DNA of 64,000 bases from Gammaproteobacteria bacterium (GTDB lineage: Bacteria; Pseudomonadota; Gammaproteobacteria; G965277405): positions 1,847,128 through 1,911,127 of the forward strand of contig OZ255726.1 in the NCBI GenBank assembly GCA_965277405.1, given 5' to 3'. The position numbers and the translations under genes were made by a program. The notes beneath the pieces were generated by a model. That model was given only the letters and a program-made list of their open reading frames with translations, was not told the DNA's origin and did not search any database. This document shows positions 1 to 64,000 of this stretch, piece by piece (position 1 is the first letter of the stretch; each line of letters starts with the position of its first letter).

Positions 1-376
1 AGCTGGCAATGACCAAAATGCCAATCACAGTCAATGTTGTATTGTTGCATGCGCTGGTAGACCAGCTCCACAGAGGTAGACCCTGCGTGTTCGATGTTTT
101 CGGCAATAGCAGGCGGAAGTCGGTCGTGCAATGCCGTGGATGGAGCGCTAAACCCGCGGATAACTTGTCCACCATTGCGCCCTGAAGCACCCCAGCCAAT
201 TGTTTGCGCTTCAAGCAGAATTGTGTTGATATTGTGTTCGCTGAGTGACAGGGCGGTATTCACTCCAGCAAAACCACCACCAATCACCACAACCCTGGCG
301 TTGAGTTGACCGACACATTGTTGAAAGCTGGGAAGATCACAGCTTGCTGCGTACCATGAATTAATATGTTTAGTCA
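1..376 (-). CDS. FAD-dependent oxidoreductase (DadA/PuuB-like), N-terminal part; gene continues past window start
   Basis: Reverse-complement translation from the ATG at 376 gives MTKHINSWYAAS...VVVIGGGFAGVNTALSL..., a GxGxxG Rossmann FAD-binding motif. It is divergent from the GS-like gene. The listed + ORF at 94..309 is its antisense shadow. Confidence 0.6.
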
Positions 377-439
377 TACTTCTTATTGTTTACAATACAA
401 TGGTTACAATATTAGCACATTACGTATTAATCACAGAAA

Positions 440-1795
440 ATGGATATAAACCAACTGAAGAAAGTACAAGACTGGCTATATGAACGTGATATAACAGAAG
501 TTGAGTGTGTTATTGGCGATTTTGGCGGGGTAGCGCGTGGGAAAATTGCTCCAGTCAATAAGTTTGTTCAAGAAAAAGGCATGCGCCTACCAGAAAGCGT
601 ATTATTACAAAGCATTACGGGAGCATATGTCGAAGATAAGCTATATTATTCATTGCTCGATAAAAGTGATATTGATTTCTATTGTGAGCCAGATTGTGAT
701 GCGATGTTTGAGCTACCATGGCTAGATGAACGCAGTGCGTTAGTTATTCATAATAGTTATTACCGTGATGGGCAACCAGTAAATTTATCTCCCAGAAACG
801 TGTTGAAACAAGTGTTATCAATGTACGAGGAAAAAGGCTGGACACCAATCATTGCCCCAGAAATGGAATTTTATTTGACAGCCAAAAATAATGATCCTGA
901 TTATCCATTAAAACCGCCTGTTGGTAGCTCAGGGAGGTATGAAAGTGGTAGACAGTCGTTTTCTATTGCCGCAACAAATGAATTTCAACTATTATTTGAA
1001 GACATGTATGCATGGTGTGAAAAGCAGGGGTTGAATATCGACACGCTAATCCATGAAGAGGGTACTGCGCAAATGGAAATTAATTTTTGTCATGACAGCG
1101 CATTGTTGCTCGCTGACCACGTGTTTGTGTTTAAACGCACCCTGCGCGAAGCTGCGAAAAAACATAATATTGTTGCTACGTTTATGGCAAAGCCGATCAC
1201 CAATGAACCAGGAAGTTCAATGCACATTCATCAAAGTATTGTTGACGCGGCTGGAAAAAATATTTTTATTGACGCCGCTGGAGAAAAAACGGAGTTGTTT
1301 TTTCATTACATTGGTGGCTTGCAACAGCTCATGGTGCATATGCTGCCGTTGGTTGCCCCAAACGTGAACTCATTTCGCAGGTTTTTGCCAAACTCATCAA
1401 CGCCAATTAATACCTGCTGGGGCTATGAAAATCGGAATTGTTCAATCCGTATTCCTGAGTCAACTTTACAAGCAACGCGAGCAGAAAACCGAATTGCAGG
1501 TGCCGATGCAAATAGCTATTTGGCGATCGCGGCAAGCCTGCTCGGTGGATATATTGGCATGGTCGAACGCATCGCACCAACTGCACCGACAGAAGGTCGT
1601 GATGATATTTCTAAAAATGATTTTCCGCAAACGCTCAATGCCGCGCTGGATATTATGCAACAAAGCATAATCCTACCAAAGTACATCGATAATAGTTTCC
1701 TTAAGGCATATATCGCGACCAAGCGGGTTGAGTTGGGTGAATTTGATAAAGTAATCAGTGCTTGGGAACGTGAGTTTTTATTATTGAGCGTGTAG
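440..1795 (+). CDS. Glutamine synthetase family protein (gamma-glutamyl-polyamine synthetase PuuA-like)
   Basis: 451 aa with the GS catalytic-domain pattern (…PEMEFYL…, …GSSMHIHQS…, NRNCSIRIP). It is paired divergently with an FAD oxidoreductase, as in puuA/puuB polyamine-catabolism clusters. Confidence 0.7.
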   Translation: MDINQLKKVQDWLYERDITEVECVIGDFGGVARGKIAPVNKFVQEKGMRLPESVLLQSITGAYVEDKLYYSLLDKSDIDFYCEPDCDAMFELPWLDERSALVIHNSYYRDGQPVNLSPRNVLKQVLSMYEEKGWTPIIAPEMEFYLTAKNNDPDYPLKPPVGSSGRYESGRQSFSIAATNEFQLLFEDMYAWCEKQGLNIDTLIHEEGTAQMEINFCHDSALLLADHVFVFKRTLREAAKKHNIVATFMAKPITNEPGSSMHIHQSIVDAAGKNIFIDAAGEKTELFFHYIGGLQQLMVHMLPLVAPNVNSFRRFLPNSSTPINTCWGYENRNCSIRIPESTLQATRAENRIAGADANSYLAIAASLLGGYIGMVERIAPTAPTEGRDDISKNDFPQTLNAALDIMQQSIILPKYIDNSFLKAYIATKRVELGEFDKVISAWEREFLLLSV

Positions 1796-1908
1796 TCGGG
1801 TTATCTATATTCAATCAGCATTTCAATGTCGCGTGCACCTTTGATGAGCTTGGCAACAACAATTTTACTGATTACATCAAGCGAGAGTCGTTGTTTGGGA
1901 ACCTCTGA

Positions 1909-2382
1909 TCAACTCGCTGATGAAGCAAGTTTGTTGCCAATTGCTGATGCGGTGGCGGGTATTACCTTAAACACGCCAACTTCAACCGAGCAGACCTTGA
2001 CTGTTGCCCCAGAGGGAATGCGTGCAATATTTGCATTTGGGGCGAGTTCAACGCGCCAGTTGATGCCAGAATATTGCGTCGTGCTAGCTTGTGCTGACGT
2101 TATGTCGCTATCGATAACAAACATGTGACCGACCAAGTCGCTGCTGTTATCTTTGGCGATTGGACCCTTGCCTTGCAGGCGTTTGAATGGTATCCATAGC
2201 AACGCGGTGATGATACCTGTCCAAATGCCTGTACTGGCAATGCCGAAAACCCAAGACTCAGCAAGCACACCAGTCGTCATCAATATGCCTGTGGTCAGTG
2301 CAGCAAGCCCAGTAAATATAAACACACCTGTGCTAAAACCGCTGATGATTTCGATGATGAGCATCATGAAGCCGAAAAACAA
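1909..2382 (-). CDS. NfeD-family membrane protein (YbbJ-like), partner of the SPFH protein
   Basis: 157 aa with an N-terminal hydrophobic half and a C-terminal OB-like soluble half, immediately downstream of and co-directional with the SPFH gene (the qmcA-ybbJ arrangement). Confidence 0.6.
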   Translation of the reverse strand: MFFGFMMLIIEIISGFSTGVFIFTGLAALTTGILMTTGVLAESWVFGIASTGIWTGIITALLWIPFKRLQGKGPIAKDNSSDLVGHMFVIDSDITSAQASTTQYSGINWRVELAPNANIARIPSGATVKVCSVEVGVFKVIPATASAIGNKLASSAS

Positions 2383-2435
2383 CCAAAACTGGGTTGGATG
2401 GCTTTGAATATACTCAATAATAATTATCGTATTCC

Positions 2436-3383
2436 TTAAGAATTTTTGCTGTTTAGCGTGTTTATAATCGTCATCGCTTCAGCAACCACATTGGCAGCAT
2501 TAGATTTGCCTTCAGGCAACAGCACAACAGTTGAGTCTTTCGCAATTGCGCGTTTCGCCTCAATTGCTTTTTCGGCAAGATTGAGTTGAATCGCTTTTTG
2601 CCCTACAGGCGTATCTGCGACTTGTCCAACGGTATCTAGCGCTTTTGCTTGTGCATCGGCGACTGCAATAATTGCTTGCGCTTCACCTTCTGCGCGTAAG
2701 ATTTGCTCGGTTTTATCTGCTTCTGCGGAGAGCACTTGGGCCTGCTTGGCTCCTTCTGCAACATTGATTGCCGATTGGCGGGTTCCTTCGGATTCTAAAA
2801 TAGTAGCGCGTTTTTCTCGCTCAGCTTTCATTTGGCGTTCCATCGCGTCAAGGATAGTACGTGGTGGTTCGATGTCTTTAATTTCATAGCGCAGCACTTG
2901 GACACCCCATGGTTCTGATGCTGAGTTTATCGAAGAGACGATGTTGCTATTGAGACTCTCGCGCTCTTCAAAAGTTTTGTCTAAATCAATTTTACCAATT
3001 TCACTGCGCATCGTGGTTTGTGCGAGTTGGGTAATGGCGAAGGAATAGTTCTCCACACCATATGATGCTTTATAGGCGTCGAGAATTTTAAGATACAACA
3101 CTCCATCAACAACCAATGAGATATTATCCTTGGTGATGGCAGCTTGGCTGGGCACATCGTAGGCCTGTTCTTTTAAGGATTGGTTGTACGATACTTTGTC
3201 AATGAAAGGGACAAGCATGTTAAGACCAGCGGTCATAGTGGTGTTGTATTTACCAAACCGTTCAACTACAAGCGCGCGGTTTTGTGGCACAAACTTGATT
3301 GAAAATTTGACCATGATAATAACCAAGATGGTCAAACCCACCCAAAAGTTAAAAATAAGACCTAATAGTTGCTCAATGTTCAT
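2436..3383 (-). CDS. SPFH/band-7 (stomatin/prohibitin-like) membrane protein, QmcA-like
   Basis: 315 aa with an N-terminal TM segment, SPFH core motifs (VVERFGKY…, …YEIKDIEPP…) and a long Ala/Glu-rich coiled-coil tail. Confidence 0.8.
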   Translation of the reverse strand: MNIEQLLGLIFNFWVGLTILVIIMVKFSIKFVPQNRALVVERFGKYNTTMTAGLNMLVPFIDKVSYNQSLKEQAYDVPSQAAITKDNISLVVDGVLYLKILDAYKASYGVENYSFAITQLAQTTMRSEIGKIDLDKTFEERESLNSNIVSSINSASEPWGVQVLRYEIKDIEPPRTILDAMERQMKAEREKRATILESEGTRQSAINVAEGAKQAQVLSAEADKTEQILRAEGEAQAIIAVADAQAKALDTVGQVADTPVGQKAIQLNLAEKAIEAKRAIAKDSTVVLLPEGKSNAANVVAEAMTIINTLNSKNS

Positions 3384-3590
3384 TGATAGTACTCGCTGTC
3401 CTTTAAGATAAAAATTTATTATAGCGGCTCACTATGATAAATGTGAAGTGCCGTGCGTTAATCGAATCTTTGCAAATGTATCAGTTAAGACTGGCTGCAA
3501 TCTTATTGTTTTTTGGAAGATATCCATGCGGCTACTATCTCAAGAAACTCACACTCATAGCACCAAACAACACACTCATGCTTGATTATC

Positions 3591-3821
3591 TAAGGAAGCT
3601 CTGATTAAGTCCATGACGGGCGAGACGGAGCAAAAACGCTGCTGATAAATTAAGCGCAGTGCGCAGATAATACTGCTGGGTATTATTAAGTGCTGCAACG
3701 ACGTTAGTGCAGCGGTTTTGCTCAGTTCTTCTGTTGAATATACTTTGGGTTTGCGCCGTGCAATCATCAGCAATTGCAGGCAAACTCGCTCACTCGGCGG
3801 CTTAATCAGAGGTTCCCTAAG
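3591..3821. mobile_element. MITE-like non-coding element, copy a (~230 bp, inverted orientation relative to copies b and c)
   Basis: It begins CTAAGGAAGCTCTGATTAAGTCCATGACGGGCGAGACGG and ends GGCTTAATCAGAGGTTCCCTAAG. Its ends are inverted repeats of each other and match the other copies. No credible ORF lies inside. Confidence 0.7.
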
Positions 3822-3896
3822 CATATGAGGCGTTATTTTTTTTAGCCCTGCCCTCTGGTAGCTGGCAGTAACTAATTTGTTGATACTATTACGGCA

Positions 3897-4102
3897 AATG
3901 AATGCTTAATGAACCTTTGATTAAGGTAATATTTGCACCCAATTGTGCTCACGATAACAGCAATGCGTCAATATTTTCTATTGTTTATCTCCGTGTCGTC
4001 GTCACTTTTCTTCTGTATAACTTTCACTTTTCCATTCATTGCATACAGCTTGGCTATTTTCGAACCCCTATCTAGCCAATAAATTAAGCGTAGCGTTGCT
4101 AA
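3897..4102. repeat. Left copy of a ~205-215 bp inverted repeat bracketing the TA island
   Basis: Its reverse complement matches 7710..7925 at about 95% identity over >200 bp (…AATGAATGCTTAATGAACCTTTGATTAAGGTAATATTT…GCTATTTTCGAACCCCTATCTAGCCAATAAATTAAGCGTAGCGTTGCTAA). Confidence 0.8.
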
Positions 4103-4251
4103 CATCTCCATGTGTTCATACCACCGTGTAATCGTTTCGATCAAATCATGCATTTCACGAATTATATTTTGCATGTGTAGAGACCATCGCAATAACATAT
4201 GTTTTCATAAAAAATATCTTTATTCCTCATTACTCAAAAATCATCCTATGC

Positions 4252-4587
4252 GTGTATCAACAGGTCAGAATCTTAGTTTTACTGATGCTTTGGGAGGAAA
4301 TCCCCTCTAGTGAACTTGATTGTTTGGAAGAGCTCATACATTGGAAAGATCTGCGCCAACACCTGCGCATTGTGGCTGGAGACTATGACAATATCAGTAT
4401 GTTTAAAATACTGTTATTAACAACATGGTACACCTTAGCGGATGAAGCAGTGAGCCATGCAGTTACTCGCGATTTAGTTTGCATGAAGTTTGGTAATTTT
4501 ACTCTTGCAGGCTGCTTGTGCGGCAATGTGTGTCTGTTTGCGGAAAAGGTAGTGGAACATAATCTTTTCAAAGCCCTCCTTAGATAG
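4252..4587 (+). pseudogene. IS5-family transposase remnant (N-terminal InsH/DUF772-like domain only)
   Basis: The 111-aa ORF carries the characteristic …FKILLLTTWYTLADEAVSHAVTRDLVCMKFGNF… motif of the IS5/IS1182 transposase N-terminal domain, then terminates. No DDE catalytic domain follows, so the gene is truncated. Confidence 0.6.
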
Positions 4588-5019
4588 CAGCAATGCTGCC
4601 ATTGAACGTCAAGGCTTTAAACTTAGCAATGCCAATATGTATCGGCGGATGCATGGGGTGTTGCAGTGGTCTTCTAGTAGGCTTTATATGCAGGTATACA
4701 GAATAGTCAAGAAAAAAGTAGATAGGTAGAGAGATAAAGAATGTAAGAAAGTAGAGACGTAAATAAGTCTACTAGTAGATAGGTAAAAAAGCAGTCTAGT
4801 AATACGGGTATAAAACTTGACTTTGTTTTATTTTGAATAGGATAGGGGTATCGACAAAAAATTATTATGTATATTTTTTACATAATTTCATTTAGCGCCA
4901 AACATGGGAATAGATGAAGTTTTTTGTAGATACTAAATGACATCTGTTTCCTTTTTTGTGTATGGAAATAGGTGGTTTGTCGCTAAACAGGAAGCCCATA
5001 TAAGGGGTTTTCTTTTAAT

Positions 5020-5337
5020 TTACAAGTTTTTATTTGTTATGCGTTCGTCTAAAATAGAACGCCATTGACGATGAAGCTCCGCAACGAGATAAACGGCAAC
5101 TTGTTTTTTGTCTTCGTTGGGCTCGTAGGCAACAATATAATTATCCAACACAAACAATCTAATTCCGTCTTTATAAGAAACGCCAGAAAAGGGCAGGGTA
5201 GATAATGTATTTTTTGTGAGCTCTTGGAGTTTATCAATAAATCTAAGAGCATTTTTTGGACTGTCAGTGGCTATATAGTCAAGTATTTCATAAAAATCCT
5301 GATTAGCAATATCAGTGAAAATAACTTCATAATTCAT
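5020..5337 (-). CDS. Type II toxin, RelE/ParE family
   Basis: 105 aa, small and basic, sitting 4 bp downstream of a ParD-like antitoxin in the standard antitoxin-toxin order. The C-terminal …VYLVAELHRQW… resembles ParE/RelE. Confidence 0.65.
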   Translation of the reverse strand: MNYEVIFTDIANQDFYEILDYIATDSPKNALRFIDKLQELTKNTLSTLPFSGVSYKDGIRLFVLDNYIVAYEPNEDKKQVAVYLVAELHRQWRSILDERITNKNL

Positions 5338-5340
5338 GCG

Positions 5341-5598
5341 TTAGGCAAGGTTAGACATATATTTGCCTTTGACATAATCACGGGCTTTATCAAAATAAGC
5401 ATCATCAGCAACAGTGAATTTACCGTCCTCTACTTGTTGGCGTCCTAGAGCTATACGCTCATCAAGTTGTGAGTTTATAGACGACTTGATTTGATTTCTT
5501 AACGCTTCACGGATTACCTCACTTGCTGAGGCGTAATGCCCTGTTTCAAGTTGGCCAGCTACGTATTCTTCTAGGACTTTGGTTAGAGATATGTTCAT
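5341..5598 (-). CDS. Type II antitoxin, ParD family
   Basis: The likely start is MNISLTKVLEEYVAGQLETGHYASASEVIREALR… (a ParD signature). The upstream in-frame Met at 5664 gives an implausible hydrophobic leader. Confidence 0.7.
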   Translation of the reverse strand: MNISLTKVLEEYVAGQLETGHYASASEVIREALRNQIKSSINSQLDERIALGRQQVEDGKFTVADDAYFDKARDYVKGKYMSNLA

Positions 5599-5780
5599 GT
5601 TTACTCTTATTAAAAAAAAATAATTTAACACTAAACAGTATATATAAATAACAAAAAATGTCAATTCTTGTTATTTTTAGGTATAAGCCTTTAGGAGAAA
5701 TTGCAAGCTATAGCAAAAAATGTTGACATTAGCACAAAATCCTATTTCATTGCTAGCATAGGTTTATTTTCTAACGAGGT

Positions 5781-5969
5781 GTGATTATGACTACGAAATC
5801 TATAAGCGTTTCCGCTAATATTCCCGTAGAGCTAGGAGAGATGCTAGACAAAGTTTCACGGGCTGAGGAAAGGTCTAAAAGCTACTACATCAAAAAAGGG
5901 CTAGAGCAATTATTGAGAGATAGGCTAGAGGATTTAGAGGACTATCAAGACGCAAATACTGCTCGATAA
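5781..5969 (+). CDS. Ribbon-helix-helix (CopG/RelB-like) antitoxin, apparently orphan
   Basis: 62 aa (…SISVSANIPVELGEMLDKVSRAEERSKSYYIKKGLEQLL…) with an RHH fold pattern. No intact toxin ORF follows, and 5970..6470 holds only short broken frames. Confidence 0.5.
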   Translation: MIMTTKSISVSANIPVELGEMLDKVSRAEERSKSYYIKKGLEQLLRDRLEDLEDYQDANTAR

Positions 5970-6476
5970 TAGTTATTAATACTAATTGATGTCCACGGAT
6001 GAATGCCAGCAGCAGAGCGATTATAATCCCAATCCCCTCGCCTTGCCTTTTAGCTGAATCAAACCTTTGCCATGTATAACCGTTTTGAGTTTTTCAGATA
6101 TGCTCTTGTAATTTTTCATTGTTTTGACGCCCAAGACATTGTGAAGGATGCCATTGCTCCGGCAGCAGGTCAATCTCTACTAACGTAACCGATAGCATAT
6201 GCATTTGCAGTAAAAATACATGCAACAATTAATAGAAATGTAAAGTTAAAATATTTTTTCATGTGCTAAAGCTCCCTGTCTCTTAGTTATATTAGATTAA
6301 CTACTTTAAGTAAACGCGATTATCATACACAGTCGAATTCAAATTATTTTCAACTTTCTGCATTATAGTTGAAGTGCAGAATGTTACAAATCAAAATCTT
6401 GGCATAACTTTTGACAGAATCGCACTTTCGCACTTTCGCACTATAATACTGACATTACTTTCTAACCATACAAGCT

Positions 6477-6761
6477 ATGAGGTTACAAATGCCACTGGCA
6501 AAACTAAATGAGAAAAGGCAAATAACCGTCCCTATTGAGATATGTAATCAAATACACGCAGACAAAGGCGATATTTTTAATTTTGAGGTTGAAGGCGATA
6601 AGATCATTATGACGCTGCAAAAATTAGTCCCAGCTACAAAAGAAAATTCTCGCACTAAAGGCGTTGATATATATAAATATATAGGTTCAATGAAAGGTAC
6701 GTTTGGGTCTGTTGAAGAGATAGACGAATATATTCGTAACGAACGCGCTTCATGGGATTAA
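6477..6761 (+). CDS. AbrB/SpoVT-type antitoxin (VapB-like), pair 1
   Basis: 94 aa with the swapped-hairpin motif …RQITVPIEICNQIHADKGDIFNFEVEGDKIIM…. It overlaps the downstream PIN gene by 10 bp. The start may be Met5 (6489). Confidence 0.7.
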   Translation: MRLQMPLAKLNEKRQITVPIEICNQIHADKGDIFNFEVEGDKIIMTLQKLVPATKENSRTKGVDIYKYIGSMKGTFGSVEEIDEYIRNERASWD

Positions 6762-7201
6762 TTGAAATATTAAAAGAAAATGATGTTTATTTTGACGCTA
6801 TTATATTCATCTATTTATTAGATGGCAATGAAGCATACTCTACAGCCCTTGATGATATAAGGAAGCATATAGCTACTGATCAAGTTAGGGTTTTTAGTTG
6901 TAATTTAATCTATACGGAAATACTGCCTTATCATGCAAAGCAAAATAACCAAGGTGCTATTGAACATATAATTCGCTTTCTGGATAATTTTGATATTGTT
7001 AGAATATCTAAAGACATAACAATTCACGCAGGAATTTTACGTGGAGAAACTGGAATGAAAACCCCTGATGCTCTCCATGTTGCTACAGCTATAAATCAAA
7101 GTATAAATCAAAGATGCAGTCTGTTTTTAACAAATAATGCTGGTATTCGTGTACCTAAAAATATGCAACGCATTCTATTATCTGATTTTTGCGCTGAATA
7201 A
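6752..7201 (+). CDS. PIN-domain toxin (VapC-like), pair 1
   Basis: 149 aa with PIN acidic residues and the …MKTPDALHVATAI… motif. Its start overlaps the antitoxin. Confidence 0.7.
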   Translation: MGLIEILKENDVYFDAIIFIYLLDGNEAYSTALDDIRKHIATDQVRVFSCNLIYTEILPYHAKQNNQGAIEHIIRFLDNFDIVRISKDITIHAGILRGETGMKTPDALHVATAINQSINQRCSLFLTNNAGIRVPKNMQRILLSDFCAE

Positions 7202-7709
7202 TTGGATAACAATAAAATCATAAAAAAAGACCGAGCATAGGTGCATATTTTGACGATGAAGAAAAAGAGATTATTGAAGCTATTGAGCGAGATACATACT
7301 CTTTTGGCAAAAGTAACTTTAACCCTGAAAGGTTAGAGTTTTTAAGAAAGGTCGCAACAAACACTTTGAAAGAAAATGGTTTTATTGCTAATAACGCCTA
7401 GTTTGACAAAGCGCGTGATTATGGTCAAAAAAAATATATGTCTGACCATGATTAGCAATGACTATTTGCACTACGCTGTAAATGCAGAATGTGTAATTGT
7501 AAGAACGTGTCAATACGATGGTACGATACACTTAAAAATAATCTGAAAGAGCTTGGAGACGATCAAAGAATTCATTTTTGTCTGAGATCGTTTTTTCATT
7601 GTTGCTAGCTACTCCACGCGCTTCATCGTCCGCAGTAAAATTATCAATTAACACAACATCATTAGATGTTTGACCATCAATCAACATCAAAAAACTGTCT
7701 CCAATTTCC

Positions 7710-7925
7710 TTAGCAACGCTACGCTTAATTTATTGGCTAGATAGGGGTTCGAAAATAGCCAAGCTGTAGGCAATGAATGGAAAATTGCAAGTTATACAGA
7801 AGAAAAGTGACGACGACACGGAGATAAACAATGGAAAATATTGACGCATTGATGTTATCGTGAGCACAATTTGGTGGAAATATTACCTTAATCAAAGGTT
7901 CATTAAGCATTCATTAGCTATTGAC
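7710..7925. repeat. Right copy of the ~205-215 bp inverted repeat bracketing the TA island
   Basis: Reverse complement of 3897..4102. The frame of the small ORF seen in the left copy is broken here by a TAG. Confidence 0.8.
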
Positions 7926-7979
7926 AAACACGCGGCGGCACAAATTGATTGTATACCACTTGTTTTCGACAGATTTTTT

Positions 7980-8429
7980 ATGAGTAAGTATAAAAAAACA
8001 GCTGCGACCATCAAACAATTAACCCAGCAGCAATATGCAGTAACCCAGCAAAATGCGACCGAGCAGGCGTTTACAGGGGATTATCTTGATAATAAAAAAG
8101 CAGGAATATACGTTGATATTGTCAGCGGCGAACCATTATTTGCATCAATTCACAAGTACGATTCAGGGTCTGGTTGGCCAAGTTTTACTAGGGCAATTGC
8201 CGCAGCAAATGTTGTCGAAACAACAGATGCCAGTCTGGGGAAAGTTCGCACAGAAGTTCGTTCAAAACATGGAGACAGCCACTTAGGTCATGTCTTCGCT
8301 GATGGCCCAGCGCGTGATACTGGTTTGCGGTATTGCATTAACTCTGCATCGTTACGCTTTATTGAAAAAGATCAGCTGGTAGCAGCAGGGTATGCAGATT
8401 TTCTGGTTCTTTTCCCAGATAACCAGTAA
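7980..8429 (+). CDS. msrB: Peptide-methionine (R)-S-oxide reductase MsrB
   Basis: …[13 protein letters not shown]…[21 protein letters not shown]… is the classic SelR/MsrB motif. The probable start is the ATG at 7980 (MSKYKK…). The longer ORF from 7860 runs into the inverted repeat and is probably a read-through artefact. Confidence 0.85.
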
Positions 8430-8932
8430 TGGCTAGGCAACAGGCAATACTTGCAGGCGGCTGTTTTTGGGGAATGCAGGAATTATTCCGTATACACGAC
8501 GGTGTTGAGATCAGCCGTGTTGGCTATACTGGTGGTGATTGGGTCTCACCAACCTATGCAGATGTCAAGCAAGGTCGTACTGGGCATGCCGAAGCCCTCC
8601 AATTGTATTTTGACGATTCTATAATTCAGTACCGCAGTATTTTAGAGCTGTTTTTCCAAATTCACGACCCTACAACTATTGACAGCCAAGGCAACGACCG
8701 TGGCAGCCAATATCGTTCGGCAATTTTTTATACCAATGATGCCCAGCATGCGACAGCAATACAAACTATTGCTGATATAGAAACATCAAAATTATGGCCG
8801 GGTAAAATTGCTACTCAAGTGCTTGCTGCTGGCGAGTTTTGGCCTGCTGAGCAAGAGCATCAGCATTACTTGCAACAATACCCGAACGGATATACCTGTC
8901 ATTTTCTAAGGAAGGATTGGACGCTTTCATAG
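8429..8932 (+). CDS. msrA: Peptide-methionine (S)-S-oxide reductase MsrA
   Basis: The N-terminal [15 protein letters not shown] active-site motif. The start overlaps the msrB stop (ATGA-type coupling). Confidence 0.9.
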
Positions 8933-9044
8933 CAGCAACACTATGATAGTGCAGTTCATGGGGATGATTGTTGGCAACGTTGGTTGTTTTTAGTGAATAT
9001 CATCTACAATCTAAATAAGTTTTCTCTACAGACAAGTTGCCTTT

Positions 9045-10202
9045 ATGAAAAGTTCAATTTCAACAACCACTCCTTTGTATATAGGGTTGATGTCAGGCAC
9101 TAGCCAAGATGCGGTTGATGCTGTTCTGGTGCAAATAGTCAATGGTAAACCAGAACTGTTAGCCGGGCATAACCACATTCTGCCAGATGCGGTGTTAGAA
9201 TCTCTGAACACCGTTCAGCATCAGTCATTGAGTTTTGAGTGTTTTTACGCTGCAGACATTGCTATGGGGCATGAGTTTGCAACAGCGGTAGCAACGTTGC
9301 TTAAAGAGGCACAGGTTGCACCAACGACGCATAATATTGTTGCCATTGGCAGCCATGGGCAGACCGTCCATCATGCTCCAAAATTAAATTTTACTTGCCA
9401 AATTGGCGACGCTAACATCATCGCTGCGCGGACTGGAATTAACACGGTATGCGATTTTCGCCGTCGTGATCTTGCGCAACAAGGTTCTGGCGCACCGCTG
9501 GCACCATTGTTGCACCAGCATTTATGGCAAGATAGTACAATGGCTACAGCGATATGCAATATTGGTGGGTTTGCCAATATCTCCATAATACCGTCAAATT
9601 CTAATAATCAACCACTGCTTGGTTTTGATATTGGTCCAGGAAACACTTTGATTGACACATGGATTCTAAGCCATTTGGGTCTGCGCTTTGATGAGTCAGG
9701 TCAATGGGCTCGACAAGGGTCTATCCAGCCTATATTATTAGATAAACTGTTGAACCACCCTTATTTTGCTATGGATATTCCCAAAAGCACTGGCAAAGAG
9801 TCGTTTAACTCGACTTGGTTGCGCGGCATGCTGAAAGGCAAAGCATACAAACACGAAGACGTGCAAGCGACACTCGTCGAACTCACCGCACAGTCGCTAG
9901 CGAATGCAATCCAGCGTTGGTTTCCCCAATGCCAGCGCCTGGTAATTTGCGGAGGAGGCAGCTTTAACCTATATATGCTCGAACGTATTCGAGCCGTATT
10001 GCCAAGCGTCGACGTTTATAACAGTGATCAGGATAATATCTCTGCAAATTATCTCGAGGGCATGTTATTTGCATGGCTGGCGTATTGCTATGTTGAAAAA
10101 ATACCCAGTAACTTAAGGAATATTACTGGCGGCACAACGCATGATGTGCTTGGATGTATGTATATAGGCAATGCTGGAAAACACCATGACAAGTCCGTTT
10201 GA
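9045..10202 (+). CDS. anmK: Anhydro-N-acetylmuramic acid kinase
   Basis: N-terminal LYIGLMSGTSQDAVDAVL… with a length of 385 aa and the overall AnmK pattern. Confidence 0.8.
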   Translation: MKSSISTTTPLYIGLMSGTSQDAVDAVLVQIVNGKPELLAGHNHILPDAVLESLNTVQHQSLSFECFYAADIAMGHEFATAVATLLKEAQVAPTTHNIVAIGSHGQTVHHAPKLNFTCQIGDANIIAARTGINTVCDFRRRDLAQQGSGAPLAPLLHQHLWQDSTMATAICNIGGFANISIIPSNSNNQPLLGFDIGPGNTLIDTWILSHLGLRFDESGQWARQGSIQPILLDKLLNHPYFAMDIPKSTGKESFNSTWLRGMLKGKAYKHEDVQATLVELTAQSLANAIQRWFPQCQRLVICGGGSFNLYMLERIRAVLPSVDVYNSDQDNISANYLEGMLFAWLAYCYVEKIPSNLRNITGGTTHDVLGCMYIGNAGKHHDKSV

Positions 10203-10674
10203 GCTGCTCCAGCAGCCGATTGCATTTGATGTAGATCAAACCGCACTCGACACGGCATACCAACGTGGTATTCTTGCTGCACATCCAGATAATTTTTTGC
10301 ACGACCCACAGCAACAACGCTTCGCCATGCAGACTACGGTAGCATTGAATGACGCGTATAAAATATTAAACACCCCTGTTGCACGCGGCAAAGTTGTCCT
10401 TGAACATCACTTTGGTGCTTTACCGCAACACCACACCACCCACGACATGGATATTTTGACGAACCAACTCGAACTGCGTGAATTTGCCGAAACCAATGAC
10501 GCGGCAGTCGTGCATCAACGTATCGACGCTGATATAGCCACGGTCACCGAGCGTATTCGTAGTTGTTTTGCAGCAACACCAATCGAGTGTGCTGCGACCC
10601 TAAGCGCACTCGAACATTTGCAGTTTTTAACGCGTTTCCAGCAGCAACTGAATCGATCTACAGAGTTGATATGA
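10186..10674 (+). CDS. hscB: Fe-S cluster co-chaperone HscB (J-domain)
   Basis: J-domain HPD motif (…ILAAHPDNF…) and a C-terminal helical domain, immediately upstream of and overlapping hscA. The start is uncertain (10171 or 10186). Confidence 0.7.
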   Translation: MTSPFELLQQPIAFDVDQTALDTAYQRGILAAHPDNFLHDPQQQRFAMQTTVALNDAYKILNTPVARGKVVLEHHFGALPQHHTTHDMDILTNQLELREFAETNDAAVVHQRIDADIATVTERIRSCFAATPIECAATLSALEHLQFLTRFQQQLNRSTELI

Positions 10675-12497
10675 CCCTGTTACAAATTACTGAACCGCCA
10701 ACACCTGCCACCCAAAAAACAGTTATCGGCATCGATTTCGGTACGACGAATACTGTTGTTGCCGTGGCAAATAACCACAATGTCCAAGTGATTGCCGATG
10801 CCAAAGGCAGAACATTGATACCATCATTAGTCCATATGGATAACCAAGGCTACCATGTCGGTCATGCTCTGCAACAGCACCCAGATGCTGTCTGGTCGGT
10901 AAAACGCTATTTAGGACGCAGTTTGAGCGAAATTGCCCACCCGCATCCGCAGGCCCGCGAGCTAGATGGACATATTTATTTTACTGATACCAGCGCCCTC
11001 GAGCTTGCCGCACAAATTTTACACAGCGCACGCCAGCAAGCAGAGGAGTATTTAGGAATTCCAGTTGATGCAGCTGTGGTGACTGTCCCGGCATATTTTG
11101 ACGATAGCCAACGTCTAGCCGTCAAAGATGCTTGCCGGTTGGCAAAGCTTGAAGTACTACGCTTAATCAACGAACCGACCGCAGCAGCGTTAGCGTATAC
11201 CCGCGACATCCAGCCGCAAGGCAAGGTGTTGGTGTATGATTTTGGCGGCGGTACATTTGATGTCACAATCCTCAAACGCAGCCAAGGATTATTCCAAGTG
11301 TTGGCAACCAATGGCGACACGGCGCTCGGTGGAGATGATATTGATACCAACATCGTTAGGTTGTTGGCAAAGCAGCATGGTTTGCCCATGGATGATGCAG
11401 CGCAATTTAACCAGCTTCGTCTGTGTGCGCGAGTGTTGAAGCAACAGCTATCGACAGCAGCGCAGGCTAGCTGTGTTTGGAATACGACTACCTTGCGATT
11501 ATCAACCGAGCAACTGCAGGGCTGCAGTTCTGCGTGTATTACGCGGACGTTGACGCTGGTGCAAGCTGCACTCAAAGATGCCAAGGTGACCATCGACCAG
11601 CTCGATGAAGTTATTTTAGTCGGTGGATCAACGCGGATGCCCAGCGTCGCCCAAGCGGTGACAGATTTTTTTCATACACCACCACTTTGCACGCACAATC
11701 CAGACCATGTTGTAGCCATCGGCGCGGCGTTACAAGCACAAATGCTGCAAGGCGGTGGCGGTGCGGTGTTGCTCGACGTCTTGCCGCTGTCGCTTGGAGT
11801 AGAAACCATGGGCGGGTTGATGGAAAAAATCATCCAACGTAACACGCCAATTCCTATTCAACGCGCGCAACAATTCACCACCTACAAAGACGGACAAACA
11901 GCAATGCGTTTGAGCGTGTACCAAGGCGAACGTGAGTTGGTTACAGATTGTCGCAAACTAGGAGTATTTTCACTGGGTAATATCCCGCCATTGCCAGCAG
12001 GACAAGCTAAGATTGAGGTAGAATTTCGTGTTGATGCCGATGGACTGCTGGTTGTCAGCGCCACCGAGTTGAGTACAAACACCAGTACCACGCTTGCAGT
12101 TCAACCAACGTATGGACTGCGTGAGGAGCAAATTACTAAGATGCTGGCAGCCGCAATCGACCACGCGCAACACGATGTCGAACAGCGTCAACTCCGCGAA
12201 GCCATTGTCGATGCCGAGTCGATTATTCAGGGCTGCGAAAAAGCAGTAGCAAGCGATGGTGATCTGCTGACCGACGATGAGCTAGCCGTCATTCAACCAG
12301 CGTTATCTGCTGCGAAAGCGACCATCGATAGCAACGACCGTGCTGCGATTGAGCAAGCCACACAGCATTTAATTACCATCACCGACCCATTTGCAGCGGC
12401 GCGGATGAATCGGGGCGTGCAGCGCGCGCTGACAGGTCAAACGGTTGACGCAATCGCCGCGCACCACACCACCCACAGCAAAGAATCCGGTGAATAA
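10671..12497 (+). CDS. hscA: Fe-S cluster chaperone HscA (Hsp70 family)
   Basis: Hsp70 ATPase motifs (VIGIDFGTTNTVVAV, …DFGGGTFDV…, …VGGSTRMP…). The likely start is MTLLQITEPP at 10671, overlapping the hscB stop. The longer ORF from 10563 is an overlap artefact. Confidence 0.85.
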   Translation: MTLLQITEPPTPATQKTVIGIDFGTTNTVVAVANNHNVQVIADAKGRTLIPSLVHMDNQGYHVGHALQQHPDAVWSVKRYLGRSLSEIAHPHPQARELDGHIYFTDTSALELAAQILHSARQQAEEYLGIPVDAAVVTVPAYFDDSQRLAVKDACRLAKLEVLRLINEPTAAALAYTRDIQPQGKVLVYDFGGGTFDVTILKRSQGLFQVLATNGDTALGGDDIDTNIVRLLAKQHGLPMDDAAQFNQLRLCARVLKQQLSTAAQASCVWNTTTLRLSTEQLQGCSSACITRTLTLVQAALKDAKVTIDQLDEVILVGGSTRMPSVAQAVTDFFHTPPLCTHNPDHVVAIGAALQAQMLQGGGGAVLLDVLPLSLGVETMGGLMEKIIQRNTPIPIQRAQQFTTYKDGQTAMRLSVYQGERELVTDCRKLGVFSLGNIPPLPAGQAKIEVEFRVDADGLLVVSATELSTNTSTTLAVQPTYGLREEQITKMLAAAIDHAQHDVEQRQLREAIVDAESIIQGCEKAVASDGDLLTDDELAVIQPALSAAKATIDSNDRAAIEQATQHLITITDPFAAARMNRGVQRALTGQTVDAIAAHHTTHSKESGE

Positions 12498-12505
12498 GGA
12501 ACATT

Positions 12506-13090
12506 ATGTATAAAGTTATCCTCGCCTCAGCTTCCCAACACCGCGCTAAACTGATGCGCCGTCTTGGGATTGACTTTAGCGTGTATTGTCCCAACATCGA
12601 CGAATCTGCACTGGAAAATGAACGTGCAGTTGACCTGGTGGAGCGCTTGGCAAAAGCCAAGGCAGCAGCATATTTTGTTGCGCACAATATCGACGCAAAC
12701 ACCATCATTATTGCCAGCGACCAAGTTGGCGAACTCGACCATCATATTTTGGGCAAACCCAATGAGCGCGACCATGCCATCGCCCAACTCAGCCAAATGC
12801 GCGGCAGAGACGTTATGTTTTATACCGCAATGGCAGTCGGCACTCCCGAACACTTACGCGTTTCTATTGATACCACGAAAGTGATATTTCGTGATGATCT
12901 GACAGATGAAGAAATTGCACGCTACGTGGACAAAGAACAACCATTTTGCTGCTGCGGCAGTTTTCAAGCTGAAGGACTCGGCATCGCCCTAACAAGCAGC
13001 ATACAAGCCAACGACCCGTCCAGCCTAGTTGGCCTACCATTGATACAGCTGTGTGCTGACTTACGCGAATTTGGGATAGTGATACCGTAA
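12506..13090 (+). CDS. maf: Maf-like nucleoside triphosphate pyrophosphatase
   Basis: N-terminal ILASASQHRAKLM…, a 194-aa Maf/YceF-family pattern. Confidence 0.8.
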   Translation: MYKVILASASQHRAKLMRRLGIDFSVYCPNIDESALENERAVDLVERLAKAKAAAYFVAHNIDANTIIIASDQVGELDHHILGKPNERDHAIAQLSQMRGRDVMFYTAMAVGTPEHLRVSIDTTKVIFRDDLTDEEIARYVDKEQPFCCCGSFQAEGLGIALTSSIQANDPSSLVGLPLIQLCADLREFGIVIP

Positions 13091-13254
13091 ATATCGCAGA
13101 TATAATGAAACTTTGATGAAGCGAGTTAATCAGAGATTAACTGATAGCAATATTCTTTTAATTATACGTTGGGAATATGCTGAAACGCCAACTAAATTCT
13201 GAAGTAAGCGTCAATAGGATTTATAAGGATTTATAAAAATGAGGATTTATTAAA

Positions 13255-13671
13255 ATGAGTAAATATGAATTACAATCGCAAGTCAAGTATACTTCAACAG
13301 CTATACTATGGTGGTTTTTTTTAGGCGCACATTATGCGTATATGGGTAAATGGGGATTGCAGTTTCTGTATTGGATACATCAAGTGGCTTTTGTTATCTC
13401 TTTATGGATCGTTTTATTTATAGCTGGTGCTTCTTTTATCGGGTATTCTTCAGACTCACAGCTGTATTTGATACCTCTAGCTCTTATGGCCTGGCCATTT
13501 ATCGATTTATTTACAATGTCAAGTAAAATTCACAAGCATAATGCGCCTATATTCTTGCAACTTGAAGAATTAGAAAAGAAAGAAAAAACAGAGGAACATG
13601 CTCGCAATATAGCAATGATAGCTGCTGCTACAGGAAACACAGAAACGTCATCAGCAGGAAGCTCTGATTAA
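13255..13671 (+). CDS. TM2-domain small membrane protein
   Basis: …LWWFFLGAHYAYMGKWGLQFLYW… is a TM2 signature. It has two TM helices and a polar C-terminal tail. Confidence 0.55.
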   Translation: MSKYELQSQVKYTSTAILWWFFLGAHYAYMGKWGLQFLYWIHQVAFVISLWIVLFIAGASFIGYSSDSQLYLIPLALMAWPFIDLFTMSSKIHKHNAPIFLQLEELEKKEKTEEHARNIAMIAAATGNTETSSAGSSD

Positions 13672-13968
13672 TTCCATGGTGGACTAGCCGCGTCTTGTTT
13701 AGATCAAGTTAAATAGGTAACGCAGGAATTCGCTCACAATTGCTTGTTCTATCATTCAGGTAGGCGGTTGTCGACAAGCAGCCGCCAGAGTTTATGTTGA
13801 TATGTATTTGCTGGTGATGCCAATGGCTGTAAACCTGTATGATATTTTGGGTATTATCTCCAGCAGTCGGCGCAGCGTTTGTTGCTGTGTGTTTAAAAAC
13901 TGATGGGTTATCTGGAGGAGTTATACCCATTCCCTCGCTGCTGCGATAAGTATGGCAATTTGCCAACT

Positions 13969-15510
13969 TTACATAGTCGGCAATACGAACGGGTTGCCGT
14001 CAATCACGCCTGTCGGCCAGCGGGCAGTGATTTTTTTGGTGTGGGTATAAAAACGAATACCATCTGGTCCATGAATGTCTGCGCTGGAAAAAATAGAACG
14101 CTTCCAGCCACCGAAGCTGTGGAATGCCATTGGGACAGGAATTGGTACATTTATTCCTACCATGCCGATGTTGCAGAATTCAGCGAACGTACGCGCGGTG
14201 TTGCCATCGCGGGTGAAAATAGCGGTACCGTTGCCAAACTCATGGTTGTTGACCAATTCTAGTGCTGCGTTGAGCGAGCCGATGCGCACAATGCACAAGG
14301 TCGGTCCGAAAATTTCTTCTTTGTAGATGCGCATGTCGGCGGTGACGTTATCAAACAATGTTCCGCCAATAAAAAAGCCATTATTGTGGATGCCGTCGTT
14401 TATTTTGAGCTTGCGTCCATCGACGACAACTGTTGCGCCTTCTTGTTTGCCAATCTCAACGTAGTTGGCGATTTTTTCGCGGTGTTCTTTGGTGATCACA
14501 GGGCCGTAATCTGGGTTGGTGTCTGCGGTGTATCCAGGACCTACCGATAAGTTTGTTACCGTTTTTTCCATGCGTTTGACCAGCTCATCTGCTATGTCGT
14601 GGTGGGCGAGCACGACAGAAATTGCCATGCAACGTTCACCAGCAGAGCCGTATGCTGCGCCAACCAACGCGCTTTCAACCATGTCAAGGTCAGCATCTGC
14701 CATCACCACCATATGATTTTTTGCGCCGCCGAGGGCTTGCACACGTTTGCCTGTTTTGCTCCCTGTTTCATACACATATTGAGCAATTGGCGTCGAGCCA
14801 ACAAAACTGACTGCTTGGACTGTTGGGCTTGCTAAAATAGCATCAACAGCTTCTTTGTCGCCATTCACAACATTGAACACGCCATCTGGCAATCCTGCTT
14901 CACTCAGCAACTCTGCTAAAAATAACGGGGTAGAAGGGTCGCGCTCAGATGGTTTTAAAATAAATGAATTTCCAGCAGCAATCGCCACAGGAAACATCCA
15001 CATTGGCACCATCGCGGGAAAGTTGAACGGGGTGATTCCAGCAACAACACCAAGCGATTGCACCATGTCGTAGCAATCAATATTGCTGCCAACATTCAGC
15101 GAGTACCCACCTTTGAGCAAATGCGGAATCCCACATACAAACTCAACAACTTCTTTGCCACGGGTAAGTTCACCTTGTGCATCGCTCCATACTTTGCCGT
15201 GTTCGCGGCTAATCATCGCCACAATTTCATCGTTGTGTTGTTCGAGCAATTGGTTGAACTTAAAAAACACCCGTGCACGTTTTACCGTAGAGGTCGTCGA
15301 CCACGGCTGCCACGCTGCACGTGCAGATTGTATGGCATGCTGAACTTCAGCAGCGCTGCTCAACCCCACTTGACCAACTTGTTCGCCAAGCGCGGGGTTG
15401 AAAATAGGGGCAGTACGCGCACTGGTCGCAGCAACTTTGCGACCATTAACATAATTATAAACTGTATACATACAATACTCACTGGTAAAATTCATTTTGG
15501 CTGCGCACAC
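13969..15510 (-). CDS. mmsA: CoA-acylating methylmalonate-semialdehyde dehydrogenase
   Basis: ALDH superfamily with the MmsA-type catalytic region (…GSAGERCMAISVV…) and an NAD-binding GxGxxG-like segment. The true start may be an internal Met (15471, MYTVYNYVNG…). Confidence 0.75.
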   Translation of the reverse strand: MCAAKMNFTSEYCMYTVYNYVNGRKVAATSARTAPIFNPALGEQVGQVGLSSAAEVQHAIQSARAAWQPWSTTSTVKRARVFFKFNQLLEQHNDEIVAMISREHGKVWSDAQGELTRGKEVVEFVCGIPHLLKGGYSLNVGSNIDCYDMVQSLGVVAGITPFNFPAMVPMWMFPVAIAAGNSFILKPSERDPSTPLFLAELLSEAGLPDGVFNVVNGDKEAVDAILASPTVQAVSFVGSTPIAQYVYETGSKTGKRVQALGGAKNHMVVMADADLDMVESALVGAAYGSAGERCMAISVVLAHHDIADELVKRMEKTVTNLSVGPGYTADTNPDYGPVITKEHREKIANYVEIGKQEGATVVVDGRKLKINDGIHNNGFFIGGTLFDNVTADMRIYKEEIFGPTLCIVRIGSLNAALELVNNHEFGNGTAIFTRDGNTARTFAEFCNIGMVGINVPIPVPMAFHSFGGWKRSIFSSADIHGPDGIRFYTHTKKITARWPTGVIDGNPFVLPTM

Positions 15511-15661
15511 GCGTAGCGGTTTTAGTATCGTTAAAAATACTCTTTAATCAATATGTTGCAATCGTTAAGCGCAGAGTAAAAGGTGTAACAGCCGTTGTTT
15601 TTTTGCAGACGCTGGGTATTATGATTTCGTAACGTTTTCAATAATCATCCTGTATCAAGAT

Positions 15662-16168
15662 ATGCGCGGAGGAAAAAGACCAGGAGCAGGGCGCAAGCTA
15701 AAATTTGCGGTGCCGACACAAGTCATGCGTGTTCCTGTAGATAAAATCAGTGATTTACACCGCTTTATTGAACAAGGCAGTAGCTGTGCTTTGCCATTGT
15801 TTACCGCAAAAGTTTCTGCAGGGTTTCCTTCGCCTGCTGATGATTATATTGATAGCAAACTCGATTTGAATGAGTATTTAATCCATAACCCAAGCGCTAC
15901 TTTTTTTGCCCGCGCAAGTGGCGATTCTATGATCGGCGCTGGGATTCATGACGGAGATTTACTCATTGTCGATAAGAGTATTCAGCCAATCCATGGGAAG
16001 ATTGTAATCGCCGTGGTATATGGCGAACTCACAGTGAAAAGGCTGCATATAGATGCTAAAAAAACATTACTGCTGGCTGAAAACCCTGAATATCCGTCAA
16101 TTGAGCTTACAGAAGAGCAAGAAGTGCGGATATGGGGGGTGGTGACGAATGTTATTCACCCGTTGTGA
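15662..16168 (+). CDS. umuD: DNA polymerase V autoproteolytic subunit UmuD (S24 peptidase)
   Basis: …VSAGFPSPADDYIDSKLDLNEYL…ASGDSMIGAGIHDGDLLIVDKS… carries the Ser/Lys dyad and cleavage-site context. The N-terminus is unusually long, and an alternative start at 15728 is possible. Confidence 0.8.
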   Translation: MRGGKRPGAGRKLKFAVPTQVMRVPVDKISDLHRFIEQGSSCALPLFTAKVSAGFPSPADDYIDSKLDLNEYLIHNPSATFFARASGDSMIGAGIHDGDLLIVDKSIQPIHGKIVIAVVYGELTVKRLHIDAKKTLLLAENPEYPSIELTEEQEVRIWGVVTNVIHPL

Positions 16169-16172
16169 GCGC

Positions 16173-17430
16173 GGTGTATTTCGCACTGGTTGATTGTAAT
16201 AATTTTTACTGCTCGTGCGAGCGGGTATTTAACCCGAAATTGCAAAATACCCCAGTAGTGGTGCTTTCGAATAACGACGGCTGCATCGTAGCGCGTTCGC
16301 AAGAGGTGAAAGCGGCGAATGTAGCGATGGGCGCGCCATACTTTCAATTCAAACGGCAACTGGCGGCAATGGGGGCAACAGTTTTTTCGTCGAACTACCA
16401 ATTATACGGTGATATGTCACAACGGGTGATGAATACCTTGAGGTGTTTTTTTGAGCATGTTGATGTGTATTCAATCGACGAGGCGTTTGTGCGCTTGGAG
16501 GGCATGAATTGCGACCTTGAACAATATTGCAGCGACGTTAGCAATGCAGTCCACCAATGGACAGGAATCCCTGTTTCCATTGGCATATCAACCACTAAGA
16601 CATTGGCGAAAATAGCGAATAATGTCGCCAAAAAACATACAACAAGCGGGGTGTTTGATATGAGAACAGAGTCGGACATCAAGCGCACGTTACGCGACTA
16701 TAGCGTAGCAGACGTTTGGGGTGTCGGCAAAGCGTGGAACAAACAACTGCAGCAACATAATATTCATACCGCTTTGCAGTTGCGTGCAACACCTATGACA
16801 ACTATGCGCGGCTGGTTTGGCGTGCTCGGGCAGCGCATGTCGTATGAGCTCCAAGGTGTTGCGTGTGTTGAAGACCAAGCACCTGCACCGAAGAAAAGTA
16901 TTATTACCTCGCGTTCGTTTGGCATAGATTTGACGGATAAAACCCTCGTCCACCAAGCATTGGCAAGCTACACCGCCCGCGCATTTGCAAAACTGCGCCA
17001 GCAAGCCAGCGTCGCGCAATTTGTGAATATTTTTTTGGAATACCGCAATCCACGTAATAGGCAAAGGCGGCTTTGCGATAGTAGCAGCTGCGAATTTGCC
17101 ATGGCTACTGCTGACTCCCGCCAAGCACTAGCAATGGTGCGCGATTGTATAGATGCCATATATACAACAGGAAAAGTATACAAAAAAGGCGGGGTAATTT
17201 TGAGTGGAATATCTCCTGCTGCACAAGTGCAACGCGACTTGTTTTCGCCAAGCGACTCGAGTAAATCTAAAGCTGTAATGGCAGCGCTCGATACAATTAA
17301 CCGCAAGATGGGTGCTACGACAATACAACTAGCGGTGCAAGGGCATAGTCGACCATGGGCAATGCAGTGTAACCACCGCTCGCCACGGTATACAACCCAA
17401 TGGAGCGAACTTATGACGGTGAAGAGTTGA
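16173..17430 (+). CDS. umuC: DNA polymerase V catalytic subunit UmuC (Y-family polymerase)
   Basis: …YFALVDCNNFYCSCERVFNPKL…VVVLSNNDGC… is the Y-family palm signature. The likely start is the GTG at 16173, just after the umuD stop. The ORF-track ATG at 16132 would overlap umuD. Confidence 0.8.
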
Positions 17431-17526
17431 GCCGTGCTATTTGTATGTTCAAACCATCACCGACGCGCCAATCCAAATGTGGCGGCTGATATTGTTACGC
17501 TACGTGCTGCTAAATTACTCGACGTG

Positions 17527-18141
17527 TTACGGGCGTATCAAGCCAATGCGTATCGCTATTCTGGTGAGTTCGACTGCATTGCGGATTTTGAGTTTGAGGA
17601 ATAAGTTACTGCGGTGCTTTTCTACTGTTTTTACACTGATAAATAATGCGGCGGCGATTTCTGCCATTGAGTTACCTTTGGCTGTGTGGAGCATTATTTG
17701 TTCTTCGCGTGGTGAGAGCATCGGCATGTCGTTTTCTGCTGGGTCGAGCTTGTCTCTCATATAACTGCCGCCTTTGGCAACGATGGCAATGGCATCGAGC
17801 AATTCCTCAAATACATCGTCTTTCAGCATATAACTTTTTACACAAGGGAATACGTGGCTTTTTCCTTGTAGATATGGCTCAGAGTTCATCGTCAGCAAAA
17901 TAACCCTGAGCGATGCTTTCGTTGCTTCATCGAGTTGCTCTAACAGCTCAAACCCAGTACCTGTGCGCAGAATCACATCGAGCAATACGATTTGTGGTCG
18001 TGTTGCCTGAATAACTGATTTGGCTTCGGCAATGTCTGCGGCTTCACCAACCACAGTGAGTGATGCTGATGTCTCGAGGAGGTTGCGAATACCTTGACGA
18101 AACAGGGTATGGTCATCAACAATTACCAGTGAGCATGTCAT
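17527..18141 (-). CDS. NarL/FixJ-family response regulator (REC + LuxR-type HTH)
   Basis: A receiver domain (…VIVDDHTLFRQGIRNLLE…D54-like…) and a C-terminal LuxR HTH (…EQIMLHTAKGNSMAEIAAALFISVKTVEKHRSN…). Its start overlaps the HK stop by 4 bp. Confidence 0.85.
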   Translation of the reverse strand: MTCSLVIVDDHTLFRQGIRNLLETSASLTVVGEAADIAEAKSVIQATRPQIVLLDVILRTGTGFELLEQLDEATKASLRVILLTMNSEPYLQGKSHVFPCVKSYMLKDDVFEELLDAIAIVAKGGSYMRDKLDPAENDMPMLSPREEQIMLHTAKGNSMAEIAAALFISVKTVEKHRSNLFLKLKIRNAVELTRIAIRIGLIRP

Positions 18142-19922
18142 GGGCTGGGTGAGAGCGAAATACTGGTTCCTGTGCCAAGCTGGCTTTCAATCTGCAAGGT
18201 GCTGTTAAGCGTTAATGCTCGTTCGCGCATCGATATCAACCCCATGCCCTTGAGATTTGACTGCTGTACAAACCCTTTGCCATTGTCGACAATTTGCATA
18301 GAAAAGGTGTCGCCGCGCCGTTGAATATTGATGGTGATGTGGGTTGATTGTGCATGCTTAATCGCGTTATTGAGCGCTTCTGTACAAATAAGAAAAAGGT
18401 TTTCGGCTTGGTTGATAGATAGTTTATCGATCGTAGGGTCGATGGTAGTGCTGATTTGCACGTCTGTTTGCTTGGATATCTGTATGGCTTTAGCGCTGAT
18501 TGATGCAGCGACACCTTTGCTGAGTTCGATGGGTTTAATGCCATGAATCACTTGGCGGATGTTGCGGATACAGCCATCAACATCGTTGACAAGTTGTTGT
18601 TGTATTGCTACGCGAGTTTGCTTGTGTAACAGCATTTGTATTTGCAGTTTGAGTGCCACGAGCCGTTGCCCAATCCGGTCGTGCAGGTCGCGGGCGATGC
18701 GAGACCGCTCCATATCTTGAATGAGCTGCACTTGTTGATTCAGCGCAGCTACTGTATGCAGCAGCGTTATATATTTTTTGCAAGCCAATACCAACAAGAA
18801 TGCGGTTGAGATCATCTGTGATGCTACTAATGCGCCGATGTCTTCGTTGACGCGAATTGCCTCTCCTTCAAGATAACTGCCAATTGCCGGTGAGACAATC
18901 GCGATTGCACCGCAATACACTGAAGCATTGAGTTTAATTGCATTCTTATGGATTACCCATATGCTGCGAATGGCAATCCAACCCATCATCGCCATTGGGG
19001 TGGCCCAGTTTAGGATGATTAACGTATGATTAAAACCAGACCAAAGTGGTGAGAGCATCCATGCCGCAAATCCAAGCAAAATGGCAATAAATATTTTGTC
19101 TAGTATCGTGTAGGTAAATGCAAAAAAACGGATGATGAACTTTAACAACACCACCGTGCTTATTGAGCATAACACATAATAGATGCGCTGGACGTATTCG
19201 GTTTTCCAACCTAATTGATAAAACCAATTGGAACCAATTAACGATAGGATAAAGAGGATGAATATATACCAAAATAAATTTGTAAAGCGCATCTGTCCGC
19301 GTTGGCTGAGGATGATAAACAGCACAAATATGCAGGTGAATAAGAAAAAGCTGATTGAAATACCTTCGTAAATACGAATGCGTAATAGCTTGTTCATTTG
19401 TTTATTGACAAGTTCGCTGTAGCTGCCAAATGCTGGCATGGCATACACGAGTCCACCAACAGGAAAACTACTCTGCACCCGGAGAGCTAAGGTATTATTG
19501 CCTTGGTGAAATAGTTGAGCTGGGACTTGGTATAAGCGAATTGCCTTATTCGCATTAATATACTCAGGAAAAAACTGACCGTACTGGCCAATAACAGTGC
19601 CGTTGATGAATAATTTATCGACGCTATGGACGCTACCGAGGTAGATGTATACGTCTTGTTGTGGCGGTTTTGCAACGTGTAAATCCGCACGGTACCAACC
19701 CTCGCCAAACGGCTCACCCAGTCCTTGTTGTACCCAGTCTCCTGGCACTTGGATGGGCGACCATTGGCTGTCGTTGAGTTTCGTTGCCGACCATGCAAAA
19801 TCGTTACCAGCTTTAAAACGCCAATTGCTAATAGTTTGCGAGAATGCATGGGTGCTTATCAGCAGCAATACCGCAGCTATAAAAAAACGTGCAAGACACA
19901 ATTGCATCAATAACAGCAACAA
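18138..19922 (-). CDS. Sensor histidine kinase with 7TMR-DISM periplasmic and 7TM domains, HisKA_3 + HATPase
   Basis: Signal and periplasmic 7TMR-DISMED2-like segment (…WRFKAGNDFAWSATKLNDSQWSPIQVPGDWVQQG…), seven predicted TM helices, an H-box (…ARDLHDRIGQRL…) and N/G boxes. Confidence 0.8.
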   Translation of the reverse strand: MLLLLMQLCLARFFIAAVLLLISTHAFSQTISNWRFKAGNDFAWSATKLNDSQWSPIQVPGDWVQQGLGEPFGEGWYRADLHVAKPPQQDVYIYLGSVHSVDKLFINGTVIGQYGQFFPEYINANKAIRLYQVPAQLFHQGNNTLALRVQSSFPVGGLVYAMPAFGSYSELVNKQMNKLLRIRIYEGISISFFLFTCIFVLFIILSQRGQMRFTNLFWYIFILFILSLIGSNWFYQLGWKTEYVQRIYYVLCSISTVVLLKFIIRFFAFTYTILDKIFIAILLGFAAWMLSPLWSGFNHTLIILNWATPMAMMGWIAIRSIWVIHKNAIKLNASVYCGAIAIVSPAIGSYLEGEAIRVNEDIGALVASQMISTAFLLVLACKKYITLLHTVAALNQQVQLIQDMERSRIARDLHDRIGQRLVALKLQIQMLLHKQTRVAIQQQLVNDVDGCIRNIRQVIHGIKPIELSKGVAASISAKAIQISKQTDVQISTTIDPTIDKLSINQAENLFLICTEALNNAIKHAQSTHITINIQRRGDTFSMQIVDNGKGFVQQSNLKGMGLISMRERALTLNSTLQIESQLGTGTSISLSPSP

Positions 19923-20351
19923 CTAATTGCGGTTGAAAAACACTCTGTCGAGTGACAATACGCCAGCACCACGACCGATGATATATACCAAGCATGTTGC
20001 CCAAATAAGATGCGTTGCCCAAGCACTTGGGTATACGAAAATCTGGATAACCATGGTCATAATCAGCAGTGACGCTGCGCTAAAGCGTGCAGCTAGGCCG
20101 ATTACTAACAGAATTGAAAATAAATGTTCAGCATATGTTGCGAGGTATGCGGCGAGCTTAAATGGAATAATCGGCAGGTCATATTCATATTCAAACAACA
20201 ATAAAGTCGAGGGTATGATTTCGATAATGCCGTCAACTTTGGTGCGAGCTGATAACCAAAAAGGAGTGGCGACGGCAAGCCGTGCCATTAGTGCTATGAT
20301 ACTGTGGGGGATGGTGTCAGCGATACGTGCCAGTGTATATAATAGTTTCAT
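19923..20351 (-). CDS. DoxX-family membrane protein (bufferin-operon DoxX component)
   Basis: 142 aa with four TM helices in the DoxX pattern. Its stop directly abuts the HK start codon, and it is the last gene of the DUF2282-MNIO-DUF2063 cluster. Confidence 0.65.
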   Translation of the reverse strand: MKLLYTLARIADTIPHSIIALMARLAVATPFWLSARTKVDGIIEIIPSTLLLFEYEYDLPIIPFKLAAYLATYAEHLFSILLVIGLAARFSAASLLIMTMVIQIFVYPSAWATHLIWATCLVYIIGRGAGVLSLDRVFFNRN

Positions 20352-21148
20352 AATGGCAATTTTCCGCCTGGGGTGAAAGAAATCGAGCTGATTGTTCCGT
20401 CAAAAAGCACAGATTGAAGCAATATTGTTAAGTCAAAACTTGGGTGTTGCTGCAGCGTATATTCTAACGCTGCTTGCATAGTATGCTGGTTGCAATAGCA
20501 TAAAAATGTATGGTCTGCGGCTTGCAATGTGCGTACTTCTACCGCTGCATGGCAACGCAGCGCCAGTATGTGTTTTGTTGAGCCGTCAAATACAATACCT
20601 GCTACAGCAGGTGGTGATTGTTGGTGGGCCTGCCAAATTGCATCAATTGGGTGTGGTGATGTTAGTAACTGCACGCTTGCATGGAGGTTGAGTTGTGCAC
20701 GTAACAGCTGTTCACCCGCAACTTTGGCAAGGTCGCTTGGTTTGAGCACGGGGTCATCTGTGGCGTGATACGCCAAATGCAAGGCGTATTCAAGTTTGGC
20801 AACGTCTGGCAAATAACCAACAGCTTGTAACGCTGGGTGTTGTTGGATACTGCGCTCAAGAAAAGCAACAAAATCACCACCGTAGCGGATCAACGTGCCG
20901 TGGCTAGGCAGGTTATCTGGAATAAATGCCTGAGCCAGCTGGGTAAAAGTAGTTTTGCCAATCAGTTGTTGGACAACAGGGTAGAGTGATGCTAATGCTT
21001 GAATAAGCGAGTGAACCACGTTGTTACGGTACACGTTCAAACGCTGCTGTTGGAGGGTGGTATTGGCTATATCTTGCAACGCAGTATTGTCGGCAGCGTC
21101 GAGCACAGATGCAGCGAAGGTGCGCTGCCATTGTAGCAGATTATTCAT
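20348..21148 (-). CDS. bufC: DUF2063-family protein (MNIO partner; BufC-like)
   Basis: The start MNNLLQWQRTF… overlaps the DUF692 stop as TAATG. Its position and size are those of the partner subunit of the DUF692 enzyme. The longer ORF to 21298 is an overlap artefact. Confidence 0.6.
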   Translation of the reverse strand: MNNLLQWQRTFAASVLDAADNTALQDIANTTLQQQRLNVYRNNVVHSLIQALASLYPVVQQLIGKTTFTQLAQAFIPDNLPSHGTLIRYGGDFVAFLERSIQQHPALQAVGYLPDVAKLEYALHLAYHATDDPVLKPSDLAKVAGEQLLRAQLNLHASVQLLTSPHPIDAIWQAHQQSPPAVAGIVFDGSTKHILALRCHAAVEVRTLQAADHTFLCYCNQHTMQAALEYTLQQHPSFDLTILLQSVLFDGTISSISFTPGGKLPL

Positions 21149-22005
21149 TATGCTGCTGCGGATTTGATCGCTTGTAAAATCGAGTTGGCGGTTGCTGCTT
21201 CGTCCAATAGGGTTTGCAGTGGCGGAATATTGGTATCCCATTCGATGAGGGTATGTACCGCGCCACAATGCCGAATCGCCTGACGGTATAATCCCCATAC
21301 ATTATCGCAGACGCGGCATGAATGATCGTCAATCAGCAAGCGTTGCTCGTCAATTTTCTCTTCGGCATGTCCTGCCAGATGGATTTCCTTGACCGCAGTA
21401 GCAGGGATTTCGCGAATGTATGCTTGCGCGTCTAAACCATTATTGATCGTGCTGACATAGATATTATTGACGTCTAATAAAATACCAGCGCCAGTACGTT
21501 TGTGGATGTTTGTTAAAAATTCAGTTTCGCTCATCGATGATGTTTGACTTGAGAAATAGGTCGATGGGTTTTCGAGGAGCAATGTTGTGTTGAGTTGTTG
21601 CTGGACATAGTCGATATTGTCACAGACCAATTGCAGCGACTCATTGGTATACGGGATGGGTAATAAGTCGTTGAAGAATTTTGCTTCGCTATAGCTCCAT
21701 GATAAATGGTCGGAAAACATGAACGGTTGATACCGCTCTTTTAAAGCGCATAATCGCTGCAAATGTGCATGTTGTTGCCAATTTGCGCTGCCGAGTGAAA
21801 GACCAATTGAATGAAATGAAAGTGGGTAATGTTGACGAATGGCATCAAGCTGTGCTAGGGGTGTGCCGCCACCACCCATATAATTTTCAGGATGCAATTC
21901 AAGCCAGCCAATGGCTGGCTTGAACCTGAGTAAATCATCAAAATGTTTGGGCTTAAAACAAATGCCGACAATATTGGTAGTATTATTGGTATTATTTGAG
22001 TGCAT
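21148..22005 (-). CDS. bufB: DUF692 / MNIO (multinuclear non-heme iron oxidative enzyme; MbnB/BufB-like)
   Basis: 285 aa with a TIM-barrel xylose-isomerase-like pattern (…ICFKPKHFDDLL…WLELHPENYMGGGG…HLAGH…), typical of DUF692 enzymes that modify Cys-containing precursor peptides. Confidence 0.75.
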   Translation of the reverse strand: MHSNNTNNTTNIVGICFKPKHFDDLLRFKPAIGWLELHPENYMGGGGTPLAQLDAIRQHYPLSFHSIGLSLGSANWQQHAHLQRLCALKERYQPFMFSDHLSWSYSEAKFFNDLLPIPYTNESLQLVCDNIDYVQQQLNTTLLLENPSTYFSSQTSSMSETEFLTNIHKRTGAGILLDVNNIYVSTINNGLDAQAYIREIPATAVKEIHLAGHAEEKIDEQRLLIDDHSCRVCDNVWGLYRQAIRHCGAVHTLIEWDTNIPPLQTLLDEAATANSILQAIKSAAA

Positions 22006-22025
22006 TTTAGAGTCTTATAACCTTA

Positions 22026-22286
22026 TTATTTGATTGGTGCTAAACTACCTCCCGACATTTTTGCACACGAGCCGTCGAGCACCAACATCCAAGCATTGCC
22101 CTGGTTATCGACCTTACTGGTTCCTGCGCATGTTGTACCTGGACCTGCTGCGCAATCGTTTTTTCCTGCTTTGGCAACGCCATAACATTTCTCTGTGCCA
22201 TCAGCTTGCGCCGGGACAGCAACCATCGCCAATGCGGCAGTAACTGCACTCGCAACTAACAAACTTGAAGCAACTTTTTTCTGCAT
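22026..22286 (-). CDS. bufA: DUF2282 bufferin-type RiPP precursor (secreted Cys-containing peptide; BufA-like)
   Basis: 86 aa with a Sec signal peptide (…AMVAVPAQA|DG) and a core [26 protein letters not shown]…[20 protein letters not shown] holding four conserved Cys. This matches the DUF2282 consensus. Confidence 0.75.
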
Positions 22287-22392
22287 AATAAATTCTCGTG
22301 ATTGAATAGAAGCGCATTATAGCCAAGGGCAACACCAACGGATATTAGGGAAAACCTGTATTGTTGTATGCGGCAGATTTGGGTGCTATACA

Positions 22393-22701
22393 TTAGGGAA
22401 GCTCTGATTAAGTCGCTGATGGAGCGAGTTTGATGGTAATTGCTGATGACTGCAAGGTGCAAACCGCACGCATGCCGCTGGCTCATGGCGGAGCATATCC
22501 GCCAAGGGGTGCAACACTGCAAGCGTAAGCAATTGGCGTAAACCAAGAGTATATTGCACACGGGAACGGGGGAAACGCAGCGCGTTGTTGTTGCAGCAGC
22601 ACGTGATAATACCACCAGTATTAGCTGCGCACTGCGCTTAAGTTATCATCAGCGTTGTTGTGCCGTCTCGCCCATCATGGACTTAATCAGAGGTTCGCGA
22701 A
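22393..22701. mobile_element. MITE-like non-coding element, copy b (~310 bp)
   Basis: Ends TTAGGGAAGCTCTGATTAAGTCGCTGATGGAGCGAGTTTGATGGTAATTGCTGATGA… and …CCGTCTCGCCCATCATGGACTTAATCAGAGGTTCGCGAA, which are inverted repeats. It lies ~100 bp upstream of bufA. Confidence 0.75.
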
Positions 22702-22941
22702 TGCAAGATAAGCCAACATTTATTAGGCGCATGGTTGCAGGATTTAGCTGACGATGCGCATATGATTAGCTATATTATTGGCGTCGGTATTGAATAAACT
22801 AAGCCAATACTCGCACCAAGCTATCGGCTTCACCACCACTGGGAGATGAGAACATGTGTTTAGCAGTTTACCGCGATTATAATCTGAAGCCGCTATGACG
22901 CGGCCAAGGCAATTACTGTTACACAAACAACTCTAACCACG

Positions 22942-24096
22942 ATGAAACGCAGCCATTTTGTGGTGCTGTGCATAGGCGGCTATTTGTTAGGAGCAGGGTA
23001 CGGGGCGTCTTTTTTGATTCCACAATATGTGTCGACATTTGGTGGAGATGCTGCACTGGCTGGGCAGATTATTGGTAGCGCAACGCTCGGTACAATCATC
23101 GTAGTCCTGCTTTCAGGGCATTTTGCTGATAAGTTTGGTCTTATCCAATGCTGCACATATTCCAGTATTTTAATGGTATGTTCGATGGCGTTGTTTGCCA
23201 GCAACCATGACGTTGTGGTATTGCAAATTGCAGGTTTGTTGCTTGGTACAGGTTGGGGGTTATTTTATTGCTTGGGTGTCGTGTTGCTCGCCGCTGTTAT
23301 TCCCAAGTCGCGGCGCACGCACGCGTTTGCGTTGTTGTCTGGCATGCAAATGGCAGGCATTGGCACAGGGTCGCTGATTGGATATTGCGTCACAGCATTC
23401 GGTCAGTCCATTGCATACGCTTTCGTTATTACTGCGTGCATGGCGGGTGCGACGTTGCTGCTGTACAGCTATTTAAGCCAAGTTGTGAAAACAACAAATA
23501 TTATAGCTAACAAAGTATCTGCGGCAGCGGTTGCTGCGGTGTTGCGCGCCCAGGCGCGCTATCCCATTATTATTGTGAGTATTGGTGGCGGAATATTTGG
23601 TAGTTTTTCAACTTTCCAAGCTGATTTTGCCCACAGCCATCAGCAGCAATATGGGGTGTTTTTTATTTGTTTTGTTATTGCTGTGATTGTCGGTCGGTTG
23701 TTGTTGTCTGGAATTGTTACCAAACGCGACCCGTTGATCGCGGCGTTGCTGCTGTCGACGCTAGTGCTGGTTGCGATGTTAATGTTTGCATGGTTCATCA
23801 ACAATATTATCTGGTATGCCACAGCGTCAATCTTGTATGGTCTTGGCTACGGGCTGCTGTATTCGGTTATCAATGGTCAAGTCGCCAACGAATCACCAAG
23901 TCAATGCGTACCACAAGCAATCGCGTTGTTTAGTATGGGCTATTTTATCGGTTTATTCGGTATGCCGTTTATTGCTGGAATAGTTATTGTTGGCGCAGGA
24001 ATTCCAGTCATGGTTTGGCTTATGGTCGCACTCGCGGGGGCAAATGTTGTGATTACTAGCTATCGACTGATCGCGCATAGGCCGCACCAGTACTAG
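22942..24096 (+). CDS. MFS transporter
   Basis: 384 aa with 12 predicted TM helices and MFS motif-A-like loops. Confidence 0.7.
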   Translation: MKRSHFVVLCIGGYLLGAGYGASFLIPQYVSTFGGDAALAGQIIGSATLGTIIVVLLSGHFADKFGLIQCCTYSSILMVCSMALFASNHDVVVLQIAGLLLGTGWGLFYCLGVVLLAAVIPKSRRTHAFALLSGMQMAGIGTGSLIGYCVTAFGQSIAYAFVITACMAGATLLLYSYLSQVVKTTNIIANKVSAAAVAAVLRAQARYPIIIVSIGGGIFGSFSTFQADFAHSHQQQYGVFFICFVIAVIVGRLLLSGIVTKRDPLIAALLLSTLVLVAMLMFAWFINNIIWYATASILYGLGYGLLYSVINGQVANESPSQCVPQAIALFSMGYFIGLFGMPFIAGIVIVGAGIPVMVWLMVALAGANVVITSYRLIAHRPHQY

Positions 24097-24153
24097 GACA
24101 GCAAGTTAGTTTTCTCTTGTTTATTGTCTTCCAAGGAATTGAACACAGCAAGT

Positions 24154-24210
24154 ACAGCAAACCGTTGTATAATGCTGCTTAAGGCAACAATAAGCAGAGT
24201 TTGCTGCTGC
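24154..24210. terminator. Imperfect palindrome between convergent MFS and mutL genes (candidate bidirectional terminator)
   Basis: ACAGCAAACCG…GCTGCTTAAGGCAACAATAAGCAGAG…TTTGCTGCTG forms a long stem-loop. There is no clear U-tract. Confidence 0.3.
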
Positions 24211-24252
24211 ATCTCGAGCGTAACCTGCGAATGAATTAAAAAATATCGGCGA

Positions 24253-26046
24253 CTAATGCCCGCGCATAAACACCGCATCGAGTTCTTGCATGGTCAGTTG
24301 CACCCACGTTGGGCGGCCGTGGTTGCATTGACCGCTGCGTTGTGTCGCTTCGATTTGGCGGAGTAATGCGTTCATTTCTGGTATTTTTAACATTCTATTG
24401 GCACGAACTGCAGTGTGGCAGGCAACACTACTTAGCACTCGATCGCTGGCAGCAACAACGCGGTGTGATTTGCCATACTGTTGCAAGTCAGCGACTATAT
24501 CTTCGAGCAATGCCGCGCCGTCGTAGTTTTGCAACTGTGCAGGAATCGAGCGCAGCCAGACAAATGTAGCGCCGCAGCGGGTGATGTCTAAGCCACATGC
24601 AAACAGTATTTGTTGATATTCCTCAAGCGTTTCGATGCTATGTGCAGGCATGTCGATACGAATCGGGGTGAGGAGTTGTTGTACCGCAATGGTGTGGGAA
24701 TGCTGTAGTTTGAGCTGTTCATACAAAATGCGCTCGTGGGCTGCGTGCATATCGACAATCACCATGCCGTTATTATTTTCTGCCAAAATATATACACCAT
24801 GAATCTGCCCAACTGCAAACCCAAGGGGCGGTATATCGTCAGTCGACTTTGGCAGGTCGATGGTAGTTTGTGGCTCGGTTGTGGCGTATGCAGCATTGGG
24901 TTGCTGCGTACCCATGACTGCAGCAGGTCGCCAACTAGCAGCCGCGCGCTCACCTACACCAGGGTATTGCAAGCCGATAGTACTTTGAATTGCCTGTGGA
25001 GTGGGTGGTTTAAGCAACTGTGCTCCAGATTGAGCGGTGGATGGACTGGGCTGCGCTAAGATTGATTGTAGCGTTGATTTAATAAAGTCATACAACAGTC
25101 GACTCTGCTCAAAACGCACTTCATGCTTGCTTGGATGGACATTGACATCAACAGATTCTGCCGGGAAACTAAGAAACAGCACGTATGCTGGATAGCGCCC
25201 GTTGTGCAATACGTCGCGGTATGCGCTACGAATCGCATGGCTTATCATCGGGTCGCGAATCCATCGACCATTCAAAAAAATATATTGTACGTCTGCTTGG
25301 CTGCGCGAAAATGCTGGCATTGCCACCCACCCTGAAAGAGCTAATTCACCGCGGCTGCTATCTATTTCTAATGCGTGATCGACAAAACTCTGCCCGCATA
25401 AAGAGACAAGACGTTGTTCCTCGCCAACCTTATCCAACGCTTTGCCGAGCGAGAGAATCTGTTTGTGGTTATGGGTCAAGCTAAAGGCAATACGCGGATG
25501 CGATAATGCTAGGCGGATTATCATTGCTTCACATTGTTTAAACTCGGAGCGTTCTTGGCGAAGAAACTTGCGGCGCGCAGGCACATTATAAAACAGGTTC
25601 GCCACAGTAACCCTTGTCCCTTCATTCGCTGCAGTCGGTGCGACTTCGCCATGACTATTGATTTGCCAGCCGTCTTGGCTGCCTTGAGGCCGAGAGATGA
25701 TTGTGGTGCGCGCAACAGATGCAATACTCGCGAGTGCTTCACCGCGAAAACCAAGGCTGGTGATATTACGTAAATCATCAATAGCCGTTATTTTGCTCGT
25801 GGCATGACGCAAGATTGATAATGGCAGTTGCTGGCGGTCAATGCCAATGCCATCATCGTGCACTTGAATACAATCACAACCTCCACCATTTAAGATAATA
25901 TCGATTGACTGCGCCGCCGCATCGATGCTGTTTTCCACGAGTTCTTTGATAATCGACGCAGGCCTATCTATTACCTCTCCAGCGGCAATTTGATTGATGA
26001 CTTGTTGGGGTAGTTGTTGAATGTTTGCCATTATTGTCGCAGCCAA
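24253..26046 (-). CDS. mutL: DNA mismatch repair protein MutL
   Basis: N-terminal GHKL ATPase motifs (…IAAGEVIDRPASIIKELVENSIDA…) and a C-terminal dimerisation domain. Its start overlaps the upstream sulfatase gene's 3' end by 16 bp. Confidence 0.9.
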   Translation of the reverse strand: MAATIMANIQQLPQQVINQIAAGEVIDRPASIIKELVENSIDAAAQSIDIILNGGGCDCIQVHDDGIGIDRQQLPLSILRHATSKITAIDDLRNITSLGFRGEALASIASVARTTIISRPQGSQDGWQINSHGEVAPTAANEGTRVTVANLFYNVPARRKFLRQERSEFKQCEAMIIRLALSHPRIAFSLTHNHKQILSLGKALDKVGEEQRLVSLCGQSFVDHALEIDSSRGELALSGWVAMPAFSRSQADVQYIFLNGRWIRDPMISHAIRSAYRDVLHNGRYPAYVLFLSFPAESVDVNVHPSKHEVRFEQSRLLYDFIKSTLQSILAQPSPSTAQSGAQLLKPPTPQAIQSTIGLQYPGVGERAAASWRPAAVMGTQQPNAAYATTEPQTTIDLPKSTDDIPPLGFAVGQIHGVYILAENNNGMVIVDMHAAHERILYEQLKLQHSHTIAVQQLLTPIRIDMPAHSIETLEEYQQILFACGLDITRCGATFVWLRSIPAQLQNYDGAALLEDIVADLQQYGKSHRVVAASDRVLSSVACHTAVRANRMLKIPEMNALLRQIEATQRSGQCNHGRPTWVQLTMQELDAVFMRGH

Positions 26047-27875
26047 GTATTCGTTAAAATCATTGTGGAAATTAATTGCTCATACAATTTGAGTGTTTGC
26101 TGTAGCTGTATAGTTTGTTTTCCAAACTGTGCTGTAGCTGTAGTGACTCCTGATTGGGTAATTGCCCCCAGCCGCTGGGCATAATATATCAACGCTCGAT
26201 TATTTTTACTCGGCTGTAACAACGAGCCAGCGAACGCATTGATTGACAGGCGATAGTGGAGTAAATCAGCAACAGTCGGGTATATTTCAACTTGTCCGCG
26301 CACGCTGTTGTCGATTCTTGCGCCAATCAACTGCGGCGCGTATACGATGAATGGAATGGCAAACAAATTGACGATGCGTTGTTGCTGAGTTGCTGCAGAT
26401 GGAGCGAATTTGGTGTGGTCTGCTATGAGAATAAACACTGTATTATCGAACCATGGCTGCAGGCGTGCTTTTGAAAAAAACTGCCCTAGGCTCCAATCAG
26501 CATAATGCAAGGTATTGGCAAACCGCGCTGGTGTGCTATTGCCTGGGATAAGCTGATGCTCAACAGGCATTAGCGCAAACGGTTCGTGGGTAGTACCAGT
26601 AAATGCAACTGCTAGAAATGGTGTATCATGCGGAATTTCTTTCAGCAGGGTGTTGAACATTTCATAGTCCCAGCCTGTGATGTTGTCGTCAGCATACGGC
26701 AATTCCATTGGAATATCCTGGCGATGATAGGCGTAATCAAAGCCATTATTGAGCACCACCTCATTGATGTTATAGGTATGTTTGCTCGCTGATTGCACAA
26801 ACAAGGTGGCATAGCCTTGGCGCTGTGCCAACTCGCCAATGCTGTCCATAGCAAAGCCACTCAAGCCCTTGCCTAGGGGTGGTGTTGCAGGACTGCGCGG
26901 AATACCAAATAACACCGCCTGTAAGGCCTCAATGCTGCGTTGCCCTGCGGCATAGCCGTTGCTAAACAACAATGACTGCGCGGCAATTTTGTCGAATTCT
27001 GGAGTAAGCGCCTGCTGCGCGCCATAACTGTCAAGCCACTGCTTCCCCCAGCTCTCCAATAAAATAACCACAACGTTGGCTGGCTTGGCAAGCGTTGGCT
27101 GTATAGTTGTTGCAAACGGAGCTTGCTCAGATATGCCACGTTGCTTTTCTAAGGCAATAATTTGTTGTTGGGTGAAATATTGCAGTGGTTGCATATCGTG
27201 AAAATCATCCAGCGCTGCGGAAATTGACAACACCCCGTTGACCAGCACATGACCACGTTGCAAGCCATAACTGCTGTAGACATGGTTGGTATGGAGTGTT
27301 TTCCCTGCTAAACGAAAACCACGAAAGCCGAACACCAACGCCATACATAGCACCGGCAATATTAGCAAATGCAACCAATACGGTGGCACAACATATGTTT
27401 TGGGTGCATATTTGAATATCAGCAACAACGCCAATACTGCCACCACAATAAATAATACGCTCAAGCCCAAGTAGTCGTGCAGCGCCAAATAGGCATATAA
27501 CGGCAAGTCATCACTGAAATAGACGATTTCATAGCTAATGTGTTTTTGACCTTGCGCAAAATATACAGCGTCTGCAAGCAACACGACAACAGCAAAGCAC
27601 AACAATAACCAACTACATAACGATATCAGTCGCCACCATGTTTTGCTGGCACGCAACTTAGGTATCGGCAGCCACACCAGCAACAGCGGTAGCGCAAGTA
27701 AGCGACAAGCTGTCGCAATATCAACCCAATACCCAGCGAACAAGTCACTGTAGCCAATGTCAGCCAACAGCGCGTGATTCTGCCATAGTAATACCACACG
27801 GCCCAAAAAAATTACGCAGGCAAACACAGCAATAGCTGCAAGCTGTAGCGATAGCCAGCGCAATGTTGACTTCAT
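26031..27875 (-). CDS. LTA-synthase/sulfatase-family membrane protein, paralog 1
   Basis: 614 aa with an N-terminal polytopic membrane region and a C-terminal alkaline-phosphatase-superfamily domain (…VVILLESWG…, …ADHTKF…). Confidence 0.7.
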   Translation of the reverse strand: MKSTLRWLSLQLAAIAVFACVIFLGRVVLLWQNHALLADIGYSDLFAGYWVDIATACRLLALPLLLVWLPIPKLRASKTWWRLISLCSWLLLCFAVVVLLADAVYFAQGQKHISYEIVYFSDDLPLYAYLALHDYLGLSVLFIVVAVLALLLIFKYAPKTYVVPPYWLHLLILPVLCMALVFGFRGFRLAGKTLHTNHVYSSYGLQRGHVLVNGVLSISAALDDFHDMQPLQYFTQQQIIALEKQRGISEQAPFATTIQPTLAKPANVVVILLESWGKQWLDSYGAQQALTPEFDKIAAQSLLFSNGYAAGQRSIEALQAVLFGIPRSPATPPLGKGLSGFAMDSIGELAQRQGYATLFVQSASKHTYNINEVVLNNGFDYAYHRQDIPMELPYADDNITGWDYEMFNTLLKEIPHDTPFLAVAFTGTTHEPFALMPVEHQLIPGNSTPARFANTLHYADWSLGQFFSKARLQPWFDNTVFILIADHTKFAPSAATQQQRIVNLFAIPFIVYAPQLIGARIDNSVRGQVEIYPTVADLLHYRLSINAFAGSLLQPSKNNRALIYYAQRLGAITQSGVTTATAQFGKQTIQLQQTLKLYEQLISTMILTNTWLRQ

Positions 27876-28585
27876 GTTTCTCTATCGATACGGTGTTTTG
27901 ACTGCCCGCATGCAGCCGCTGGACGCATGCCAATTAGCGGCCGTATCAATTGTTGCTGAGACCGAGTGAGCAAATATGACCCAGTAAACTTTGTTGCCTC
28001 TATGACATACATATATTTGCAGAAATTCGGCAACACAATGTTCAGCCAGCGCAATGGTCTGCGCCAACGTGCTGGCGCTTTCTCTGTCCAAATAGCCAGT
28101 CTGGGACAATAATACCGATAGTGAATTTCATTAAAACTCAATAACCGCAGCCAATCGGAGAGCCGACGCGGGTGTATCAAGCGTTGTTGTTTGATGGCGA
28201 GTATCAGCCCAACTAGCGATATTGGGTTGTCATCGAATAACAATAGCTTCCCGTTCGACATTAACGCCTGGTGGACTTCTCGCAACATTTGTTGTGGTTC
28301 ATCAGCATCACGCAAACTATACATTATTGTAATCAAATCCACGCTTTCTGGCAGCAAGGGCAAATGCTCATAATCTGCAACAATTCCTGCTGTGTTGGCT
28401 GGTGCATGGTGGATGGTGAATGTATGTTGATAACGAGAATAATATAAAATAGCACGGCAACAACGCTTGCCAATAACAACAGCATACTGACCAAAATTGT
28501 GTGAAAAATATCCTTGCAGATAATTAAACTCTACCTTGCGTTGGCAGCGGCGTGGAGATAGCCAACGGCGCAGCAGCAGTTTCAA
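27872..28585 (-). CDS. Methyltransferase-like protein (class I SAM-MTase fold; motif I not obvious)
   Basis: The post-I/II motifs …VDLITIMYSLRDADEPQQMLREVHQALMSNGKLLLFD… fit SmtA/UbiE-type methyltransferases, but no clear GxGxG is present. It is co-operonic between folK and sulfatase 1. Confidence 0.45.
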   Translation of the reverse strand: MKLLLRRWLSPRRCQRKVEFNYLQGYFSHNFGQYAVVIGKRCCRAILYYSRYQHTFTIHHAPANTAGIVADYEHLPLLPESVDLITIMYSLRDADEPQQMLREVHQALMSNGKLLLFDDNPISLVGLILAIKQQRLIHPRRLSDWLRLLSFNEIHYRYYCPRLAIWTEKAPARWRRPLRWLNIVLPNFCKYMYVIEATKFTGSYLLTRSQQQLIRPLIGMRPAAACGQSKHRIDRET

Positions 28586-29115
28586 GCCAGGAACTCCTGT
28601 ACACGCACAGGTATAGCGCTGTGTTGTAACCGCAGCAACTGGCGCACGCTTCCGTGTAATGGAATAACTGCATTTGCATCAACTTCTAGCCACGGAACGA
28701 GGACAAACAACCGCTGGTGCGCTGCAGGGTGGGGGATGGTTAATGTGCGGCAATGCAACGTGGTGTCTGCTGCAGCAATGACATCGATATCAATAATGCG
28801 CTCTCCCCACTTTCTGCTAGCTACACGCCCCATTGCCTGCTCAATGCCTTGGGTGGTGCTATGCAGCTGCTGCGCCGCGGCAGTCGTCTCCACTATGAGC
28901 ACAGCGTTATAATATTCAGGTTGGGCGATATCGTCACAGGTAACCGCAGCACTGCGGTAAATCGATGATGCTTGTATAATCTGGTAATGTTCTGCCAACA
29001 TATCCTTGCACCGATGCAATTGCCCAATGGGGTTCTCTAAATTACTGCCAAGCGCGAGCACATATTGTAAAACTGCTATTGCTGGCTGTCTGGCTGTTGC
29101 AGTATTAGCGCTCAC
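28582..29115 (-). CDS. folK: 2-amino-4-hydroxy-6-hydroxymethyldihydropteridine pyrophosphokinase (HPPK)
   Basis: …AVLALGSNLENP…GERIIDIDVIAA… are HPPK motifs, in the conserved pcnB-folK synteny. Confidence 0.85.
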   Translation of the reverse strand: MSANTATARQPAIAVLQYVLALGSNLENPIGQLHRCKDMLAEHYQIIQASSIYRSAAVTCDDIAQPEYYNAVLIVETTAAAQQLHSTTQGIEQAMGRVASRKWGERIIDIDVIAAADTTLHCRTLTIPHPAAHQRLFVLVPWLEVDANAVIPLHGSVRQLLRLQHSAIPVRVQEFLA

Positions 29116-30383
29116 GACTTGCGCGTGCGCCGTCTGCGCTTGGGTGAAAGTGGCAGTTGCGCCTTGAGCTCTGCGAGCTTATCTGCATTTTCTACTGGGC
29201 AGGCAACGTATGTATTCCACCAATCAAACCAAATGCCAACGTCTTCACCGCATTGCTGGCGCAATAAGAAAAAATCATAGGCAGCACGAAAATCTCTACT
29301 ACTGCTCAAGTAATGAAGACTGCGCTGTGTTGGCGCATTAAACTTGGTTTGCATCAACCATATTGCTTTAATGCGATACATGAACCGCGCGGGCACGCGC
29401 ATAATCCCATTCTGTTCATTGAGAATTTTTTGCATAATAATGGTGCGGTCACGATCGTTATCTGCATTTATAGCAAGTTCTTTATACGCAAACCAAAAAA
29501 TTGCAACGAGAATAAATGCGGGAGTAATCGATTTACCAAATGCCAAGCGTTCGTCCGTATTTACCAATACTGCATCAATCAATTGACGCGCTTGCTGAGC
29601 ATATGGGGCGCGCGGATGCAAACTGGTATGCGCCGTAGGAAACATATATTCAAACAGCGCAATCTTTTCAATCAAGGCAAACGCGCGGACGCTCCTGTGG
29701 CAAAACACCAACTTTTGATATTCACCAAATAACCGCGCTGCAGAAATACAGTGCAATGTATGACCAAGCTGCTTAGCGGCAGTCATTGTCAATGGTTCGA
29801 TAGAGAACTCGAGTTTAGCCGCAAAACGAATCACACGCAAAATCCGTACTGGGTCTTCTTTAAACCGCATTGCTGGGTTGTCTATCATCCTGATGACTTT
29901 GTCGCGCAAATCACCAACCCCATTATATTTATCAATAAATTTGTTGTTTACTGGGTCATAATACATCGCATTTATTGTTATATCTCTGCGATTGATATCC
30001 TCATCTAGCGTGCCAAAGCAATTATCGTATGTGAGTTGCCCAGTATGCGACTGTTGTTGAAACTGTTGCTGATGATCAGTTTGCGGGTTGCCGCGATAGG
30101 TCGTCACTTCTATAAGCTCACCACCGCTATACACATGGACAATTTTAAAACGTTTACCAATAATCCTTGCATTTTTAAAGATTTTTGCAACTTGGTCAGG
30201 GTGGGCATTCGTGGCAATATCAAAGTCTTTTGGGGCGCGACCCAGCAGCAAGTCGCGCACGCATCCTCCAACTAAATACCCTTGAAAATCTGCTTGGTGC
30301 AGCGTAGATATGATGGATTTTGCGGCATACGAAATACGTTCGTGGTTGTTTTGCAGGGTTTCGATTGGTGACGGCAACGGCAT
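29112..30383 (-). CDS. pcnB: Poly(A) polymerase I
   Basis: …GYLVGGCVRDLLLGRAPKDFDIATNAHP… is the nucleotidyltransferase head-domain signature. It lies upstream of folK. Confidence 0.9.
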   Translation of the reverse strand: MPLPSPIETLQNNHERISYAAKSIISTLHQADFQGYLVGGCVRDLLLGRAPKDFDIATNAHPDQVAKIFKNARIIGKRFKIVHVYSGGELIEVTTYRGNPQTDHQQQFQQQSHTGQLTYDNCFGTLDEDINRRDITINAMYYDPVNNKFIDKYNGVGDLRDKVIRMIDNPAMRFKEDPVRILRVIRFAAKLEFSIEPLTMTAAKQLGHTLHCISAARLFGEYQKLVFCHRSVRAFALIEKIALFEYMFPTAHTSLHPRAPYAQQARQLIDAVLVNTDERLAFGKSITPAFILVAIFWFAYKELAINADNDRDRTIIMQKILNEQNGIMRVPARFMYRIKAIWLMQTKFNAPTQRSLHYLSSSRDFRAAYDFFLLRQQCGEDVGIWFDWWNTYVACPVENADKLAELKAQLPLSPKRRRRTRKS

Positions 30384-30470
30384 ATGGTTCTAGCTAAATA
30401 GTGGACTGAGAAATAATATATATATGTATGCCTATGCTGATATGCTACCACCAATTTCATAAATTCCAAT

Positions 30471-32192
30471 ATGTTCAGCTTATACCGTCGACTTTTCACC
30501 TACGTCCCGCTCGCAACAACATGCGCAATGATTGCCATTGCCGTAGCCGCATTTGCCCTTGCCAGCCTCGCCAACACGCTTGCCGCGCATTTAATGAGTT
30601 TGCTCGAGGTCGCTTGGAACGAAGCAATACCATTTTGGCGTATCTGGGCTCCTATTGGTTTTATTGGCGTAGCCTTTGCTCGCGGCTTTGGCAATGTCAT
30701 CGGCAACTATGCGATGCAACGGTTGACTAGAAAAATAATTCTCTCGTTGCGTAACCACTTGGCGCAATGCATTTTGCAGTTGCCGCAAGCATTTTTTCGA
30801 CAGCAACGTCAAGGAACAGTGCAAGCACTTTTTAGCTACCACTGCGAGCAAATTGAATCGTCAATCGGCGGCGGGTTGATTGTGCTATTGCGTGAATCGA
30901 TGACAGTCATTGCCTTATTTACGTATTTGTTGTACTTGAATTGGCTGCTGACGCTTGAGCTATTGGTGCTGCTCCCACTCCTAGCTGTATTAATTAATGC
31001 GGCGAGTAAAGCCTTCAGACGGTATAGCCACCGCATCCAAAATTCGCTGTCGCGTTTCAGCAGTCAAATGCATGAATTTATTAGTGTCCGCGAGGTTATT
31101 AAACTTGCCAATAGCCAACCACAAGAGACCAGGGCATTCGCTACAACCAACACCGAAAACTATCATCACCATATGAAACTGGCGTTGATCAACACCATCA
31201 GTGTGCCGTTAATCTCTGTGCTGATTGGTGCAGGGATTGGTTGTATTATGTGGCAGGTCTTAAACCTCTCTTTACCGACAACATTTGCAAGCTACGGGCT
31301 GTTTGCTGCATATATCACCGCGACGGGCATCATTATCAAACCCATCCGCCAACTGACAACCGTAATCGCCTTGATTCAGCGTGGTTTAGCCGCAGCAGAA
31401 GAGATTTTTTCGATTATCGATGCACCAACAGAAATCGATAATGGCAGCCGGGTGCTAGCAAGCCAAGTTGGGACAATTGAATTCATCAATACCGATGTTG
31501 CCTTTGGCGCGACCACGGTTTTGACTGATATTAACTTGGTGATTGCAGCTGGTGCTAGCGTTGCCTTTGTCGGCGAATCTGGCAGCGGCAAAACCACACT
31601 GACAATGCTGTTAACTCGGTTTATCACCGCCAGCAAAGGCAGCGTGCGTATCAACGGCTGCGACATCAATAGCTATTCACTAACAAGCGTGCGCCAACAG
31701 ATAGCGATGGTGACCCAAAACCCCACATTTTTTAGCCGCACAATTGCAGAGAATATAAGCTATCCACACCAGACAATCGACGCCGCGTTATTACAGCAAT
31801 CGATTGAATTTGCTAATTTAGATGAGGTCATCGCCACCATGGCACACGGGGTTGACACCCAAGTTGGCAACAATGCCGACCAATTGTCTGGTGGACAACG
31901 CCAACGGTTGGCGCTCGCCCGCGCGTTTTATAAGCAAGCACCAATTTTATTGTTGGATGAAGCTACTGCTGCGCTAGATAACCAAAGCGACTTTGCGATT
32001 CAGCAAGCGCTTGCCACCATGATACATAGCAATACTACTTTGATTGTTGTCGCGCACAGGTTGTCGTCAATTGTCCATCTTGATACAATTGTGGTATTTA
32101 AAAAGGGTAGAATAATTGACCAAGGCAGCCATACACAATTGATGGAGCGTTGTAGTTATTATCAAAACCTGTATCGGCTACAACAACGCTAA
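30471..32192 (+). CDS. msbA: Lipid A export ABC transporter permease/ATPase MsbA
   Basis: Six TM helices plus an ABC domain (Walker A GESGSGKTT, signature LSGGQRQR, Walker B LLLDEATAALD). The conserved msbA-lpxK pairing supports the call. Confidence 0.85.
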   Translation: MFSLYRRLFTYVPLATTCAMIAIAVAAFALASLANTLAAHLMSLLEVAWNEAIPFWRIWAPIGFIGVAFARGFGNVIGNYAMQRLTRKIILSLRNHLAQCILQLPQAFFRQQRQGTVQALFSYHCEQIESSIGGGLIVLLRESMTVIALFTYLLYLNWLLTLELLVLLPLLAVLINAASKAFRRYSHRIQNSLSRFSSQMHEFISVREVIKLANSQPQETRAFATTNTENYHHHMKLALINTISVPLISVLIGAGIGCIMWQVLNLSLPTTFASYGLFAAYITATGIIIKPIRQLTTVIALIQRGLAAAEEIFSIIDAPTEIDNGSRVLASQVGTIEFINTDVAFGATTVLTDINLVIAAGASVAFVGESGSGKTTLTMLLTRFITASKGSVRINGCDINSYSLTSVRQQIAMVTQNPTFFSRTIAENISYPHQTIDAALLQQSIEFANLDEVIATMAHGVDTQVGNNADQLSGGQRQRLALARAFYKQAPILLLDEATAALDNQSDFAIQQALATMIHSNTTLIVVAHRLSSIVHLDTIVVFKKGRIIDQGSHTQLMERCSYYQNLYRLQQR

Positions 32193-32199
32193 GAACCTA

Positions 32200-33180
32200 A
32201 TGCGCAACACGCTCAGCAAAATCCTGCTCGCCGCTTGGTACCAGCAACACCCGCTACGCTGGCTGCTGATCCCTATTTCATGGGTATATTGGCTGCTAGT
32301 GCTGCTGCGCCAACAGCCACGCCAGCCCAGCGAAAAACTGACGATTATTGTGGGCAATTACACCGTCGGCGGCACAGGCAAAACAGAGATAATCAAAGCA
32401 ATAGCACTCCATTATCCACAACTAAAAATTGGCATCGCCTATCAAGCGTATCGGGTTGATATCGCCACAGCACAGCTGGTAGATGCTGCCAACCCAAGCG
32501 TTTTTGGTGATGAACCGAGCATGCTCTTGCAGCATTGTGCGGCGCTGATTGCCGTTGCCAACAGCAGAGCAGATGCTGTTGCCTTGCTCAACCAACGCGA
32601 TGATGTTGATATTATTTTGCTCGATGATGGACTCCACAGCGCAGTCGCCCGCGATGCAGAAATTGTTCTTTTTGACGCACGCGGCGTTGGTAATGGCCAC
32701 CTCATCCCCGCCGGTCCGCTGCGCGTCCCGCTGCACAACACCGCCACCCAGCCAACAGCCAAGCGATTTATTGCGAGTAAAGGCAGCCCGCAACAACCAC
32801 AATTTTCCCACTTACCCGTATTCAGCTACCGAGTAAGCGCAATCGCCAATGCAGCGGGACAAATCAGCGTCGCAACATGGAAAAACCGCTATGCAGAGCA
32901 ACCTATTGTTGCCTTATCTGCCATCGCCAACCCACAAGGATTTTATCAGACCCTTGTCGACATAGGGATTTCATTCACCGCGTTGACCTTGGCTGACCAC
33001 AGCACCCTCGCAGATGCAGATTTTAACGACGATACCGTGTATCTGATGACCGCAAAAGACGCCGTAAAATATCAGCACTTACCTGCTAAGTATATCTGGC
33101 ATGTGGCTATTGAGCTAATCCCACCAACAGGATTATGGGACTTTGTTGATGAAGTTATTGCCAAAGGAAGTTCTGATTAA
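32200..33180 (+). CDS. lpxK: Tetraacyldisaccharide 4'-kinase LpxK
   Basis: P-loop …IIVGNYTVGGTGKTE… with a length of 326 aa, immediately after msbA. Confidence 0.85.
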   Translation: MRNTLSKILLAAWYQQHPLRWLLIPISWVYWLLVLLRQQPRQPSEKLTIIVGNYTVGGTGKTEIIKAIALHYPQLKIGIAYQAYRVDIATAQLVDAANPSVFGDEPSMLLQHCAALIAVANSRADAVALLNQRDDVDIILLDDGLHSAVARDAEIVLFDARGVGNGHLIPAGPLRVPLHNTATQPTAKRFIASKGSPQQPQFSHLPVFSYRVSAIANAAGQISVATWKNRYAEQPIVALSAIANPQGFYQTLVDIGISFTALTLADHSTLADADFNDDTVYLMTAKDAVKYQHLPAKYIWHVAIELIPPTGLWDFVDEVIAKGSSD

Positions 33181-33221
33181 GCCATGCTGGGCAAGACAGA
33201 ACAACAACGAAAGCCCACACC

Positions 33222-33416
33222 ATGAAACCAAGCTCGCGCATCCTACCAATCATCGTCTGCCCACTGTGTAAAGCACCGCTACACCGCGTTGGTGCAGAAC
33301 TCTGGTGCCGTGCTGAAAAAATCGCCTATCCAATCCAAGGCAAATCGCTGCAGCTATTCGTCGCAGCTGCACGACCATTATCGCTGGAAGAGCTGGAAAA
33401 GCAGCTGTTACCATAG
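33222..33416 (+). CDS. Trm112/YcaR-family small zinc-ribbon protein
   Basis: 64 aa with …IVCPLCKAPL…LWC…IAYPIQ… in the YcaR pattern, at the usual position after lpxK. Confidence 0.65.
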   Translation: MKPSSRILPIIVCPLCKAPLHRVGAELWCRAEKIAYPIQGKSLQLFVAAARPLSLEELEKQLLP

Positions 33417-33771
33417 TTGTCGCCGCTATACATAACTTAACATAACTTATTACTCCATCGGCTGGGGTGGAGTCTTGGCGGTTACGCTGCAGCCGAACGG
33501 TCGCAGCTTAACGCCAAACCCCCGCGCTAATCCGTCAATCCCGCTCCTTACCAAGAACCAAGAACCAATAAGCAATAACCGATAACAGTAGCTATTCGAC
33601 CGCAGCGACCAAGCCCCTTGTTTGCTCAGGCTGCTGTGAATTGGGGCAGCATTAGCAAAACTCTGATGCAGCCGCTAATGCAGCGAGTAGATTAAACTAG
33701 GTTTTTTACCTTGTATTTCTTGCCCAAAGTATGCCAACATTAGCCTATAGAAATATTTACTGCCGCAGCCT

Positions 33772-34689
33772 ATGAAATATTTACTGCCAATACTCATGAG
33801 TGCCGCCCTCTTGGCGTTCTCAACCGTGGGTTGTGCTGCCGATTTGCAGCAAGGTCTAACTACCTATAACAATAGCGACTACCCAACTGCTATTCGCGAA
33901 TTACAACCGCTTGCTGAACAGGGCAATGCCGAAGCCCAGTTCAAGCTGGGTGTAATGTATTATAACGGAAAAGGCGTGCCGCAAGACTCTAAGGTGGCGC
34001 TGCAGTGGTATGAACGTGCCGCAGCACAGCGATATGCCAAAGCCCAGTTACAGATGGGTTTAATGTATTTTTACGGAAAAGGTGTAGCGCAAGACGCTAA
34101 GGCGGGGCTGCAGTGGTATAAACTTGCCGCAGCACAGGGAGATGCCGACGCCCAGAGCATTCTGGGTTGGATGTATGGTAAAGGAGAAGGTGTAGCGCAA
34201 GACTATCAGGCGGCGCTGCAGTGGTGTAAACTTGCCGCAGCACAGGGAGATGCTGACGCCCAGAACAATATGGGTTGGATGTATCATAATGGATACGGTG
34301 TATTGCAAGACTATCAGGCGGCGCTGCAGTGGTATAAACTTGCCGCAGCACAGGGAAATGCCAACGCCCAAGTCAATTTGGGAATGATGTATGGTAGCGG
34401 AAAAGGTGTGCCGCAAGACTATAAGGCGGGGCTGCAGTGGTATAAACTTGCCGCAGCACAGGGAGATGCTGACGCCCAAAACAATCTGGGAGTGATGTAT
34501 GCTAACGGAACAGGTGTAATCCAAGATAATGTGTATGCCCATATGTGGTATAATATTGCGGCGTATAATGAAAGTACGACAGGAGCAAAATCGCGAGATA
34601 GTCTTGCTAAAGTAATGACCGCTGCCCAGATCGCTAGCGCACAGCAACTTGCCCGTGAATGTGTCAAGAAAAAGTATAAGGGGTGTTGA
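33772..34689 (+). CDS. Secreted Sel1-repeat (SLR/TPR-like) protein, short paralog
   Basis: 305 aa with a signal peptide (MKYLLPILMSAALLAFSTVGCAADLQQ) and about seven 36-aa Sel1 repeats (…AQ.NLG.MY..G.GV.QDY..A..WYKLAAAQG.A…). Confidence 0.8.
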   Translation: MKYLLPILMSAALLAFSTVGCAADLQQGLTTYNNSDYPTAIRELQPLAEQGNAEAQFKLGVMYYNGKGVPQDSKVALQWYERAAAQRYAKAQLQMGLMYFYGKGVAQDAKAGLQWYKLAAAQGDADAQSILGWMYGKGEGVAQDYQAALQWCKLAAAQGDADAQNNMGWMYHNGYGVLQDYQAALQWYKLAAAQGNANAQVNLGMMYGSGKGVPQDYKAGLQWYKLAAAQGDADAQNNLGVMYANGTGVIQDNVYAHMWYNIAAYNESTTGAKSRDSLAKVMTAAQIASAQQLARECVKKKYKGC

Positions 34690-34867
34690 ATAGCAGCGTT
34701 GTCAACTTGATGCTAGCTGTGCTGCCACCTTGCCAACAGTGCTAGCCTAGGCTAATCAGGTTGTGACGTAGACGATGAGAAAATATATGTCACAGCAGCA
34801 GAAAACTAGGCTGCTGCGTTGCATCCCTCGGCGTATATGCTACGGCATGCGCTCAAGGTAATGTGCG

Positions 34868-34943
34868 CGGAATGCGCTTTGCAATCATCAGCAATTGCCA
34901 TCAAACCAGCCCCATCAGCGGCTTAATCAGACCTTCCCAAGGG
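34868..34943. repeat. Solo end fragment of the MITE-like element (copy e)
   Basis: …GCAATCATCAGCAATTGCCATCAAACCAGCCCCATCAGCGGCTTAATCAGACCTTCCCAAGG matches the B-type end of the full copies. It marks the duplication-unit junction. Confidence 0.6.
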
Positions 34944-35357
34944 TAACTGCGTTATTTACTGCCTCACGCTCCTTATCGCTTGAAGATCTGGAAAAGGAGC
35001 TGCAAACATAGTTGTCGCCGCTATACATAACTTAACATAACTTATTATTCCATCGGCTGGGGTGGAGTCTTGGCGGTTACGCTGCAGCCGAACGGTCGCA
35101 GCTTGACGCCAAACCCCCGCGCTAATCCGTCAATCCCACTCCTTACCAAGAACCAAGAACCAATAACCAATAACAGCAGCTATTCGACCGCAGCGACCAA
35201 GCCCCTTGTTTGCTCAGGCTGCTGTGAATTGGGGCAGCATTAGCAAAACTCTGATGCAGCCGCTAATGCAGCGAGTAGATTAAACTAGGTTTTTACCCTG
35301 TATTTCTTGCCCCAAGTATGCCAACATTAGCATATGAAATATTTACTGCCGAAGCCT

Positions 35358-38219
35358 ATGAAATATTTACTGCCAATACTAATGAGTGCCGCCCTCTTGG
35401 CGTTGTTAACCGCGGGTTGTGCTGCCGATTTGCAGCAAGGTTTAACTGCCTATAACAATAGCGACTACCCAACTGCTATTCGCGAATTACAACCGCTTGC
35501 TGAACAGGGCAATGCCGACGCCCAGTACAAGCTGGGTCTGATGTATTATAACGGAAAAGGTGTGCCGCAAGACTATAAGGCGGCGCTGCAGTGGTATAAA
35601 CTTGCCGCAGCACAGGGAGATGCCAGTTCCCAGTACAAGCTGGGTCTAATGTATGACAACGGAAAAGGTGTAGCTCAGGACTATAAGGAGGCGCTGCAGT
35701 GGTATAAACTTGCCGCAGCACAAGGACATGCCGATGCCCAGTACAATCTGGGTCTAATGTATGACAACGGAAAAGGTGTAGCTCAGGACTATAAGGAGGC
35801 GCTGCAGTGGTATGAACTTGCCGCAGCACAGGGAAAAGCCAGTGCCCAGGACAGTCTGGGTCTGATGTATTATAACGGAAAAGGTGTGCCGCAAGACTAT
35901 AAGGCGGCGCTGCAGTGGTACAAACTTGCCGCAGCACAGGGAGATGCTGTTGCCCAGTACAATCTGGGTATAATGTATGGTAATGGAAAAGGTGTAGCGC
36001 AAGACTATAAGGCGGCGCTGCAGTGGTATAAACTTGCCGCAGCACAGGGAGATGCTGACGCCCAAAACAATCTGGGAGTGATGTATGCTAACGGAACAGG
36101 TGTAGCGCAAGACTATAAGGCGGCGCTGCAGTGGTATAAACTTGCCGCAGCACAGGGAGATGCCGTAGCCCAGAACAATCTGGGTAATAAGTATAAGAAT
36201 GGAAAAGGTGTAACGCAAGACTATAATGCGGCGCTGCAGTGGTATAAACTTGCCGCAGCACAAGGTCATGCTGACGCCCAGTTTAAGCTGGGTTTAATGT
36301 ATTATAACGGAAAAGGTGTAGCGCAAGACTATAAGGCGGCACTGCAGTGGTGGAAACTTGCCGCGGCACAGGGAGATGCTGTTGCCCAGTACAATCTGGG
36401 TATAATGTATGGTAATGGAAAAGGTGTAGCGCAAGACTATAAGGCGGCGCTGCAGTGGTGGGAACTTGCCGCAGCACAGGGATATGCCAGTGCCCAGGAC
36501 AGTCTGGGTAGGATGTATAATTACGGAAAAGGTGTAGCGCAAGACTATAAGGCGGCGTTGCAGTGGTATAAACTTGCCGCAGCACAGGGATATGCCAGTG
36601 CCCAGTACAAGCTGGGTCTAATGTATGACAACGGAAAAGGTGTAGCGCAAGACGATAAGGAGGCGCTGCAGTGGTATAAACTTGCCGCAGCACAAGGACA
36701 TGCCACAGCCCAGTTCAATTTGGGTGTGATGTATAACCACGGACATGGTGTAGCGCAAGACTCTAAGGCGGCGGTGCAGTGGTGGAAACTTGCCGCAGCC
36801 CAGGGAGAAGCCGACGCCCAGTTCAATCTGGGTGTAATGTATGCTAACGGAAAAGTTGTAGCGCAAGACTATCAGGAGGCGCTGCAGTGGTATAAACTTG
36901 CCGCAGCACAGGGACATGCCAAGGCCCAGTACAATCTGGGTTGGATGTATGGAAATGGAAAAGGTGTAGCTCAAGACTCTAAGGCGGCGGTGCAGTGGTG
37001 GAAACTTGCCGCAGCACAAGGATATGCCAGTGCCCAGAACAGTCTGGGTAGGATGTATAAGTACGGAAAAGGTGTAGCGCAAGACTATCAGGCGGCGCTG
37101 CGCTGGTATAAACTTGCCGCAGCACAGGGATATGCCGCAGCACAGGACAATCTGGGAGTGATGTATAAGCATGGATACGGTGTGGCGCAAGACTCTAAGG
37201 CGGCGCTGCAGTGGTGGAAACTTGCCGCAGCACAGGGACATGCTGGCGCCAAGTTCCATTTGCGTTGGTATAAGAACGGAAAAGGTGTGCCGCAAGACTC
37301 CAAGGCGGCGCTGCAGAGGCATAAACTTGCCGCTGCACAGGGAGAAGCCGCAGCCCAGTTGAATTTGGGTTTAATGTATAAGAACGGAAAAGGTGTAGCG
37401 CAAGACTATAAGGCGGCGCTGCAGTGGTTTAAACTTGCCGCAGCACAGGGAGTTGCCAGTGCCAAGTACAATCTGGGTATAATGTATGCTAACGGAAAAG
37501 GTGTAGCGCAAGACAATAAGGAGGCGCTGCAGTGGTATAAACTTGCCGCAGCACAGGGAGATGCCATGTACCAGTTCCATCTGGGTTTCATGTATGATAA
37601 CGGAAAAGGTGTGCCGCAAGACTATAAGGCGGCGCTGCAGTGGTATAAACTTGCCGCAGCACAGGGACACGCCACAGCCCAGTTCAATCTGGGTGTAACG
37701 TATGATAACGGAAGAAAAGGTGTACCACAAGACTATAAGGCGGCGCTGCAGTGGTACAAACTTGTCGCAGCACAGGGACATGCCGTAGCCCAGACCAATC
37801 TGGGAGTGATGTATACTAACGGAAAAGGTGTATTGCAAGACTATGAGGTGGCGCTGAAGTGGTATAAACTTGCCGCAGCACAGGGAGAAGCCAACGCCCA
37901 AGCCAATCTGGGAATCATGTATGGTAGCGGAGAAGGTGTAGCGCAAGACTATCAGGCGGCGCTGCAGTGGTGGACACTTGCCGCAGCACAGAGACACGCC
38001 GGTGCCCAGTTCAATCTAGGTTGGATGTATGCTAACGGAACAGGTGTACTCCAAGATAATGTGTATGCCCATATGTGGTACAATATTGCGGCGTATAATG
38101 GCAGTGCGCAAGGAGCAAAGTTGCGAGATCGGCGTGCTAAAGTAATGACCGCTGCCCAGATCGCTAGCGCACAGCAACTTGCCCGTGAATGTGTCAAGAA
38201 AAAGTATAAGGGGTGTTGA
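35358..38219 (+). CDS. Secreted Sel1-repeat protein, expanded paralog (~26 repeats)
   Basis: It has the same signal peptide and the same first and last repeats as the short paralog, with the internal 108-bp units amplified and nearly identical at the DNA level. The ORF track begins at 35334 because of a duplicated MKYLLP codon block. The likely start is 35358. Confidence 0.8.
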   Translation: MKYLLPILMSAALLALLTAGCAADLQQGLTAYNNSDYPTAIRELQPLAEQGNADAQYKLGLMYYNGKGVPQDYKAALQWYKLAAAQGDASSQYKLGLMYDNGKGVAQDYKEALQWYKLAAAQGHADAQYNLGLMYDNGKGVAQDYKEALQWYELAAAQGKASAQDSLGLMYYNGKGVPQDYKAALQWYKLAAAQGDAVAQYNLGIMYGNGKGVAQDYKAALQWYKLAAAQGDADAQNNLGVMYANGTGVAQDYKAALQWYKLAAAQGDAVAQNNLGNKYKNGKGVTQDYNAALQWYKLAAAQGHADAQFKLGLMYYNGKGVAQDYKAALQWWKLAAAQGDAVAQYNLGIMYGNGKGVAQDYKAALQWWELAAAQGYASAQDSLGRMYNYGKGVAQDYKAALQWYKLAAAQGYASAQYKLGLMYDNGKGVAQDDKEALQWYKLAAAQGHATAQFNLGVMYNHGHGVAQDSKAAVQWWKLAAAQGEADAQFNLGVMYANGKVVAQDYQEALQWYKLAAAQGHAKAQYNLGWMYGNGKGVAQDSKAAVQWWKLAAAQGYASAQNSLGRMYKYGKGVAQDYQAALRWYKLAAAQGYAAAQDNLGVMYKHGYGVAQDSKAALQWWKLAAAQGHAGAKFHLRWYKNGKGVPQDSKAALQRHKLAAAQGEAAAQLNLGLMYKNGKGVAQDYKAALQWFKLAAAQGVASAKYNLGIMYANGKGVAQDNKEALQWYKLAAAQGDAMYQFHLGFMYDNGKGVPQDYKAALQWYKLAAAQGHATAQFNLGVTYDNGRKGVPQDYKAALQWYKLVAAQGHAVAQTNLGVMYTNGKGVLQDYEVALKWYKLAAAQGEANAQANLGIMYGSGEGVAQDYQAALQWWTLAAAQRHAGAQFNLGWMYANGTGVLQDNVYAHMWYNIAAYNGSAQGAKLRDRRAKVMTAAQIASAQQLARECVKKKYKGC

Positions 38220-38286
38220 ATAGCAGCGTTGTCAACTTGATGCTAGCTGTGCTGCCACCTTGCCAACATTGCTAGCCTAGGCTAAT

Positions 38287-38313
38287 CAGCGGACTTAATC
38301 AGACCTTCCCAAG
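38287..38313. repeat. Solo end fragment of the MITE-like element (copy f) overlapping the thiQ 3' end
   Basis: AGCGGACTTAATCAGACCTTCCCAAGG. The last ~7 codons and the TAA stop of thiQ are encoded by this fragment. Confidence 0.55.
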
Positions 38314-38918
38314 GTAACTACGTTATTTACTGCCGCTGTATCTTGCGGGTCGTGGGTTACCAGCAGCGTGGTGATCTGTTGTTGTTGGATAAAACGATAG
38401 CACCATTGGCGTAGGTCATGCCGCAGTGTTTGGTCAAGCGATGCAAACGGCTCGTCGAGCAGCAACACTTTAGGTCGCGTCACCAACGTCCGCGCGATGG
38501 CAACGCGTTGTTGTTCCCCGCCTGAAATATTGCAGACATGGCTAGTTGCCAAATGGGCGATTTGACAAGTTGCTAACATCGTCATTGCTCGCTGGCGCGC
38601 TTGTTTTTTGGGAAGTTTATACAAGCCAAAGGTAATATTGCTGAGCACATTAAGGTGGGGAAACAACGCATACTGCTGGAAGACAAAACCAACATTACGC
38701 AGTTGTGGCGGGACGGTGTGGATAGGCGTGCCGTTTAATATTATTTCGCCGCTATCACCATTTTCCAGTCCGGCAATGACCCGCAATAAAGTCGATTTAC
38801 CGCAGCCAGATGCACCCAGGACAGCGGTAATGCTCCCAGTGGCGCAGCGCAGCGAAAAGTCACTAAACAACGGCGGTTTGCCTGCAAAAGTTTTTGATAA
38901 ACGCTGTATTTCAAGCAT
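38295..38918 (-). CDS. thiQ: Thiamine ABC transporter ATP-binding protein ThiQ
   Basis: A 207-aa single ABC domain (Walker A GASGCGKST, signature ISGGEQQRV, Walker B LLLDEPF). It is the last gene of the thiB-thiP-thiQ operon with a TPP riboswitch upstream. Confidence 0.75.
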   Translation of the reverse strand: MLEIQRLSKTFAGKPPLFSDFSLRCATGSITAVLGASGCGKSTLLRVIAGLENGDSGEIILNGTPIHTVPPQLRNVGFVFQQYALFPHLNVLSNITFGLYKLPKKQARQRAMTMLATCQIAHLATSHVCNISGGEQQRVAIARTLVTRPKVLLLDEPFASLDQTLRHDLRQWCYRFIQQQQITTLLVTHDPQDTAAVNNVVTLGRSD

Positions 38919-40464
38919 ACCACACTACTGGTTGACGACCGCGCACCAACGCATACCAGGCAACTACTAGGCAGAGTAGCTCTATCGCAATCAGTTGGGC
39001 GTGAAAATGGTTGATAGCACCAGCACGGCTTATTTTCTGGTAGAGCAACGTTGTTAAAGCAAGCCATTTTGGGCGTGATAAAAACAGGGTAATGGCAAAT
39101 TCACCAATAGCGGTTGCCCCGGCAATGGTCAGCCCTTGTCGCCATACTGGTAACATTAGCGGGATGATAATTCGCAGCCAAACCCGCAAGTTTGATGCCC
39201 CAAGCGTCTGAGCTGCCTCGATATAACTGACTGATATGCGCTCGAGTGCGCTAGTCAATTGCAGACCTAATAATGGATATGCAATAAAAATATACGCGGC
39301 GAGCAACACAGTCATTGAGCCAGCAACGCCTGGGTATGCATGCAGAATCCCAACCCCGAGTAAAACTGGAGATATAAGCCATGGCAGGAGAAAGACGCCA
39401 CGCATCCATCGCCAACGCAGCGTACAAATTGCATGCAGCCATGCCAAGACGCTGGCTCCTACTGCCGTAATAAGCGTAAACGTCAGCGTATTTATCCAAG
39501 CAGCACGATGCTGAGCAGAGCTGAATAATTGCCAACTGCTGGACCATGACCAGTCGATAATCGGTGACAACAACGCCAGCAGTATTGGGGTAATACACAC
39601 GCAACAAAACACGCTGATGATTACGCTAATACCACTGCGTTGCTGCCATGTTGTCAGCGGTTTTGTTGCCAGCGGCTGCGGTGTGTGTTGGTGGCGTATA
39701 TGGCTATGCAGCCATGCATATATTGCGATCAATATGCCGCCTAGCGTCAACAGGGTCAGCGCCAACACTGTTGCTGCGCTAATTTTGAGTTGGTGGGCGA
39801 GCAAAGAATAAATCTCAACTTCAATGGTCGCATGGCGAAACCCAGACAGCATTATTGCCAAGCTAAAATTGCTGCTGCAGAAGGCGACGACCAATACTAA
39901 GCAGGTGGATAATTGCGCAGCTATTAACCGCAGTTCGAGGATAAAAAAACGTCGGGTATTGCTAAAACCAAGTAATGTCGCTGCTGCAAGCAGCGGTTTT
40001 GGCAGTGAAGAAAATGCTTTTTGGCAGGTAATTGCGACAAACCCTGCGTTAAAAAACACATTGCCAAATATCAACAGCAATGGATGTTGTTCATGCCATA
40101 TCAACAAGATACCTTGTGCCGCGACTAATGTTGGCATGACAAAGGGAAGCAACAAGCTGCGTTCGATTATTTGCTGCCCAAAGAAATGAAAACGTGCCAA
40201 CACCCAGCCGAGGGCCACACCAATCAACCCAGCGGCGGCGGCACTTGCCAACGCCTGTCCGATGGTCCATGCCAGCACCCGCTGATAATAACGCTCTTGT
40301 AACATAGCCCAAGGGAGTGATTCCGCGTGGCTGAGCAATCCAGCCAACGGAATCACCACAATGAAGGTAACCATAGTTGCCACTGCAACCAAGCTGAGGA
40401 CTGCCAATCGTGTAGCAACAAGCAGGTGGATTGTTATTCTCCACGAATCATAATAGCAATCCAT
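38911..40464 (-). CDS. thiP: Thiamine ABC transporter permease ThiP (duplicated permease domain)
   Basis: A 517-aa two-module permease with about 12 TM helices, in the ThiP-type architecture between thiB and thiQ. Confidence 0.75.
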   Translation of the reverse strand: MDCYYDSWRITIHLLVATRLAVLSLVAVATMVTFIVVIPLAGLLSHAESLPWAMLQERYYQRVLAWTIGQALASAAAAGLIGVALGWVLARFHFFGQQIIERSLLLPFVMPTLVAAQGILLIWHEQHPLLLIFGNVFFNAGFVAITCQKAFSSLPKPLLAAATLLGFSNTRRFFILELRLIAAQLSTCLVLVVAFCSSNFSLAIMLSGFRHATIEVEIYSLLAHQLKISAATVLALTLLTLGGILIAIYAWLHSHIRHQHTPQPLATKPLTTWQQRSGISVIISVFCCVCITPILLALLSPIIDWSWSSSWQLFSSAQHRAAWINTLTFTLITAVGASVLAWLHAICTLRWRWMRGVFLLPWLISPVLLGVGILHAYPGVAGSMTVLLAAYIFIAYPLLGLQLTSALERISVSYIEAAQTLGASNLRVWLRIIIPLMLPVWRQGLTIAGATAIGEFAITLFLSRPKWLALTTLLYQKISRAGAINHFHAQLIAIELLCLVVAWYALVRGRQPVVWYA

Positions 40465-41480
40465 TCGCTAATCCAACGCGCAGAATTTTCGCGTATTGTA
40501 ATACGAGTTGGAGTATTGGTTGATTGTGGTTGCCCAGCTTCGCGCAGCAGTGGCAGCACAGTTGCGTCTGCATTGGCAGGAAGCATCCACATCGTTGTTT
40601 GCAACGCTGCTTGGGTGCGTACTGAGCGTATGAAGTTGATGAATTTTGCTGCATGGGTGGCGTCGCCGCCTGCGATAACACCTATGCCTTCAACTTGATG
40701 GAAGGCAATGTCATTTAAAAACAAATTTGCCGTTGGGGCTGTGGTTGGCTGGCTATCAACGTAATACATCTCGGCGGCAGGGCTTGACGCATAACTGACA
40801 ACCAACGGTCGATCACCACCGTTACGCGAAAAACTTTGGTAGTATGCTGCGCTCCAGCCTTTGGTAATGGCAACGCCGTTATCGCGGGCTGAACGCCACC
40901 ATCGGAACGCGGCGTCCTCGCCAAGCGCGGCGATGGTTATACACAGCCACGCGAACCCAGGGCTCGATGTTGCTGGATGTTCTACAACGAGCAACTTGGC
41001 AAATTGTGGCTGCGCAAGTTGTGCAAGAGATTGCGGTAGCGCAATATTGTTGTCTGCAAACCATGCCGTATCATAGTTTAAAGTAACGTAGCCATGGTCA
41101 ACCGCAGCAAGCGTTGCTGGTAAGTCAAAATTAGCAGAATGGTTGATTGGGGTAACCGCTGTTGGTAATGGCGCCAGTAATTGATGCTTTGTTGCGGTTG
41201 CAGCGAGCGCGTTGTCAATTCCATATACAATGTCAGCGATTGGTTGCGCTGCGGTGAGTACCATGGTATTAACCATCGCCCCAGCGTCGCCTGCTTGGAT
41301 AACCTCAACGGTGATGTTGTGTTTTTTTTCAAACTCCTCGAGCATCCCTGTTGGCAATGAGAAAGAGTCGTGGGTAAGCAGCCTGATGGATGCTGCAAAT
41401 GCGGGGGATGCGCTGCCCAACGCTGCCACAATACAAGATATTGTCAGCAAAACTTTAAGCGCACGGAATGATGGTATCAT
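40434..41480 (-). CDS. thiB: Thiamine/TPP periplasmic binding protein ThiB (TbpA)
   Basis: 348 aa with a signal peptide and a substrate-binding-protein fold. It is the first gene after the TPP riboswitch. Confidence 0.75.
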   Translation of the reverse strand: MIPSFRALKVLLTISCIVAALGSASPAFAASIRLLTHDSFSLPTGMLEEFEKKHNITVEVIQAGDAGAMVNTMVLTAAQPIADIVYGIDNALAATATKHQLLAPLPTAVTPINHSANFDLPATLAAVDHGYVTLNYDTAWFADNNIALPQSLAQLAQPQFAKLLVVEHPATSSPGFAWLCITIAALGEDAAFRWWRSARDNGVAITKGWSAAYYQSFSRNGGDRPLVVSYASSPAAEMYYVDSQPTTAPTANLFLNDIAFHQVEGIGVIAGGDATHAAKFINFIRSVRTQAALQTTMWMLPANADATVLPLLREAGQPQSTNTPTRITIRENSARWISEWIAIMIRGE

Positions 41481-41521
41481 GAGTACTCCTGATGAATGAA
41501 CAAAAAAAAATATCAGCAGTA

Positions 41522-41600
41522 CTCATCTCCCTTCGCTGGTATTAACCAGTGCAGGTTCGGAGGGTATTTCTCAGCCATATAGCACCCCTGATGTTGGTTT
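41522..41600 (-). promoter_or_regulatory. TPP (THI-box) riboswitch in the thiBPQ leader
   Basis: The minus-strand sequence reads …CATCAGGGGTGCTATATGGCTGAGAAATACCCTCCGAACCTGCACTGGTTAATACCAGCGAAGGGAG…, which carries the GGGGUGC, CUGAGA, GAACCUG and UAAUACCAGCG…GGGA THI-box hallmarks. Confidence 0.8.
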
Positions 41601-41629
41601 GAGTATATCCTTACAGCAAATAATATCTA

Positions 41630-42577
41630 GTGCTTATGCCCCAGTTTCGTTTTCAAATTCCAATGCAAGCTACTGCTCGACGCATCGACCAGGTTGCAGC
41701 GCAATTCTTTCCTGATTTCTCCCGCAGCCACCTCAGCAAATGTATCCGCAATGGCGCGTTGACCGTCGATGGTGAGAATGTCAAAAACAGCCATATTGTC
41801 CTTGGTGGGGAGAATGTAGCGTTGGTGGTGGAGGCAAATACGTCGACTACAGTGCAGGCAGAAACCGGTGAAATAGACGTAGTGTATCAAGATGAAGCAA
41901 TTGCCGTTCTCAATAAACCCGCAGGATTGGTGATGCACCCTGGCGCTGGCAATCAAACTGGCACATTGGTTAACCGTGTCTTGCACCATTTTCCAGCATT
42001 GCATGATGTTACCCGCCATGGCTTAGTCCACCGTTTGGACAAAGATACCACGGGGCTGTTAATAGTTGCACTTAACAATGCAGCGTATAACAATTTGATT
42101 GCACAGCTGGCTTTGCGCAGGGTGTCGCGTCAGTATCTGGCAATAGTTGTTGGGCGGGTGCAGGCTGGGCGGCGTATCGAAAACACCATTGGTCGCGATG
42201 CTAATAATCGGCAACGTATGGCAGTGTTGAGTGACCTTGCTGCGACTTCGCGCGGGAAATATGCGGTAACCGCAGTAGCACCGCTTGAGTTGTTTGACGG
42301 GGCAACATTGCTGCGCTGTACCTTGCATACTGGCAGAACGCATCAAATACGCGTCCATTTGCACCATATTGGTTTTCCAGTTGTTGGCGACCAAACATAT
42401 GGTATTAAGCGTAACTGTTTGCGCCATTTACCCAAGGAACTAATAGACTTTCCCCGCCAAGCACTGCATGCAACTGAATTGGGGTTGTTACACCCAATAA
42501 CCCACGCAGCCTGCCAGTGGCAGGTAGCTGTTCCGCAAGATTTTTCGACGTTGCTGGCAAGCTTACGAGATGGATAG
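41630..42577 (+). CDS. rluD: 23S rRNA pseudouridine synthase RluD
   Basis: An S4 domain plus RluA-family catalytic motifs (…HRLDKDTTGLLIVA…, …GRTHQIRVH…), with a length of 315 aa. Confidence 0.85.
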   Translation: MLMPQFRFQIPMQATARRIDQVAAQFFPDFSRSHLSKCIRNGALTVDGENVKNSHIVLGGENVALVVEANTSTTVQAETGEIDVVYQDEAIAVLNKPAGLVMHPGAGNQTGTLVNRVLHHFPALHDVTRHGLVHRLDKDTTGLLIVALNNAAYNNLIAQLALRRVSRQYLAIVVGRVQAGRRIENTIGRDANNRQRMAVLSDLAATSRGKYAVTAVAPLELFDGATLLRCTLHTGRTHQIRVHLHHIGFPVVGDQTYGIKRNCLRHLPKELIDFPRQALHATELGLLHPITHAACQWQVAVPQDFSTLLASLRDG

Positions 42578-42589
42578 GCAGAATTAACT

Positions 42590-43285
42590 ATGGATGTCAT
42601 TCGCCCGTTGGCAAATGTATTGGTAACTACCCGCAAGCAGGGTGCTGCTAGCGCACCGTATTACCGCGGTAACCTTGCTCAACATGTTGGTGACGACGCG
42701 CAGGCGGTGGCACAAAATCGTCTAGCTGTGCAACAGCTATTACCTGCAAACACGGCAATTCAATGGATGCAGCAAGTGCACGGCAGCGATGTGGTGGCAA
42801 TAGCTAGCGTGAGCAGCGGTATTGTTGCCGATGGGGTGTGGACGACCCAGCGCAATATTGCCCTCGCAGTGATGACAGCAGATTGTGTGCCTGTTGTGTT
42901 GCACAGCAACGAGGCAATTGCGGTATTGCATTGTGGCTGGCGCAGTATTGCAGGTGGGATTATTAGCAAAGCATTGCAACAGTTACAGCGGTATACAACA
43001 TTTAAGGCGTGGATCGGCCCTGCAATTTGCCAGTGCTGCTATCAAGTAGATGCTCCCGTGCGCGACGCAATGTTAGCGCTCGATGCCAGCAATGAGCAAT
43101 ATTGTGTTGCCGATGGCAGCCAGCACTGGAAAATTGATTTACCAGCGCTAGTGGCATCCCAGTTAGCAGGGTACGCAGTGGCAGTAACCCAATCTGGATT
43201 TTGCACATACCATCAACCAGAGCTGTGGTTTTCGCATCGTCACAGTCGACAATGTGGGCGGTTTGCAACGATGGTGTGGCGATGA
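42590..43285 (+). CDS. pgeF: Peptidoglycan editing factor PgeF (YfiH, laccase-domain protein)
   Basis: …ADCVPVVLHS…VLHCGWRS… is the YfiH/DUF152 His-Cys-His pattern. The conserved rluD-yfiH synteny supports the call. Confidence 0.75.
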   Translation: MDVIRPLANVLVTTRKQGAASAPYYRGNLAQHVGDDAQAVAQNRLAVQQLLPANTAIQWMQQVHGSDVVAIASVSSGIVADGVWTTQRNIALAVMTADCVPVVLHSNEAIAVLHCGWRSIAGGIISKALQQLQRYTTFKAWIGPAICQCCYQVDAPVRDAMLALDASNEQYCVADGSQHWKIDLPALVASQLAGYAVAVTQSGFCTYHQPELWFSHRHSRQCGRFATMVWR

Positions 43286-44415
43286 ATATTGGCATGATTG
43301 CTGGTGAAATTTCTGCTGACATATTGGGGGCTGGGTTAATTCAACAACTCCAGCATCAATCCAACAATAGTTGTACGTTTGTTGGTGTGGGTGGCGAGCA
43401 AATGGTGCAACAAGGGCTTGAGTGTCTGGTGCCAATGCAGGAGCTAACCACATTCGGCATTGTTGAGGCTATGCAACATTTACCACGATTATTGCGGATA
43501 CAAAAAAGCCTGAAGCATACGTTACTCGAACGCAAACTCGATGTGTTTATCGGCATTGACTTGCCTGATTTTAACATTGGCATCGAGCGCTATTTAAAAA
43601 AAAATGGTATTTGTGTCGTGCATTATGTCAGCCCAACGGTGTGGGCATGGCGGCAACAGCGTGTCCATCAGTTTGGTAAAGCCTGTAACCTGATGCTATG
43701 CATGTATCCGTTTGAACCTGAAATCTACCAACGCTTTGGCTATACCGCAACTTTTGTTGGGCATCCACTTGCCGATGCTATTCCTCCACAGCGTGATCAA
43801 GCGCAGGCCAAGGCTAATCTCCAACTCCAGGCGGGGACGGTTATCGCCTTGCTCGCAGGTTCGCGTAGCAGTGAAGTCAACAATGTATTCGATGCGTTCT
43901 ACGCAGGCACGCAACAATTCTTAGCTACGCAAACCTCAGCGCAAATTGTCATCGCAGCAGCAACTCAACAGCTTGCTACGTTGATGCAGCAGCAGATACA
44001 GCCAGTAAATAGCAATACTAAAATTGTTGTTGGCAAGACCAGGCAGGTTCTTGCAGCAGCAGATATTGCCTTGGTGTGTTCTGGTACGGCAACGCTTGAA
44101 GCGTGTTTGCTCAAAGTGCCGATGGTTGTTGGCTATAAAATGCATTGGGCATCATATTTGGTGTTAAAAATGCTGGTGCGCACCACATGGGTTGCCCAGC
44201 CAAACTGGCTCGCTGATGAATGTATTGCCCCAGAATTGTTGCAAAGTGCACTCAACTCTGCAGCAATTTGCCAGCGGTTGACAGAGGTGTTTGCGCGCAA
44301 CCAGACAGAAAAAAACTATTACCAAACAGCGTGCACGAATATTTATACCAAGTTACGCCAAGGTGCATCGACGCTAGCGGCGCGTGCGGTGCTGGAGCAT
44401 TCGCAGCAGCAATAA
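43282..44415 (+). CDS. lpxB: Lipid-A-disaccharide synthase LpxB
   Basis: The start MNIGMIAGEISADILG… is the LpxB N-terminal signature and overlaps the pgeF stop. The ORF from 43201 is an overlap artefact. Confidence 0.8.
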   Translation: MNIGMIAGEISADILGAGLIQQLQHQSNNSCTFVGVGGEQMVQQGLECLVPMQELTTFGIVEAMQHLPRLLRIQKSLKHTLLERKLDVFIGIDLPDFNIGIERYLKKNGICVVHYVSPTVWAWRQQRVHQFGKACNLMLCMYPFEPEIYQRFGYTATFVGHPLADAIPPQRDQAQAKANLQLQAGTVIALLAGSRSSEVNNVFDAFYAGTQQFLATQTSAQIVIAAATQQLATLMQQQIQPVNSNTKIVVGKTRQVLAAADIALVCSGTATLEACLLKVPMVVGYKMHWASYLVLKMLVRTTWVAQPNWLADECIAPELLQSALNSAAICQRLTEVFARNQTEKNYYQTACTNIYTKLRQGASTLAARAVLEHSQQQ

Positions 44416-44424
44416 TAGCCGTTA

Positions 44425-44518
44425 AGGCAGCTCTGATTAAGTCCATGACGGGGGAGACGGAGCAAAAACGCTGATGATAACTTAAGCGCATGCGTAGCTA
44501 ACATTGGTGGGTATTATC
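44425..44518. repeat. Solo end fragment of the MITE-like element (copy d, A-type end)
   Basis: GGCAGCTCTGATTAAGTCCATGACGGGGGAGACGGAGCAAAAACGCTGATGATAACTTAAGCGCA… matches the A-type end of copies a and b. Confidence 0.6.
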
Positions 44519-44555
44519 AATTGACCAGCCGTTACAGACAAGGCGTAGCAAATGG

Positions 44556-45437
44556 CTAGATATGCGTGATGTATTGGGAAAATAGTTGGTAGTCTAGCAG
44601 CCAGTCTGGGCCAAAGTAGATACATAGCCATGCGGGAATGAGCAAAAATGGGCCAAACGGCATTGGATCGTGCAGGTTGCGCATCCGTAATGTTGCAGTA
44701 AGCAGGTTAAACAATAACCCTGTAACACTGCCAACAAATATAATGGTTATTAACGAATCATAGCCAGCCCAAGCACCAAGCGCTGCGAGCAGTTTAATAT
44801 CTCCCATTCCAAGTGCTTCACGGTGCAACACGGCTTTGCTAGCAATGTAGAGCACATAGAAAAAACCATATCCAGCGATGCAGCCGATAAACGCCTCATA
44901 AAAACGTTGCTGTGTGTAAAAGTGATAGATGAGACCACTCCACAATAATGCATACACCAACACATCAGGTAATATCTGGTGCTTGCCGTCAATGAGCAGT
45001 AGGCTGAACATCAGCATTGATGCGGCTATCAGCGCGAATGCATCGAGGCTTATACCAAAGGTATGGACGATGAGTACACACAGCCAAGCACTGACGATTT
45101 CGACGAGTGGGTAAGTTATACTTATTGGTGATTTGCAGGAATGACATTTACCGCATACCGCCAGATAACTGAAAACAGGTATCAACAGCCACCACGGCAA
45201 TGACCTTGCGCATGTTGGGCAATGCGAGCGTGGGGTAATTAGATTGAATGGAGGTGGCGGTTGCTCCGTTGGTAGCTCAAGATACTCTTGTGCCGCTGCA
45301 GTCCATGACTGGTTTAGCATGATGGGCAGGCGGTGGGTGAGGCAATTGAGAAAGCTGCCAGCGAGTAAACCAAATAACCCTGCCAGCAGTAAATGGATAT
45401 ATGCAGGGTAGAAAGTGATGCTATACAATCCATTCAT
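44556..45437 (-). CDS. pilD: Type IV prepilin peptidase (A24 family)
   Basis: An N-terminal cytoplasmic Cys motif (…CLTHRLP…CPTCARSL…) and a polytopic membrane domain carrying the conserved Asp residues. Confidence 0.75.
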   Translation of the reverse strand: MNGLYSITFYPAYIHLLLAGLFGLLAGSFLNCLTHRLPIMLNQSWTAAAQEYLELPTEQPPPPFNLITPRSHCPTCARSLPWWLLIPVFSYLAVCGKCHSCKSPISITYPLVEIVSAWLCVLIVHTFGISLDAFALIAASMLMFSLLLIDGKHQILPDVLVYALLWSGLIYHFYTQQRFYEAFIGCIAGYGFFYVLYIASKAVLHREALGMGDIKLLAALGAWAGYDSLITIIFVGSVTGLLFNLLTATLRMRNLHDPMPFGPFLLIPAWLCIYFGPDWLLDYQLFSQYITHI

Positions 45438-45451
45438 TAATTTGGATTTTG

Positions 45452-45673
45452 CTAGGTAAGACGGTGCAGCGGTCCGCTAACGTGCAACAGTCCAGTTGTC
45501 AGCCCATACACAATCATAATAACCAATAGCGCACAAAGCCCGACCCGCAGATATAGCATGTAGAGTAGTCGCCGTTGCGATGCGTTGTCTTTGATTAAAA
45601 ATACCAAGCCTACAGCAAGACTGGCTACGGCTGCAACAAACACAATGACAATCGCCATGCTATACAGATTCAT
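45452..45673 (-). CDS. DUF2909-type small two-TM membrane protein
   Basis: 73 aa with two hydrophobic helices separated by a basic loop (…KDNASQRRLLYMLYLR…). Confidence 0.45.
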   Translation of the reverse strand: MNLYSMAIVIVFVAAVASLAVGLVFLIKDNASQRRLLYMLYLRVGLCALLVIMIVYGLTTGLLHVSGPLHRLT

Positions 45674-46935
45674 GAAATTGGACTGAGTGTTTTTTGGTTG
45701 CCAAGATATGGTTGCAGGGCTTTAGGAATAGCAATATCGCCGTTATCAAGACTGTGGTTTTCGATGATTGCCAGTAGCGCACGCCCAACTGCAACGCCTG
45801 AACCGTTGAGAGTATGAATAAGAACATTTTCCCCATTGATTTTAACTCTACTTTGCATTCTTCGCGCTTGAAAGTCGAGACAGTTACTCACTGAAGAAAT
45901 TTCTCGATACGTTTGTTGCGATGGTAGCCAGACCTCAAGATCGTATGTTTTTGCCGCAGCAAAGCCAAGGTCACCACCACAAAGATTAACAACGCGATAC
46001 GCCAGTTCAAGTTTTTGTAAAATTCTTTCTGCGTGACTGAGCATTTCTTCGTGAGCTTGCCATGAGTTGCTTGGTTCGACTAATTGCACCATTTCTACTT
46101 TGTCAAATTGGTGTTGGCGAAACATCCCGCGGTTGTCTGTGCCATAGCTGCCAGCTTCGCGGCGAAAGCACGGAGAGTGAGCAACAAGTTTGAGAGGGAG
46201 CTTGGCTGGAGTAGTAATTGTTTCGCGGAGGAAGTTACTCAACGGAATTTCTGCAGTTGGAATTAAACAGGCGCTATCGTTTTTGCAGAAAAAAATATCT
46301 TCGGCAAATTTTGGTAGTTGTCCTGTTCCATATGCCGACTGCGGGCTAACCAGATATGGCACATAACATTCTTGATAGTTATGCTCGTTGATATGGGTGT
46401 CAAGCATCATTGCCGCGAGCGCACGGTGCAGTCGGGCTGCTGGACCACGCAGTATTACAAATCGTGCCCCCGCAAGCTTGGCAGCAAGGCCAAAGTCAAG
46501 TCCAAACTTTTCTCCTAGGTCGACATGGTCTGCTGAAAGAGTGGTATTGACTGCTCCTGTTATCTTCACAACCTCGTTTTCTGCTGCTGAACTGCCTATT
46601 GGCACAGATGCATCTGGGATGTTGGGAATACTGTCGAGTAAGTCTTGGAGTTGCTGTTGTACAATTTCAAATTGCTGTTGATTGAGTTTAATCTCTGCGT
46701 TGATATCTTGCATTGCCGCAATCATTGCTGCGGTATCTGTGTCATTTTTTTTGGCAATGGCGATATCTTTTGCACCTTGATTGCGTTGTGCTTGCAGGCG
46801 TTGTAGCTGTTGTTGTGATTCGCATCGTTGCTGTTCGATTGCTTGGTATTGATGCTCTTCAATGATGAAGTGTTTTTTTTTCAGTGCGGTCTGCACGGTT
46901 GAAAATTCGTGGCGTAGGCGCGTAGAGTCAATCAT
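45670..46935 (-). CDS. serS: Seryl-tRNA synthetase
   Basis: An N-terminal coiled-coil arm and class II core motifs (…FRRE…, …GSGVAVGRALLAIIEN…). The likely start MIDSTRL is at 46935. Confidence 0.9.
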   Translation of the reverse strand: MIDSTRLRHEFSTVQTALKKKHFIIEEHQYQAIEQQRCESQQQLQRLQAQRNQGAKDIAIAKKNDTDTAAMIAAMQDINAEIKLNQQQFEIVQQQLQDLLDSIPNIPDASVPIGSSAAENEVVKITGAVNTTLSADHVDLGEKFGLDFGLAAKLAGARFVILRGPAARLHRALAAMMLDTHINEHNYQECYVPYLVSPQSAYGTGQLPKFAEDIFFCKNDSACLIPTAEIPLSNFLRETITTPAKLPLKLVAHSPCFRREAGSYGTDNRGMFRQHQFDKVEMVQLVEPSNSWQAHEEMLSHAERILQKLELAYRVVNLCGGDLGFAAAKTYDLEVWLPSQQTYREISSVSNCLDFQARRMQSRVKINGENVLIHTLNGSGVAVGRALLAIIENHSLDNGDIAIPKALQPYLGNQKTLSPIS

Positions 46936-47303
46936 ATTCGTAGAGTAGATATTAATAAAAAACCAAGGGCACAACCAGCTACGCAGGTAGTGATAGATCC
47001 AAAAGCATAGGTTATTGCACCAAGCATGTTGGTTTCAAACATGCGGAACACTTCTAGCGAAACAGTCGAGAATGAAGTGAATGATCCAAGCAGACCGATT
47101 TGCAGAAAATGCCGCGTTGATTCAATCATTTGGAATTGTTTGAGCAGAGCAAAAAAAACACCAATACACAACGATCCCAGCACGTTGCAAAGCAGTGTGC
47201 CCCAATTGAATGTATTTGCTAGAGTGGCAAATTGCATGCTTATCTGCCAGCGCATGATAGCACCAATGGCGCCGCCAATTGCTACTGAGATAAGTGCGAG
47301 CAT
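46932..47303 (-). CDS. crcB: Fluoride channel CrcB/FluC
   Basis: About 124 aa with four TM helices and …GGAIGAIMR… and …GSFTSFSTVSLE… motifs. The start MLALISVAIGG is at 47303. Confidence 0.8.
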   Translation of the reverse strand: MLALISVAIGGAIGAIMRWQISMQFATLANTFNWGTLLCNVLGSLCIGVFFALLKQFQMIESTRHFLQIGLLGSFTSFSTVSLEVFRMFETNMLGAITYAFGSITTCVAGCALGFLLISTLRI

Positions 47304-47307
47304 AGTT

Positions 47308-48303
47308 TTATTCTCGTTGCGATAAATATTCGACAAGCGGATAAACGGCACCAGCAAGCCAACCTATGAAACTTTTTTCTTTGCGTTTTACAATAAGCGC
47401 TGCATTGATACGTGCCAATGTCTTGTTAATGAATTGCTCTTCTTTTGGGGTAGTATTAATATCCAATTGTTGGCTGAAATGCTCTGCAAACAGCCGAGCA
47501 GTCTCAGCACGAGTTATCCGTGCGGCAGTTAGATCTGCAAACGCTGTTGATTTCTCACTGACAAATTTCTTGTTTTCATACACCTCAATTTTTTTTAGAT
47601 ACCCAGAAGAATAATAGGTTCGTTGTGCCCCATCAAGTTTGTTGTTGGAGTAATGAAAAACATCAACAAGTCGCCCGTCGCTGTGAAAGTTGAAGGTAAT
47701 TCCATTTTTTTTGCCATCAACATATTTGGAGGCTGATCGGAGTTTCCCAGAAATGAAATATTCGACACGGGCACCGTTATGTACCCCGTTTACTGACTGG
47801 ATATGGCGTTGGAGGTTGCCATTGGTGAAGTAATGAAACACGTCGCCATGCAGCACATTGTCAACGTAGCTCATTGTCGCGCTTAATGTACCGCTTAGAT
47901 AATAGAATTTTTTTTCACCCGAGAGCATGCCGTTAACATACATTGCTTTGACTTGGATCGAACCATTTGGAAAATACGTTTGGAATGGACCATGCGGCAC
48001 ATTCCCCACCATTTGCATTTCTGAAAGCAACTTGCCCTCAGCATACCGCAACATAATTCGGGCATCTGGTCGATTTGGTTTGAGTTGAGGGACTGTCTCT
48101 TTGTCGTTAAACGCATCGCGCATATCGAGCAATTGCTGTTGAAAAAAAGCTAGTGGATTATCAAAAAAATTAAGCGATGCAGCGGTGTCCATTGGCGTGG
48201 TCTGCGCAGCATCAGCTAATAATGGCAGCGGGGAGCAGTAGGCTAATGCGCATAAAGCTCGAAAAAAAAGAGTACGGTGTAACGCGTTGAATGTGATGGT
48301 CAT
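47308..48303 (-). CDS. Secreted MORN-variant repeat protein
   Basis: A signal peptide followed by about eight repeats of the type G.…Y..nG.L……Y..G.… (e.g. YYSSGYLKKIEVYENKK). Confidence 0.55.
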   Translation of the reverse strand: MTITFNALHRTLFFRALCALAYCSPLPLLADAAQTTPMDTAASLNFFDNPLAFFQQQLLDMRDAFNDKETVPQLKPNRPDARIMLRYAEGKLLSEMQMVGNVPHGPFQTYFPNGSIQVKAMYVNGMLSGEKKFYYLSGTLSATMSYVDNVLHGDVFHYFTNGNLQRHIQSVNGVHNGARVEYFISGKLRSASKYVDGKKNGITFNFHSDGRLVDVFHYSNNKLDGAQRTYYSSGYLKKIEVYENKKFVSEKSTAFADLTAARITRAETARLFAEHFSQQLDINTTPKEEQFINKTLARINAALIVKRKEKSFIGWLAGAVYPLVEYLSQRE

Positions 48304-49550
48304 TGGCTTTGCGAGCTAATATATTGCAGCCAAAAAGTTGCTATCCATGCAATTATATCGCGCCCAAGTGCTGCTTTTTTCTTTGGCCCGAAGGTTTGTT
48401 GTGGTTGTGCGTGGTGTATTGTAGCGCGGGTATAGGCAGTTACAGTATGTTCTACGTCACCAAAACCGCAGTTTTTGCCAACCATATTTGCAAAGATAAT
48501 ATCAAGTTTTTTGTGTGCGAGTTTCTCTTTAGCGTGTTGCTCTACCTGTTCTGTCTCAGCTGCGAATCCAATGAATAGCTGTTGTTTGCTGTTACGCAGA
48601 CTTGCACTTAGGGCAATATCGGCGGTTTTCACTAGCTGCAGGGTTATTGTGTCAGCGTCTTTTTTTATTTTTTGCTGTAGTTCTTTTGCTGGTTTATAGT
48701 TTGCAACCGCAGCACAAAAAATCATAATATCCTGTTGCGGCTGCGCTCGTTGGACAGCCGCATTCATTGCTGCAGCACTGGTAACATCATACCATTGCGT
48801 AAGGCTAGTTGGTTTGCTGATATGGACAGGACCAGAAATCAATGTCACCGCAGCGCCGGCATCAATTGCAGCCTGGGCAAGGCTATAGCCCATAAGTCCA
48901 GTGCTGGTATTGCTGATGTATCGAACTGGGTCAAGCGCCTCATGGGTTGGTCCTGCGGTAATGAGTATCCGCACTCCAGCGAGCACTGGCGGTGCAGCAA
49001 ATTGTTGCAAGCGTTTGATGATTGCCATTGGTTCACACATTCTGCCTGCGCCGAGCTCTCCACAGGCGAGCGTGCCGTCTTCACCAAACCAAACATGCAC
49101 GCCGCGTTGGCTGAGGATTGCTATGTTTGCTTGGGTGGCAGGGTGGTTCAGCATCGCGGTGTTCATCGCTGGGGCGATAATAATGGGAGCACGAGTAACC
49201 AATGCTAACGTGCTAATCAGCGTAGCGGACTTACCAATGGCTAGATCGGCAATGGTGTCTGCACTGGCAGGAGCAATGAGGAGGATATCAGCCCATCGCG
49301 CCAGGCTGATATGGTCCATCGCAGCTGCGCTTTGCGCAGCAAACATATCTGTGTGCACAGGGTTTTCAGACAATGCTTGCAATGTTAGTGGGGTAACAAA
49401 TTCCTGTGCAGCAGCGCTGAGACAGACCCGCACGTTGGCTGTTGCTTTGCGTAATTCACGGACGAGTTCACAGGTTTTGTATGCGGCAATACTCCCAGTA
49501 ATAGCAACAATAATGTTTTGCTTATTTAGAGTTGGCATGGCTGCGCTCAC
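48300..49550 (-). CDS. coaBC: Bifunctional phosphopantothenoylcysteine decarboxylase/synthetase
   Basis: An N-terminal flavoprotein domain (…IIVAITGSIAAYK…) and a C-terminal CoaB domain, 416 aa in total. Confidence 0.85.
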   Translation of the reverse strand: MSAAMPTLNKQNIIVAITGSIAAYKTCELVRELRKATANVRVCLSAAAQEFVTPLTLQALSENPVHTDMFAAQSAAAMDHISLARWADILLIAPASADTIADLAIGKSATLISTLALVTRAPIIIAPAMNTAMLNHPATQANIAILSQRGVHVWFGEDGTLACGELGAGRMCEPMAIIKRLQQFAAPPVLAGVRILITAGPTHEALDPVRYISNTSTGLMGYSLAQAAIDAGAAVTLISGPVHISKPTSLTQWYDVTSAAAMNAAVQRAQPQQDIMIFCAAVANYKPAKELQQKIKKDADTITLQLVKTADIALSASLRNSKQQLFIGFAAETEQVEQHAKEKLAHKKLDIIFANMVGKNCGFGDVEHTVTAYTRATIHHAQPQQTFGPKKKAALGRDIIAWIATFWLQYISSQSQ

Positions 49551-51387
49551 GGTGTTGACAATGGAGCAATAGCAGTTGTAACGCCGCTGGAGTAATGCCT
49601 ACAATCCGCCCTGCCATGCCGAGGGTTTCTGGACGGTGTGCTGCAAGTTTTTGTTGTAATTCAATAGAAAGTCCAGCCACACTTGCATAGTCAATATCAG
49701 CAGGAAGCTGTTGCTGTTCACGCGCATTGAGCTTGTCGATTTGCTGTTGTTGCCGGACAATGTAGCCTGCATAGCGTATTTCAGCGCAGACATGCTGGGC
49801 AACATCGCTGCGAGCAGGCGCTATTTTGGCAGCCGCGAGCAAAACGTGATATTTGACTTCTGGGCGTTTTAACAATGTCTCTAAATTCGTAGCTTGCTGT
49901 ATAGCTGCGATACCCGCTACGGTTGCTTGCTTTACTGATAACTGTGTTTGGCGTAGCCGTTGCTGTTCTTGTTGGATGCAGCGTTTTTTTTCTGCAAACT
50001 GTTTGATGCGTGCTACGGAAACAACACCAAGGTTATGACCAAGTGCACTCAGGCGGATGTCCGCATTGTCCTCGCGCAGCAGCAAACGGTATTCGGCACG
50101 AGATGTAAACATCCGATATGGCTCGTTGGTGCCACGGGTGATTAAGTCATCAACCAAGACCCCAAGATAGCTGGTATGTCGCTCGGCAATCCACGGGTCG
50201 CGGTGTAAACAATATCGTGCAGCGTTGATGCCAGCGTACAGTCCTTGGGATGCTGCTTCTTCGTATCCAGTGGTCCCATTGATCTGTCCAGCCAAATATA
50301 ACCCTTTGAGGTGTTGCGAAGCAAGGGTACGGTCGAGTTGGCGCGGGTCATAAAAGTCATATTCAATCGCGTATCCTGGTCGGGTAATCTTGGCTTGCTC
50401 AAGCCCTGGAATTGAGTTGACGTATTGTTGCTGCACTGCAAACGGCAACGATGTTGATAACCCGTTCGGGTATACCTCATCGTTATCAATTCCTTCAGGC
50501 TCAAGAAACACTTGGTGGCTGGGTTTATCGCTAAAGCGTTGAATTTTATCTTCAATTGACGGGCAATATCGCGGTCCGACGCCAGTAATATTACCACTGA
50601 ATAATGCAGATTGATGTAAATTGTCCGCAATAATGGCGTGGGTTCGCGCTGTGGTATGGGTAATGTGGCAAAGCAGTTGTTGTGGTTGCGGTTTTGTTGG
50701 TTTGAGATACGACATTGTTGGCGTGGGGGTATCCCCAGGCTGTGCTGCTAGGGTGTTGTAATCGATAGTAGAACGGCGTAACCGCGGTGGAGTTCCGGTT
50801 TTTAAACGGTTTGTGGTGATTCCGAGTGCTTGCATTTGCACTGCTAATTCATTGCTTGGTGGCTCCCCAGCGCGCCCGCCGCGTAGTTGTGTTGAGCCAA
50901 TGCAGATGCTGCCGTGCAAAAATGTGCCCGCAGTCAGCACTACAGCAGCGCAACTCAATTCAATACCAATACTGGTGCGGATGCCTGTTATATTTCCACT
51001 CTTAATGTTGAAGCTGGCAACACTGTCTTGAAACACATCAAGATTATCTTGCCCCATTACCATCGCCAGCACTGCTGCTTTATACAGTTGTCTATCGCAT
51101 TGTGCGCGAGTAGCTTGCACAGCAGGGCCTTTGCTGGCGTTGAGGACGCGTACATGAATTGCGGCGGCGTCGCAGGCACGCGCCATGGCGCCGTCGAGGG
51201 CGTCAACTTCTCTGACGAGATGGCTTTTACCGATGCCGCCAATCGACGGGTTGCAGGACATTTGCCCAATTGTTTCAATGTTTTGAGTAATCAGCAATGT
51301 TGATACGCCAATACGCGCGCTGGCAAGCGCGGCTTCAGTGCCTGCATGCCCGCCGCCAATGACTATAACTTGATATTGTGGTGACAT
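49522..51387 (-). CDS. mnmG: tRNA uridine-5-carboxymethylaminomethyl modification enzyme MnmG (GidA)
   Basis: …YQVIVIGGGHAGTEAALASAR…MSCNPSIGG… and a length of 621 aa. Confidence 0.9.
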   Translation of the reverse strand: MSPQYQVIVIGGGHAGTEAALASARIGVSTLLITQNIETIGQMSCNPSIGGIGKSHLVREVDALDGAMARACDAAAIHVRVLNASKGPAVQATRAQCDRQLYKAAVLAMVMGQDNLDVFQDSVASFNIKSGNITGIRTSIGIELSCAAVVLTAGTFLHGSICIGSTQLRGGRAGEPPSNELAVQMQALGITTNRLKTGTPPRLRRSTIDYNTLAAQPGDTPTPTMSYLKPTKPQPQQLLCHITHTTARTHAIIADNLHQSALFSGNITGVGPRYCPSIEDKIQRFSDKPSHQVFLEPEGIDNDEVYPNGLSTSLPFAVQQQYVNSIPGLEQAKITRPGYAIEYDFYDPRQLDRTLASQHLKGLYLAGQINGTTGYEEAASQGLYAGINAARYCLHRDPWIAERHTSYLGVLVDDLITRGTNEPYRMFTSRAEYRLLLREDNADIRLSALGHNLGVVSVARIKQFAEKKRCIQQEQQRLRQTQLSVKQATVAGIAAIQQATNLETLLKRPEVKYHVLLAAAKIAPARSDVAQHVCAEIRYAGYIVRQQQQIDKLNAREQQQLPADIDYASVAGLSIELQQKLAAHRPETLGMAGRIVGITPAALQLLLLHCQHRERSHANSK

Positions 51388-51390
51388 CGG

Positions 51391-52145
<755 letters not shown>

Positions 52146-52265
52146 TCAGAGTCCCTTACAGATACTAGGGACATTGTAATCGCTAGCGCGACACACTATG
52201 ATTATACAACGAAACGCATGGCGTGATAGACTTCATTTGCTGTTGTATCGATAGCGACTGTGTTA

Positions 52266-54305
52266 CTACTTAGCTGGGCTGATGATGCCTTTTACTCTGG
52301 CATTGAGCTGCCAGCGTAACAGTTCAATAAAAGCTTGTTGTCGAGTTTGCTGCACTTTGTCAGCAGTGCTTGCAGCACTGCTGACAAGCAGGCTCGTGCT
52401 ATTTTCCCAAGGATAAAATACAGGATTACCACTTAGAGGATAGGCTCCTTTTTTATCAATCCAAAGTGAGGTGTTGTAACCAAAGTCCCGTCGTTTATCG
52501 TCCGTAACAGCAAGCATATTACGACCAGCTAATGCCTGATATTCTGTGTTTGATAGGCTATAGCAATATAAGGTTGGAAAAATGTCTTTATGAGATCCTA
52601 CCCTATTTTTATCAAACTTCCATGCACTGTGCTTCAGTATTTCTTTAGGAACATACAAATAGAATGGAACAGCATGGTCTAACATTTGCTCTTTAGGGTA
52701 GAATGCATTTAAACGACGCATTTTGTGGTCTTCACTCGCTGCGACCAGTGTTTTTTCACCCACTGGTAAGTTTTTGATGTTAGCCATAAATTGCCCAAAA
52801 GCATCAGCTGCAAACTGATAGGTTTCGAGAATATTTTTTTGCGCTATATCACCATCGACTTCGTGTTTTGCAAGCGCTGCAGTTATAGTAACAGGTGCTG
52901 CCTCGTACCGTGCTGGCGTGACGTAGGGCGGATGATTTGTAATAGTCAAAATACTGATAAAAAGAGGTTCTTTTGTTTCTTTTAATAAGGTTTCGGCAAG
53001 ACGGTAAGCGTAATCATCTGGCACTCCCCAGTCAGTTAATTCTGCAGCAGACTCTGGGTATAGATCTATGAGTGTATTTTGATCATACACGCTATCTACC
53101 CCTTGTACATGCAGGTAGTTAACTAAATTACGCCACATCATGTTACCTGACGAAATAAATACTATTTTGTAACCAGCTTGTTTATAGACCGCAAATGGGG
53201 TGCCGCTAAGTTTTATTTTTTGTGCTGAACTGTGACTGATGTTTGGGACAGGACTATGGAAAAACATTGCCGCCAGTGAAGGTGCTGTGGCATTGCCCTC
53301 TGAAACAAAGCGTTTAGCCGCCAGTGAAGGTGCTGTGGCATTGCCCTCTGAAACAAAGCGTTTAAAAACAAAATCTTCTTTAAAGTGTGGTCGAAGACTG
53401 CCTAATAAATCATTTTTGCCTGGTTGATCAAAAGTTAGCATGTTATTACCAAAGCTTTCCATTAATACCATGACGACATTGGGTTGATGTTTTGCAAGCC
53501 ATGGGTTTACTGTGGTACGCGACTTCAGGCTATTTAAGCCAGAGTTCGCTATCAATGAGTCGCCTTTCTCTTGCGTCACTGCCTGAAACGCAGTGTCTGC
53601 ATTATGGTCTTTGATAGCCCAGTTTATCGCCATTAAGCCATTGGGTGTCAGTTTATTCAGCACAATTAAGTTAGAAATTTGGGAGTTACTTCGTCGTAAC
53701 GGAAAAGTACTTACACTCCCACGCGCTGCGATAGATACAACAGTCAAGACAATCAGTACATAGATAATAAAAACGCCGACTCGCCACGGCTTGAGCGGCT
53801 TATCTTGTAAGCTGGTTTTAGCCAATCGAGCAGGTATCGCAGCGCATAATATAGCAAGAGCAAGACCACGAATCACCGGATAATCTTGCCACATATTAGC
53901 AAGCACATTGGTCGTATCTTCGGCTAAGCCAAAGGCAAAAACATCAATATGATTGTGATAGGTTTGGTAGTAGTAAAAGTTACTAATGGCAACCACAGCT
54001 ACAAAGAATGCGATAACACCAAACAAGCTTGGGGTAAAACGCACTAATAGCTGCCAAGTAGGTCGACTGATAGCAAATAGTAAACCAACTACAGCAAATG
54101 GAATGAGGAGCATGCCTGCAATGCGTAAATCATAGCGTAGCCCAGTCAACCACATACGAGTAACATCGGCGCTGTTACTGGTTAATTGGGCTGGTTCTGT
54201 AAAGTTAACCAACATAAAATAACGCGCAATCATCAAGATGGAAACCAACCAAACCAATTGGTAACTCAAGGTTGTTATAAAAGTGCGTATTCTTATTTGA
54301 TACAT
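52266..54305 (-). CDS. LTA-synthase/sulfatase-family membrane protein, paralog 2
   Basis: 679 aa with an N-terminal multi-TM region and a C-terminal sulfatase-like domain. It contains an internal perfect 16-aa duplication. Confidence 0.7.
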   Translation of the reverse strand: MYQIRIRTFITTLSYQLVWLVSILMIARYFMLVNFTEPAQLTSNSADVTRMWLTGLRYDLRIAGMLLIPFAVVGLLFAISRPTWQLLVRFTPSLFGVIAFFVAVVAISNFYYYQTYHNHIDVFAFGLAEDTTNVLANMWQDYPVIRGLALAILCAAIPARLAKTSLQDKPLKPWRVGVFIIYVLIVLTVVSIAARGSVSTFPLRRSNSQISNLIVLNKLTPNGLMAINWAIKDHNADTAFQAVTQEKGDSLIANSGLNSLKSRTTVNPWLAKHQPNVVMVLMESFGNNMLTFDQPGKNDLLGSLRPHFKEDFVFKRFVSEGNATAPSLAAKRFVSEGNATAPSLAAMFFHSPVPNISHSSAQKIKLSGTPFAVYKQAGYKIVFISSGNMMWRNLVNYLHVQGVDSVYDQNTLIDLYPESAAELTDWGVPDDYAYRLAETLLKETKEPLFISILTITNHPPYVTPARYEAAPVTITAALAKHEVDGDIAQKNILETYQFAADAFGQFMANIKNLPVGEKTLVAASEDHKMRRLNAFYPKEQMLDHAVPFYLYVPKEILKHSAWKFDKNRVGSHKDIFPTLYCYSLSNTEYQALAGRNMLAVTDDKRRDFGYNTSLWIDKKGAYPLSGNPVFYPWENSTSLLVSSAASTADKVQQTRQQAFIELLRWQLNARVKGIISPAK
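53269..53364. repeat. Perfect 48-bp tandem duplication (2 units) inside sulfatase paralog 2, in frame
   Basis: GCCGCCAGTGAAGGTGCTGTGGCATTGCCCTCTGAAACAAAGCGTTTA appears twice, back to back, and encodes KRFVSEGNATAPSLAA twice on the minus strand. Confidence 0.9.
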
Positions 54306-54382
54306 TAATTACAGCTCCATATACAGCTAATGATGCAAATATCTAAAACCAGTATATTAAACATACTCTTTAGTAAGTAGGA

Positions 54383-54660
54383 AACAGAAAATCTGGTTTA
54401 ATAATTAGAAAATCATCAGTTAGAATATTTTTAAATTCATCGTTACGCCAATTTTTATTTTATAAAAAAGTCAATTGCATTTTGTCTAAAATCATCAAAA
54501 TTGCGATACATTTTATTGTATAAAAATTTTTCATTAGAATTTCCCAAGTCGTTGAATAATATTAAGATTTATTAAATAAATAGATAGAATTTCAAGAAGG
54601 TTATTGTATGTGTTTTTAGAAAATATTTGATAACTTTTGCACGATAAGACCGAGATTTAT
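54383..54660. repeat. AT-rich ~250 bp direct repeat, copy 2 (immediately upstream of sulfatase paralog 2)
   Basis: It aligns with 51893..52145 in the same orientation. Both copies lie directly 5' of a minus-strand gene. Confidence 0.7.
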
Positions 54661-54793
54661 CTAAGTGTTCTTAAAATATAGGTACTTAAAAGTAAAAGCA
54701 AGGAAAGATCATCAAGCAGCGAAACAAGGGGAGGGTTGTGGCGTTGATCGTGAGGGGATTTGATTTACTGCAAAAAGTCATACACTTTGTGTT

Positions 54794-55099
54794 ATGGTGC
54801 TAATTTCTAATTTTAACACTTTTGTGCTATGCCATTATCAACACTTAAAGAAAAAAGGACAAATCACGCTTCCTTCTTCCATTCGCAGAGAGATACATGC
54901 GGAAAAGGGAGATATATTTGATTTTCGAGCACAAGAAGACCAGGTGATTATGACCCGTCAAAGAGTTGTTCCCGCCAATACAACACCGGCACAAACAAGA
55001 AAAGACCTTTCCAAATGGATAGGGGCAAAACCTAGTGTATTTAACACCGCGGATGAGGTTGATCAATTTATCCGTAATCAGCGTGATTTATGGAGTTAA
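54794..55099 (+). CDS. AbrB/SpoVT-type antitoxin (VapB-like), pair 2
   Basis: …KGQITLPSSIRREIHAEKGDIFDFRAQEDQVIM… is paralogous to 6477..6761. The start is uncertain, and a GTG at 54824 is plausible. Confidence 0.65.
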   Translation: MVLISNFNTFVLCHYQHLKKKGQITLPSSIRREIHAEKGDIFDFRAQEDQVIMTRQRVVPANTTPAQTRKDLSKWIGAKPSVFNTADEVDQFIRNQRDLWS

Positions 55100-55530
55100 A
55101 GGACAAACTGAAAGGAAGACAGGTTTATATTGATACAAATATAATTATTTATTTGGTAGAGGGTTTTTCATCTTATCAGCGGCTTGTTAACGACATCCAA
55201 GAACTGTTAGAAATAGAGGAGTTAATTGCATTTACCAGCGAACTTAGCCTGTGCGAGATCCTGATAAAACCTTTCAAAATGAATGCAACTGCAGGAGTAA
55301 GTTTGTTTCGCACCTTCTTGGAAGAAAGTAATTGCTTGGTATTGCTTCCCATAGATAAAGAAATTCTTGTTCAGTCTGCTTATATCTCAGCGGCTACAGG
55401 TTTAAAAACGCCAGATGCTATCCATGTAGCAACAGCAATAGCGAGTGACTGCGAAGTATTCTTCACGAATGACAACAATATACGAACACCAAAGAGGTTG
55501 GAGAAAGTTTTGTTTTCAGATTACCTATGA
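55090..55530 (+). CDS. PIN-domain toxin (VapC-like), pair 2
   Basis: …VYIDTNIIIYL…LKTPDAIHVATAI… with PIN acidic residues. It overlaps the antitoxin by 10 bp, as in pair 1. Confidence 0.7.
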   Translation: MELKDKLKGRQVYIDTNIIIYLVEGFSSYQRLVNDIQELLEIEELIAFTSELSLCEILIKPFKMNATAGVSLFRTFLEESNCLVLLPIDKEILVQSAYISAATGLKTPDAIHVATAIASDCEVFFTNDNNIRTPKRLEKVLFSDYL

Positions 55531-55924
55531 AATGAATTTTCATTCTCACGGCTTCCACACTCAATTAAGACACCAGCCAACCGCAGGCGACGCCGACGAT
55601 TAGTATAAAAAATGTGAGCATAGTTAGCGCTCGCTAGTTGCGCAGCATCCAGCTTTTCCCATTCGCTTCACTCCTTATGTTTAGTAACTAATACAGTACC
55701 AGCTTCTTAGTTAGCTGATGTCTGAACAACCTCCGTAGCATTTACACCCGTGCTTTTCACGGCAACAGATTTATGAACCAGCATTCTGCAAGTAATTGGC
55801 TGATTTCAGTTCGATCAGCTGCATCTGTGCTATTTTGCAGCACGGCTAGTGAAACTTTGTTTAATATACTGTTCAATATATAACGGTTTGCGGTACTTGC
55901 AGTGTTGCATCCTTAGGCGTATAG

Positions 55925-55998
55925 CTGGGCATGCGTCAGCGGATTGCAATTATCAGCAATTGCACGCAAACTCGCTCACTCAGCGGCTTATGCAAAGG
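55925..55998. repeat. Solo end fragment of the MITE-like element (copy g, B-type end)
   Basis: …GCAATTATCAGCAATTGCACGCAAACTCGCTCACTCAGCGGCTTATGCAAAGGTTCCTTAAAG, about 50 bp upstream of the multicopper oxidase start. Confidence 0.6.
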
Positions 55999-56046
55999 TT
56001 CCTTAAAGCCATTTAGCGCCTAAATTACCATTGAGGAGTAGCCAAG

Positions 56047-57564
56047 ATGCACATCAACCGCCGCAATTCTCTGCTTGGAACAGCCGCTGCTGGCGTGGCG
56101 TTGGCTGGAACGAGGCTTGTTCAGGCTGCCGTCCGTCCGCTGCCGCTGCTGCCGTTAACGGATCTTACTGGCGGTATCGACCGCCGAATTGCACTGGCGC
56201 TGACTGCTGCGGTGCATGACTTCGGCAATGGTGGCGCGAGTGCAACCTATGGAATCAACAACGACTATTTGGGACCTGTATTGCGGGTGAAGCAAGGGCA
56301 GACGCTGCCTTTTGATGTAACCAATGGCACCGAAGACATCAGCACGCTGCACTGGCATGGTCTGCACATCCCAGGTGGCGTGGACGGTGGTCCGCATCAG
56401 CAAATCCTGCCAGGCGACACATGGTCGCCGGATGTAGCGATTGTCCAGCATGCGTCGATGAATTGGTTCCACGCCCACACGCATGGTAAAACTGCCGAGC
56501 AGACCTACAAGGGTCTGGCGGGTGTTATGCTGATTGAAGATGACGCTAGCCTAGCCGCAGATCTGCCTCATAGCTACGGCGTTGATGATTTCACACTGGT
56601 TTTGCAGGACAAGATGTTCAACAGCGCGGGTGAAATGAGCTATGAACTGACAGGCGAGGTGTTTGAGCAAGGTTTTCATGGCAACACATTGGTGGTTAAC
56701 GGCGCAATTGCCCCAGTGACGCAGACCGTTCCAACCGGCCTGGTGCGCCTGCGCCTCCTTAATGCTTGCAATGCAAGATTTTTGACCTTGTCGATGTCCA
56801 CCGGTCCGGTGACCGTGATTGCATCTGATGGCGGCTTCCTTGGCTTGGCTGTGGAGACTGAAACGCTCTTCATGTCACCAGGAGAGCGTTATGAAATTTT
56901 GATCGACATGAATACACTCGAAAGCAACAGCCTGATGGTTGCGCCCTTCGATGATGACGAAGGGCTGTCCGGATTCCTTGAAGACTTATTTGGCAGCATG
57001 GGCACCGAAATGGTGGCTCTCACGCTAACGCGCAGTGGCGATCAAGGCTTTACAGGTTCGATGCCAAACTTGCTTGCCAATCTCTCGGTCCCCAAGCGCG
57101 CTGAAGCGTCTGTCCTCCGCTCCTTCTCACTGAATATGGGAGGCGGCGATGGCAATGGCGACGGGAATACGAATGGGAATGTCGAAGACTTCGCGGCGTT
57201 GGCACGTGCTTGGGGCAATTTCTGCGGTGACGGGGTGATGGGGATTAACGGGCTGCCCATGAACTTGGACCGTATCGATGAACACGTTCGCAAGGGAGAC
57301 ACAGAAATCTGGCGGATCAGCGGTGGTGAGACCCTGCACCCATTTCATGTCCACGGCTGTTCGTTTCGGATCCTCAGCCAGCAAAACGGCACACCGCCGG
57401 CGTATGCACAAGGCTGGAAAGACATGGTCCATGTTGAAAATGGATGGTCCGAGGTGCTTGTCAAATTCAAACATAAGGCAACTGACAGCGCACCGTACAT
57501 GTATCACTGTCATATTCTGGAACATGAGGACTGCGGAATGATGGGGCAATTCACGGTAACATAG
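56047..57564 (+). CDS. cueO: Periplasmic multicopper oxidase CueO-like (Tat-exported)
   Basis: A Tat signal (MHINRRNSLLGTAAAGVALA), CueO-like N-terminus (…LPLLPLTDLTGGIDRRIAL…), the copper ligand motifs HWHG, HPFHVHG and HCHILEHEDCGMM, and the C-terminal …QFTV. It is visibly more G+C-rich than flanking DNA. Confidence 0.9.
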   Translation: MHINRRNSLLGTAAAGVALAGTRLVQAAVRPLPLLPLTDLTGGIDRRIALALTAAVHDFGNGGASATYGINNDYLGPVLRVKQGQTLPFDVTNGTEDISTLHWHGLHIPGGVDGGPHQQILPGDTWSPDVAIVQHASMNWFHAHTHGKTAEQTYKGLAGVMLIEDDASLAADLPHSYGVDDFTLVLQDKMFNSAGEMSYELTGEVFEQGFHGNTLVVNGAIAPVTQTVPTGLVRLRLLNACNARFLTLSMSTGPVTVIASDGGFLGLAVETETLFMSPGERYEILIDMNTLESNSLMVAPFDDDEGLSGFLEDLFGSMGTEMVALTLTRSGDQGFTGSMPNLLANLSVPKRAEASVLRSFSLNMGGGDGNGDGNTNGNVEDFAALARAWGNFCGDGVMGINGLPMNLDRIDEHVRKGDTEIWRISGGETLHPFHVHGCSFRILSQQNGTPPAYAQGWKDMVHVENGWSEVLVKFKHKATDSAPYMYHCHILEHEDCGMMGQFTVT

Positions 57565-57600
57565 CGAATTGGGGCTTGCGTAGGGTGTTGTTAGCGCCGT

Positions 57601-57913
57601 GGAACCTCTGATTAAGTCGCTGATGGAGTGAGTTTGATGGCAATTGCTGATGATTGCAAGGCGCAAACCGCTAAGCGCATGCCAAGCTTATACGCCAAGG
57701 GATGCAACACAGCAAGGTCAGCAATTGCCGCAAAGCATAAGTATATTCAACAGATGGACGGGAAAAAACACTGCGCTACTACAGCTAACGTCGTTGCAGC
57801 ACTTGGCAACACCCACAAGAGTATTATCTGCGCACTGCGTTTAAGTTTCATCGAGCGTTTTTGTCCGTCTCGCCCATCGTGGACTTAAGCAGAGATTCCT
57901 TAGAAGTCATTGA
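57601..57913. mobile_element. MITE-like non-coding element, copy c (~310 bp)
   Basis: GGAACCTCTGATTAAGTCGCTGATGGAGTGAGTTTGATGGCAATTGCTGATGATTGCAAGGCGCAAACC… and …CCGTCTCGCCCATCGTGGACTTAAGCAGAGATTCCTTAG. It shares the architecture of copy b. Confidence 0.75.
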
Positions 57914-57983
57914 CCAGCTGCGGTATTTAAATACAGAGATTACAGCGTGGTTGTCCATGACGACTCACGTTTCATTCCAAATA

Positions 57984-58628
57984 CTAGCAATCTGCGCTGT
58001 TGCTTGAGTTGGGCAGCTGCGTTGCCAGCGGCCATCCACCTAGGTTATGGTAACGATTGATAAGCCAACAAAAGAACTCAGCTGTTTTGGTGGCATCGTA
58101 CAGTGCATTATGCGCTTTATCATTATCAAAGGGGATGTGGCATAACCCACAAATTTTTGCAAGTACCGTATGCCCAACAAAAACACCACCAAGCGTTGCA
58201 GTATCAAAAGTAGTGAACGCATGAAATGGGTTGCGCTTGAATTGATGGCGTTTCGCAGCTTGCATGATGAAGCTCATGTCAAAGGCGGCATTGTGGGCAA
58301 CTAACACGCTGCGGCTGCACTGATGTGCTTTTAGCGCAGCTCGGATTGAACGGAACAGCGAATCAAATACTTCGTATTCGCTGACAGCCATGCGAAATGG
58401 GTGGAATGGCTGGATACCATTAAATGCAAGAGCTTTTTCATCTAATACCATTCCTTCTTCTGGAATGACATGTTCGTGCACAGATTCAGTAATGACTATT
58501 TGCCCAGCTGCGTCGAAGTCGAGCATTACCGCGGCAATCTCTAAGATAGGGTTGTTGCGCGGGTTGAACCCAGCGGTTTCGATATCAATAACGACAGGTA
58601 AAAAGCCGCGAAAACGTTCGTGCATCAT
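57984..58628 (-). CDS. rnt: Ribonuclease T (DEDDh exonuclease)
   Basis: …FLPVVIDIETAGFNPRNNPILEIAAV… is the Exo I motif. About 215 aa from the MMHERF start at 58628. The ORF to 58712 is an upstream extension. Confidence 0.85.
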   Translation of the reverse strand: MMHERFRGFLPVVIDIETAGFNPRNNPILEIAAVMLDFDAAGQIVITESVHEHVIPEEGMVLDEKALAFNGIQPFHPFRMAVSEYEVFDSLFRSIRAALKAHQCSRSVLVAHNAAFDMSFIMQAAKRHQFKRNPFHAFTTFDTATLGGVFVGHTVLAKICGLCHIPFDNDKAHNALYDATKTAEFFCWLINRYHNLGGWPLATQLPNSSNSADC

Positions 58629-59653
58629 ACAACGTTCCAGTCGAGGGTTTTGCCTGCAAGCAACGGAATGATCGTGGTGTTGCCCCAGACTAATCGATGC
58701 GGCACACTCCATTGCTGCTGGCTCAGTGTTAGCGTCCCTCCATTTAATGGCAGACCATAGTAACGCGCGCCAAAAACACTGGTGAAGTCGTTGAGTTTAT
58801 TGAGTGCATTGGCTTGGGCAAAGACCTGAGTATACAGCTGAATTGCGTGCAAACCAGTATAACATCCTGCACAGCCACACGCAGATTCTTTAGCATGCTG
58901 TGGGTGTGGCGCGCTGTCGCTGCCAGCAAAAAAGCATGGCTCACCACTGGTTGCAGCTTGAATGAGCGCGCGTTGGTGGTGGCCGCGTTTTAGAATTGGC
59001 AAGCAATACCAGTGGGGCTGCAACCCGCCTTGAAACAGATCATTTCTATTGCCAAGCAAGTGCTGCGGGGTGATTGTTGCGGCAATATCGTAGCGTTGGC
59101 TATAGTCGCGGATACATGCAACTGATTGTTGGGTGGTAATGTGCTCGAGGACAACCCGCAAGGTTGGGTGGCGCAGCAGCAGCGGTTTGAGGATGCGTTC
59201 AATAAACACTGCTTCGCGGTCAAAAATATCCACACCAGGGTCGTTTACTTCGCCATGGATTAGCAGTGGTAAGCGGGTTGCAGCCATGGCTGAAAACAGG
59301 TGGTCGAGTACTGCGAAATTGTTGATTCCTCCAGCGGAATTCGTTGTTACGCCAGCTGGATATAATTTGATTGCAAACACAGTGTCAGAAGCCGCCGCTG
59401 TATGAATTTCTGCAACAGGCATTAGCTCGTGCAAATACAACGTCATCATTGGCTGGAACGCTTTAGTTGGTAACGCGGCAAGGATGGTGGTGGCGTAGTG
59501 CTCTGCTTGGGCTGTGGTGGTTATAGCTGGCATCAGGTTGGGCATGATGATGGCGCGAGCAAAAACCTTGGCAGTGTCTGCAATGGCAAATGGCAACATT
59601 GCACCATCACGCAGGTGGAGGTGAAAGTCATCTGGGCGGCGAATGGTGATCAT
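58625..59653 (-). CDS. pyrC: Dihydroorotase (class II, E. coli type)
   Basis: …ITIRRPDDFHLHLRDG… is the metal-binding HxH motif, with a length of 342 aa. Confidence 0.9.
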   Translation of the reverse strand: MITIRRPDDFHLHLRDGAMLPFAIADTAKVFARAIIMPNLMPAITTTAQAEHYATTILAALPTKAFQPMMTLYLHELMPVAEIHTAAASDTVFAIKLYPAGVTTNSAGGINNFAVLDHLFSAMAATRLPLLIHGEVNDPGVDIFDREAVFIERILKPLLLRHPTLRVVLEHITTQQSVACIRDYSQRYDIAATITPQHLLGNRNDLFQGGLQPHWYCLPILKRGHHQRALIQAATSGEPCFFAGSDSAPHPQHAKESACGCAGCYTGLHAIQLYTQVFAQANALNKLNDFTSVFGARYYGLPLNGGTLTLSQQQWSVPHRLVWGNTTIIPLLAGKTLDWNVV

Positions 59654-59660
59654 CGCTGCT

Positions 59661-60170
59661 TTATATTCTGGCTTGTATTATTTCATCGATATTCATATGG
59701 TCGTATCGTTCAAAAGGCTGTTGAATCCACGGGTCATTATCGAGTGCTTTGCTGACGAAATCTGGAGTAAATTGGCTGGTTTTTTTGGTCCAAATGACAG
59801 CAGTGCGAATAGCGGTGATTTCGCTATATTTTTTTGGGAGCATTGTAACAATTTTTTGAAAAGTAACCCCAGTGTCGACGAGATCATCTACGAGCAAGAC
59901 ATTGCCATGAATGCTTCCGTCTGGAATACTAATTGCTGGCGCGATTTGTAAGTGACCTTGCAATGTGCCGCCGCCTTCACGGTACGAACGCGCCGCCAGA
60001 ATTGCCAACGGCTTATTAAATATTCTGCTGAGTATATCGCCAGGGCGAAACCCGCCACGAGCTATGCACAGGATTATATCGAATTTCCAGTTTGAATGAT
60101 AGATGAGCGCTGCTAAGTCTTCAGTAAGTTGGCAGTATTGCTCAGTTGTGATGATTAGTTTGTCAGTCAT
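59661..60170 (-). CDS. Phosphoribosyltransferase-family protein (Gpt/XGPRT-like)
   Basis: PRPP-binding motif …VLLVDDLVDTGVTF… and a C-terminal …DPWIQQPFE… resembling the Gpt WIEQPWD segment, 169 aa in all. Confidence 0.55.
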   Translation of the reverse strand: MTDKLIITTEQYCQLTEDLAALIYHSNWKFDIILCIARGGFRPGDILSRIFNKPLAILAARSYREGGGTLQGHLQIAPAISIPDGSIHGNVLLVDDLVDTGVTFQKIVTMLPKKYSEITAIRTAVIWTKKTSQFTPDFVSKALDNDPWIQQPFERYDHMNIDEIIQARI

Positions 60171-60365
60171 ACTTCAATAAAATACACGATGGTATGGTTT
60201 TCATAACGCTACAAAGATGAATATTATAAAAGTTGGCTAAACTAGCGATGTTGTGTAGCTGTTGTCAACGATGAATGCCAGTTTAGTGCATTTCGAATGT
60301 TGGCAGTTGTATTAACGCGACGTAGTATATATGGTGAGATATCTGCACAATTATATAGATAACGA

Positions 60366-61856
60366 ATGGAACTACCAACTGGGCTACATCAATTAGAAAA
60401 ATACACCGCAGACCTTAATATACTCGGCTTTTTGCACGGATTGTATATCAATGGTAGCTATTGCCAAGGCGGGGGGGAAGCCATCCAAACGCTGTATCCG
60501 GCGACGAATGCGCTGCTTACAAGTATTAACAGTGCTAGTAAACAAGATACAGAAGCAGCAATTGCAGCTGCAGCAGCAGCATTTGCTGAGTGGAAGCAGA
60601 CACCAGCTGCTGTCCGTGGTCGAATTTTACGCAATGCTGCAGAAATTTTACGCAGCAAAAATGAGGCTCTCGCCCATCTAGAAACCCTTGATACTGGCAA
60701 GCCAATTGCTGAATCGCTCGTCGTCGATGTTGCCTCTGCAGCAGATTGCTTGGAATTTTTTGGAGGAATTGCAGCGAGCATTCACGGTGAATATATAGAT
60801 CTTGGAACAGCGTTTGGCTATACCCGTCGTGAACCATTAGGTGTGTGCGCAGCAATTGGTGCTTGGAATTACCCGCTGCAAATAGCAGCATGGAAAGCCG
60901 CACCTGCATTGGCATGCGGCAATACGATGGTGTATAAGCCGTCAGAACTCACTCCATTGACTGCTCTGCAGCTCGCCAGTGTGTTGAGTGAGGCAGGGCT
61001 GCCAGATGGAGTATTTAACGTTATTTGTGGTTTTGGAGGAGTCGGTCAGCTGCTCGCGAGTCATCAGAACATTGCTAAAGTATCGTTGACAGGGTCGGTG
61101 GCGACAGGGATACAAGTCATGCAAGCTGCTGCAGCAACATTGAAGCCGGTGACGCTCGAGCTTGGCGGCAAATCACCAATTATCGTGTTTGCAGATGCAG
61201 ATATAGAAAATGCAGTAAAGGCATGTTTGAATGCAAATTTTTATACTCAAGGGGAAATATGCTCAAATGGCACGCGTGTTTTTGTTGAAAATAGCATTGC
61301 GACAGCGTTCATCGCCACTTTAGCCGAACGGGCTCAACAGTTGCGGATTGGTGACCCGCTTGACCCGCATACCCAAATTGGTGCGCAAATATCTGCTGCG
61401 CATTGTCAGAAAGTCATCGATGCGATCGAGCAAGGAAAAAGAGAAGGGGCAAAATTAGTATGCGGTGGCAGCCGAGTTGGCGAGACGTTTGTATCCCCAA
61501 CAATTTTTATCGCGCAAGATCATCATGCAATAGCACAACAAGAAATATTCGGTCCAGTGATGAGTATTCTGGCTTTTGCTAGCGAAGCTGAGGTTATCAG
61601 CCGCGCCAACGCAACTGAATTTGGACTAGCTGCTGGCGTATTTACTCAAGATATAAAGCGTGGACACCGTGTGGTTGCAGCATTAGACGCAGGCACATGT
61701 TGGATCAATAACTACAATATTACCCCAATAGAATTGCCGTTTGGCGGGGTCAAGCTATCAGGAATTGGTAGGGAAAATTCGCTCGCTGCAATCGAACATT
61801 ATACAACTCGAAAGTCTGTATATGTTGAAATGGGTGATGTTGCCAGCGATTATTAA
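60366..61856 (+). CDS. NAD(P)-dependent aldehyde dehydrogenase (betaine-aldehyde dehydrogenase-like)
   Basis: ALDH motifs …VTLELGGKSP… and catalytic …QGEICSNGTR…, with a length of 496 aa. Confidence 0.7.
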   Translation: MELPTGLHQLEKYTADLNILGFLHGLYINGSYCQGGGEAIQTLYPATNALLTSINSASKQDTEAAIAAAAAAFAEWKQTPAAVRGRILRNAAEILRSKNEALAHLETLDTGKPIAESLVVDVASAADCLEFFGGIAASIHGEYIDLGTAFGYTRREPLGVCAAIGAWNYPLQIAAWKAAPALACGNTMVYKPSELTPLTALQLASVLSEAGLPDGVFNVICGFGGVGQLLASHQNIAKVSLTGSVATGIQVMQAAAATLKPVTLELGGKSPIIVFADADIENAVKACLNANFYTQGEICSNGTRVFVENSIATAFIATLAERAQQLRIGDPLDPHTQIGAQISAAHCQKVIDAIEQGKREGAKLVCGGSRVGETFVSPTIFIAQDHHAIAQQEIFGPVMSILAFASEAEVISRANATEFGLAAGVFTQDIKRGHRVVAALDAGTCWINNYNITPIELPFGGVKLSGIGRENSLAAIEHYTTRKSVYVEMGDVASDY

Positions 61857-61861
61857 TTGCT

Positions 61862-63745
61862 ATGTTGCTGGCATTGTATATTAGGGAAGTACTAACGTAT
61901 CTGTTGCGCTGGGCGCTGTGTCTGGCGGTGCTGGTGATGGTTTGTTTGCTGTTTAGGCTAGCTGCAGCTGTATGGCTATACCCACATCCACTCCCAACTG
62001 CTGAAATGGTGTCAGCGCTTATGTTTGGTTTGCGTTTTGATCTGGCGGTTGCTGCATTTTTGTCGTTAGCGCTTATACCATTTATTTATACGCAACGCTT
62101 TCATGGCGTGTGTTTTGTGTTGTTGTCATTGTGTGTGTTGGGGATAATTGCGGTATTCGTTGGAGATATTGCGTATTTTCAAGATACAGGAAAGCACGTT
62201 ACCTATGAAGCACAGCATCTCATGCAAAGTGTGTACCCACTGTTGCAAACGCTGCTTTTCCAACACACGGCTGTGTTTGGTATAGGTGTAGCAATAGCTG
62301 GAGTTGTGTGGTTGGCGTTGTATTGCTTATACCGTTACCGAGCGCAGTTAGCATGGAGACATCAACCCAGCGTACTGGCAATATCGTCATCTTTGCTAGT
62401 GTTGGTTTGCTGCGTGGTAGTGCTGGTAAGGGGTGGATTCATCAACATAGCATTGAAGTCCAACTATGTGTATTATGCAGGGAATGTACATCACGTAAAT
62501 GTAGCCACAAACCCAGTCTACCAACAGATATTCCGTATTATGGAAAGGCTGGTAAAACCTGATGCTGTCGATATTCATGTTGGGTATGCAGGTGATGCGT
62601 ATACAGAGGTTATGAATATATTGCCTGTGCCACAACGCCACGATGCGCTGCCATCTTGGCCACGAGCCAATATCATTGTAGTCTTGTTAGAAAGTTGGCA
62701 TATACGGGTTATTTCTCAGCGGGTGACGCCAAATTTCTTAGCCATTAAGGGCATCCGTGTGCAACGCATGGTCACGGACGCTACCCGCACAACAGAAGGG
62801 TTATTTTCGACGTTTTGTTCGTATGCAAATCCGCTTGGTAGTAGTATTACGGCTGGCGATTTAATGTTCTATGACTATAACTGCCTGCCATCAATCTTGC
62901 GCAACTCTGGCTATTCAAGTGCGTTTATTCAGGGCACACATCGTGATACCAGCGCAGTAGGAGCGGTCAGCAGTAAGCTCGGATTTTCTCATAGTTATGG
63001 TCGAGAAGAGATCCATACCCGCAAATACCCACTGCACGCTTGGGGGTTATACGATCAAGATATTTATAATTTTGCTATCAAAACAATCAGCCGCTTGGCT
63101 GAGCCATTTATTATTGGCATTAATACTAATACAACGCACAATGATGAACTGCTACCACAGCATACACCACTTATAAATGCCACACGCGAGCAACAGGTAT
63201 TTCATTTTGCCGATATCGCTTTAGGAGATTTCTTACGCGATCTCAAAAAATTGGTGCTGCAACGCCCAATGGTCTTGGTATTTGTTGCAGATCATACCAA
63301 AAGCGGCGGCAGTTTGAGTGAGCGGTTTTCCATACCAGTGGTGATTGCATTGCCAGATCATACTAGTACAACATTGCCATTAATTGCCCATCAGCGCGAT
63401 ATTGCCGCGACGTTGTTAGATATACTTGGATTACCAGCAGAGCGTTCGTTTACTGGAGTTTCCTTGTTTAATCCTCAGCATCATTATAGCAATATATACG
63501 CTGATGGCGCGCTAGGCTGGAGTAGCCAGAATTTTGCGATAACCAGCAATGTATTTAATGGTGCTGAGGATTGTTATACGCAGGCATGGTTGGCACAGAT
63601 ACCGTGTGCCCCACCACACGCTGTATTACGCCAGCAAGCAACTGCATTCGTTGCGTATACCCAAGGATTGCTGTACACAGGGAATACTAAACTCTTTGGC
63701 GATCCAATTACTCGCAACCATTACCATGATTTTTATCGTCAATGA
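61862..63745 (+). CDS. LTA-synthase/sulfatase-family membrane protein, paralog 3
   Basis: 627 aa with an N-terminal multi-TM region (…IAYFQDTGKHVTYEAQHL…, paralogous to …VYFAQGQKHISYEIVYF… in paralog 1) and a sulfatase-like catalytic domain (…IIVVLLESWH…, …ADHTKSGG…). Confidence 0.7.
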   Translation: MLLALYIREVLTYLLRWALCLAVLVMVCLLFRLAAAVWLYPHPLPTAEMVSALMFGLRFDLAVAAFLSLALIPFIYTQRFHGVCFVLLSLCVLGIIAVFVGDIAYFQDTGKHVTYEAQHLMQSVYPLLQTLLFQHTAVFGIGVAIAGVVWLALYCLYRYRAQLAWRHQPSVLAISSSLLVLVCCVVVLVRGGFINIALKSNYVYYAGNVHHVNVATNPVYQQIFRIMERLVKPDAVDIHVGYAGDAYTEVMNILPVPQRHDALPSWPRANIIVVLLESWHIRVISQRVTPNFLAIKGIRVQRMVTDATRTTEGLFSTFCSYANPLGSSITAGDLMFYDYNCLPSILRNSGYSSAFIQGTHRDTSAVGAVSSKLGFSHSYGREEIHTRKYPLHAWGLYDQDIYNFAIKTISRLAEPFIIGINTNTTHNDELLPQHTPLINATREQQVFHFADIALGDFLRDLKKLVLQRPMVLVFVADHTKSGGSLSERFSIPVVIALPDHTSTTLPLIAHQRDIAATLLDILGLPAERSFTGVSLFNPQHHYSNIYADGALGWSSQNFAITSNVFNGAEDCYTQAWLAQIPCAPPHAVLRQQATAFVAYTQGLLYTGNTKLFGDPITRNHYHDFYRQ

Positions 63746-64000
63746 ACATTCAATATTTCATGGTATAAAACCAAGCGGTGGACAGCAGTAGTATTGGCAA
63801 TACAACATGGAACGGCTGCGCCCATGGCGCTACATTGGCAACAGTCATACTGAATCCAATAAGTGCTGTAGCACCAATAAGCAACAGTAAATAACCCATA
63901 CAGCGCTGTGCATGGGTGTCCGCTGCCTTTCTTGCTGTATGCAATGACCATACAATCATCAGCCCGAGTATGACCGCCATGGTTTTATGCACGATAAATA

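Follow-up and report, generated by a model that had tools for sequence, protein, structure and literature searches.

We describe here a block of six co-directional minus-strand genes in a 64-kb window (the whole 64,000-nucleotide stretch of DNA that was analysed), in which a bufferin-type operon is followed directly by a sensor histidine kinase and a response regulator. The reading that best explains the locus as a whole, to which we assign a probability of roughly 60%, is that of a self-contained 4.87-kb autoregulated bufferin cassette. Together with its promoter region, the cassette (bufA-bufB-bufC-doxX-kinase-regulator) occupies 17527..22396 on the minus strand, as delimited by a 4,870-bp match to another locus, L092. 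While the bufferin RiPP family is already known, a compact six-gene cassette that carries its own kinase and regulator and recurs as a block is new.

In the mechanism we propose, bufA would give rise to a Sec-exported 86-aa DUF2282 precursor, in which BufB and BufC, by analogy with Caulobacter Buf1, would turn C45 and C53 into 5-thiooxazoles in the cytoplasm. Once exported and cleaved of its signal peptide, the 58-aa peptide would carry a C34-C74 disulfide and capture excess periplasmic copper, DoxX serving as a putative accessory membrane protein. The kinase would detect a periplasmic or envelope cue tied to copper or oxidative stress, probably not bare copper held by His/Met/Cys ligands, and would phosphorylate the NarL/LuxR-type regulator. 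This regulator would then occupy a box of ~22 bp (about -53 to -33) in a promoter with a -10 and without a -35, and would switch on the whole operon; as this includes the genes of the pair, the circuit would be positively autoregulated. In a small gammaproteobacterial clade, the two-component system would take the place of the ECF sigma/anti-sigma pair SigF/NrsF of other Buf1 clusters.

First of all, the four biosynthetic genes (all minus strand) fall into the Pfam families named for them in a first-pass annotation, each above threshold in HMM searches. bufA (22026..22286) encodes the 86-aa DUF2282/Buf1 precursor and matches PF10048 over the full model with 85.5 bits (cut-off 22.4). Its predicted Sec signal peptide covers residues 1-28 (ending in AQA, with DG following), the core has 58 aa and a computed monoisotopic mass of 5703.66 Da, and its four cysteines, C34, C45, C53 and C74 in precursor numbering, are conserved in an alignment with loci L003, L006 and L007, so that the four-Cys DUF2282 pattern is borne out. 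bufB (21148..22005) encodes the MNIO (DUF692) bufferin maturase, with 331 bits to PF05114 and 360.2 bits to the NCBIfam equivalog NF050167 MNIO_BufB (cut-off 310); its sequence matches PDB 3BWW and MbnB chains, and its His/Asp/Glu/Asn columns are invariant across 25 homologues. bufC (20348..21148), the DUF2063 partner, scores 80.3 bits to PF09836 (cut-off 27.2), lies below the HvfC equivalog cut-off (49 bits vs 142) and has no PDB match by sequence search. doxX (bufD, 19923..20351), for a DoxX-family membrane protein, scores 49.3 bits to PF07681 (cut-off 23.6), falls below the HvfX equivalog cut-off and is 60-62% identical to the copies at L003 and L004. With the four families, the BufB equivalog, the Cys pattern and the Sec-type signal peptide in place, the bufferin architecture stands; by analogy with known bufferins, the core of the locus is an ordinary bufferin-type operon, presumably for a copper-binding modified peptide.

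A close characterised counterpart in layout, buf1ABCD of Caulobacter vibrioides (CCNA_03363-03366, bufferin 1, with SigF/NrsF; PMC11626156), shares the four-gene core and its order, DUF2282 precursor with Sec signal and four Cys, MNIO, DUF2063 and DoxX, and it is from this operon that the peptide chemistry here is predicted, by analogy only. The two differ in regulation: Caulobacter has the ECF factor SigF with NrsF nearby, whereas the present locus has no sigma factor and has, at the operon 3' end, a HisKA_3 kinase with seven TM helices together with a NarL-type regulator, along with a clade-specific promoter box. The GIG operon of Legionella pneumophila (lpg2105-2108) is induced by copper and gold, with LetA excluded as regulator and RpoS contributing (PMC5413113). 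Like the present locus, it is a buf/gig operon of a gammaproteobacterium with no ECF sigma gene next to it, and it lies on the mobile element ICE-beta-ox, much as the present cassette lies among mobile elements; other Legionella buf clusters are shown in PMC12452194 Fig. S4. No linked two-component system is reported for the GIG operon, whereas here a dedicated one is part of the cassette.

Second, the kinase gene (18138..19907, minus strand) encodes 589 aa from an ATG at 19907, with an alternative TTG at 19922, and matches Pfam HisKA_3 and HATPase_c. Its layout comprises an N-terminal helix, a periplasmic beta-sandwich (~24-162), seven TM helices (~163-380), the HisKA_3 DHp domain with His409 and HATPase_c (AF2 model, pLDDT 84); the H, N and G boxes are intact and conserved in three orthologues. 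Of its earlier designation as a 7TMR-DISM kinase, the histidine-kinase part stands and direct membership of PF07695 or PF07696 does not, neither model giving a match even at E<=10; remote ~600-aa homologues score above the PF07695 cut-off, and the label holds only via this transitive homology and the predicted architecture. RetS and LadS of Pseudomonas aeruginosa are 7TMR-DISM receptors in which seven TM helices link a periplasmic jelly roll to a kinase core. The present kinase shares this order of carbohydrate-binding-like jelly roll, seven TM helices and kinase core; it is, on the other hand, of the HisKA_3 (NarL) class rather than HisKA, has no receiver or Hpt domains, lacks a direct PF07695/PF07696 match and has a sensor nearest to GH2 N-terminal domains.

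This sensor domain (19422..19838, minus strand) is predicted, from profile and fold matches, to be a galactose-binding-like jelly roll of the GH2 N-terminal type. It scores 26.0-26.9 bits against BetaGal_gal-bd, slightly below the 27.3 cut-off, and its model (pLDDT 93) has as best Foldseek matches the N-terminal domains of GH2 beta-glucuronidases and LacZ (TM 0.70-0.76, E ~1e-8). No cluster of His, Cys or Met is conserved in the periplasmic domain among the three orthologues compared, and the sensor sequence thus lends no support to copper as the signal. CusRS and CopRS, of the HisKA/OmpR class, have two TM helices, with a metal site in the periplasm that is rich in His and Met, and control periplasmic copper defence genes. 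The present pair resembles them as a periplasm-sensing kinase and regulator, and differs in its seven TM helices, its jelly-roll sensor without conserved His/Met/Cys and its NarL-class output (CopRS is cited in PMC11626156).

The best-surviving alternative, an unlikely one that nonetheless deserves weight, starts from this domain: a non-metal envelope signal (a glycan, a cell-wall fragment, a host-derived molecule, or hypochlorite or oxidative stress) would be read through the carbohydrate-binding-like domain, and copper buffering would not be the main role of the peptide. The GH2-type sugar-binding fold and the want of conserved metal-ligand residues argue for it, as do the association of DoxX homologues with oxidative or sulphur stress (PMC12452194) and, going by reference titles in PMC13097082, that of related Haemophilus and Neisseria operons with hypochlorite and oxidative stress responses. 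Against it, those Buf1 peptides that have been characterised are copper-binding and give protection from copper (PMC11626156), and the gig operons of Legionella and Cupriavidus are induced by copper and gold (PMC5413113). Signal and peptide function need not be the same thing.

Third, the arrangement of the genes bears on how the kinase and regulator are expressed. The six ORFs lie, co-directional, where the first-pass annotation had placed them, with intergenic gaps of -4 to +20 nt; the junctions read TAATG for bufB/bufC, ATGA for bufC/doxX and ATGA for kinase/regulator, in keeping with the overlaps described for the first and last of these. The ATG claimed at 19922, directly after the doxX stop, proved to be wrong: the codon at 19922-19920 is TTG and the first ATG is at 19907, the start also used by database protein P0001 (589 aa). 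The doxX-kinase gap is therefore 0 or 15 nt, depending on which start is used, and in each of the three lineages the kinase starts 4-15 nt past doxX. Terminator and hairpin scans gave no terminator within the six-gene block, the doxX-kinase interval included, where the sole hairpin lies within doxX (z = 0.41). Judged from this layout, co-transcription of all six genes, with the kinase and regulator on the buf transcript, is most likely, and the pair may also be translationally coupled to the RiPP genes; the notion of a six-gene unit is upheld by the same order at two divergent loci, the 4,870-bp block and a locus-specific promoter box. It is conceivable, if rather improbable, that the pair controls bufA from a weak constitutive promoter of its own in doxX, as a conventional regulator beside its target and without positive feedback. 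Two-component systems often require a basal level of expression that does not hinge on their own output, and a consensus scan gives sigma-70-like minus-strand sites at 20359-20332 and 19340-19312; however, promoter-like sites in the block are not above shuffle expectation (9 vs 11.8), and the 4-15-nt gap in every lineage, the overlap of the kinase and regulator genes and the missing terminator ahead of the kinase all make a separate promoter less likely.

The regulator gene (17527..18141, minus strand) encodes a NarL/LuxR-type protein of REC and GerE HTH domains (PF00072, PF00196), in which D9/D10, D55, T84 and K107 are present as read from the sequence. It is 66% identical to the L003 copy and 56% to the L004 copy, and the HTH is nearly invariant among orthologues, as expected if these share one operator. 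A candidate for such an operator is a conserved promoter-proximal box (ATACAAC-A-ATACAGGTTTTCCCTAATAT; 22340..22369, minus strand), picked out by cross-locus conservation: over ~22 bp, the window, L003 and L004 agree in 17/22 columns, as against 9.7 +/- 0.67 in shuffles (maximum 12; 0/300 reach the observed value). The 64-kb window, L003, L004 and L005 each have a single occurrence of the pattern ATACAGGnTTnCCC, which is absent from L006 and L007, loci that lack the two-component system; matches allowing 3 mismatches are at chance level, and the dyad symmetry of the box is weak. A -10-like hexamer, TATAAT (22316..22321, minus strand), lies 41 nt downstream of the box start, and the same spacing leads to TAGAAT in L003 and TACAAT in L004. 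There is no good -35, the expected position reading TATCCG, TAGCGA or TATCAC.

The link between box and regulator, which we infer from co-occurrence, is correlative, and this leaves some room for the box being the operator of a regulator encoded elsewhere, such as a sensor of metals or redox state of the LysR or MerR type, with the linked pair controlling other genes or only modulating. We regard this as distinctly doubtful. LysR-type domains do accompany ~11% of MNIO loci (PMC12452194 Table S1), and the ATA…TAT outline of the box fits several regulator families. However, only buf loci with the two-component system have the box, which is missing from the nearest ones without that system, it travels with the regulator gene in the 4,870-bp block, and no other regulator gene is common to the four contexts; its position at -53 to -33 of a -35-less promoter, furthermore, suits an activator and not a MerR-type spacer site.

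Finally, comparison across loci supports the cassette as a unit. The divergent metagenome loci L003 and L004 have the identical six-gene order in flanks unrelated to the window, with L003 48% identical in the kinase, 66% in the regulator and 62% in BufB. L092 (5512-10381) is 99.67% identical over 4,870 bp, again with both flanks unrelated, and the homology ends base-exactly at the edge of a MITE-like element on the promoter side and at the regulator stop codon on the other. The 16 substitutions are synonymous in 14/16 cases and none falls in the 110-nt promoter region; the cassette is under purifying selection. In the L004 lineage, BufA is truncated past CysIII (two samples), 32 receiver residues are missing from the regulator and the kinase is frameshifted in a T7 run, so that at least one lineage either can dispense with the module or is losing it. 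Only four instances of the cassette are known, all from uncultured or poorly sampled organisms. Such coupling is a rarity at buf loci, with 0/43 of those sampled having a kinase or regulator as tight downstream neighbour. As a positive control, an ECF sigma factor lies upstream in 10/41 sampled buf loci, in agreement with the published ~23% (PMC12452194 Table S1). The two-component system accompanies each of the three nearest relatives of BufB (62-100% identical) and none of the next ones (<=55%). Of MNIO genes, 18% do have Response_reg at a distance of up to 5 genes on either side, a background that the authors of that survey dismissed, treating Response_reg and HATPase_c neighbours as unrelated (PMC12452194 Table S1), but a chance pairing of functionally unrelated genes is effectively refuted here by the rarity of the coupling, its confinement to the closest BufB relatives, the shared order and tight spacing in three divergent lineages with unrelated flanks, and a base-precise block that spans both parts.

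The origin of the pair may be glimpsed in stand-alone outgroup cassettes of 7TMR-DISM_7TM + HisKA_3 kinases and REC+GerE regulators (L089 from GCA_024225895.1; L090), which share domain order, a length of ~600 aa and overlapping genes, with 28-30% identity over the sensor, TM and kinase regions. These, on the other hand, have their own non-coding upstream region, with no trace of doxX or buf in the short upstream sequence visible; the two-component system was therefore probably recruited to the buf locus. Nisin is a RiPP cluster autoinduced through the two-component system NisK/NisR, with the mature peptide as demonstrated signal, an OmpR-type regulator and an antibiotic product. The present cassette is similar in that a RiPP operon is physically linked to a kinase-regulator pair proposed to act on its own promoter, and differs in its product, presumably a periplasmic metallophore, and in its NarL-type regulator.

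The wider surroundings were said to place the operon near msrBA and CueO and so to fit a metal or oxidative theme, which is overstated. msrB/msrA (7860-8932) are 8.6 kb from the block, with anmK, an hscB-like gene, hscA, maf, an aldehyde dehydrogenase ORF (not Pfam-scanned) and umuDC between, the only multicopper oxidase in the window (56047-57564) is 34 kb away, and neither occurs in the 6-10 kb flanks examined at related loci. The MITE copy reported ~100 bp upstream of bufA is there: a ~300-bp MITE-like element (22397..22700, no strand assigned; terminal inverted repeats GGAAsCTCTGATTAAGTC) adjoins the promoter end of the cassette, outside the unit, with its edge at 22397, ~110 nt upstream of the bufA ATG. 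At L092, it is a different element, the end of an rve transposase gene, that abuts the same nucleotide. Further copies of the element lie in the window at ~3589-3820 and 57601-57904, together with fragments.

The six genes at 17527-22286 run head to tail on the minus strand, with coordinates exactly as proposed in the first-pass annotation, and profile searches place the four genes of the buf part in the four families named for them, all above cut-off. The precursor gene bufA (22026-22286) matches DUF2282 (PF10048) at 85.5 bits against a cut-off of 22.4, over model positions 2-53 of 53; bufB (21148-22005) matches PF05114 at 331 bits and the MNIO_BufB equivalog NF050167 at 360.2 bits against a cut-off of 310; bufC (20348-21148) matches DUF2063 (PF09836) at 80.3 bits against 27.2; and doxX (19923-20351) matches PF07681 at 49.3 bits against 23.6. 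BufB falls far under the cut-offs of the HvfB, ApyH, MbnB and ChrH equivalogs, BufC stays short of the HvfC-type equivalog (49 bits versus 142), as expected of a different subfamily, and DoxX stays short of HvfX (42 bits versus 80). BufA has a hydrophobic N-terminus ending in AQA, with DG following the cleavage site that we predict by reading the sequence, and thus a core of 58 residues. Its Cys residues at precursor positions 34, 45, 53 and 74 align with the conserved Cys of BufA from three related loci (L003, L006 and L007, the latter two without a two-component system), so that the proposed four-Cys pattern, the CysI-IV rule for bufferin core peptides (PMC11626156, PMC12452194), is borne out. 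PDB sequence searches with BufA and BufC gave no useful match. DoxX is a frequent but non-essential member of Buf1 clusters and is dispensable in Caulobacter (PMC11626156). Precursor, four Cys, MNIO enzyme, DUF2063 partner and DoxX are thus all in place, and this is, as had been claimed, a genuine bufferin (Buf1) cluster; that part is known biology. The new part is a rare, conserved and apparently portable regulatory variant, in which a 7TM/HisKA_3 kinase and a NarL-type regulator are integral and are accompanied by a candidate operator.

The kinase gene (18138-19922) encodes HisKA_3 (PF07730, 42.8 bits) and HATPase_c (PF02518, 42.7 bits) domains, and the regulator gene (17527-18141) a receiver (Response_reg, PF00072, 59.3 bits) and a GerE helix-turn-helix (HTH; PF00196, 62.5 bits), a combination that places the pair among two-component systems (TCSs) of the NarL/LuxR class. 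The junctions, read from the sequence, are tight: bufB and bufC join as TAATG, as described before, and ATGA overlaps link bufC to doxX and the kinase gene to the regulator gene. The kinase start had been placed on an ATG at 19922, which is incorrect: the codon directly after the doxX TAG is TTG and the first ATG lies at 19907, where the database copy of the kinase (P0001, 589 residues) also starts, so that the gap between doxX and the kinase gene is 0 or 15 nt.

That the six genes form one unit, as first suggested, is supported by a gene order kept in divergent loci, a discrete block of homology, a shared promoter element and the lack of any unit-breaking signal. Full-length relatives of the kinase are extremely few: among 5.8 billion proteins only two were found, one being the kinase itself, and the other (P0002, 48% identical) lies on a 155-kb metagenome contig, L003, in which the order BufA1-MNIO-HvfC_N-DoxX-HK-RR is as in the window and the flanks are entirely different. 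The nearest BufB relative (P0125, 63% identical) belongs to a third instance of the cassette, L004, again with different flanks; the next-nearest BufB loci (55% and 52%) have no TCS and no recognisable DoxX. In all three lineages, the kinase gene starts 4-15 nt past the doxX stop and overlaps the regulator gene. The L004 lineage (L004 7778-12395; L005, a second sample, 443-634) encodes a BufA of 63 residues that ends after CysIII, identically in two independent samples; in L004, moreover, 32 receiver-domain residues of the regulator are deleted, and a frameshift in a T7 homopolymer, possibly an assembly error, splits the kinase gene. The module thus looks degraded in that lineage.

A fourth copy, L092 (ENA ERZ26859072), is 99.67% identical over exactly 4,870 bp, from window position 22396 to 17527, and unrelated beyond. 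One edge of the homology is the TAA of the regulator gene, where a umuD-like (Peptidase_S24) and umuC-like (IMS) pair (15662-17430, plus strand) converges on the regulator 3′ end in the window; the other edge, on the promoter side, is the nucleotide where the miniature element (MITE) of the window terminates. The neighbour of this nucleotide in L092 is the end of an rve-transposase element, so that two different mobile elements adjoin one boundary (window 22396/22397, L092 5511/5512), 110 nt upstream of bufA. Either a CTAA site here is a hot spot for insertion, or the boundary marks where the mobilised block truly ends. A MITE at the right-hand flank of L092 was considered and dropped, as blastn gives it no support; only a match resembling the terminal inverted repeats of the window's MITE family lies elsewhere in L092 (3046-3079). 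The two copies differ at 16 positions and are without difference in the 110-nt promoter region; only BufC Q6K and kinase I412V alter a residue, the other 14 changes being synonymous. The discreteness of the block and the mostly synonymous differences thus indicate that the promoter and the six genes are a discrete unit under purifying selection. Eight of the 16 differences, seven of them synonymous, cluster within 70 nt (18609-18678) just past the phospho-accepting His of the kinase, which looks like a small recombination or gene-conversion patch, not point mutation. The near-identity of the two copies may reflect horizontal transfer or rearrangement within one species. MnmG has a best non-self match of 60% identity, and the source is a deep-branching, poorly sampled gammaproteobacterium.

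How unusual the arrangement is can be judged against other buf loci. The usual, though not defining, regulatory partners of Buf1 clusters are a nearby ECF sigma factor and its NrsF anti-sigma factor; here, no sigma-70 or NrsF domain occurs among the scanned neighbours within about 10 kb (the scan leaves out the ORF at 13969-15510, and mutL at 24253-26046 is named from its translation). In a published MNIO survey, 18% of the MNIO neighbourhoods (±5 genes) contained Response_reg and 12% contained HATPase_c, and both were dismissed as background (PMC12452194, Table S1); the survey names sigma-70/NrsF as the Buf1-associated regulators, with other conserved genes extremely scarce (PMC12452194). We collected 80 metagenome buf loci with a BufB profile and typed the neighbours by Pfam scan, single-sequence phmmer with the window kinase and regulator being too insensitive for other classes. 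Among the 43 loci with at least 1.2 kb past the last buf gene, a co-directional ORF follows within 100 nt in 29; these tight downstream ORFs encode thioredoxin-like proteins, protoglobin, DoxX, one ECF sigma factor and others, and none of the 29 encodes a kinase or receiver protein. Upstream, an ECF sigma gene is the neighbour in 10 of 41 loci, in line with the literature figure, a receiver domain in one and a kinase in none. Genes with a guanylate/adenylate cyclase domain are the upstream neighbour in four of the 41, and one such gene adjoins the buf genes of L007 (L007 7631-9360); the MNIO survey mentions a case from Legionella in which a guanylate cyclase domain is coupled to a bufferin precursor (PMC12452194). 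Cyclase domain genes may thus be a second, under-appreciated signalling link of buf clusters. Remote relatives of the kinase sit in stand-alone HK-RR cassettes with their own non-coding leader, and the short sequence upstream of these outgroup kinases (the contigs end 130-420 nt upstream) holds no trace of doxX. Most simply, one small clade of gammaproteobacteria would have acquired a pre-existing 7TM-HisKA_3/NarL cassette downstream of doxX. No other family of MNIO-modified RiPPs is as large as the bufferins, yet the documented regulators of bufferins are ECF sigma/anti-sigma pairs only, which some lineages, such as Legionella, lack at their buf clusters. The cassette is a clear case in which a TCS belongs integrally to a buf operon and is conserved and inherited with it, a kind of neighbour that the published survey had set aside. 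It shows, in addition, that movement or recombination can involve a whole buf cluster as a self-regulated unit with mobile elements on its flanks.

The description of the kinase as a 7TMR-DISM protein stands in architecture and by transitive homology but fails in the direct family test, as neither PF07695 nor PF07696 matches it even at E ≤ 10; the sole Pfam signal in the sensor region is a galactose-binding-like match slightly below cut-off. Exhaustive phmmer with the sensor and transmembrane (TM) region returned 2,335 relatives, including proteins of about 600 residues that align across both parts with E values of 1e-37 to 1e-26; all eight of these that we scanned carry HisKA_3 and HATPase_c, and seven carry PF07695, five of them above the 29-bit cut-off. 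The AlphaFold (AF2) model, built from 34 sequences (pLDDT 84), has an N-terminal helix, a beta-sandwich (residues 29-161), seven TM helices (163 to about 380), the DHp and the catalytic domain. For the sensor domain modelled in isolation (pLDDT 93), the closest structural match is the sugar-binding jelly roll at the N-terminus of GH2 beta-glucuronidases and LacZ (TM 0.70-0.76, E about 1e-8); the extracellular part is thus a galactose-binding-like jelly roll of GH2-N type, with no match to the DISMED module (PF07696). No His, Cys or Met in the periplasmic domain is conserved among the three kinase orthologues, which argues against copper ligation in the style of CusS/CopS. The H, N and G boxes are intact, with His409-Asp410 and the N/G boxes conserved in the orthologues and in 34 homologues, and the regulator reads as canonical (D9/D10, D55, T84 and K107). 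Scanning a genome collection with the kinase gave only two unrelated C-terminal matches (L001 and L002), and the regulator reaches none of the NCBIfam equivalogs, the best being MctR at 124 bits against a cut-off of 300. The regulator HTH is almost invariant across orthologues, which fits a putative operator common to them.

Such an element is present upstream of bufA. Outside a shared box of about 22 bp, AATACAGGTTTTCCCTAATAT in the window (22362-22342), the bufA upstream sequences of the window, L003 and L004 cannot be aligned. The start of the box precedes a −10-like hexamer by exactly 41 nt in each case (TATAAT at 22321-22316 in the window, TAGAAT in L003 and TACAAT in L004); none of the three promoters has a credible −35. 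The best block of 22 nt has 17 invariant columns, whereas shuffled sequences give 9.7 ± 0.67 (at most 12; none of 300 shuffles reaching the observed value). The core pattern is found a single time in the 64-kb window and a single time at each related locus, but nowhere in the loci lacking a TCS. From this conservation and distribution we infer that the box is a candidate operator of the cassette regulator. The symmetry of the box is weak and varies among loci, so that both a clean palindrome and a NarL 7-2-7 site were rejected as readings of it. Its weaker copies at other places in the window, such as those close to the multicopper oxidase gene, are 3-mismatch matches at chance level only. As for signals that would break the transcript, no terminator was found between doxX and the kinase gene, and promoter-like matches are not enriched within the unit. 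A terminator-like hairpin in the 3′ end of doxX (19954-19941) is absent from the MFE structure (z = 0.41), is not kept in L003 or L004 and was discarded. Co-transcription of the six genes is thus most likely.

By homology with Caulobacter Buf1 (PMC11626156), BufB and BufC would turn C45 and C53 into 5-thiooxazoles, the BufA precursor would be exported by Sec, and the mature 58-residue peptide with a C34-C74 disulfide would buffer periplasmic copper, with DoxX as a presumed accessory; the predicted masses are 5703.66 Da for the core and about 5693.58 Da for the mature peptide. The kinase-regulator pair, in turn, would activate the −35-less bufA promoter via the box, at about −53 to −33, and would in addition raise its own expression, since a shared transcript is most likely. 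As to what the kinase detects, the fold of the sensor together with its lack of metal ligands points to a ligand other than bare copper; candidate signals are a cue from the envelope, a glycan and the bufferin itself. The most far-reaching reading, to which we give a probability of only about one in eight, is that of a portable sense-and-buffer module, in which the carbohydrate-binding-like domain of the kinase would monitor the bufferin, apo or copper-loaded, so that the peptide would induce its own production, at a level set by how far the periplasmic copper buffer is occupied. This would be a quorum-independent analogue of lantibiotic autoinduction, for a metallophore, and the kinase would then be the first identified signal receptor of the bufferin family. 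This compact 4.9-kb system, which could be transferred to a tractable host, offers a way to ask which signal induces bufferin production, whether the circuit is autoregulatory and what kinases with the widespread GH2-like/7TM sensor architecture detect.

The suggestion that the operon lies near msrBA and a CueO copper oxidase, and hence in a metal or oxidative-stress neighbourhood, should be abandoned on grounds of distance and of absence from related loci. The msrB and msrA genes are real (7860-8932) yet 8.6 kb off, past several unrelated genes, the window's only multicopper oxidase gene (56047-57564) is 34 kb off, and neither is found in the fetched flanks of the related loci. The MITE copy upstream of bufA, on the other hand, is confirmed; it is one of a family of MITE-like elements, about 230-310 bp long and bounded by terminal inverted repeats GGAAsCTCTGATTAAGTC, which are scattered through the window at 1894-1968, 3589-3820, 22397-22700, 34861-34945, 44431-44490, 55932-56006 and 57601-57904, with copies on both sides of the multicopper oxidase gene.

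Several further features of the window deserve mention. A 209-nt inverted repeat, 96% complementary (3894-4102 and 7710-7918), encloses 3.6 kb with a PIN-domain gene (6752-7201), a stretch that could be an invertible or composite mobile segment; window 4180-4650 has an 83% match in L092 (1404-1889). Two Sel1-repeat genes (33772-34689 and 35334-38219) hold about 29 tandem units of 108 nt (36 residues) at 60-88% identity, and their upstream regions (33370-33711 and 34965-35299) are duplicated at 93-96% identity; along with the ankyrin repeats of L003, these repeats are a hint of life in association with a host. A TPP riboswitch (Rfam RF00059, 70.3 bits; 41511-41599, minus strand) lies upstream of an ABC transporter operon made up of a solute-binding protein (40434-41480), a permease (38911-40464) and an ATPase (38295-38918). 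Finally, membrane proteins of the sulfatase family (PF00884), about 610-680 residues long, are encoded by three paralogous genes at 26031-27875, 52266-54305 and 61862-63745, the middle one flanked by AT-rich direct repeats (51908-52050 and 54388-54531) that are 84-89% identical.

Follow-up and report, generated by a model that had tools for sequence, protein, structure and literature searches.

Short non-coding repeats in a deep-branching gammaproteobacterium: a probable family of type II MITEs with IS5-family ends

The window analyzed here, a 64-kb stretch (64,000 nucleotides) of the genome of a deep-branching gammaproteobacterium (best non-self MnmG match 60%), carries ten pieces of one non-coding repeat family, at a density of about one per 6 kb. 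Searching the window with the copies by blastn, together with repeat finding, delimited three two-ended copies of 223-301 bp (a, b and c) and at least seven fragments (Table 1). The pieces lie next to a toxin-antitoxin island, a bufferin-type operon, duplicated repeat-protein genes and a multicopper oxidase gene, and some fragments are also found at the 3' ends of the core genes lpxK and lpxB. Seven of the ten pieces are truncated; those at 34812-34937, 44426-44545 and 55869-56002, each 120-135 bp long, keep part of the interior. The first-pass annotation of this DNA had described a MITE-like family without coding capacity, bounded by terminal inverted repeats, in three full copies, with copy a inverted relative to b and c, and four solo ends. 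All of these were recovered, including the orientation of copy a, but three of the solo ends had been measured too short, the limits of the full copies had to be corrected, and the fragments at 1898-1949, 13657-13690 and 33166-33209 had been overlooked.

Table 1 Coordinates and flanking tetranucleotides of the repeat pieces, of related elements in other assemblies and of neighbouring features. Flanks are given left / right on the + strand.
Feature	Position	Strand	Flanking tetranucleotides	Description
Repeat copy a	3594..3816	-	CTAA (3590-3593) / CTAA (3817-3820), perfect direct 4-bp duplication	Full, 223 bp; inverted relative to b and c; lacks an interior block of ~80 bp present in b and c
Repeat copy b	22397..22697	+	TTAG (22393-22396) on the left only; right terminus degraded, TTCG, no matching duplication	Full, 301 bp, B end to A end; divergent intergenic region between bufferin-precursor gene (22026-22286, -) and MFS transporter gene (22942-24096)
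Repeat copy c	57601..57899	+	TTAG (57900-57903) on the right only; left flank without match	Full, 299 bp, B end to A end; between multicopper oxidase gene (56047-57564) and 3' end of rnt (RNase T)
Truncated copy	34812..34937	-		B-end terminal repeat and ~110 bp of interior; downstream of first 36-aa-repeat gene
Truncated copy	55869..56002	-	TTAA (56003-56006)	B end and interior; terminal repeat towards multicopper oxidase gene
Truncated copy	44426..44545	+	TTAA (44422-44425)	A end and ~100 bp of interior; occupies the lpxB-pilD intergenic space
Solo B end	1898..1949	+		52 bp
Solo A end	33166..33209	+		Overlaps stop of lpxK (32200-33180)
Solo A-end fragment	13657..13690	+		34 bp
Solo terminal repeat	38285..38309	-		Flank same as that of the 34937 end; part of duplicated repeat-gene region
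Repeat copy, other assembly	L056 5124-5409		TTGG / TTGG	Two-ended
Repeat copy, other assembly	L056 9468-9775		ATAA / ATAA	Two-ended
Repeat copy, other assembly	L061 5620-5902		TTAG / TTAG	Two-ended
Repeat copy, other assembly	L058 18213-18503		TTAG / TTAT	Two-ended
Remaining five repeat copies, including b and c			Mismatched	Two-ended
IS copies	L060, L061		TTAG / TTAG	
IS copies	L058, L063		CTAG / CTAG	
Other three IS copies			Agree at 3/4 positions	
Element of ~4 kb	3910-7902 (region 3894-7918)		TTAA (3906-3909) / TTAA (7903-7906), direct	209-bp inverted arms, 96% complementary; adjoins copy a
Decayed DUF772 transposase N-terminus	about 4181-4650			Within the ~4-kb element
Bufferin-type RiPP operon	20348-22286	-		Precursor, 86 aa, Cys-rich, signal peptide (22026-22286); MbnB/TglH/ChrH-family enzyme (21148-22005, E 5e-99); DUF2063 protein (20348-21298)
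36-aa-repeat genes	33772-34689 and 35334-38219			Adjacent genes; 29 tandem 108-bp (36-aa) repeats, 61-100% identical to a reference copy
Regions upstream of 36-aa-repeat genes	33370-34049 and 34965-35635			Duplicated, 93-96%
TPP riboswitch (RF00059)	41511-41599	-		70.3 bits; upstream of thiamine ABC transporter operon
Thiamine ABC transporter operon				Substrate-binding protein (40434-41480), permease (38911-40464)
157-aa ORF	1909-2382			Downstream of SPFH/Band-7 gene; 3' end overlapped by a repeat fragment

The element starts with GGAA and finishes with TTCC, and the CTAA or TTAG found outside these limits is target DNA. The CTTAG/CTAAG termini proposed earlier are in fact made up of the target tetranucleotide together with the element's first G. 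The two ends, GGAAGCTCTGATTAAGTCCATGAYGGGCGAGACGG and GGAACCTCTGATTAAGTCGCTGATGGAGCGAGTTTG, together form an imperfect inverted repeat of ~32 nt with a near-perfect 16-nt core, GGAASCTCTGATTAAG. A 13-nt core (CTCTGATTAAGYC, at most two mismatches) occurs 16 times in the window, compared with 1.8 occurrences expected, and none of 100 shuffled sequences reached 16. The distinction between A-type and B-type ends, already drawn in the first-pass annotation, is real, and the two types are also conserved in the copies from other assemblies described below. Pairwise identity of the window copies is 79-82%, with 80-95% conservation at the ends and 56-75% in the middle. With such divergence, with one duplication retained among three full copies and with most pieces truncated, the copies in the window look old.

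Several neighbouring features are worth describing. Copy a adjoins an element of about 4 kb with a variant of the IS5-type end of the repeats, TGAACCTTTGATTAAGG, at its tips. Its cargo comprises the decayed N-terminus of a DUF772 transposase and small toxin-antitoxin-like gene pairs; the genes in the counterpart of window positions 4653-5956 in another assembly (L058 11991-13294) are called as ParE toxin and ParD antitoxin. This element looks like an IS5-derived cargo transposon, that is, a mobile island. Copy b lies ~110 bp upstream of the bufferin-precursor gene. Because it separates the bufferin operon from the divergent neighbouring gene, it could matter for the regulation of the operon, and a regulatory side-effect is possible. 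Repeat fragments follow both of the 36-aa-repeat genes and have identical flanks, so the duplication of this region was later than the insertion.

No open reading frame is conserved across the copies: the longest frame is on a different strand or in a different frame in each, and the indels between the window copies (1, 2, 4, 14 and 82 nt) are not multiples of three. A small-protein reading of the copies was therefore discarded, and the frames predicted inside them are artefacts, as had been proposed. The window also lacks an intact transposase, and a tblastn search of it with the IS5-family transposase of the metagenome locus L017 (see below) as query gave no match. The elements of this family are thus small, and they encode no transposase.

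The terminal repeat itself led to the IS5 family. Scanning metagenome contigs with GAASCTCTGATTAAGYCSMYGA gave 47 loci, which have only the first 26-40 nt in common with the window elements. These loci were rejected as members of the same family, since their interiors are not shared, and they belong to other MITE or IS families; this end therefore heads many different elements. Among them, a 1182-bp element found at L017, L038 and L024 has these ends and encodes a 319-aa protein with DUF772 and DDE_Tnp_1 domains, which at L017 matches the NCBIfam model NF033581 'IS5 family transposase' with an E value of 4.6e-102. In addition, an annotated E. coli copy of an IS5-like ISPpu21 has related ends, GGATGGTCTGAAG and GGAAACTCTGAAAAAGAC, and is flanked by CTAA on both sides. 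From these two matches, the terminal repeat of the window elements is assigned as an IS5-family (IS5-group) end, so that a family for which the first-pass annotation had found no named match, and which is still unnamed, can at least be placed by its ends. In 23 of the 47 metagenome loci, the four nucleotides preceding GGAA are YTAR, and perfect 4-bp direct flanks (CTAA, CTAG, TTAA or CTTA) were found at six two-ended loci representing five distinct elements. As a separate observation, GGAASCTCTGATTAAGYC (16-18 nt) heads many otherwise unrelated two-ended elements of 119-299 bp in the metagenome loci (L007-L053), and it would seem that many MITE families have arisen independently from this type of IS5 end.

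Using homologues of the window DUF772 ORF, we reached two ENA assemblies, ERZ26859071 and ERZ26859072, in which eight loci (L056-L063, ~125 kb) contain both the same repeat family and a candidate partner. Ten further two-ended copies were found there, 76-90% identical to those of the window, and within the family the identity between some copies reaches 96%. Many copies are thus dispersed among unrelated flanks, with ten pieces in the 64 kb of the window and ten two-ended copies in ~125 kb elsewhere. The same loci hold seven copies of an IS of 1208-1229 bp with ends GGAAKCTCTGATTAAG (in full, GGAATCTCTGATTAAGTCCCAAAC... and ...GAGCGTCTTAATCAGAGCTTCC), which have the same 16-nt core as the repeats; indeed, GGAASCTCTGATTAAG is identical on the short elements and on these 1.2-kb, NF033581-encoding ISs. 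An autonomous element with the same terminal repeat, which had been envisaged in the first-pass annotation, has therefore been found. Its transposase, of 315 aa, has an N-terminal DUF772 domain and a DDE_Tnp_1 catalytic domain, scores 329.7 bits on NF033581 and is ~50-53% identical to annotated IS5 and IS1384-like transposases. The IS had no name among the resources searched. The short elements and the IS are alike over the outer 16-19 nt and unrelated beyond ~19 nt, with no detectable similarity between the interior of the former and the IS. This identifies the short elements as 'type II' MITEs that mimic the ends of the IS, rather than as deletion derivatives of it.

The partner IS also appears to be present outside the window, elsewhere in the source genome. 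At 90%, the protein cluster to which the 315-aa transposase belongs comprises full-length members (315 and 318 aa: P0251, P0253, P0256 and P0257) and fragments on a contig of 2,174,577 bp, which also carries the RNase T and MnmG of the window at 100% identity. P0251 is identical to the transposase of the IS copies at L060-L063 and occurs on five contigs, one of them in the '>1 Mb' class. This evidence for an autonomous partner in the same genome is strong but indirect, as it is based on membership of a protein cluster at 90% and on the length of the contig, and not on the DNA of the IS. The DUF772 remnant of the window (4252-4587) was considered as the parent transposase and rejected: it is part of another IS5-like element, which has decayed and has the ends TGAACCTTTGATTAAGG, and it shows only weak similarity to the L017 transposase (23% over 70 aa).

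Perfect direct duplications of 4 bp flank 4/10 two-ended MITE copies (one of the three in the window) and 4/7 copies of the IS (Table 1). Every informative, that is, non-palindromic, pair of flanks is direct and none is inverted, which means that the flanks are duplicated target DNA and lie outside the terminus. The short elements thus make the same 4-bp, YTAR-like duplication as the partner IS. This is the manner of the IS5 group, and not the TNA or TA target suggested earlier. Two tandem arrays, in which neighbours have the 4-bp spacer in common, are informative with regard to target choice. At L061 (5616-7118), the order is TTAG-MITE-TTAG-IS-TTAG, and at L062 (4792-6316) it is IS-TTAA-IS-TTAG-MITE; these arrays indicate that new insertions re-use the tetranucleotide beside an existing end.

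Taken together, we consider it very likely (probability of about 0.9) that the repeats of the window are non-autonomous type II MITEs of the IS5 family, mobilized in trans by an IS5-family transposase. The lack of a matching duplication at two of the three full copies in the window weighs against this reading. Under the mechanism we propose, GGAASCTCTGATTAAG (the outer 16 nt, extending up to the ~32-nt ends) would be the sequence that an IS5-family DDE transposase binds and cleaves; this enzyme would be supplied by the partner IS elsewhere in the genome and act in trans on the MITE ends. The element would then be inserted at a YTAR-like tetranucleotide, where a cut with a 4-bp stagger would give rise to the 4-bp direct duplication. 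The catalytic steps would be those of IS5-family DDE transposases in general. Such mobilization may still be taking place today, and it may have effects on neighbouring genes.

The divergence of the window copies, their frequent truncation and the two missing duplications would also be expected if the pieces were immobile fossils, either decayed IS ends or the products of one ancestral duplication, that were never mobilized as short units. We regard this as very unlikely. Two-ended copies of 280-310 bp carry duplications of their own (CTAA, TTGG, ATAA and TTAG) at unrelated sites in three assemblies, and the identity of up to 96% between some copies also speaks against it. Furthermore, since the interior of the MITEs has nothing in common with that of the IS, independent decay of IS copies cannot have produced them.

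The folding of the copies raises another alternative, namely that they are a structured non-coding RNA or a cis-regulatory leader, retained for a functional hairpin in the transcript. Indeed, all three full copies fold far better than shuffled sequences (z = -5.3, -4.6 and -5.2), and copy b lies upstream of the bufferin operon, within a region of divergent promoters. However, the fold that the three copies share is a stem of ~30 bp formed by the inverted ends, and it is the pairing of these ends that makes the fold strong; the interiors fold differently from copy to copy. The long hairpin predicted in the first-pass annotation thus holds for the terminal stem only. At the gathering threshold, the only Rfam match in the window was the TPP riboswitch of Table 1, away from the copies, and copy b had no match at E <= 1. 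When eight two-ended copies drawn from three assemblies were aligned, RNAalifold gave an unfavourable covariation term (+3.97). Of the 26 pairs of the terminal helix, 13 are invariant and 3 vary on one side; in the other 10 the only changes break the pair, and none of the pairs has a compensatory change. Over the whole structure, the number of pairs changed on both sides was equalled or exceeded in 85 of 500 shuffles and the covariation score in 41 of 500. The absence of compensatory changes in the terminal helix indicates that the ends are conserved as sequence, as a protein-binding site would be, and not as a helix. Scans for promoters and terminators in and around copies b and c gave nothing above chance, and the family occurs in both orientations, in unrelated contexts and in truncated forms. 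For these reasons, we give very little credence to a conserved RNA, a possibility that the first-pass annotation had also raised.

Least credible of all, in our view, is that the copies are recombination or attachment sites delimiting accessory cassettes. The first-pass annotation had placed the elements at nearly every putative accessory junction, and this reading draws on their positions beside the genes named in the first paragraph and on the 98.9% identity between part of the island beside copy a (4653-5956) and a contig of another assembly. Against it, the copies in the window have no associated tyrosine or serine recombinase, fragments abut lpxK and lpxB as well, both pieces around the multicopper oxidase gene aim their outer ends at the gene, which is neither a cassette-bounding nor a composite-transposon-like geometry, and homologous recombination between dispersed MITEs would be a secondary consequence and not their mechanism of origin.

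A type II MITE family of the IS5 family fits well with what is known of that group. As in IS5, ISPpu21 and IS1384, the terminal repeat starts with GGAA and has the form ...CTCTGA..AAG, insertion duplicates a YTAR-type tetranucleotide directly, and the partner is an IS of ~1.2 kb with a single DDE transposase (315 aa, NF033581). Unlike the members of this group, the window elements encode nothing and have only the outer 16-19 nt in common with the IS, while the partner transposase is only ~50% identical to its closest named relatives. The Correia elements (CREE/NEMIS) of Neisseria are abundant intergenic MITEs of 100-160 bp with inverted ends of ~26 bp, often found beside genes, that form hairpins when transcribed; they duplicate TA and carry functional promoter, IHF and RNase III sites, and they are not known to have a partner IS. 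Their ends are unrelated to those described here, and promoter, IHF and RNase III sites of this kind were not found in the window MITEs.

Close parallels are BrickBuilt, MITE239 and MITE464 of Porphyromonas gingivalis and ATR of Neisseria meningitidis, which are type II MITEs with IS5-family ends (PMC4596501). These elements are short and non-coding, and have terminal repeats matching those of full-length IS5-family ISs present in the same genome, with interiors unrelated to the IS; many copies are partial, and duplications are present on some copies only (PMC4596501). The window family resembles them in its IS-type ends with an unrelated interior, its partial copies and its patchy duplications (PMC4596501). 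It differs in its ends (GAGACCTTTGCA there, GGAASCTCTGATTAAG here), its host lineage, the absence of an internal minisatellite and duplications that are consistently of 4 bp. A blastn search of 72,556 plasmids with copy a gave no match, and a literature search with the core sequence returned chance matches to primers only. The family is thus new and unnamed, although its kind is well known; it is one further documented example of a type II MITE paired with an IS5-family transposase and leaves the understanding of such elements unchanged.

The host appears to be distant from the genomes available for comparison. In the genome collection, the A-end pattern had no match and the relatives of MutL were 36-46% identical. 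Looking up exact proteins of the window or of the source genome gave no record. The closest non-self matches were ~60% for MnmG and 63% for RNase T; the nearest RNase T relative (63%, L054) has pyrC-rnt in common with the window, and synteny stops at rnt. Each MITE copy of the window is nevertheless closer to a copy from the ERZ assemblies (81-90%) than to another copy of the window. In addition, the 315-aa IS5 transposase and a 90-aa remnant (P0122) are identical between the source genome and ERZ26859071/ERZ26859072, and window positions 4653-5956 are 98.9% identical to L058 11991-13294, whereas for MsrB, a housekeeping protein, the amino-acid identity between the window and L061 is only 60%. 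Near-identical mobile DNA in spite of such a distance between proteins points to a mobilome shared horizontally by distant hosts, and these sequence comparisons suggest recent horizontal exchange of mobile DNA between the host of the window and the ERZ assemblies. That the IS/MITE pair itself belongs to a mobilome exchanged between distantly related bacteria is a tentative proposal, which we consider possible but rather doubtful. If it were true, MITE copies would be carried into new genomes on larger islands, of which the 4-kb toxin-antitoxin element with IS5 ends by copy a is an example, and would seed those genomes, and their very high local density would make them a main driver of rearrangement in this small genome.

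Recognizing the family has practical consequences for annotation. It removes spurious ORFs, for example those at 3576-3824, 22256-22615, 22554-22751 and 57628-57888, and it flags likely hot spots of recombination and assembly error in a 2.17-Mb genome from a poorly sampled lineage. It also accounts for odd gene ends, such as that of lpxK, the stop codon of which (33180) lies inside a fragment. As MITE fragments overlap the 3' ends of both lpxK and the 157-aa ORF that follows the SPFH/Band-7 gene, both proteins may now have C-termini that derive in part from the element.

Follow-up and report, generated by a model that had tools for sequence, protein, structure and literature searches.

We propose that two adjacent + strand genes, g1 and g2, found in a 64-kb stretch of DNA that was analysed as a whole (the window), probably encode paralogous, exported alpha-solenoid proteins built from Sel1-like repeats (SLR), which arose by tandem duplication, whose units were shaped by slow recombination and which would serve as scaffolds. 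The locus is real and is a case of fairly ordinary repeat-protein evolution, with no new class of mechanism. The two Sel1 open reading frames described in the earlier note, of 305 and 961 aa, were recovered on the + strand at 33772..34689 and 35334..38219, and g2 probably starts at the second ATG, at 35358, giving 953 aa rather than 961 aa. The genes are separated by 644 bp, and housekeeping genes make up the neighbourhood within ±10 kb. The features of the locus are as follows.

33166..33210, no strand: L-type MITE end (TIR GGAAGTTCTGATTAAG plus ~30 nt), overlapping the last codons and stop of lpxK (…GSSD, stop)
33222..33416, + strand: trm112-like (YcaR-type) gene, 64 aa (Pfam PF03966, E 1.4e-11), its final ~16 codons within duplication unit 1
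33366..34963, + strand: duplication unit 1, with trm112 tail, leader, g1, 3' UTR, MITE R-end and a 26-nt ATPase-tail copy
33417..33771, + strand: leader 1, 355 nt, 95% identical to leader 2
33742..33788, + strand: 24-bp tandem duplication around the start codon; in g1 its first copy reads ATAG instead of ATG
33772..34689, + strand: g1, SLR protein of 305 aa, in which a putative signal peptide and N-cap are followed by 6 full units and a C-cap that ends …ARECVKKKYKGC
33880..34527, + strand: units A1-A6, six units of 108 bp, A6 being chimeric
34759..34937, + strand: partial MITE found in the tail of unit 1 alone, comprising the body, the core TTGCAATCATCAGCAATTGCCATCAAAC and an R-type TIR
34914..34963, - strand: frameshifted pseudo-copy of the ABC-ATPase gene 3' end (…AVNNAVTLG…), ending at the junction 34963|34964
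34964..35011, + strand: pseudo-copy of the trm112 3' end (SLSLEDLEKELQT, stop), 79% identical to 33369-33416
34964..38334, + strand: duplication unit 2, with trm112-tail pseudo-copy, leader 2, g2, 3' UTR, MITE R-end remnant and the real ATPase tail
35012..35357, + strand: leader 2
35358..38219, + strand: g2, SLR protein of 953 aa from the second ATG (961 aa from 35334), with 24 full units and sharing its putative signal peptide and its caps with g1
35466..38057, + strand: units B1-B24, twenty-four units, of which B17 has 105 bp, B21 has 111 bp and the others 108 bp
38285..38309, no strand: MITE R-type end remnant, the element body deleted between ATCAG direct repeats
38295..38918, - strand: convergent ABC-transporter ATPase gene, closing a thiamine-type SBP-permease-ATPase operon, with the 40 nt at its 3' end lying within unit 2

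Tandem duplication of a 1.6-kb segment

Alignment of one copy against the other bears out the tandem duplication and the composition of its units that the earlier note had described. Specifically, a segment of ~1.6 kb reaching from lpxK/ycaR to the thiamine-type ABC operon was tandemly duplicated via illegitimate recombination, and the copies meet at the junction 34963|34964. Identity between them is 95% in the leader, 94% in the signal peptide and N-cap, 95% in the first unit, 93% in the C-cap and 99% in the 3' UTR. The pseudo-copy of the trm112 3' end, which had been placed at 34972..35010, was found in unit 2 and is slightly longer (34964-35011, 79% identity), and the ATPase-tail copy in unit 1 is non-functional and 94% identical to the real tail. 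One breakpoint lies within the 3' end of ycaR (the trm112-like gene) and the other 26 nt into the 3' end of the ATPase gene, and the two sites, 5' in trm112 and 3', have just four nucleotides, CTGC, in common. The short direct repeats ATTTACTGCC, put forward earlier as candidate recombination points, do occur six times in the window and every time inside the locus, but they were not the homology for the duplication, since the breakpoints share only that tetranucleotide.

Leader 1 has no Rfam match and its fold is not significant (z = -1.4), so no structured RNA is indicated, and the promoter scan of the leader returned no promoter-like site on the + strand. The repeated minus-strand "promoters" returned by the scan in the array are a single weak match copied along with the unit.

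Repeat units, their divergence and their history

Tandem Repeats Finder gives a period of 108 with 5.6 copies in g1 and 23.6 copies in g2 (82-83% matches). The in-frame difference in repeat number claimed earlier stands, but the counts of ~7 and ~26 become 6 and 24 full units of 36 aa, to which N- and C-caps are added. The units are also less alike than the description "near-identical" implied: alignment of all 30 gives a mean pairwise nucleotide identity of 0.80 (range 0.58-0.96) with no identical pair, the closest two units differing at 4/108 sites (0.963), and adjacent units averaging 0.84. Likewise, the first and last repeats, said to be identical in the two genes, agree at 95% and 93% only, and A6, the last full unit of g1, has 95% identity to B6 and merely 82% to B24. 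In place of the "dozens" of antisense ORFs with one motif we counted 13 with a length of 60 aa or more, spread over three frames and with three distinct recurring motifs. No higher-order periodicity was found in the array, mean identity being flat over offsets 1-15, nor was any positional orthology between A2-A5 and B2-B5. Codon use per column is near-invariant at conserved residues (e.g., CTT for Leu10 in 27/27 and CTG for Leu5 in 25/26), and because this choice is column-specific it indicates that all units descend from one ancestral 108-bp unit.

The two copies diverge in a bimodal manner, by ~20% in some stretches and by 0-5% in others. The trm112 tail differs at 10/48 sites and the leader at 9/346 (p = 1e-5), and A2-5/B2-5 differ at 72/430 sites compared with 20/562 for the 5' block (p = 1e-12). 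Moreover, A6 is a chimera in which nt 1-99 follow B6 and the match to B24 begins at ~34496, and a 25-nt stretch is common to A6, B6 and B24. The chimera and two exact tracts, of 117 and 134 bp, shared by the copies support past recombination among units, and from the bimodal divergence together with the B6/B24 chimera we propose that the duplication is old and that gene conversion later acted on it in patches. The ~20% would represent neutral divergence since the duplication, and the leader, signal peptide, first unit, A6/B6, cap end and 3' UTR, all of low divergence (0-5%), would be later conversion patches between the copies. Unit number would shift by occasional unequal recombination in short identical stretches such as that of 25 nt in A6, B6 and B24, and copy number would alter on evolutionary timescales without rapid reversible switching. 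It should be noted that the ATPase-tail copy, at 94%, would suit a younger duplication unless conversion extended there. The change could have gone in either direction, by expansion of g2 or by an 18-unit deletion in g1, and no simple model of either kind fits because A2-A5 are without positional partners in g2.

The alternative favored in the earlier note is a contingency-type or VNTR locus, in which frequent RecA-dependent or slipped-strand changes of the 108-bp array would vary the length of a surface or secreted protein between cells or strains. Such variation has a parallel in slrV of H. influenzae, where the motif number per gene differs between strains (PMC4792463). Here, too, the units are tandem and in-frame, and the A6 chimera is a footprint of earlier recombination. 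Within g2 there are 223 exact matches of 20 nt or more, up to 94 nt in length, exceeding the minimal pairing length of ~25 nt for RecA recombination in E. coli. However, an array whose turnover is faster than its mutation is expected to contain runs of identical units, and in this case identical pairs are absent, the closest pair reaching 96% and adjacent units averaging 84%. Mismatch repair strongly suppresses recombination between sequences that are 10-20% diverged, and mutL is present in the window. Unit-specific substitutions had time to build up and were sorted by selection at defined columns. In addition, the units (108 bp, with 105 and 111 in two) are multiples of three inside the ORF, which does not provide for on/off switching by repeat change, and with a mean of 0.80, a maximum of 0.963 and 0.84 between neighbors they are not the (nearly) identical DNA units of a hypervariable VNTR. 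Hence, with the premise of near-identity gone, there is no longer a foundation for the idea that RecA frequently expands and contracts the array; no feature of the sequence speaks for contingency-type switching, and we consider it improbable.

The encoded proteins and other explanations of the locus

Both proteins match the Pfam Sel1 family (PF08238, gathering threshold 30.7 bits), g1 with 198.6 bits over 6 stretches (E 4e-60) and g2 with 728.2 bits over 23 stretches (E 2e-227). The AlphaFold model of g1 (pLDDT 95, pTM 0.84) repeats a 13-residue helix, 7-residue loop, 13-residue helix and 3-residue loop and resembles solved SLR proteins, in agreement with the family and fold assigned at the outset. 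Its best structural matches are LpnE (6DEH, TM 0.78), LceB (8SXQ_C, TM 0.82, rmsd 1.9 Å), Oxalobacter Sel1 proteins and HcpC; the Foldseek matches include 6ORK (TMt 0.93), and phmmer against the PDB gave 6OK3 (5e-81) and EsiB (5e-77). The single-sequence AlphaFold model of full-length g2 is uninformative (pLDDT 44) and the fold of g2 rests on Pfam and unit identity. The long copy is predicted to form ~3 superhelical turns.

In the N-terminus of both proteins, MKYLLPILMSAALLA(F/L)…, the N-region is basic and the core hydrophobic (mean Kyte-Doolittle 1.9-2.1), and the segment aligns with the signal-like N-termini of homologues. The common signal peptide of the earlier claim is present in both as a signal-like hydrophobic segment, 94% identical when taken with the N-cap. 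We predict that g1 and g2 are Sec-exported. The C-cap, …ARECVKKKYKGC, has two cysteines in both genes, a terminal pair of the form C-x(6-12)-C occurs in 50/120 homologues, and in the homologue alignment C297 and C305 are conserved at 90% or more; this conserved pair is compatible with export. The combination of signal-like N-terminus and …ARECVxKKYKGC cap is common to many Sel1 proteins. The cysteines of g1 and g2 are confined to the two ends, and the Cys at position 21 makes a lipobox, or lipoprotein processing, possible.

The g2 ORF has accumulated 272 substitutions from the consensus, and both unit indels (105-bp B17 and 111-bp B21) are in-frame. Under neutrality 16.8 stops would be expected and none is observed (P = 5e-8), an absence indicating that the 2.9-kb ORF is held open by purifying selection. 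Within the units, the 23 conserved columns have pS = 0.16 and pN = 0.035, and the hypervariable columns 16, 18, 21, 25, and 28 have pN = 0.54. These five are helix-1 positions 2, 5, 9, and 12 and the preceding loop residue, and they coincide with ligand-face positions of TPR proteins (2, 5, 9, 12, 13, 33, and 34; PMC1261162). In EsiB and LceB, helix-1 forms the concave, less conserved face (PMC3851747; PMC10868440), and when mapped by solved SLR structures, not by g1 coordinates, the amino-acid variation appears to cluster on the concave-face helix and the residue before it. We propose that g1 and g2 are putative protein- or ligand-binding scaffolds that would act through a heterogeneous concave groove; a role in host interaction would be speculation. 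Relaxed constraint, and not diversifying selection, could account for the nonsynonymous excess in these five columns, and standard codon-model tests are invalid for the units because the units recombine.

One could go further and read g1 and g2 as a slow system of binding-surface variation, in which conversion and unequal exchange within and between the two genes would reshuffle units, so that an exported adaptor would change in length as well as in specificity. The invariant SLR scaffold with its diversified concave-face residues would then be a natural "consensus-repeat library", and the ~95% conserved leader and caps would be fixed recombination anchors. We give this extension a low probability and prefer paralogous scaffolds whose units changed by slow recombination.

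It is very unlikely that these scaffolds have one of the known specific SLR functions, namely orphan periplasmic type VI immunity, as in tandem SLR genes of the Tli5b/PA5086-5088 type, or MerG-like resistance. PA5086-5088 are tandem SLR paralogues and are among the structural matches (ranks 36-50), but the PA508x proteins align with a TM of ~0.46 and 20% identity, far below LpnE, LceB, EsiB and the Oxalobacter proteins, and the ±10 kb around the locus contain neither a phospholipase effector nor type VI or mer genes. We rejected the MerG family (NCBIfam NF033786, cut-off 350), for which g2 scores 505 bits, as that score sums 11 repeat stretches, g1 reaches only 151, and there are no mer genes nearby.

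The "MITE end" of the earlier note is real, and the 16-mer CTTAATCAGAssTTCC occurs 10 times in the 64-kb window where 0 are expected, with inverted pairs at 3594/3801 and 22397/22682. The final codons of the convergent ATPase gene, and its stop, are supplied by the MITE end, and the duplicated segment extends 26 nt past this end into that gene. The L-type end at 33166-33210 and the R-type ends at 34783-34937 and 38285-38309 have the relative orientation found in the complete elements (3594-3816 and 22397-22697), which fits a mobile cassette, with the ycaR-Sel1 segment imported, movable or duplicable through the L- and R-type ends of one MITE family. We hold out little prospect for such a cassette. 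The placement of ycaR immediately after lpxK is native and conserved in synteny across Gammaproteobacteria; the density of MITE ends makes two independent decayed insertions likely; the breakpoints of the duplication lie off the MITE ends, inside ycaR and 26 nt past the R-end; and no transposase, recombinase or reverse transcriptase was found in the 64-kb window.

Finally, mis-assembly as the source of unit 2 or of the long array is the least probable explanation of all: the region is rich in repeats, and g1, g2 and the Trm112-like protein are absent from the protein collection (with several start codons tried) that holds flanking proteins of the same 2.17-Mb contig, an absence that database construction could explain, but every unit is unique, the longest exact repeats (94 nt in g2, tracts of 117 bp and 134 bp between duplication units) are shorter than ordinary reads or read pairs, making collapse or expansion unlikely, the ORF is intact across 953 codons, the source contig is one 2.17-Mb sequence, and mis-assembly would not produce a clean junction with diverged pseudo-tails (79% and 94%).

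Relatives, meaning and known systems

Exact-protein look-ups with LpxK and g1 gave no match, and a scan of the genome collection with LpxK found no relative. The same scan with MnmG gave a best match of 58% identity, with many gammaproteobacterial orders represented, so that the collection contains no close species. In metagenome DNA, the C-cap pattern had 0 matches and a unit-core 20-mer had 3, which are chance matches without Sel1 coding. The search for g1 homologues returned generic Sel1 proteins only, at no more than 50-58% identity. The source is an isolated gammaproteobacterial lineage with a 2.17-Mb genome. If expressed and exported, g1 and g2 would be a clean natural example of the growth of a solenoid binding protein, with the scaffold frozen even at the codon level and the predicted ligand-contacting residues diversifying. 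The locus could help in looking for the ligand, which would be a periplasmic or host target in the groove of ~3 superhelical turns, and could be a size marker should isolates appear. Haemophilus and Helicobacter have already provided examples of tandem SLR paralogues with unequal motif numbers and of selection on SLR surfaces.

The alpha C protein of group B Streptococcus, an example of the hypervariable surface proteins with in-frame tandem repeats, has (nearly) identical DNA units that vary between isolates and during infection. It is like g1 and g2 in its long in-frame tandem units, in being exported (which is predicted for g1 and g2) and in a unit number open to change by homologous recombination (likewise proposed for g1 and g2), but the latter have no identical units. 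E. coli EsiB/c5321 (4BWR) and H. pylori Hcp/slr (HcpC, 1OUV) have the same 13-7-13-3 geometry as g1. Their concave face is less conserved and used for peptide contacts (PMC3851747), and the slr family of H. pylori grew by duplication, with selection on surface residues (PMC1941758). Hcp proteins differ in having a disulfide in each repeat, the cysteines of g1 and g2 being restricted to the two ends; furthermore, the slr paralogues are dispersed rather than adjacent, and H. pylori is without MutHSL whereas mutL is present in the window.

LpnE, LceB and EnhC of Legionella pneumophila share with g1 and g2 a C-terminal capping helix and have, as is predicted for g1 and g2, a Sec-type signal and helix-1 as the concave face, and 7-21 repeats are reported for the Legionella SLR group (PMC10868440). 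Identity to g1 and g2 is just 32-38%, however, and the Legionella genes are dispersed and single, have diverged repeats, and are the only ones of the two sets with a demonstrated host-cell role.

The closest precedent is slrV of H. influenzae (including msf/slrVA; Kress-Bennett et al., 2016, PMC4792463). The slrV proteins have a signal peptide at the N-terminus (PMC4792463), as is predicted for g1 and g2, and like g1 and g2 they carry SLR motifs of 36 aa and a conserved two-cysteine motif at the C-terminus (PMC4792463); the genes are likewise in tandem at one locus between core genes as paralogues that differ in motif number, with 2 versus 4 motifs at the H. influenzae locus (PMC4792463). The two systems differ in unit number, 6 and 24 compared with 2-5 in slrV, and in the units within a gene being far more alike in g1 and g2 (offset-36 self-identity 0.62), and the likeness to Msf is one of described features. 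In both, motifs do not cluster by gene or position, and the history described for slrV is one of gene and motif duplication and contraction (PMC4792463).

The locus and its surroundings

The two neighbouring genes that we call g1 and g2 match the Sel1 family PF08238 in Pfam with 6 stretches (E 4e-60) and 23 stretches (E 2e-227), respectively, in agreement with the family named in the earlier note. They lie among the following features.

32200-33180: lpxK
33222-33416: Trm112-like gene (ycaR), 64 aa, between lpxK and the convergent ABC-transporter operon
About 33366-34963: unit 1, first copy of the tandem duplication
33772-34689 (+): g1, 305 aa
34964-38334: unit 2, second copy, ends collinear with unit 1
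35334-38219 (+): g2, 961 aa
41480-38295 (-): SBP-permease-ATPase operon, convergent to g1 and g2
41511-41599 (-): TPP riboswitch (Rfam RF00059, 70 bits), upstream of the operon
3594-3816, 22397-22697, 13657, 33166, 34922, 38294, 44426 and 57601: sites of the dispersed MITE family

Tandem Repeats Finder gives a period of 108 with 5.6 copies in g1 and 23.6 in g2 (82-83% matches), and in the 36-aa register there are six full units in g1 (A1-A6) and 24 in g2 (B1-B24), B17 being one codon short and B21 one codon long. The array flanks are alike in both genes, which have the same signal-like N-terminus with an N-cap and the same C-cap ending …AQQLARECVKKKYKGC. Both start regions carry a 24-bp tandem duplication (33742-33788; 35329-35381), which gives g2 two in-frame ATGs (MKYLLPKPMKYLLP…); both genes probably start at the second ATG (35358 in g2), because the first copy in g1 reads ATAG for ATG, a 1-nt insertion that destroys the first ATG. 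That first g1 copy also shares the 13-nt sequence TATTTACTGCCGC (33754-33766) with the 3' coding end of the ATPase gene (38323-38335), an identity with a post hoc chance expectation of about 0.01.

The TPP riboswitch marks the convergent operon as a thiamine-type ABC importer, and its substrate-binding protein matches TIGR01254 (277 bits). The remaining neighbours within ±10 kb are all housekeeping genes, and among the neighbours of g1 and g2 we detected no genes for effectors, secretion systems, mer functions, reverse transcriptases or transposases. A MORN-repeat protein (PF07661; 47308-48303, -), from another "eukaryote-like" repeat family, is encoded 9 kb from the pair. Three paralogues of ~610-680 aa with a C-terminal sulfatase-family domain (PF00884; 26031-27875, -; 52266-54305, -; 61862-63745, +) resemble phosphoethanolamine transferase or LTA synthase, and one lies within a low-G+C patch (52-55 kb). 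A further ~4.4 kb at ~3400-7850 has 34-37% G+C vs ~47% elsewhere; its ORFs are at most 149 aa long, and it gives no Rfam or tRNA match.

Unit duplication and the MITE family

The tandem duplication described in the earlier note is largely right in its anatomy.

Nucleotide identity between unit 1 and unit 2, by segment
trm112 tail: 79% (10 mismatches in 48 nt)
Leader, the 5' segment between trm112 tail and Sel1 gene: 95%
Signal peptide and N-cap: 94%
First repeat unit: 95%
C-cap: 93%
3' UTR: 99%
ATPase tail: 94%

The duplicated segment runs 26 nt past the MITE end into ATPase coding sequence, so that the true breakpoints lie inside ycaR and inside the ATPase gene. Only CTGC is common to both sides of the junction (34963|34964). 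The decamer ATTTACTGCC, previously suggested as a recombination point, occurs six times, all in the locus, and cannot have mediated the unit duplication because it is missing at the 5' breakpoint.

The "MITE end" was correctly recognized. The 16-mer CTTAATCAGAssTTCC occurs ten times in the window vs none expected, with inverted pairs at 3594/3801 and 22397/22682, and a 28-nt core occurs three times. Elements of this MITE-like family measure ~220-300 bp and carry terminal inverted repeats GGAAsCTCTGATTAAG; ten ends lie within the 64 kb. Unit 1 retains ~180 nt of an element (34759-34937) and unit 2 only the terminal ~25 nt. The terminal repeat contains TGA and TAA; an R-type terminus provides the last codons and stop of the convergent ATPase gene (…GRSD*), and the opposite type does so for lpxK (…GSSD*). 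The ycaR-Sel1 segment is flanked by an L-type end (33166-33210) and R-type ends (34783-34937, 38285-38309), oriented as in complete elements; they may be two insertions that have decayed, or an element that is split or mobilising.

History of the repeat arrays

The 108-bp units had been called near-identical, a description that does not hold: the 30 units average 0.80 in pairwise nucleotide identity, from 0.58 to 0.96, and every unit is different. B5/B9 is the closest pair (0.963), followed by A1/B1, A6/B6 and B2/B11 (0.954 each) and B10/B15 (0.944). The units of one gene do not group together; positional partners between g1 and g2 exist only for units 1 and 6, and the identity of A2-A5 to B2-B5 (0.80-0.84) is no higher than to any other unit. 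Within the array there is no higher-order period, mean identity staying at 0.82-0.85 for all offsets of 1-15, and mean similarity is higher in B2-B11 (0.866) than in B12-B24 (0.814). Exact matches of at least 20 nt within g2 number 223 (longest 94 nt), and homologous exchange among its units is therefore possible, on poor substrates.

Codons at conserved residues are nearly invariant and set by column (position 1-36 within the unit), not by amino acid: Leu5 is CTG in 25/26 units vs CTT for Leu10 in 27/27, Ala11 is GCC in 27/27 vs GCA for Ala12 in 26/28, and Gly30 is GGA in 28/28 vs GGT for Gly32 in 27/27. This column-specific invariance shows that the units were amplified from one DNA unit and did not arise by convergence. 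On the minus strand of the arrays (33772-38219), all three frames are open over long stretches (up to 250 codons), and each unit repeats a weak sigma-70-like match (TTTATA-17-TATAGT); these are by-products of copying one unit and not evidence for antisense genes.

Divergence between unit 1 and unit 2 falls into two significantly different classes (Fisher p = 1e-5 and 1e-12). About 20% is seen in the trm112 tail, A2-5 vs B2-5 and an 11-mismatch cluster in the C-cap (34551-34604), and 0-5% in the leader, signal peptide, repeat unit 1, A6/B6, cap end and 3' UTR, with exact runs of 117 nt in the leader and 134 nt in the 3' UTR. We propose that an old duplication of the unit, at about 0.2 neutral divergence, would have been followed by patches of gene conversion or unequal exchange between the g1 and g2 paralogues. 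A6 is a B6/B24 chimera: its first 99 nt differ from B6 by one mismatch, it continues as B24 and the cap from about 34496, and the 25 nt between these parts are the same in all three units. The difference in unit number may reflect either expansion of g2 or loss of 18 units in g1.

An assembly error behind the repeat structure is unlikely, as each unit has its own sequence and exact repeats extend to 94-134 nt at most. The flanking proteins are singletons in the protein collection, all from one 2,174,577-bp contig. LpxK has its next-best relative at 36% identity, MnmG reaches at most 58%, and no DNA match was found in metagenome contigs. MsbA, LpxK, the ATPase and the permease of this contig are in the collection; g1, g2 and the Trm112-like protein are absent.

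The proposal of a contingency locus is not supported. Unit lengths are always multiples of three, which makes on/off switching impossible. In the in-frame arrays known to be hypervariable, the units are identical, as turnover is faster than mutation; the youngest detectable event here is already 1-4% diverged. Mismatch repair suppresses recombination between diverged repeats, and mutL is encoded within the window. In H. pylori, missing MutHSL has been invoked to explain slr duplications (PMC1941758).

Selection, predicted fold and known Sel1-like repeat proteins

The g2 units carry 272 differences from their consensus, and 6.2% of all possible single substitutions would create a stop; the array contains none vs ~17 expected under neutrality (P about 5e-8), and its two indels keep the frame. 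On this coding pattern, the g2 array is maintained. Variation is focused in columns 16, 18, 21, 25 and 28 (7-9 different residues each; pN = 0.54), vs pN 0.035 and pS 0.16 in the 23 conserved columns and pS 0.21 over the whole array; the higher pN than pS fits diversifying selection without proving it.

The AlphaFold model of g1 (pLDDT 95, pTM 0.84; alignment of 19 sequences) gives, per repeat, a helix in columns 17-29, a 7-residue loop, a helix in columns 1-13 and a 3-residue loop. The tabulated geometry of EsiB/c5321 is exactly this, and its first helix is described as forming the less conserved, peptide-contacting concave face (PMC3851747); the description of LceB agrees (PMC10868440). In helix 17-29 the variable columns occupy positions 2, 5, 9 and 12, with one more at the residue preceding the helix, and they coincide with the TPR positions that vary most and face the ligand (2, 5, 9, 12, 13, 33 and 34; PMC1261162). 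By analogy, they map to a predicted concave binding face.

Judged by sequence matches, long Sel1 arrays are common: 278,432 clusters match g2 at E ≤ 1e-3, the best 150 representatives span 662-6337 aa, and the signal peptide, "ADFQKG" N-cap and …ARECVxKKYKGC cap recur near-verbatim in unrelated metagenomic proteins. Amino-acid self-identity at offset 36 is 0.62 in g2 vs a maximum of 0.45 among 120 homologues, short stretches of which reach similarly high unit similarity; the unusual feature of g2 on this comparison is the length over which such similarity persists.

Among described systems, the H. influenzae slrV/msf locus comes closest: its 0 to 5 tandem genes encode proteins with a signal peptide, 36-aa Sel1-like repeats and a two-cysteine C-terminal motif, paralogues differ in motif number, and motifs of one gene do not group together (PMC4792463). 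We regard g1 and g2 as tandem Sel1-like repeat paralogues shaped by unit amplification, gene conversion and predicted binding-face diversification, a further example of an already known kind of locus.
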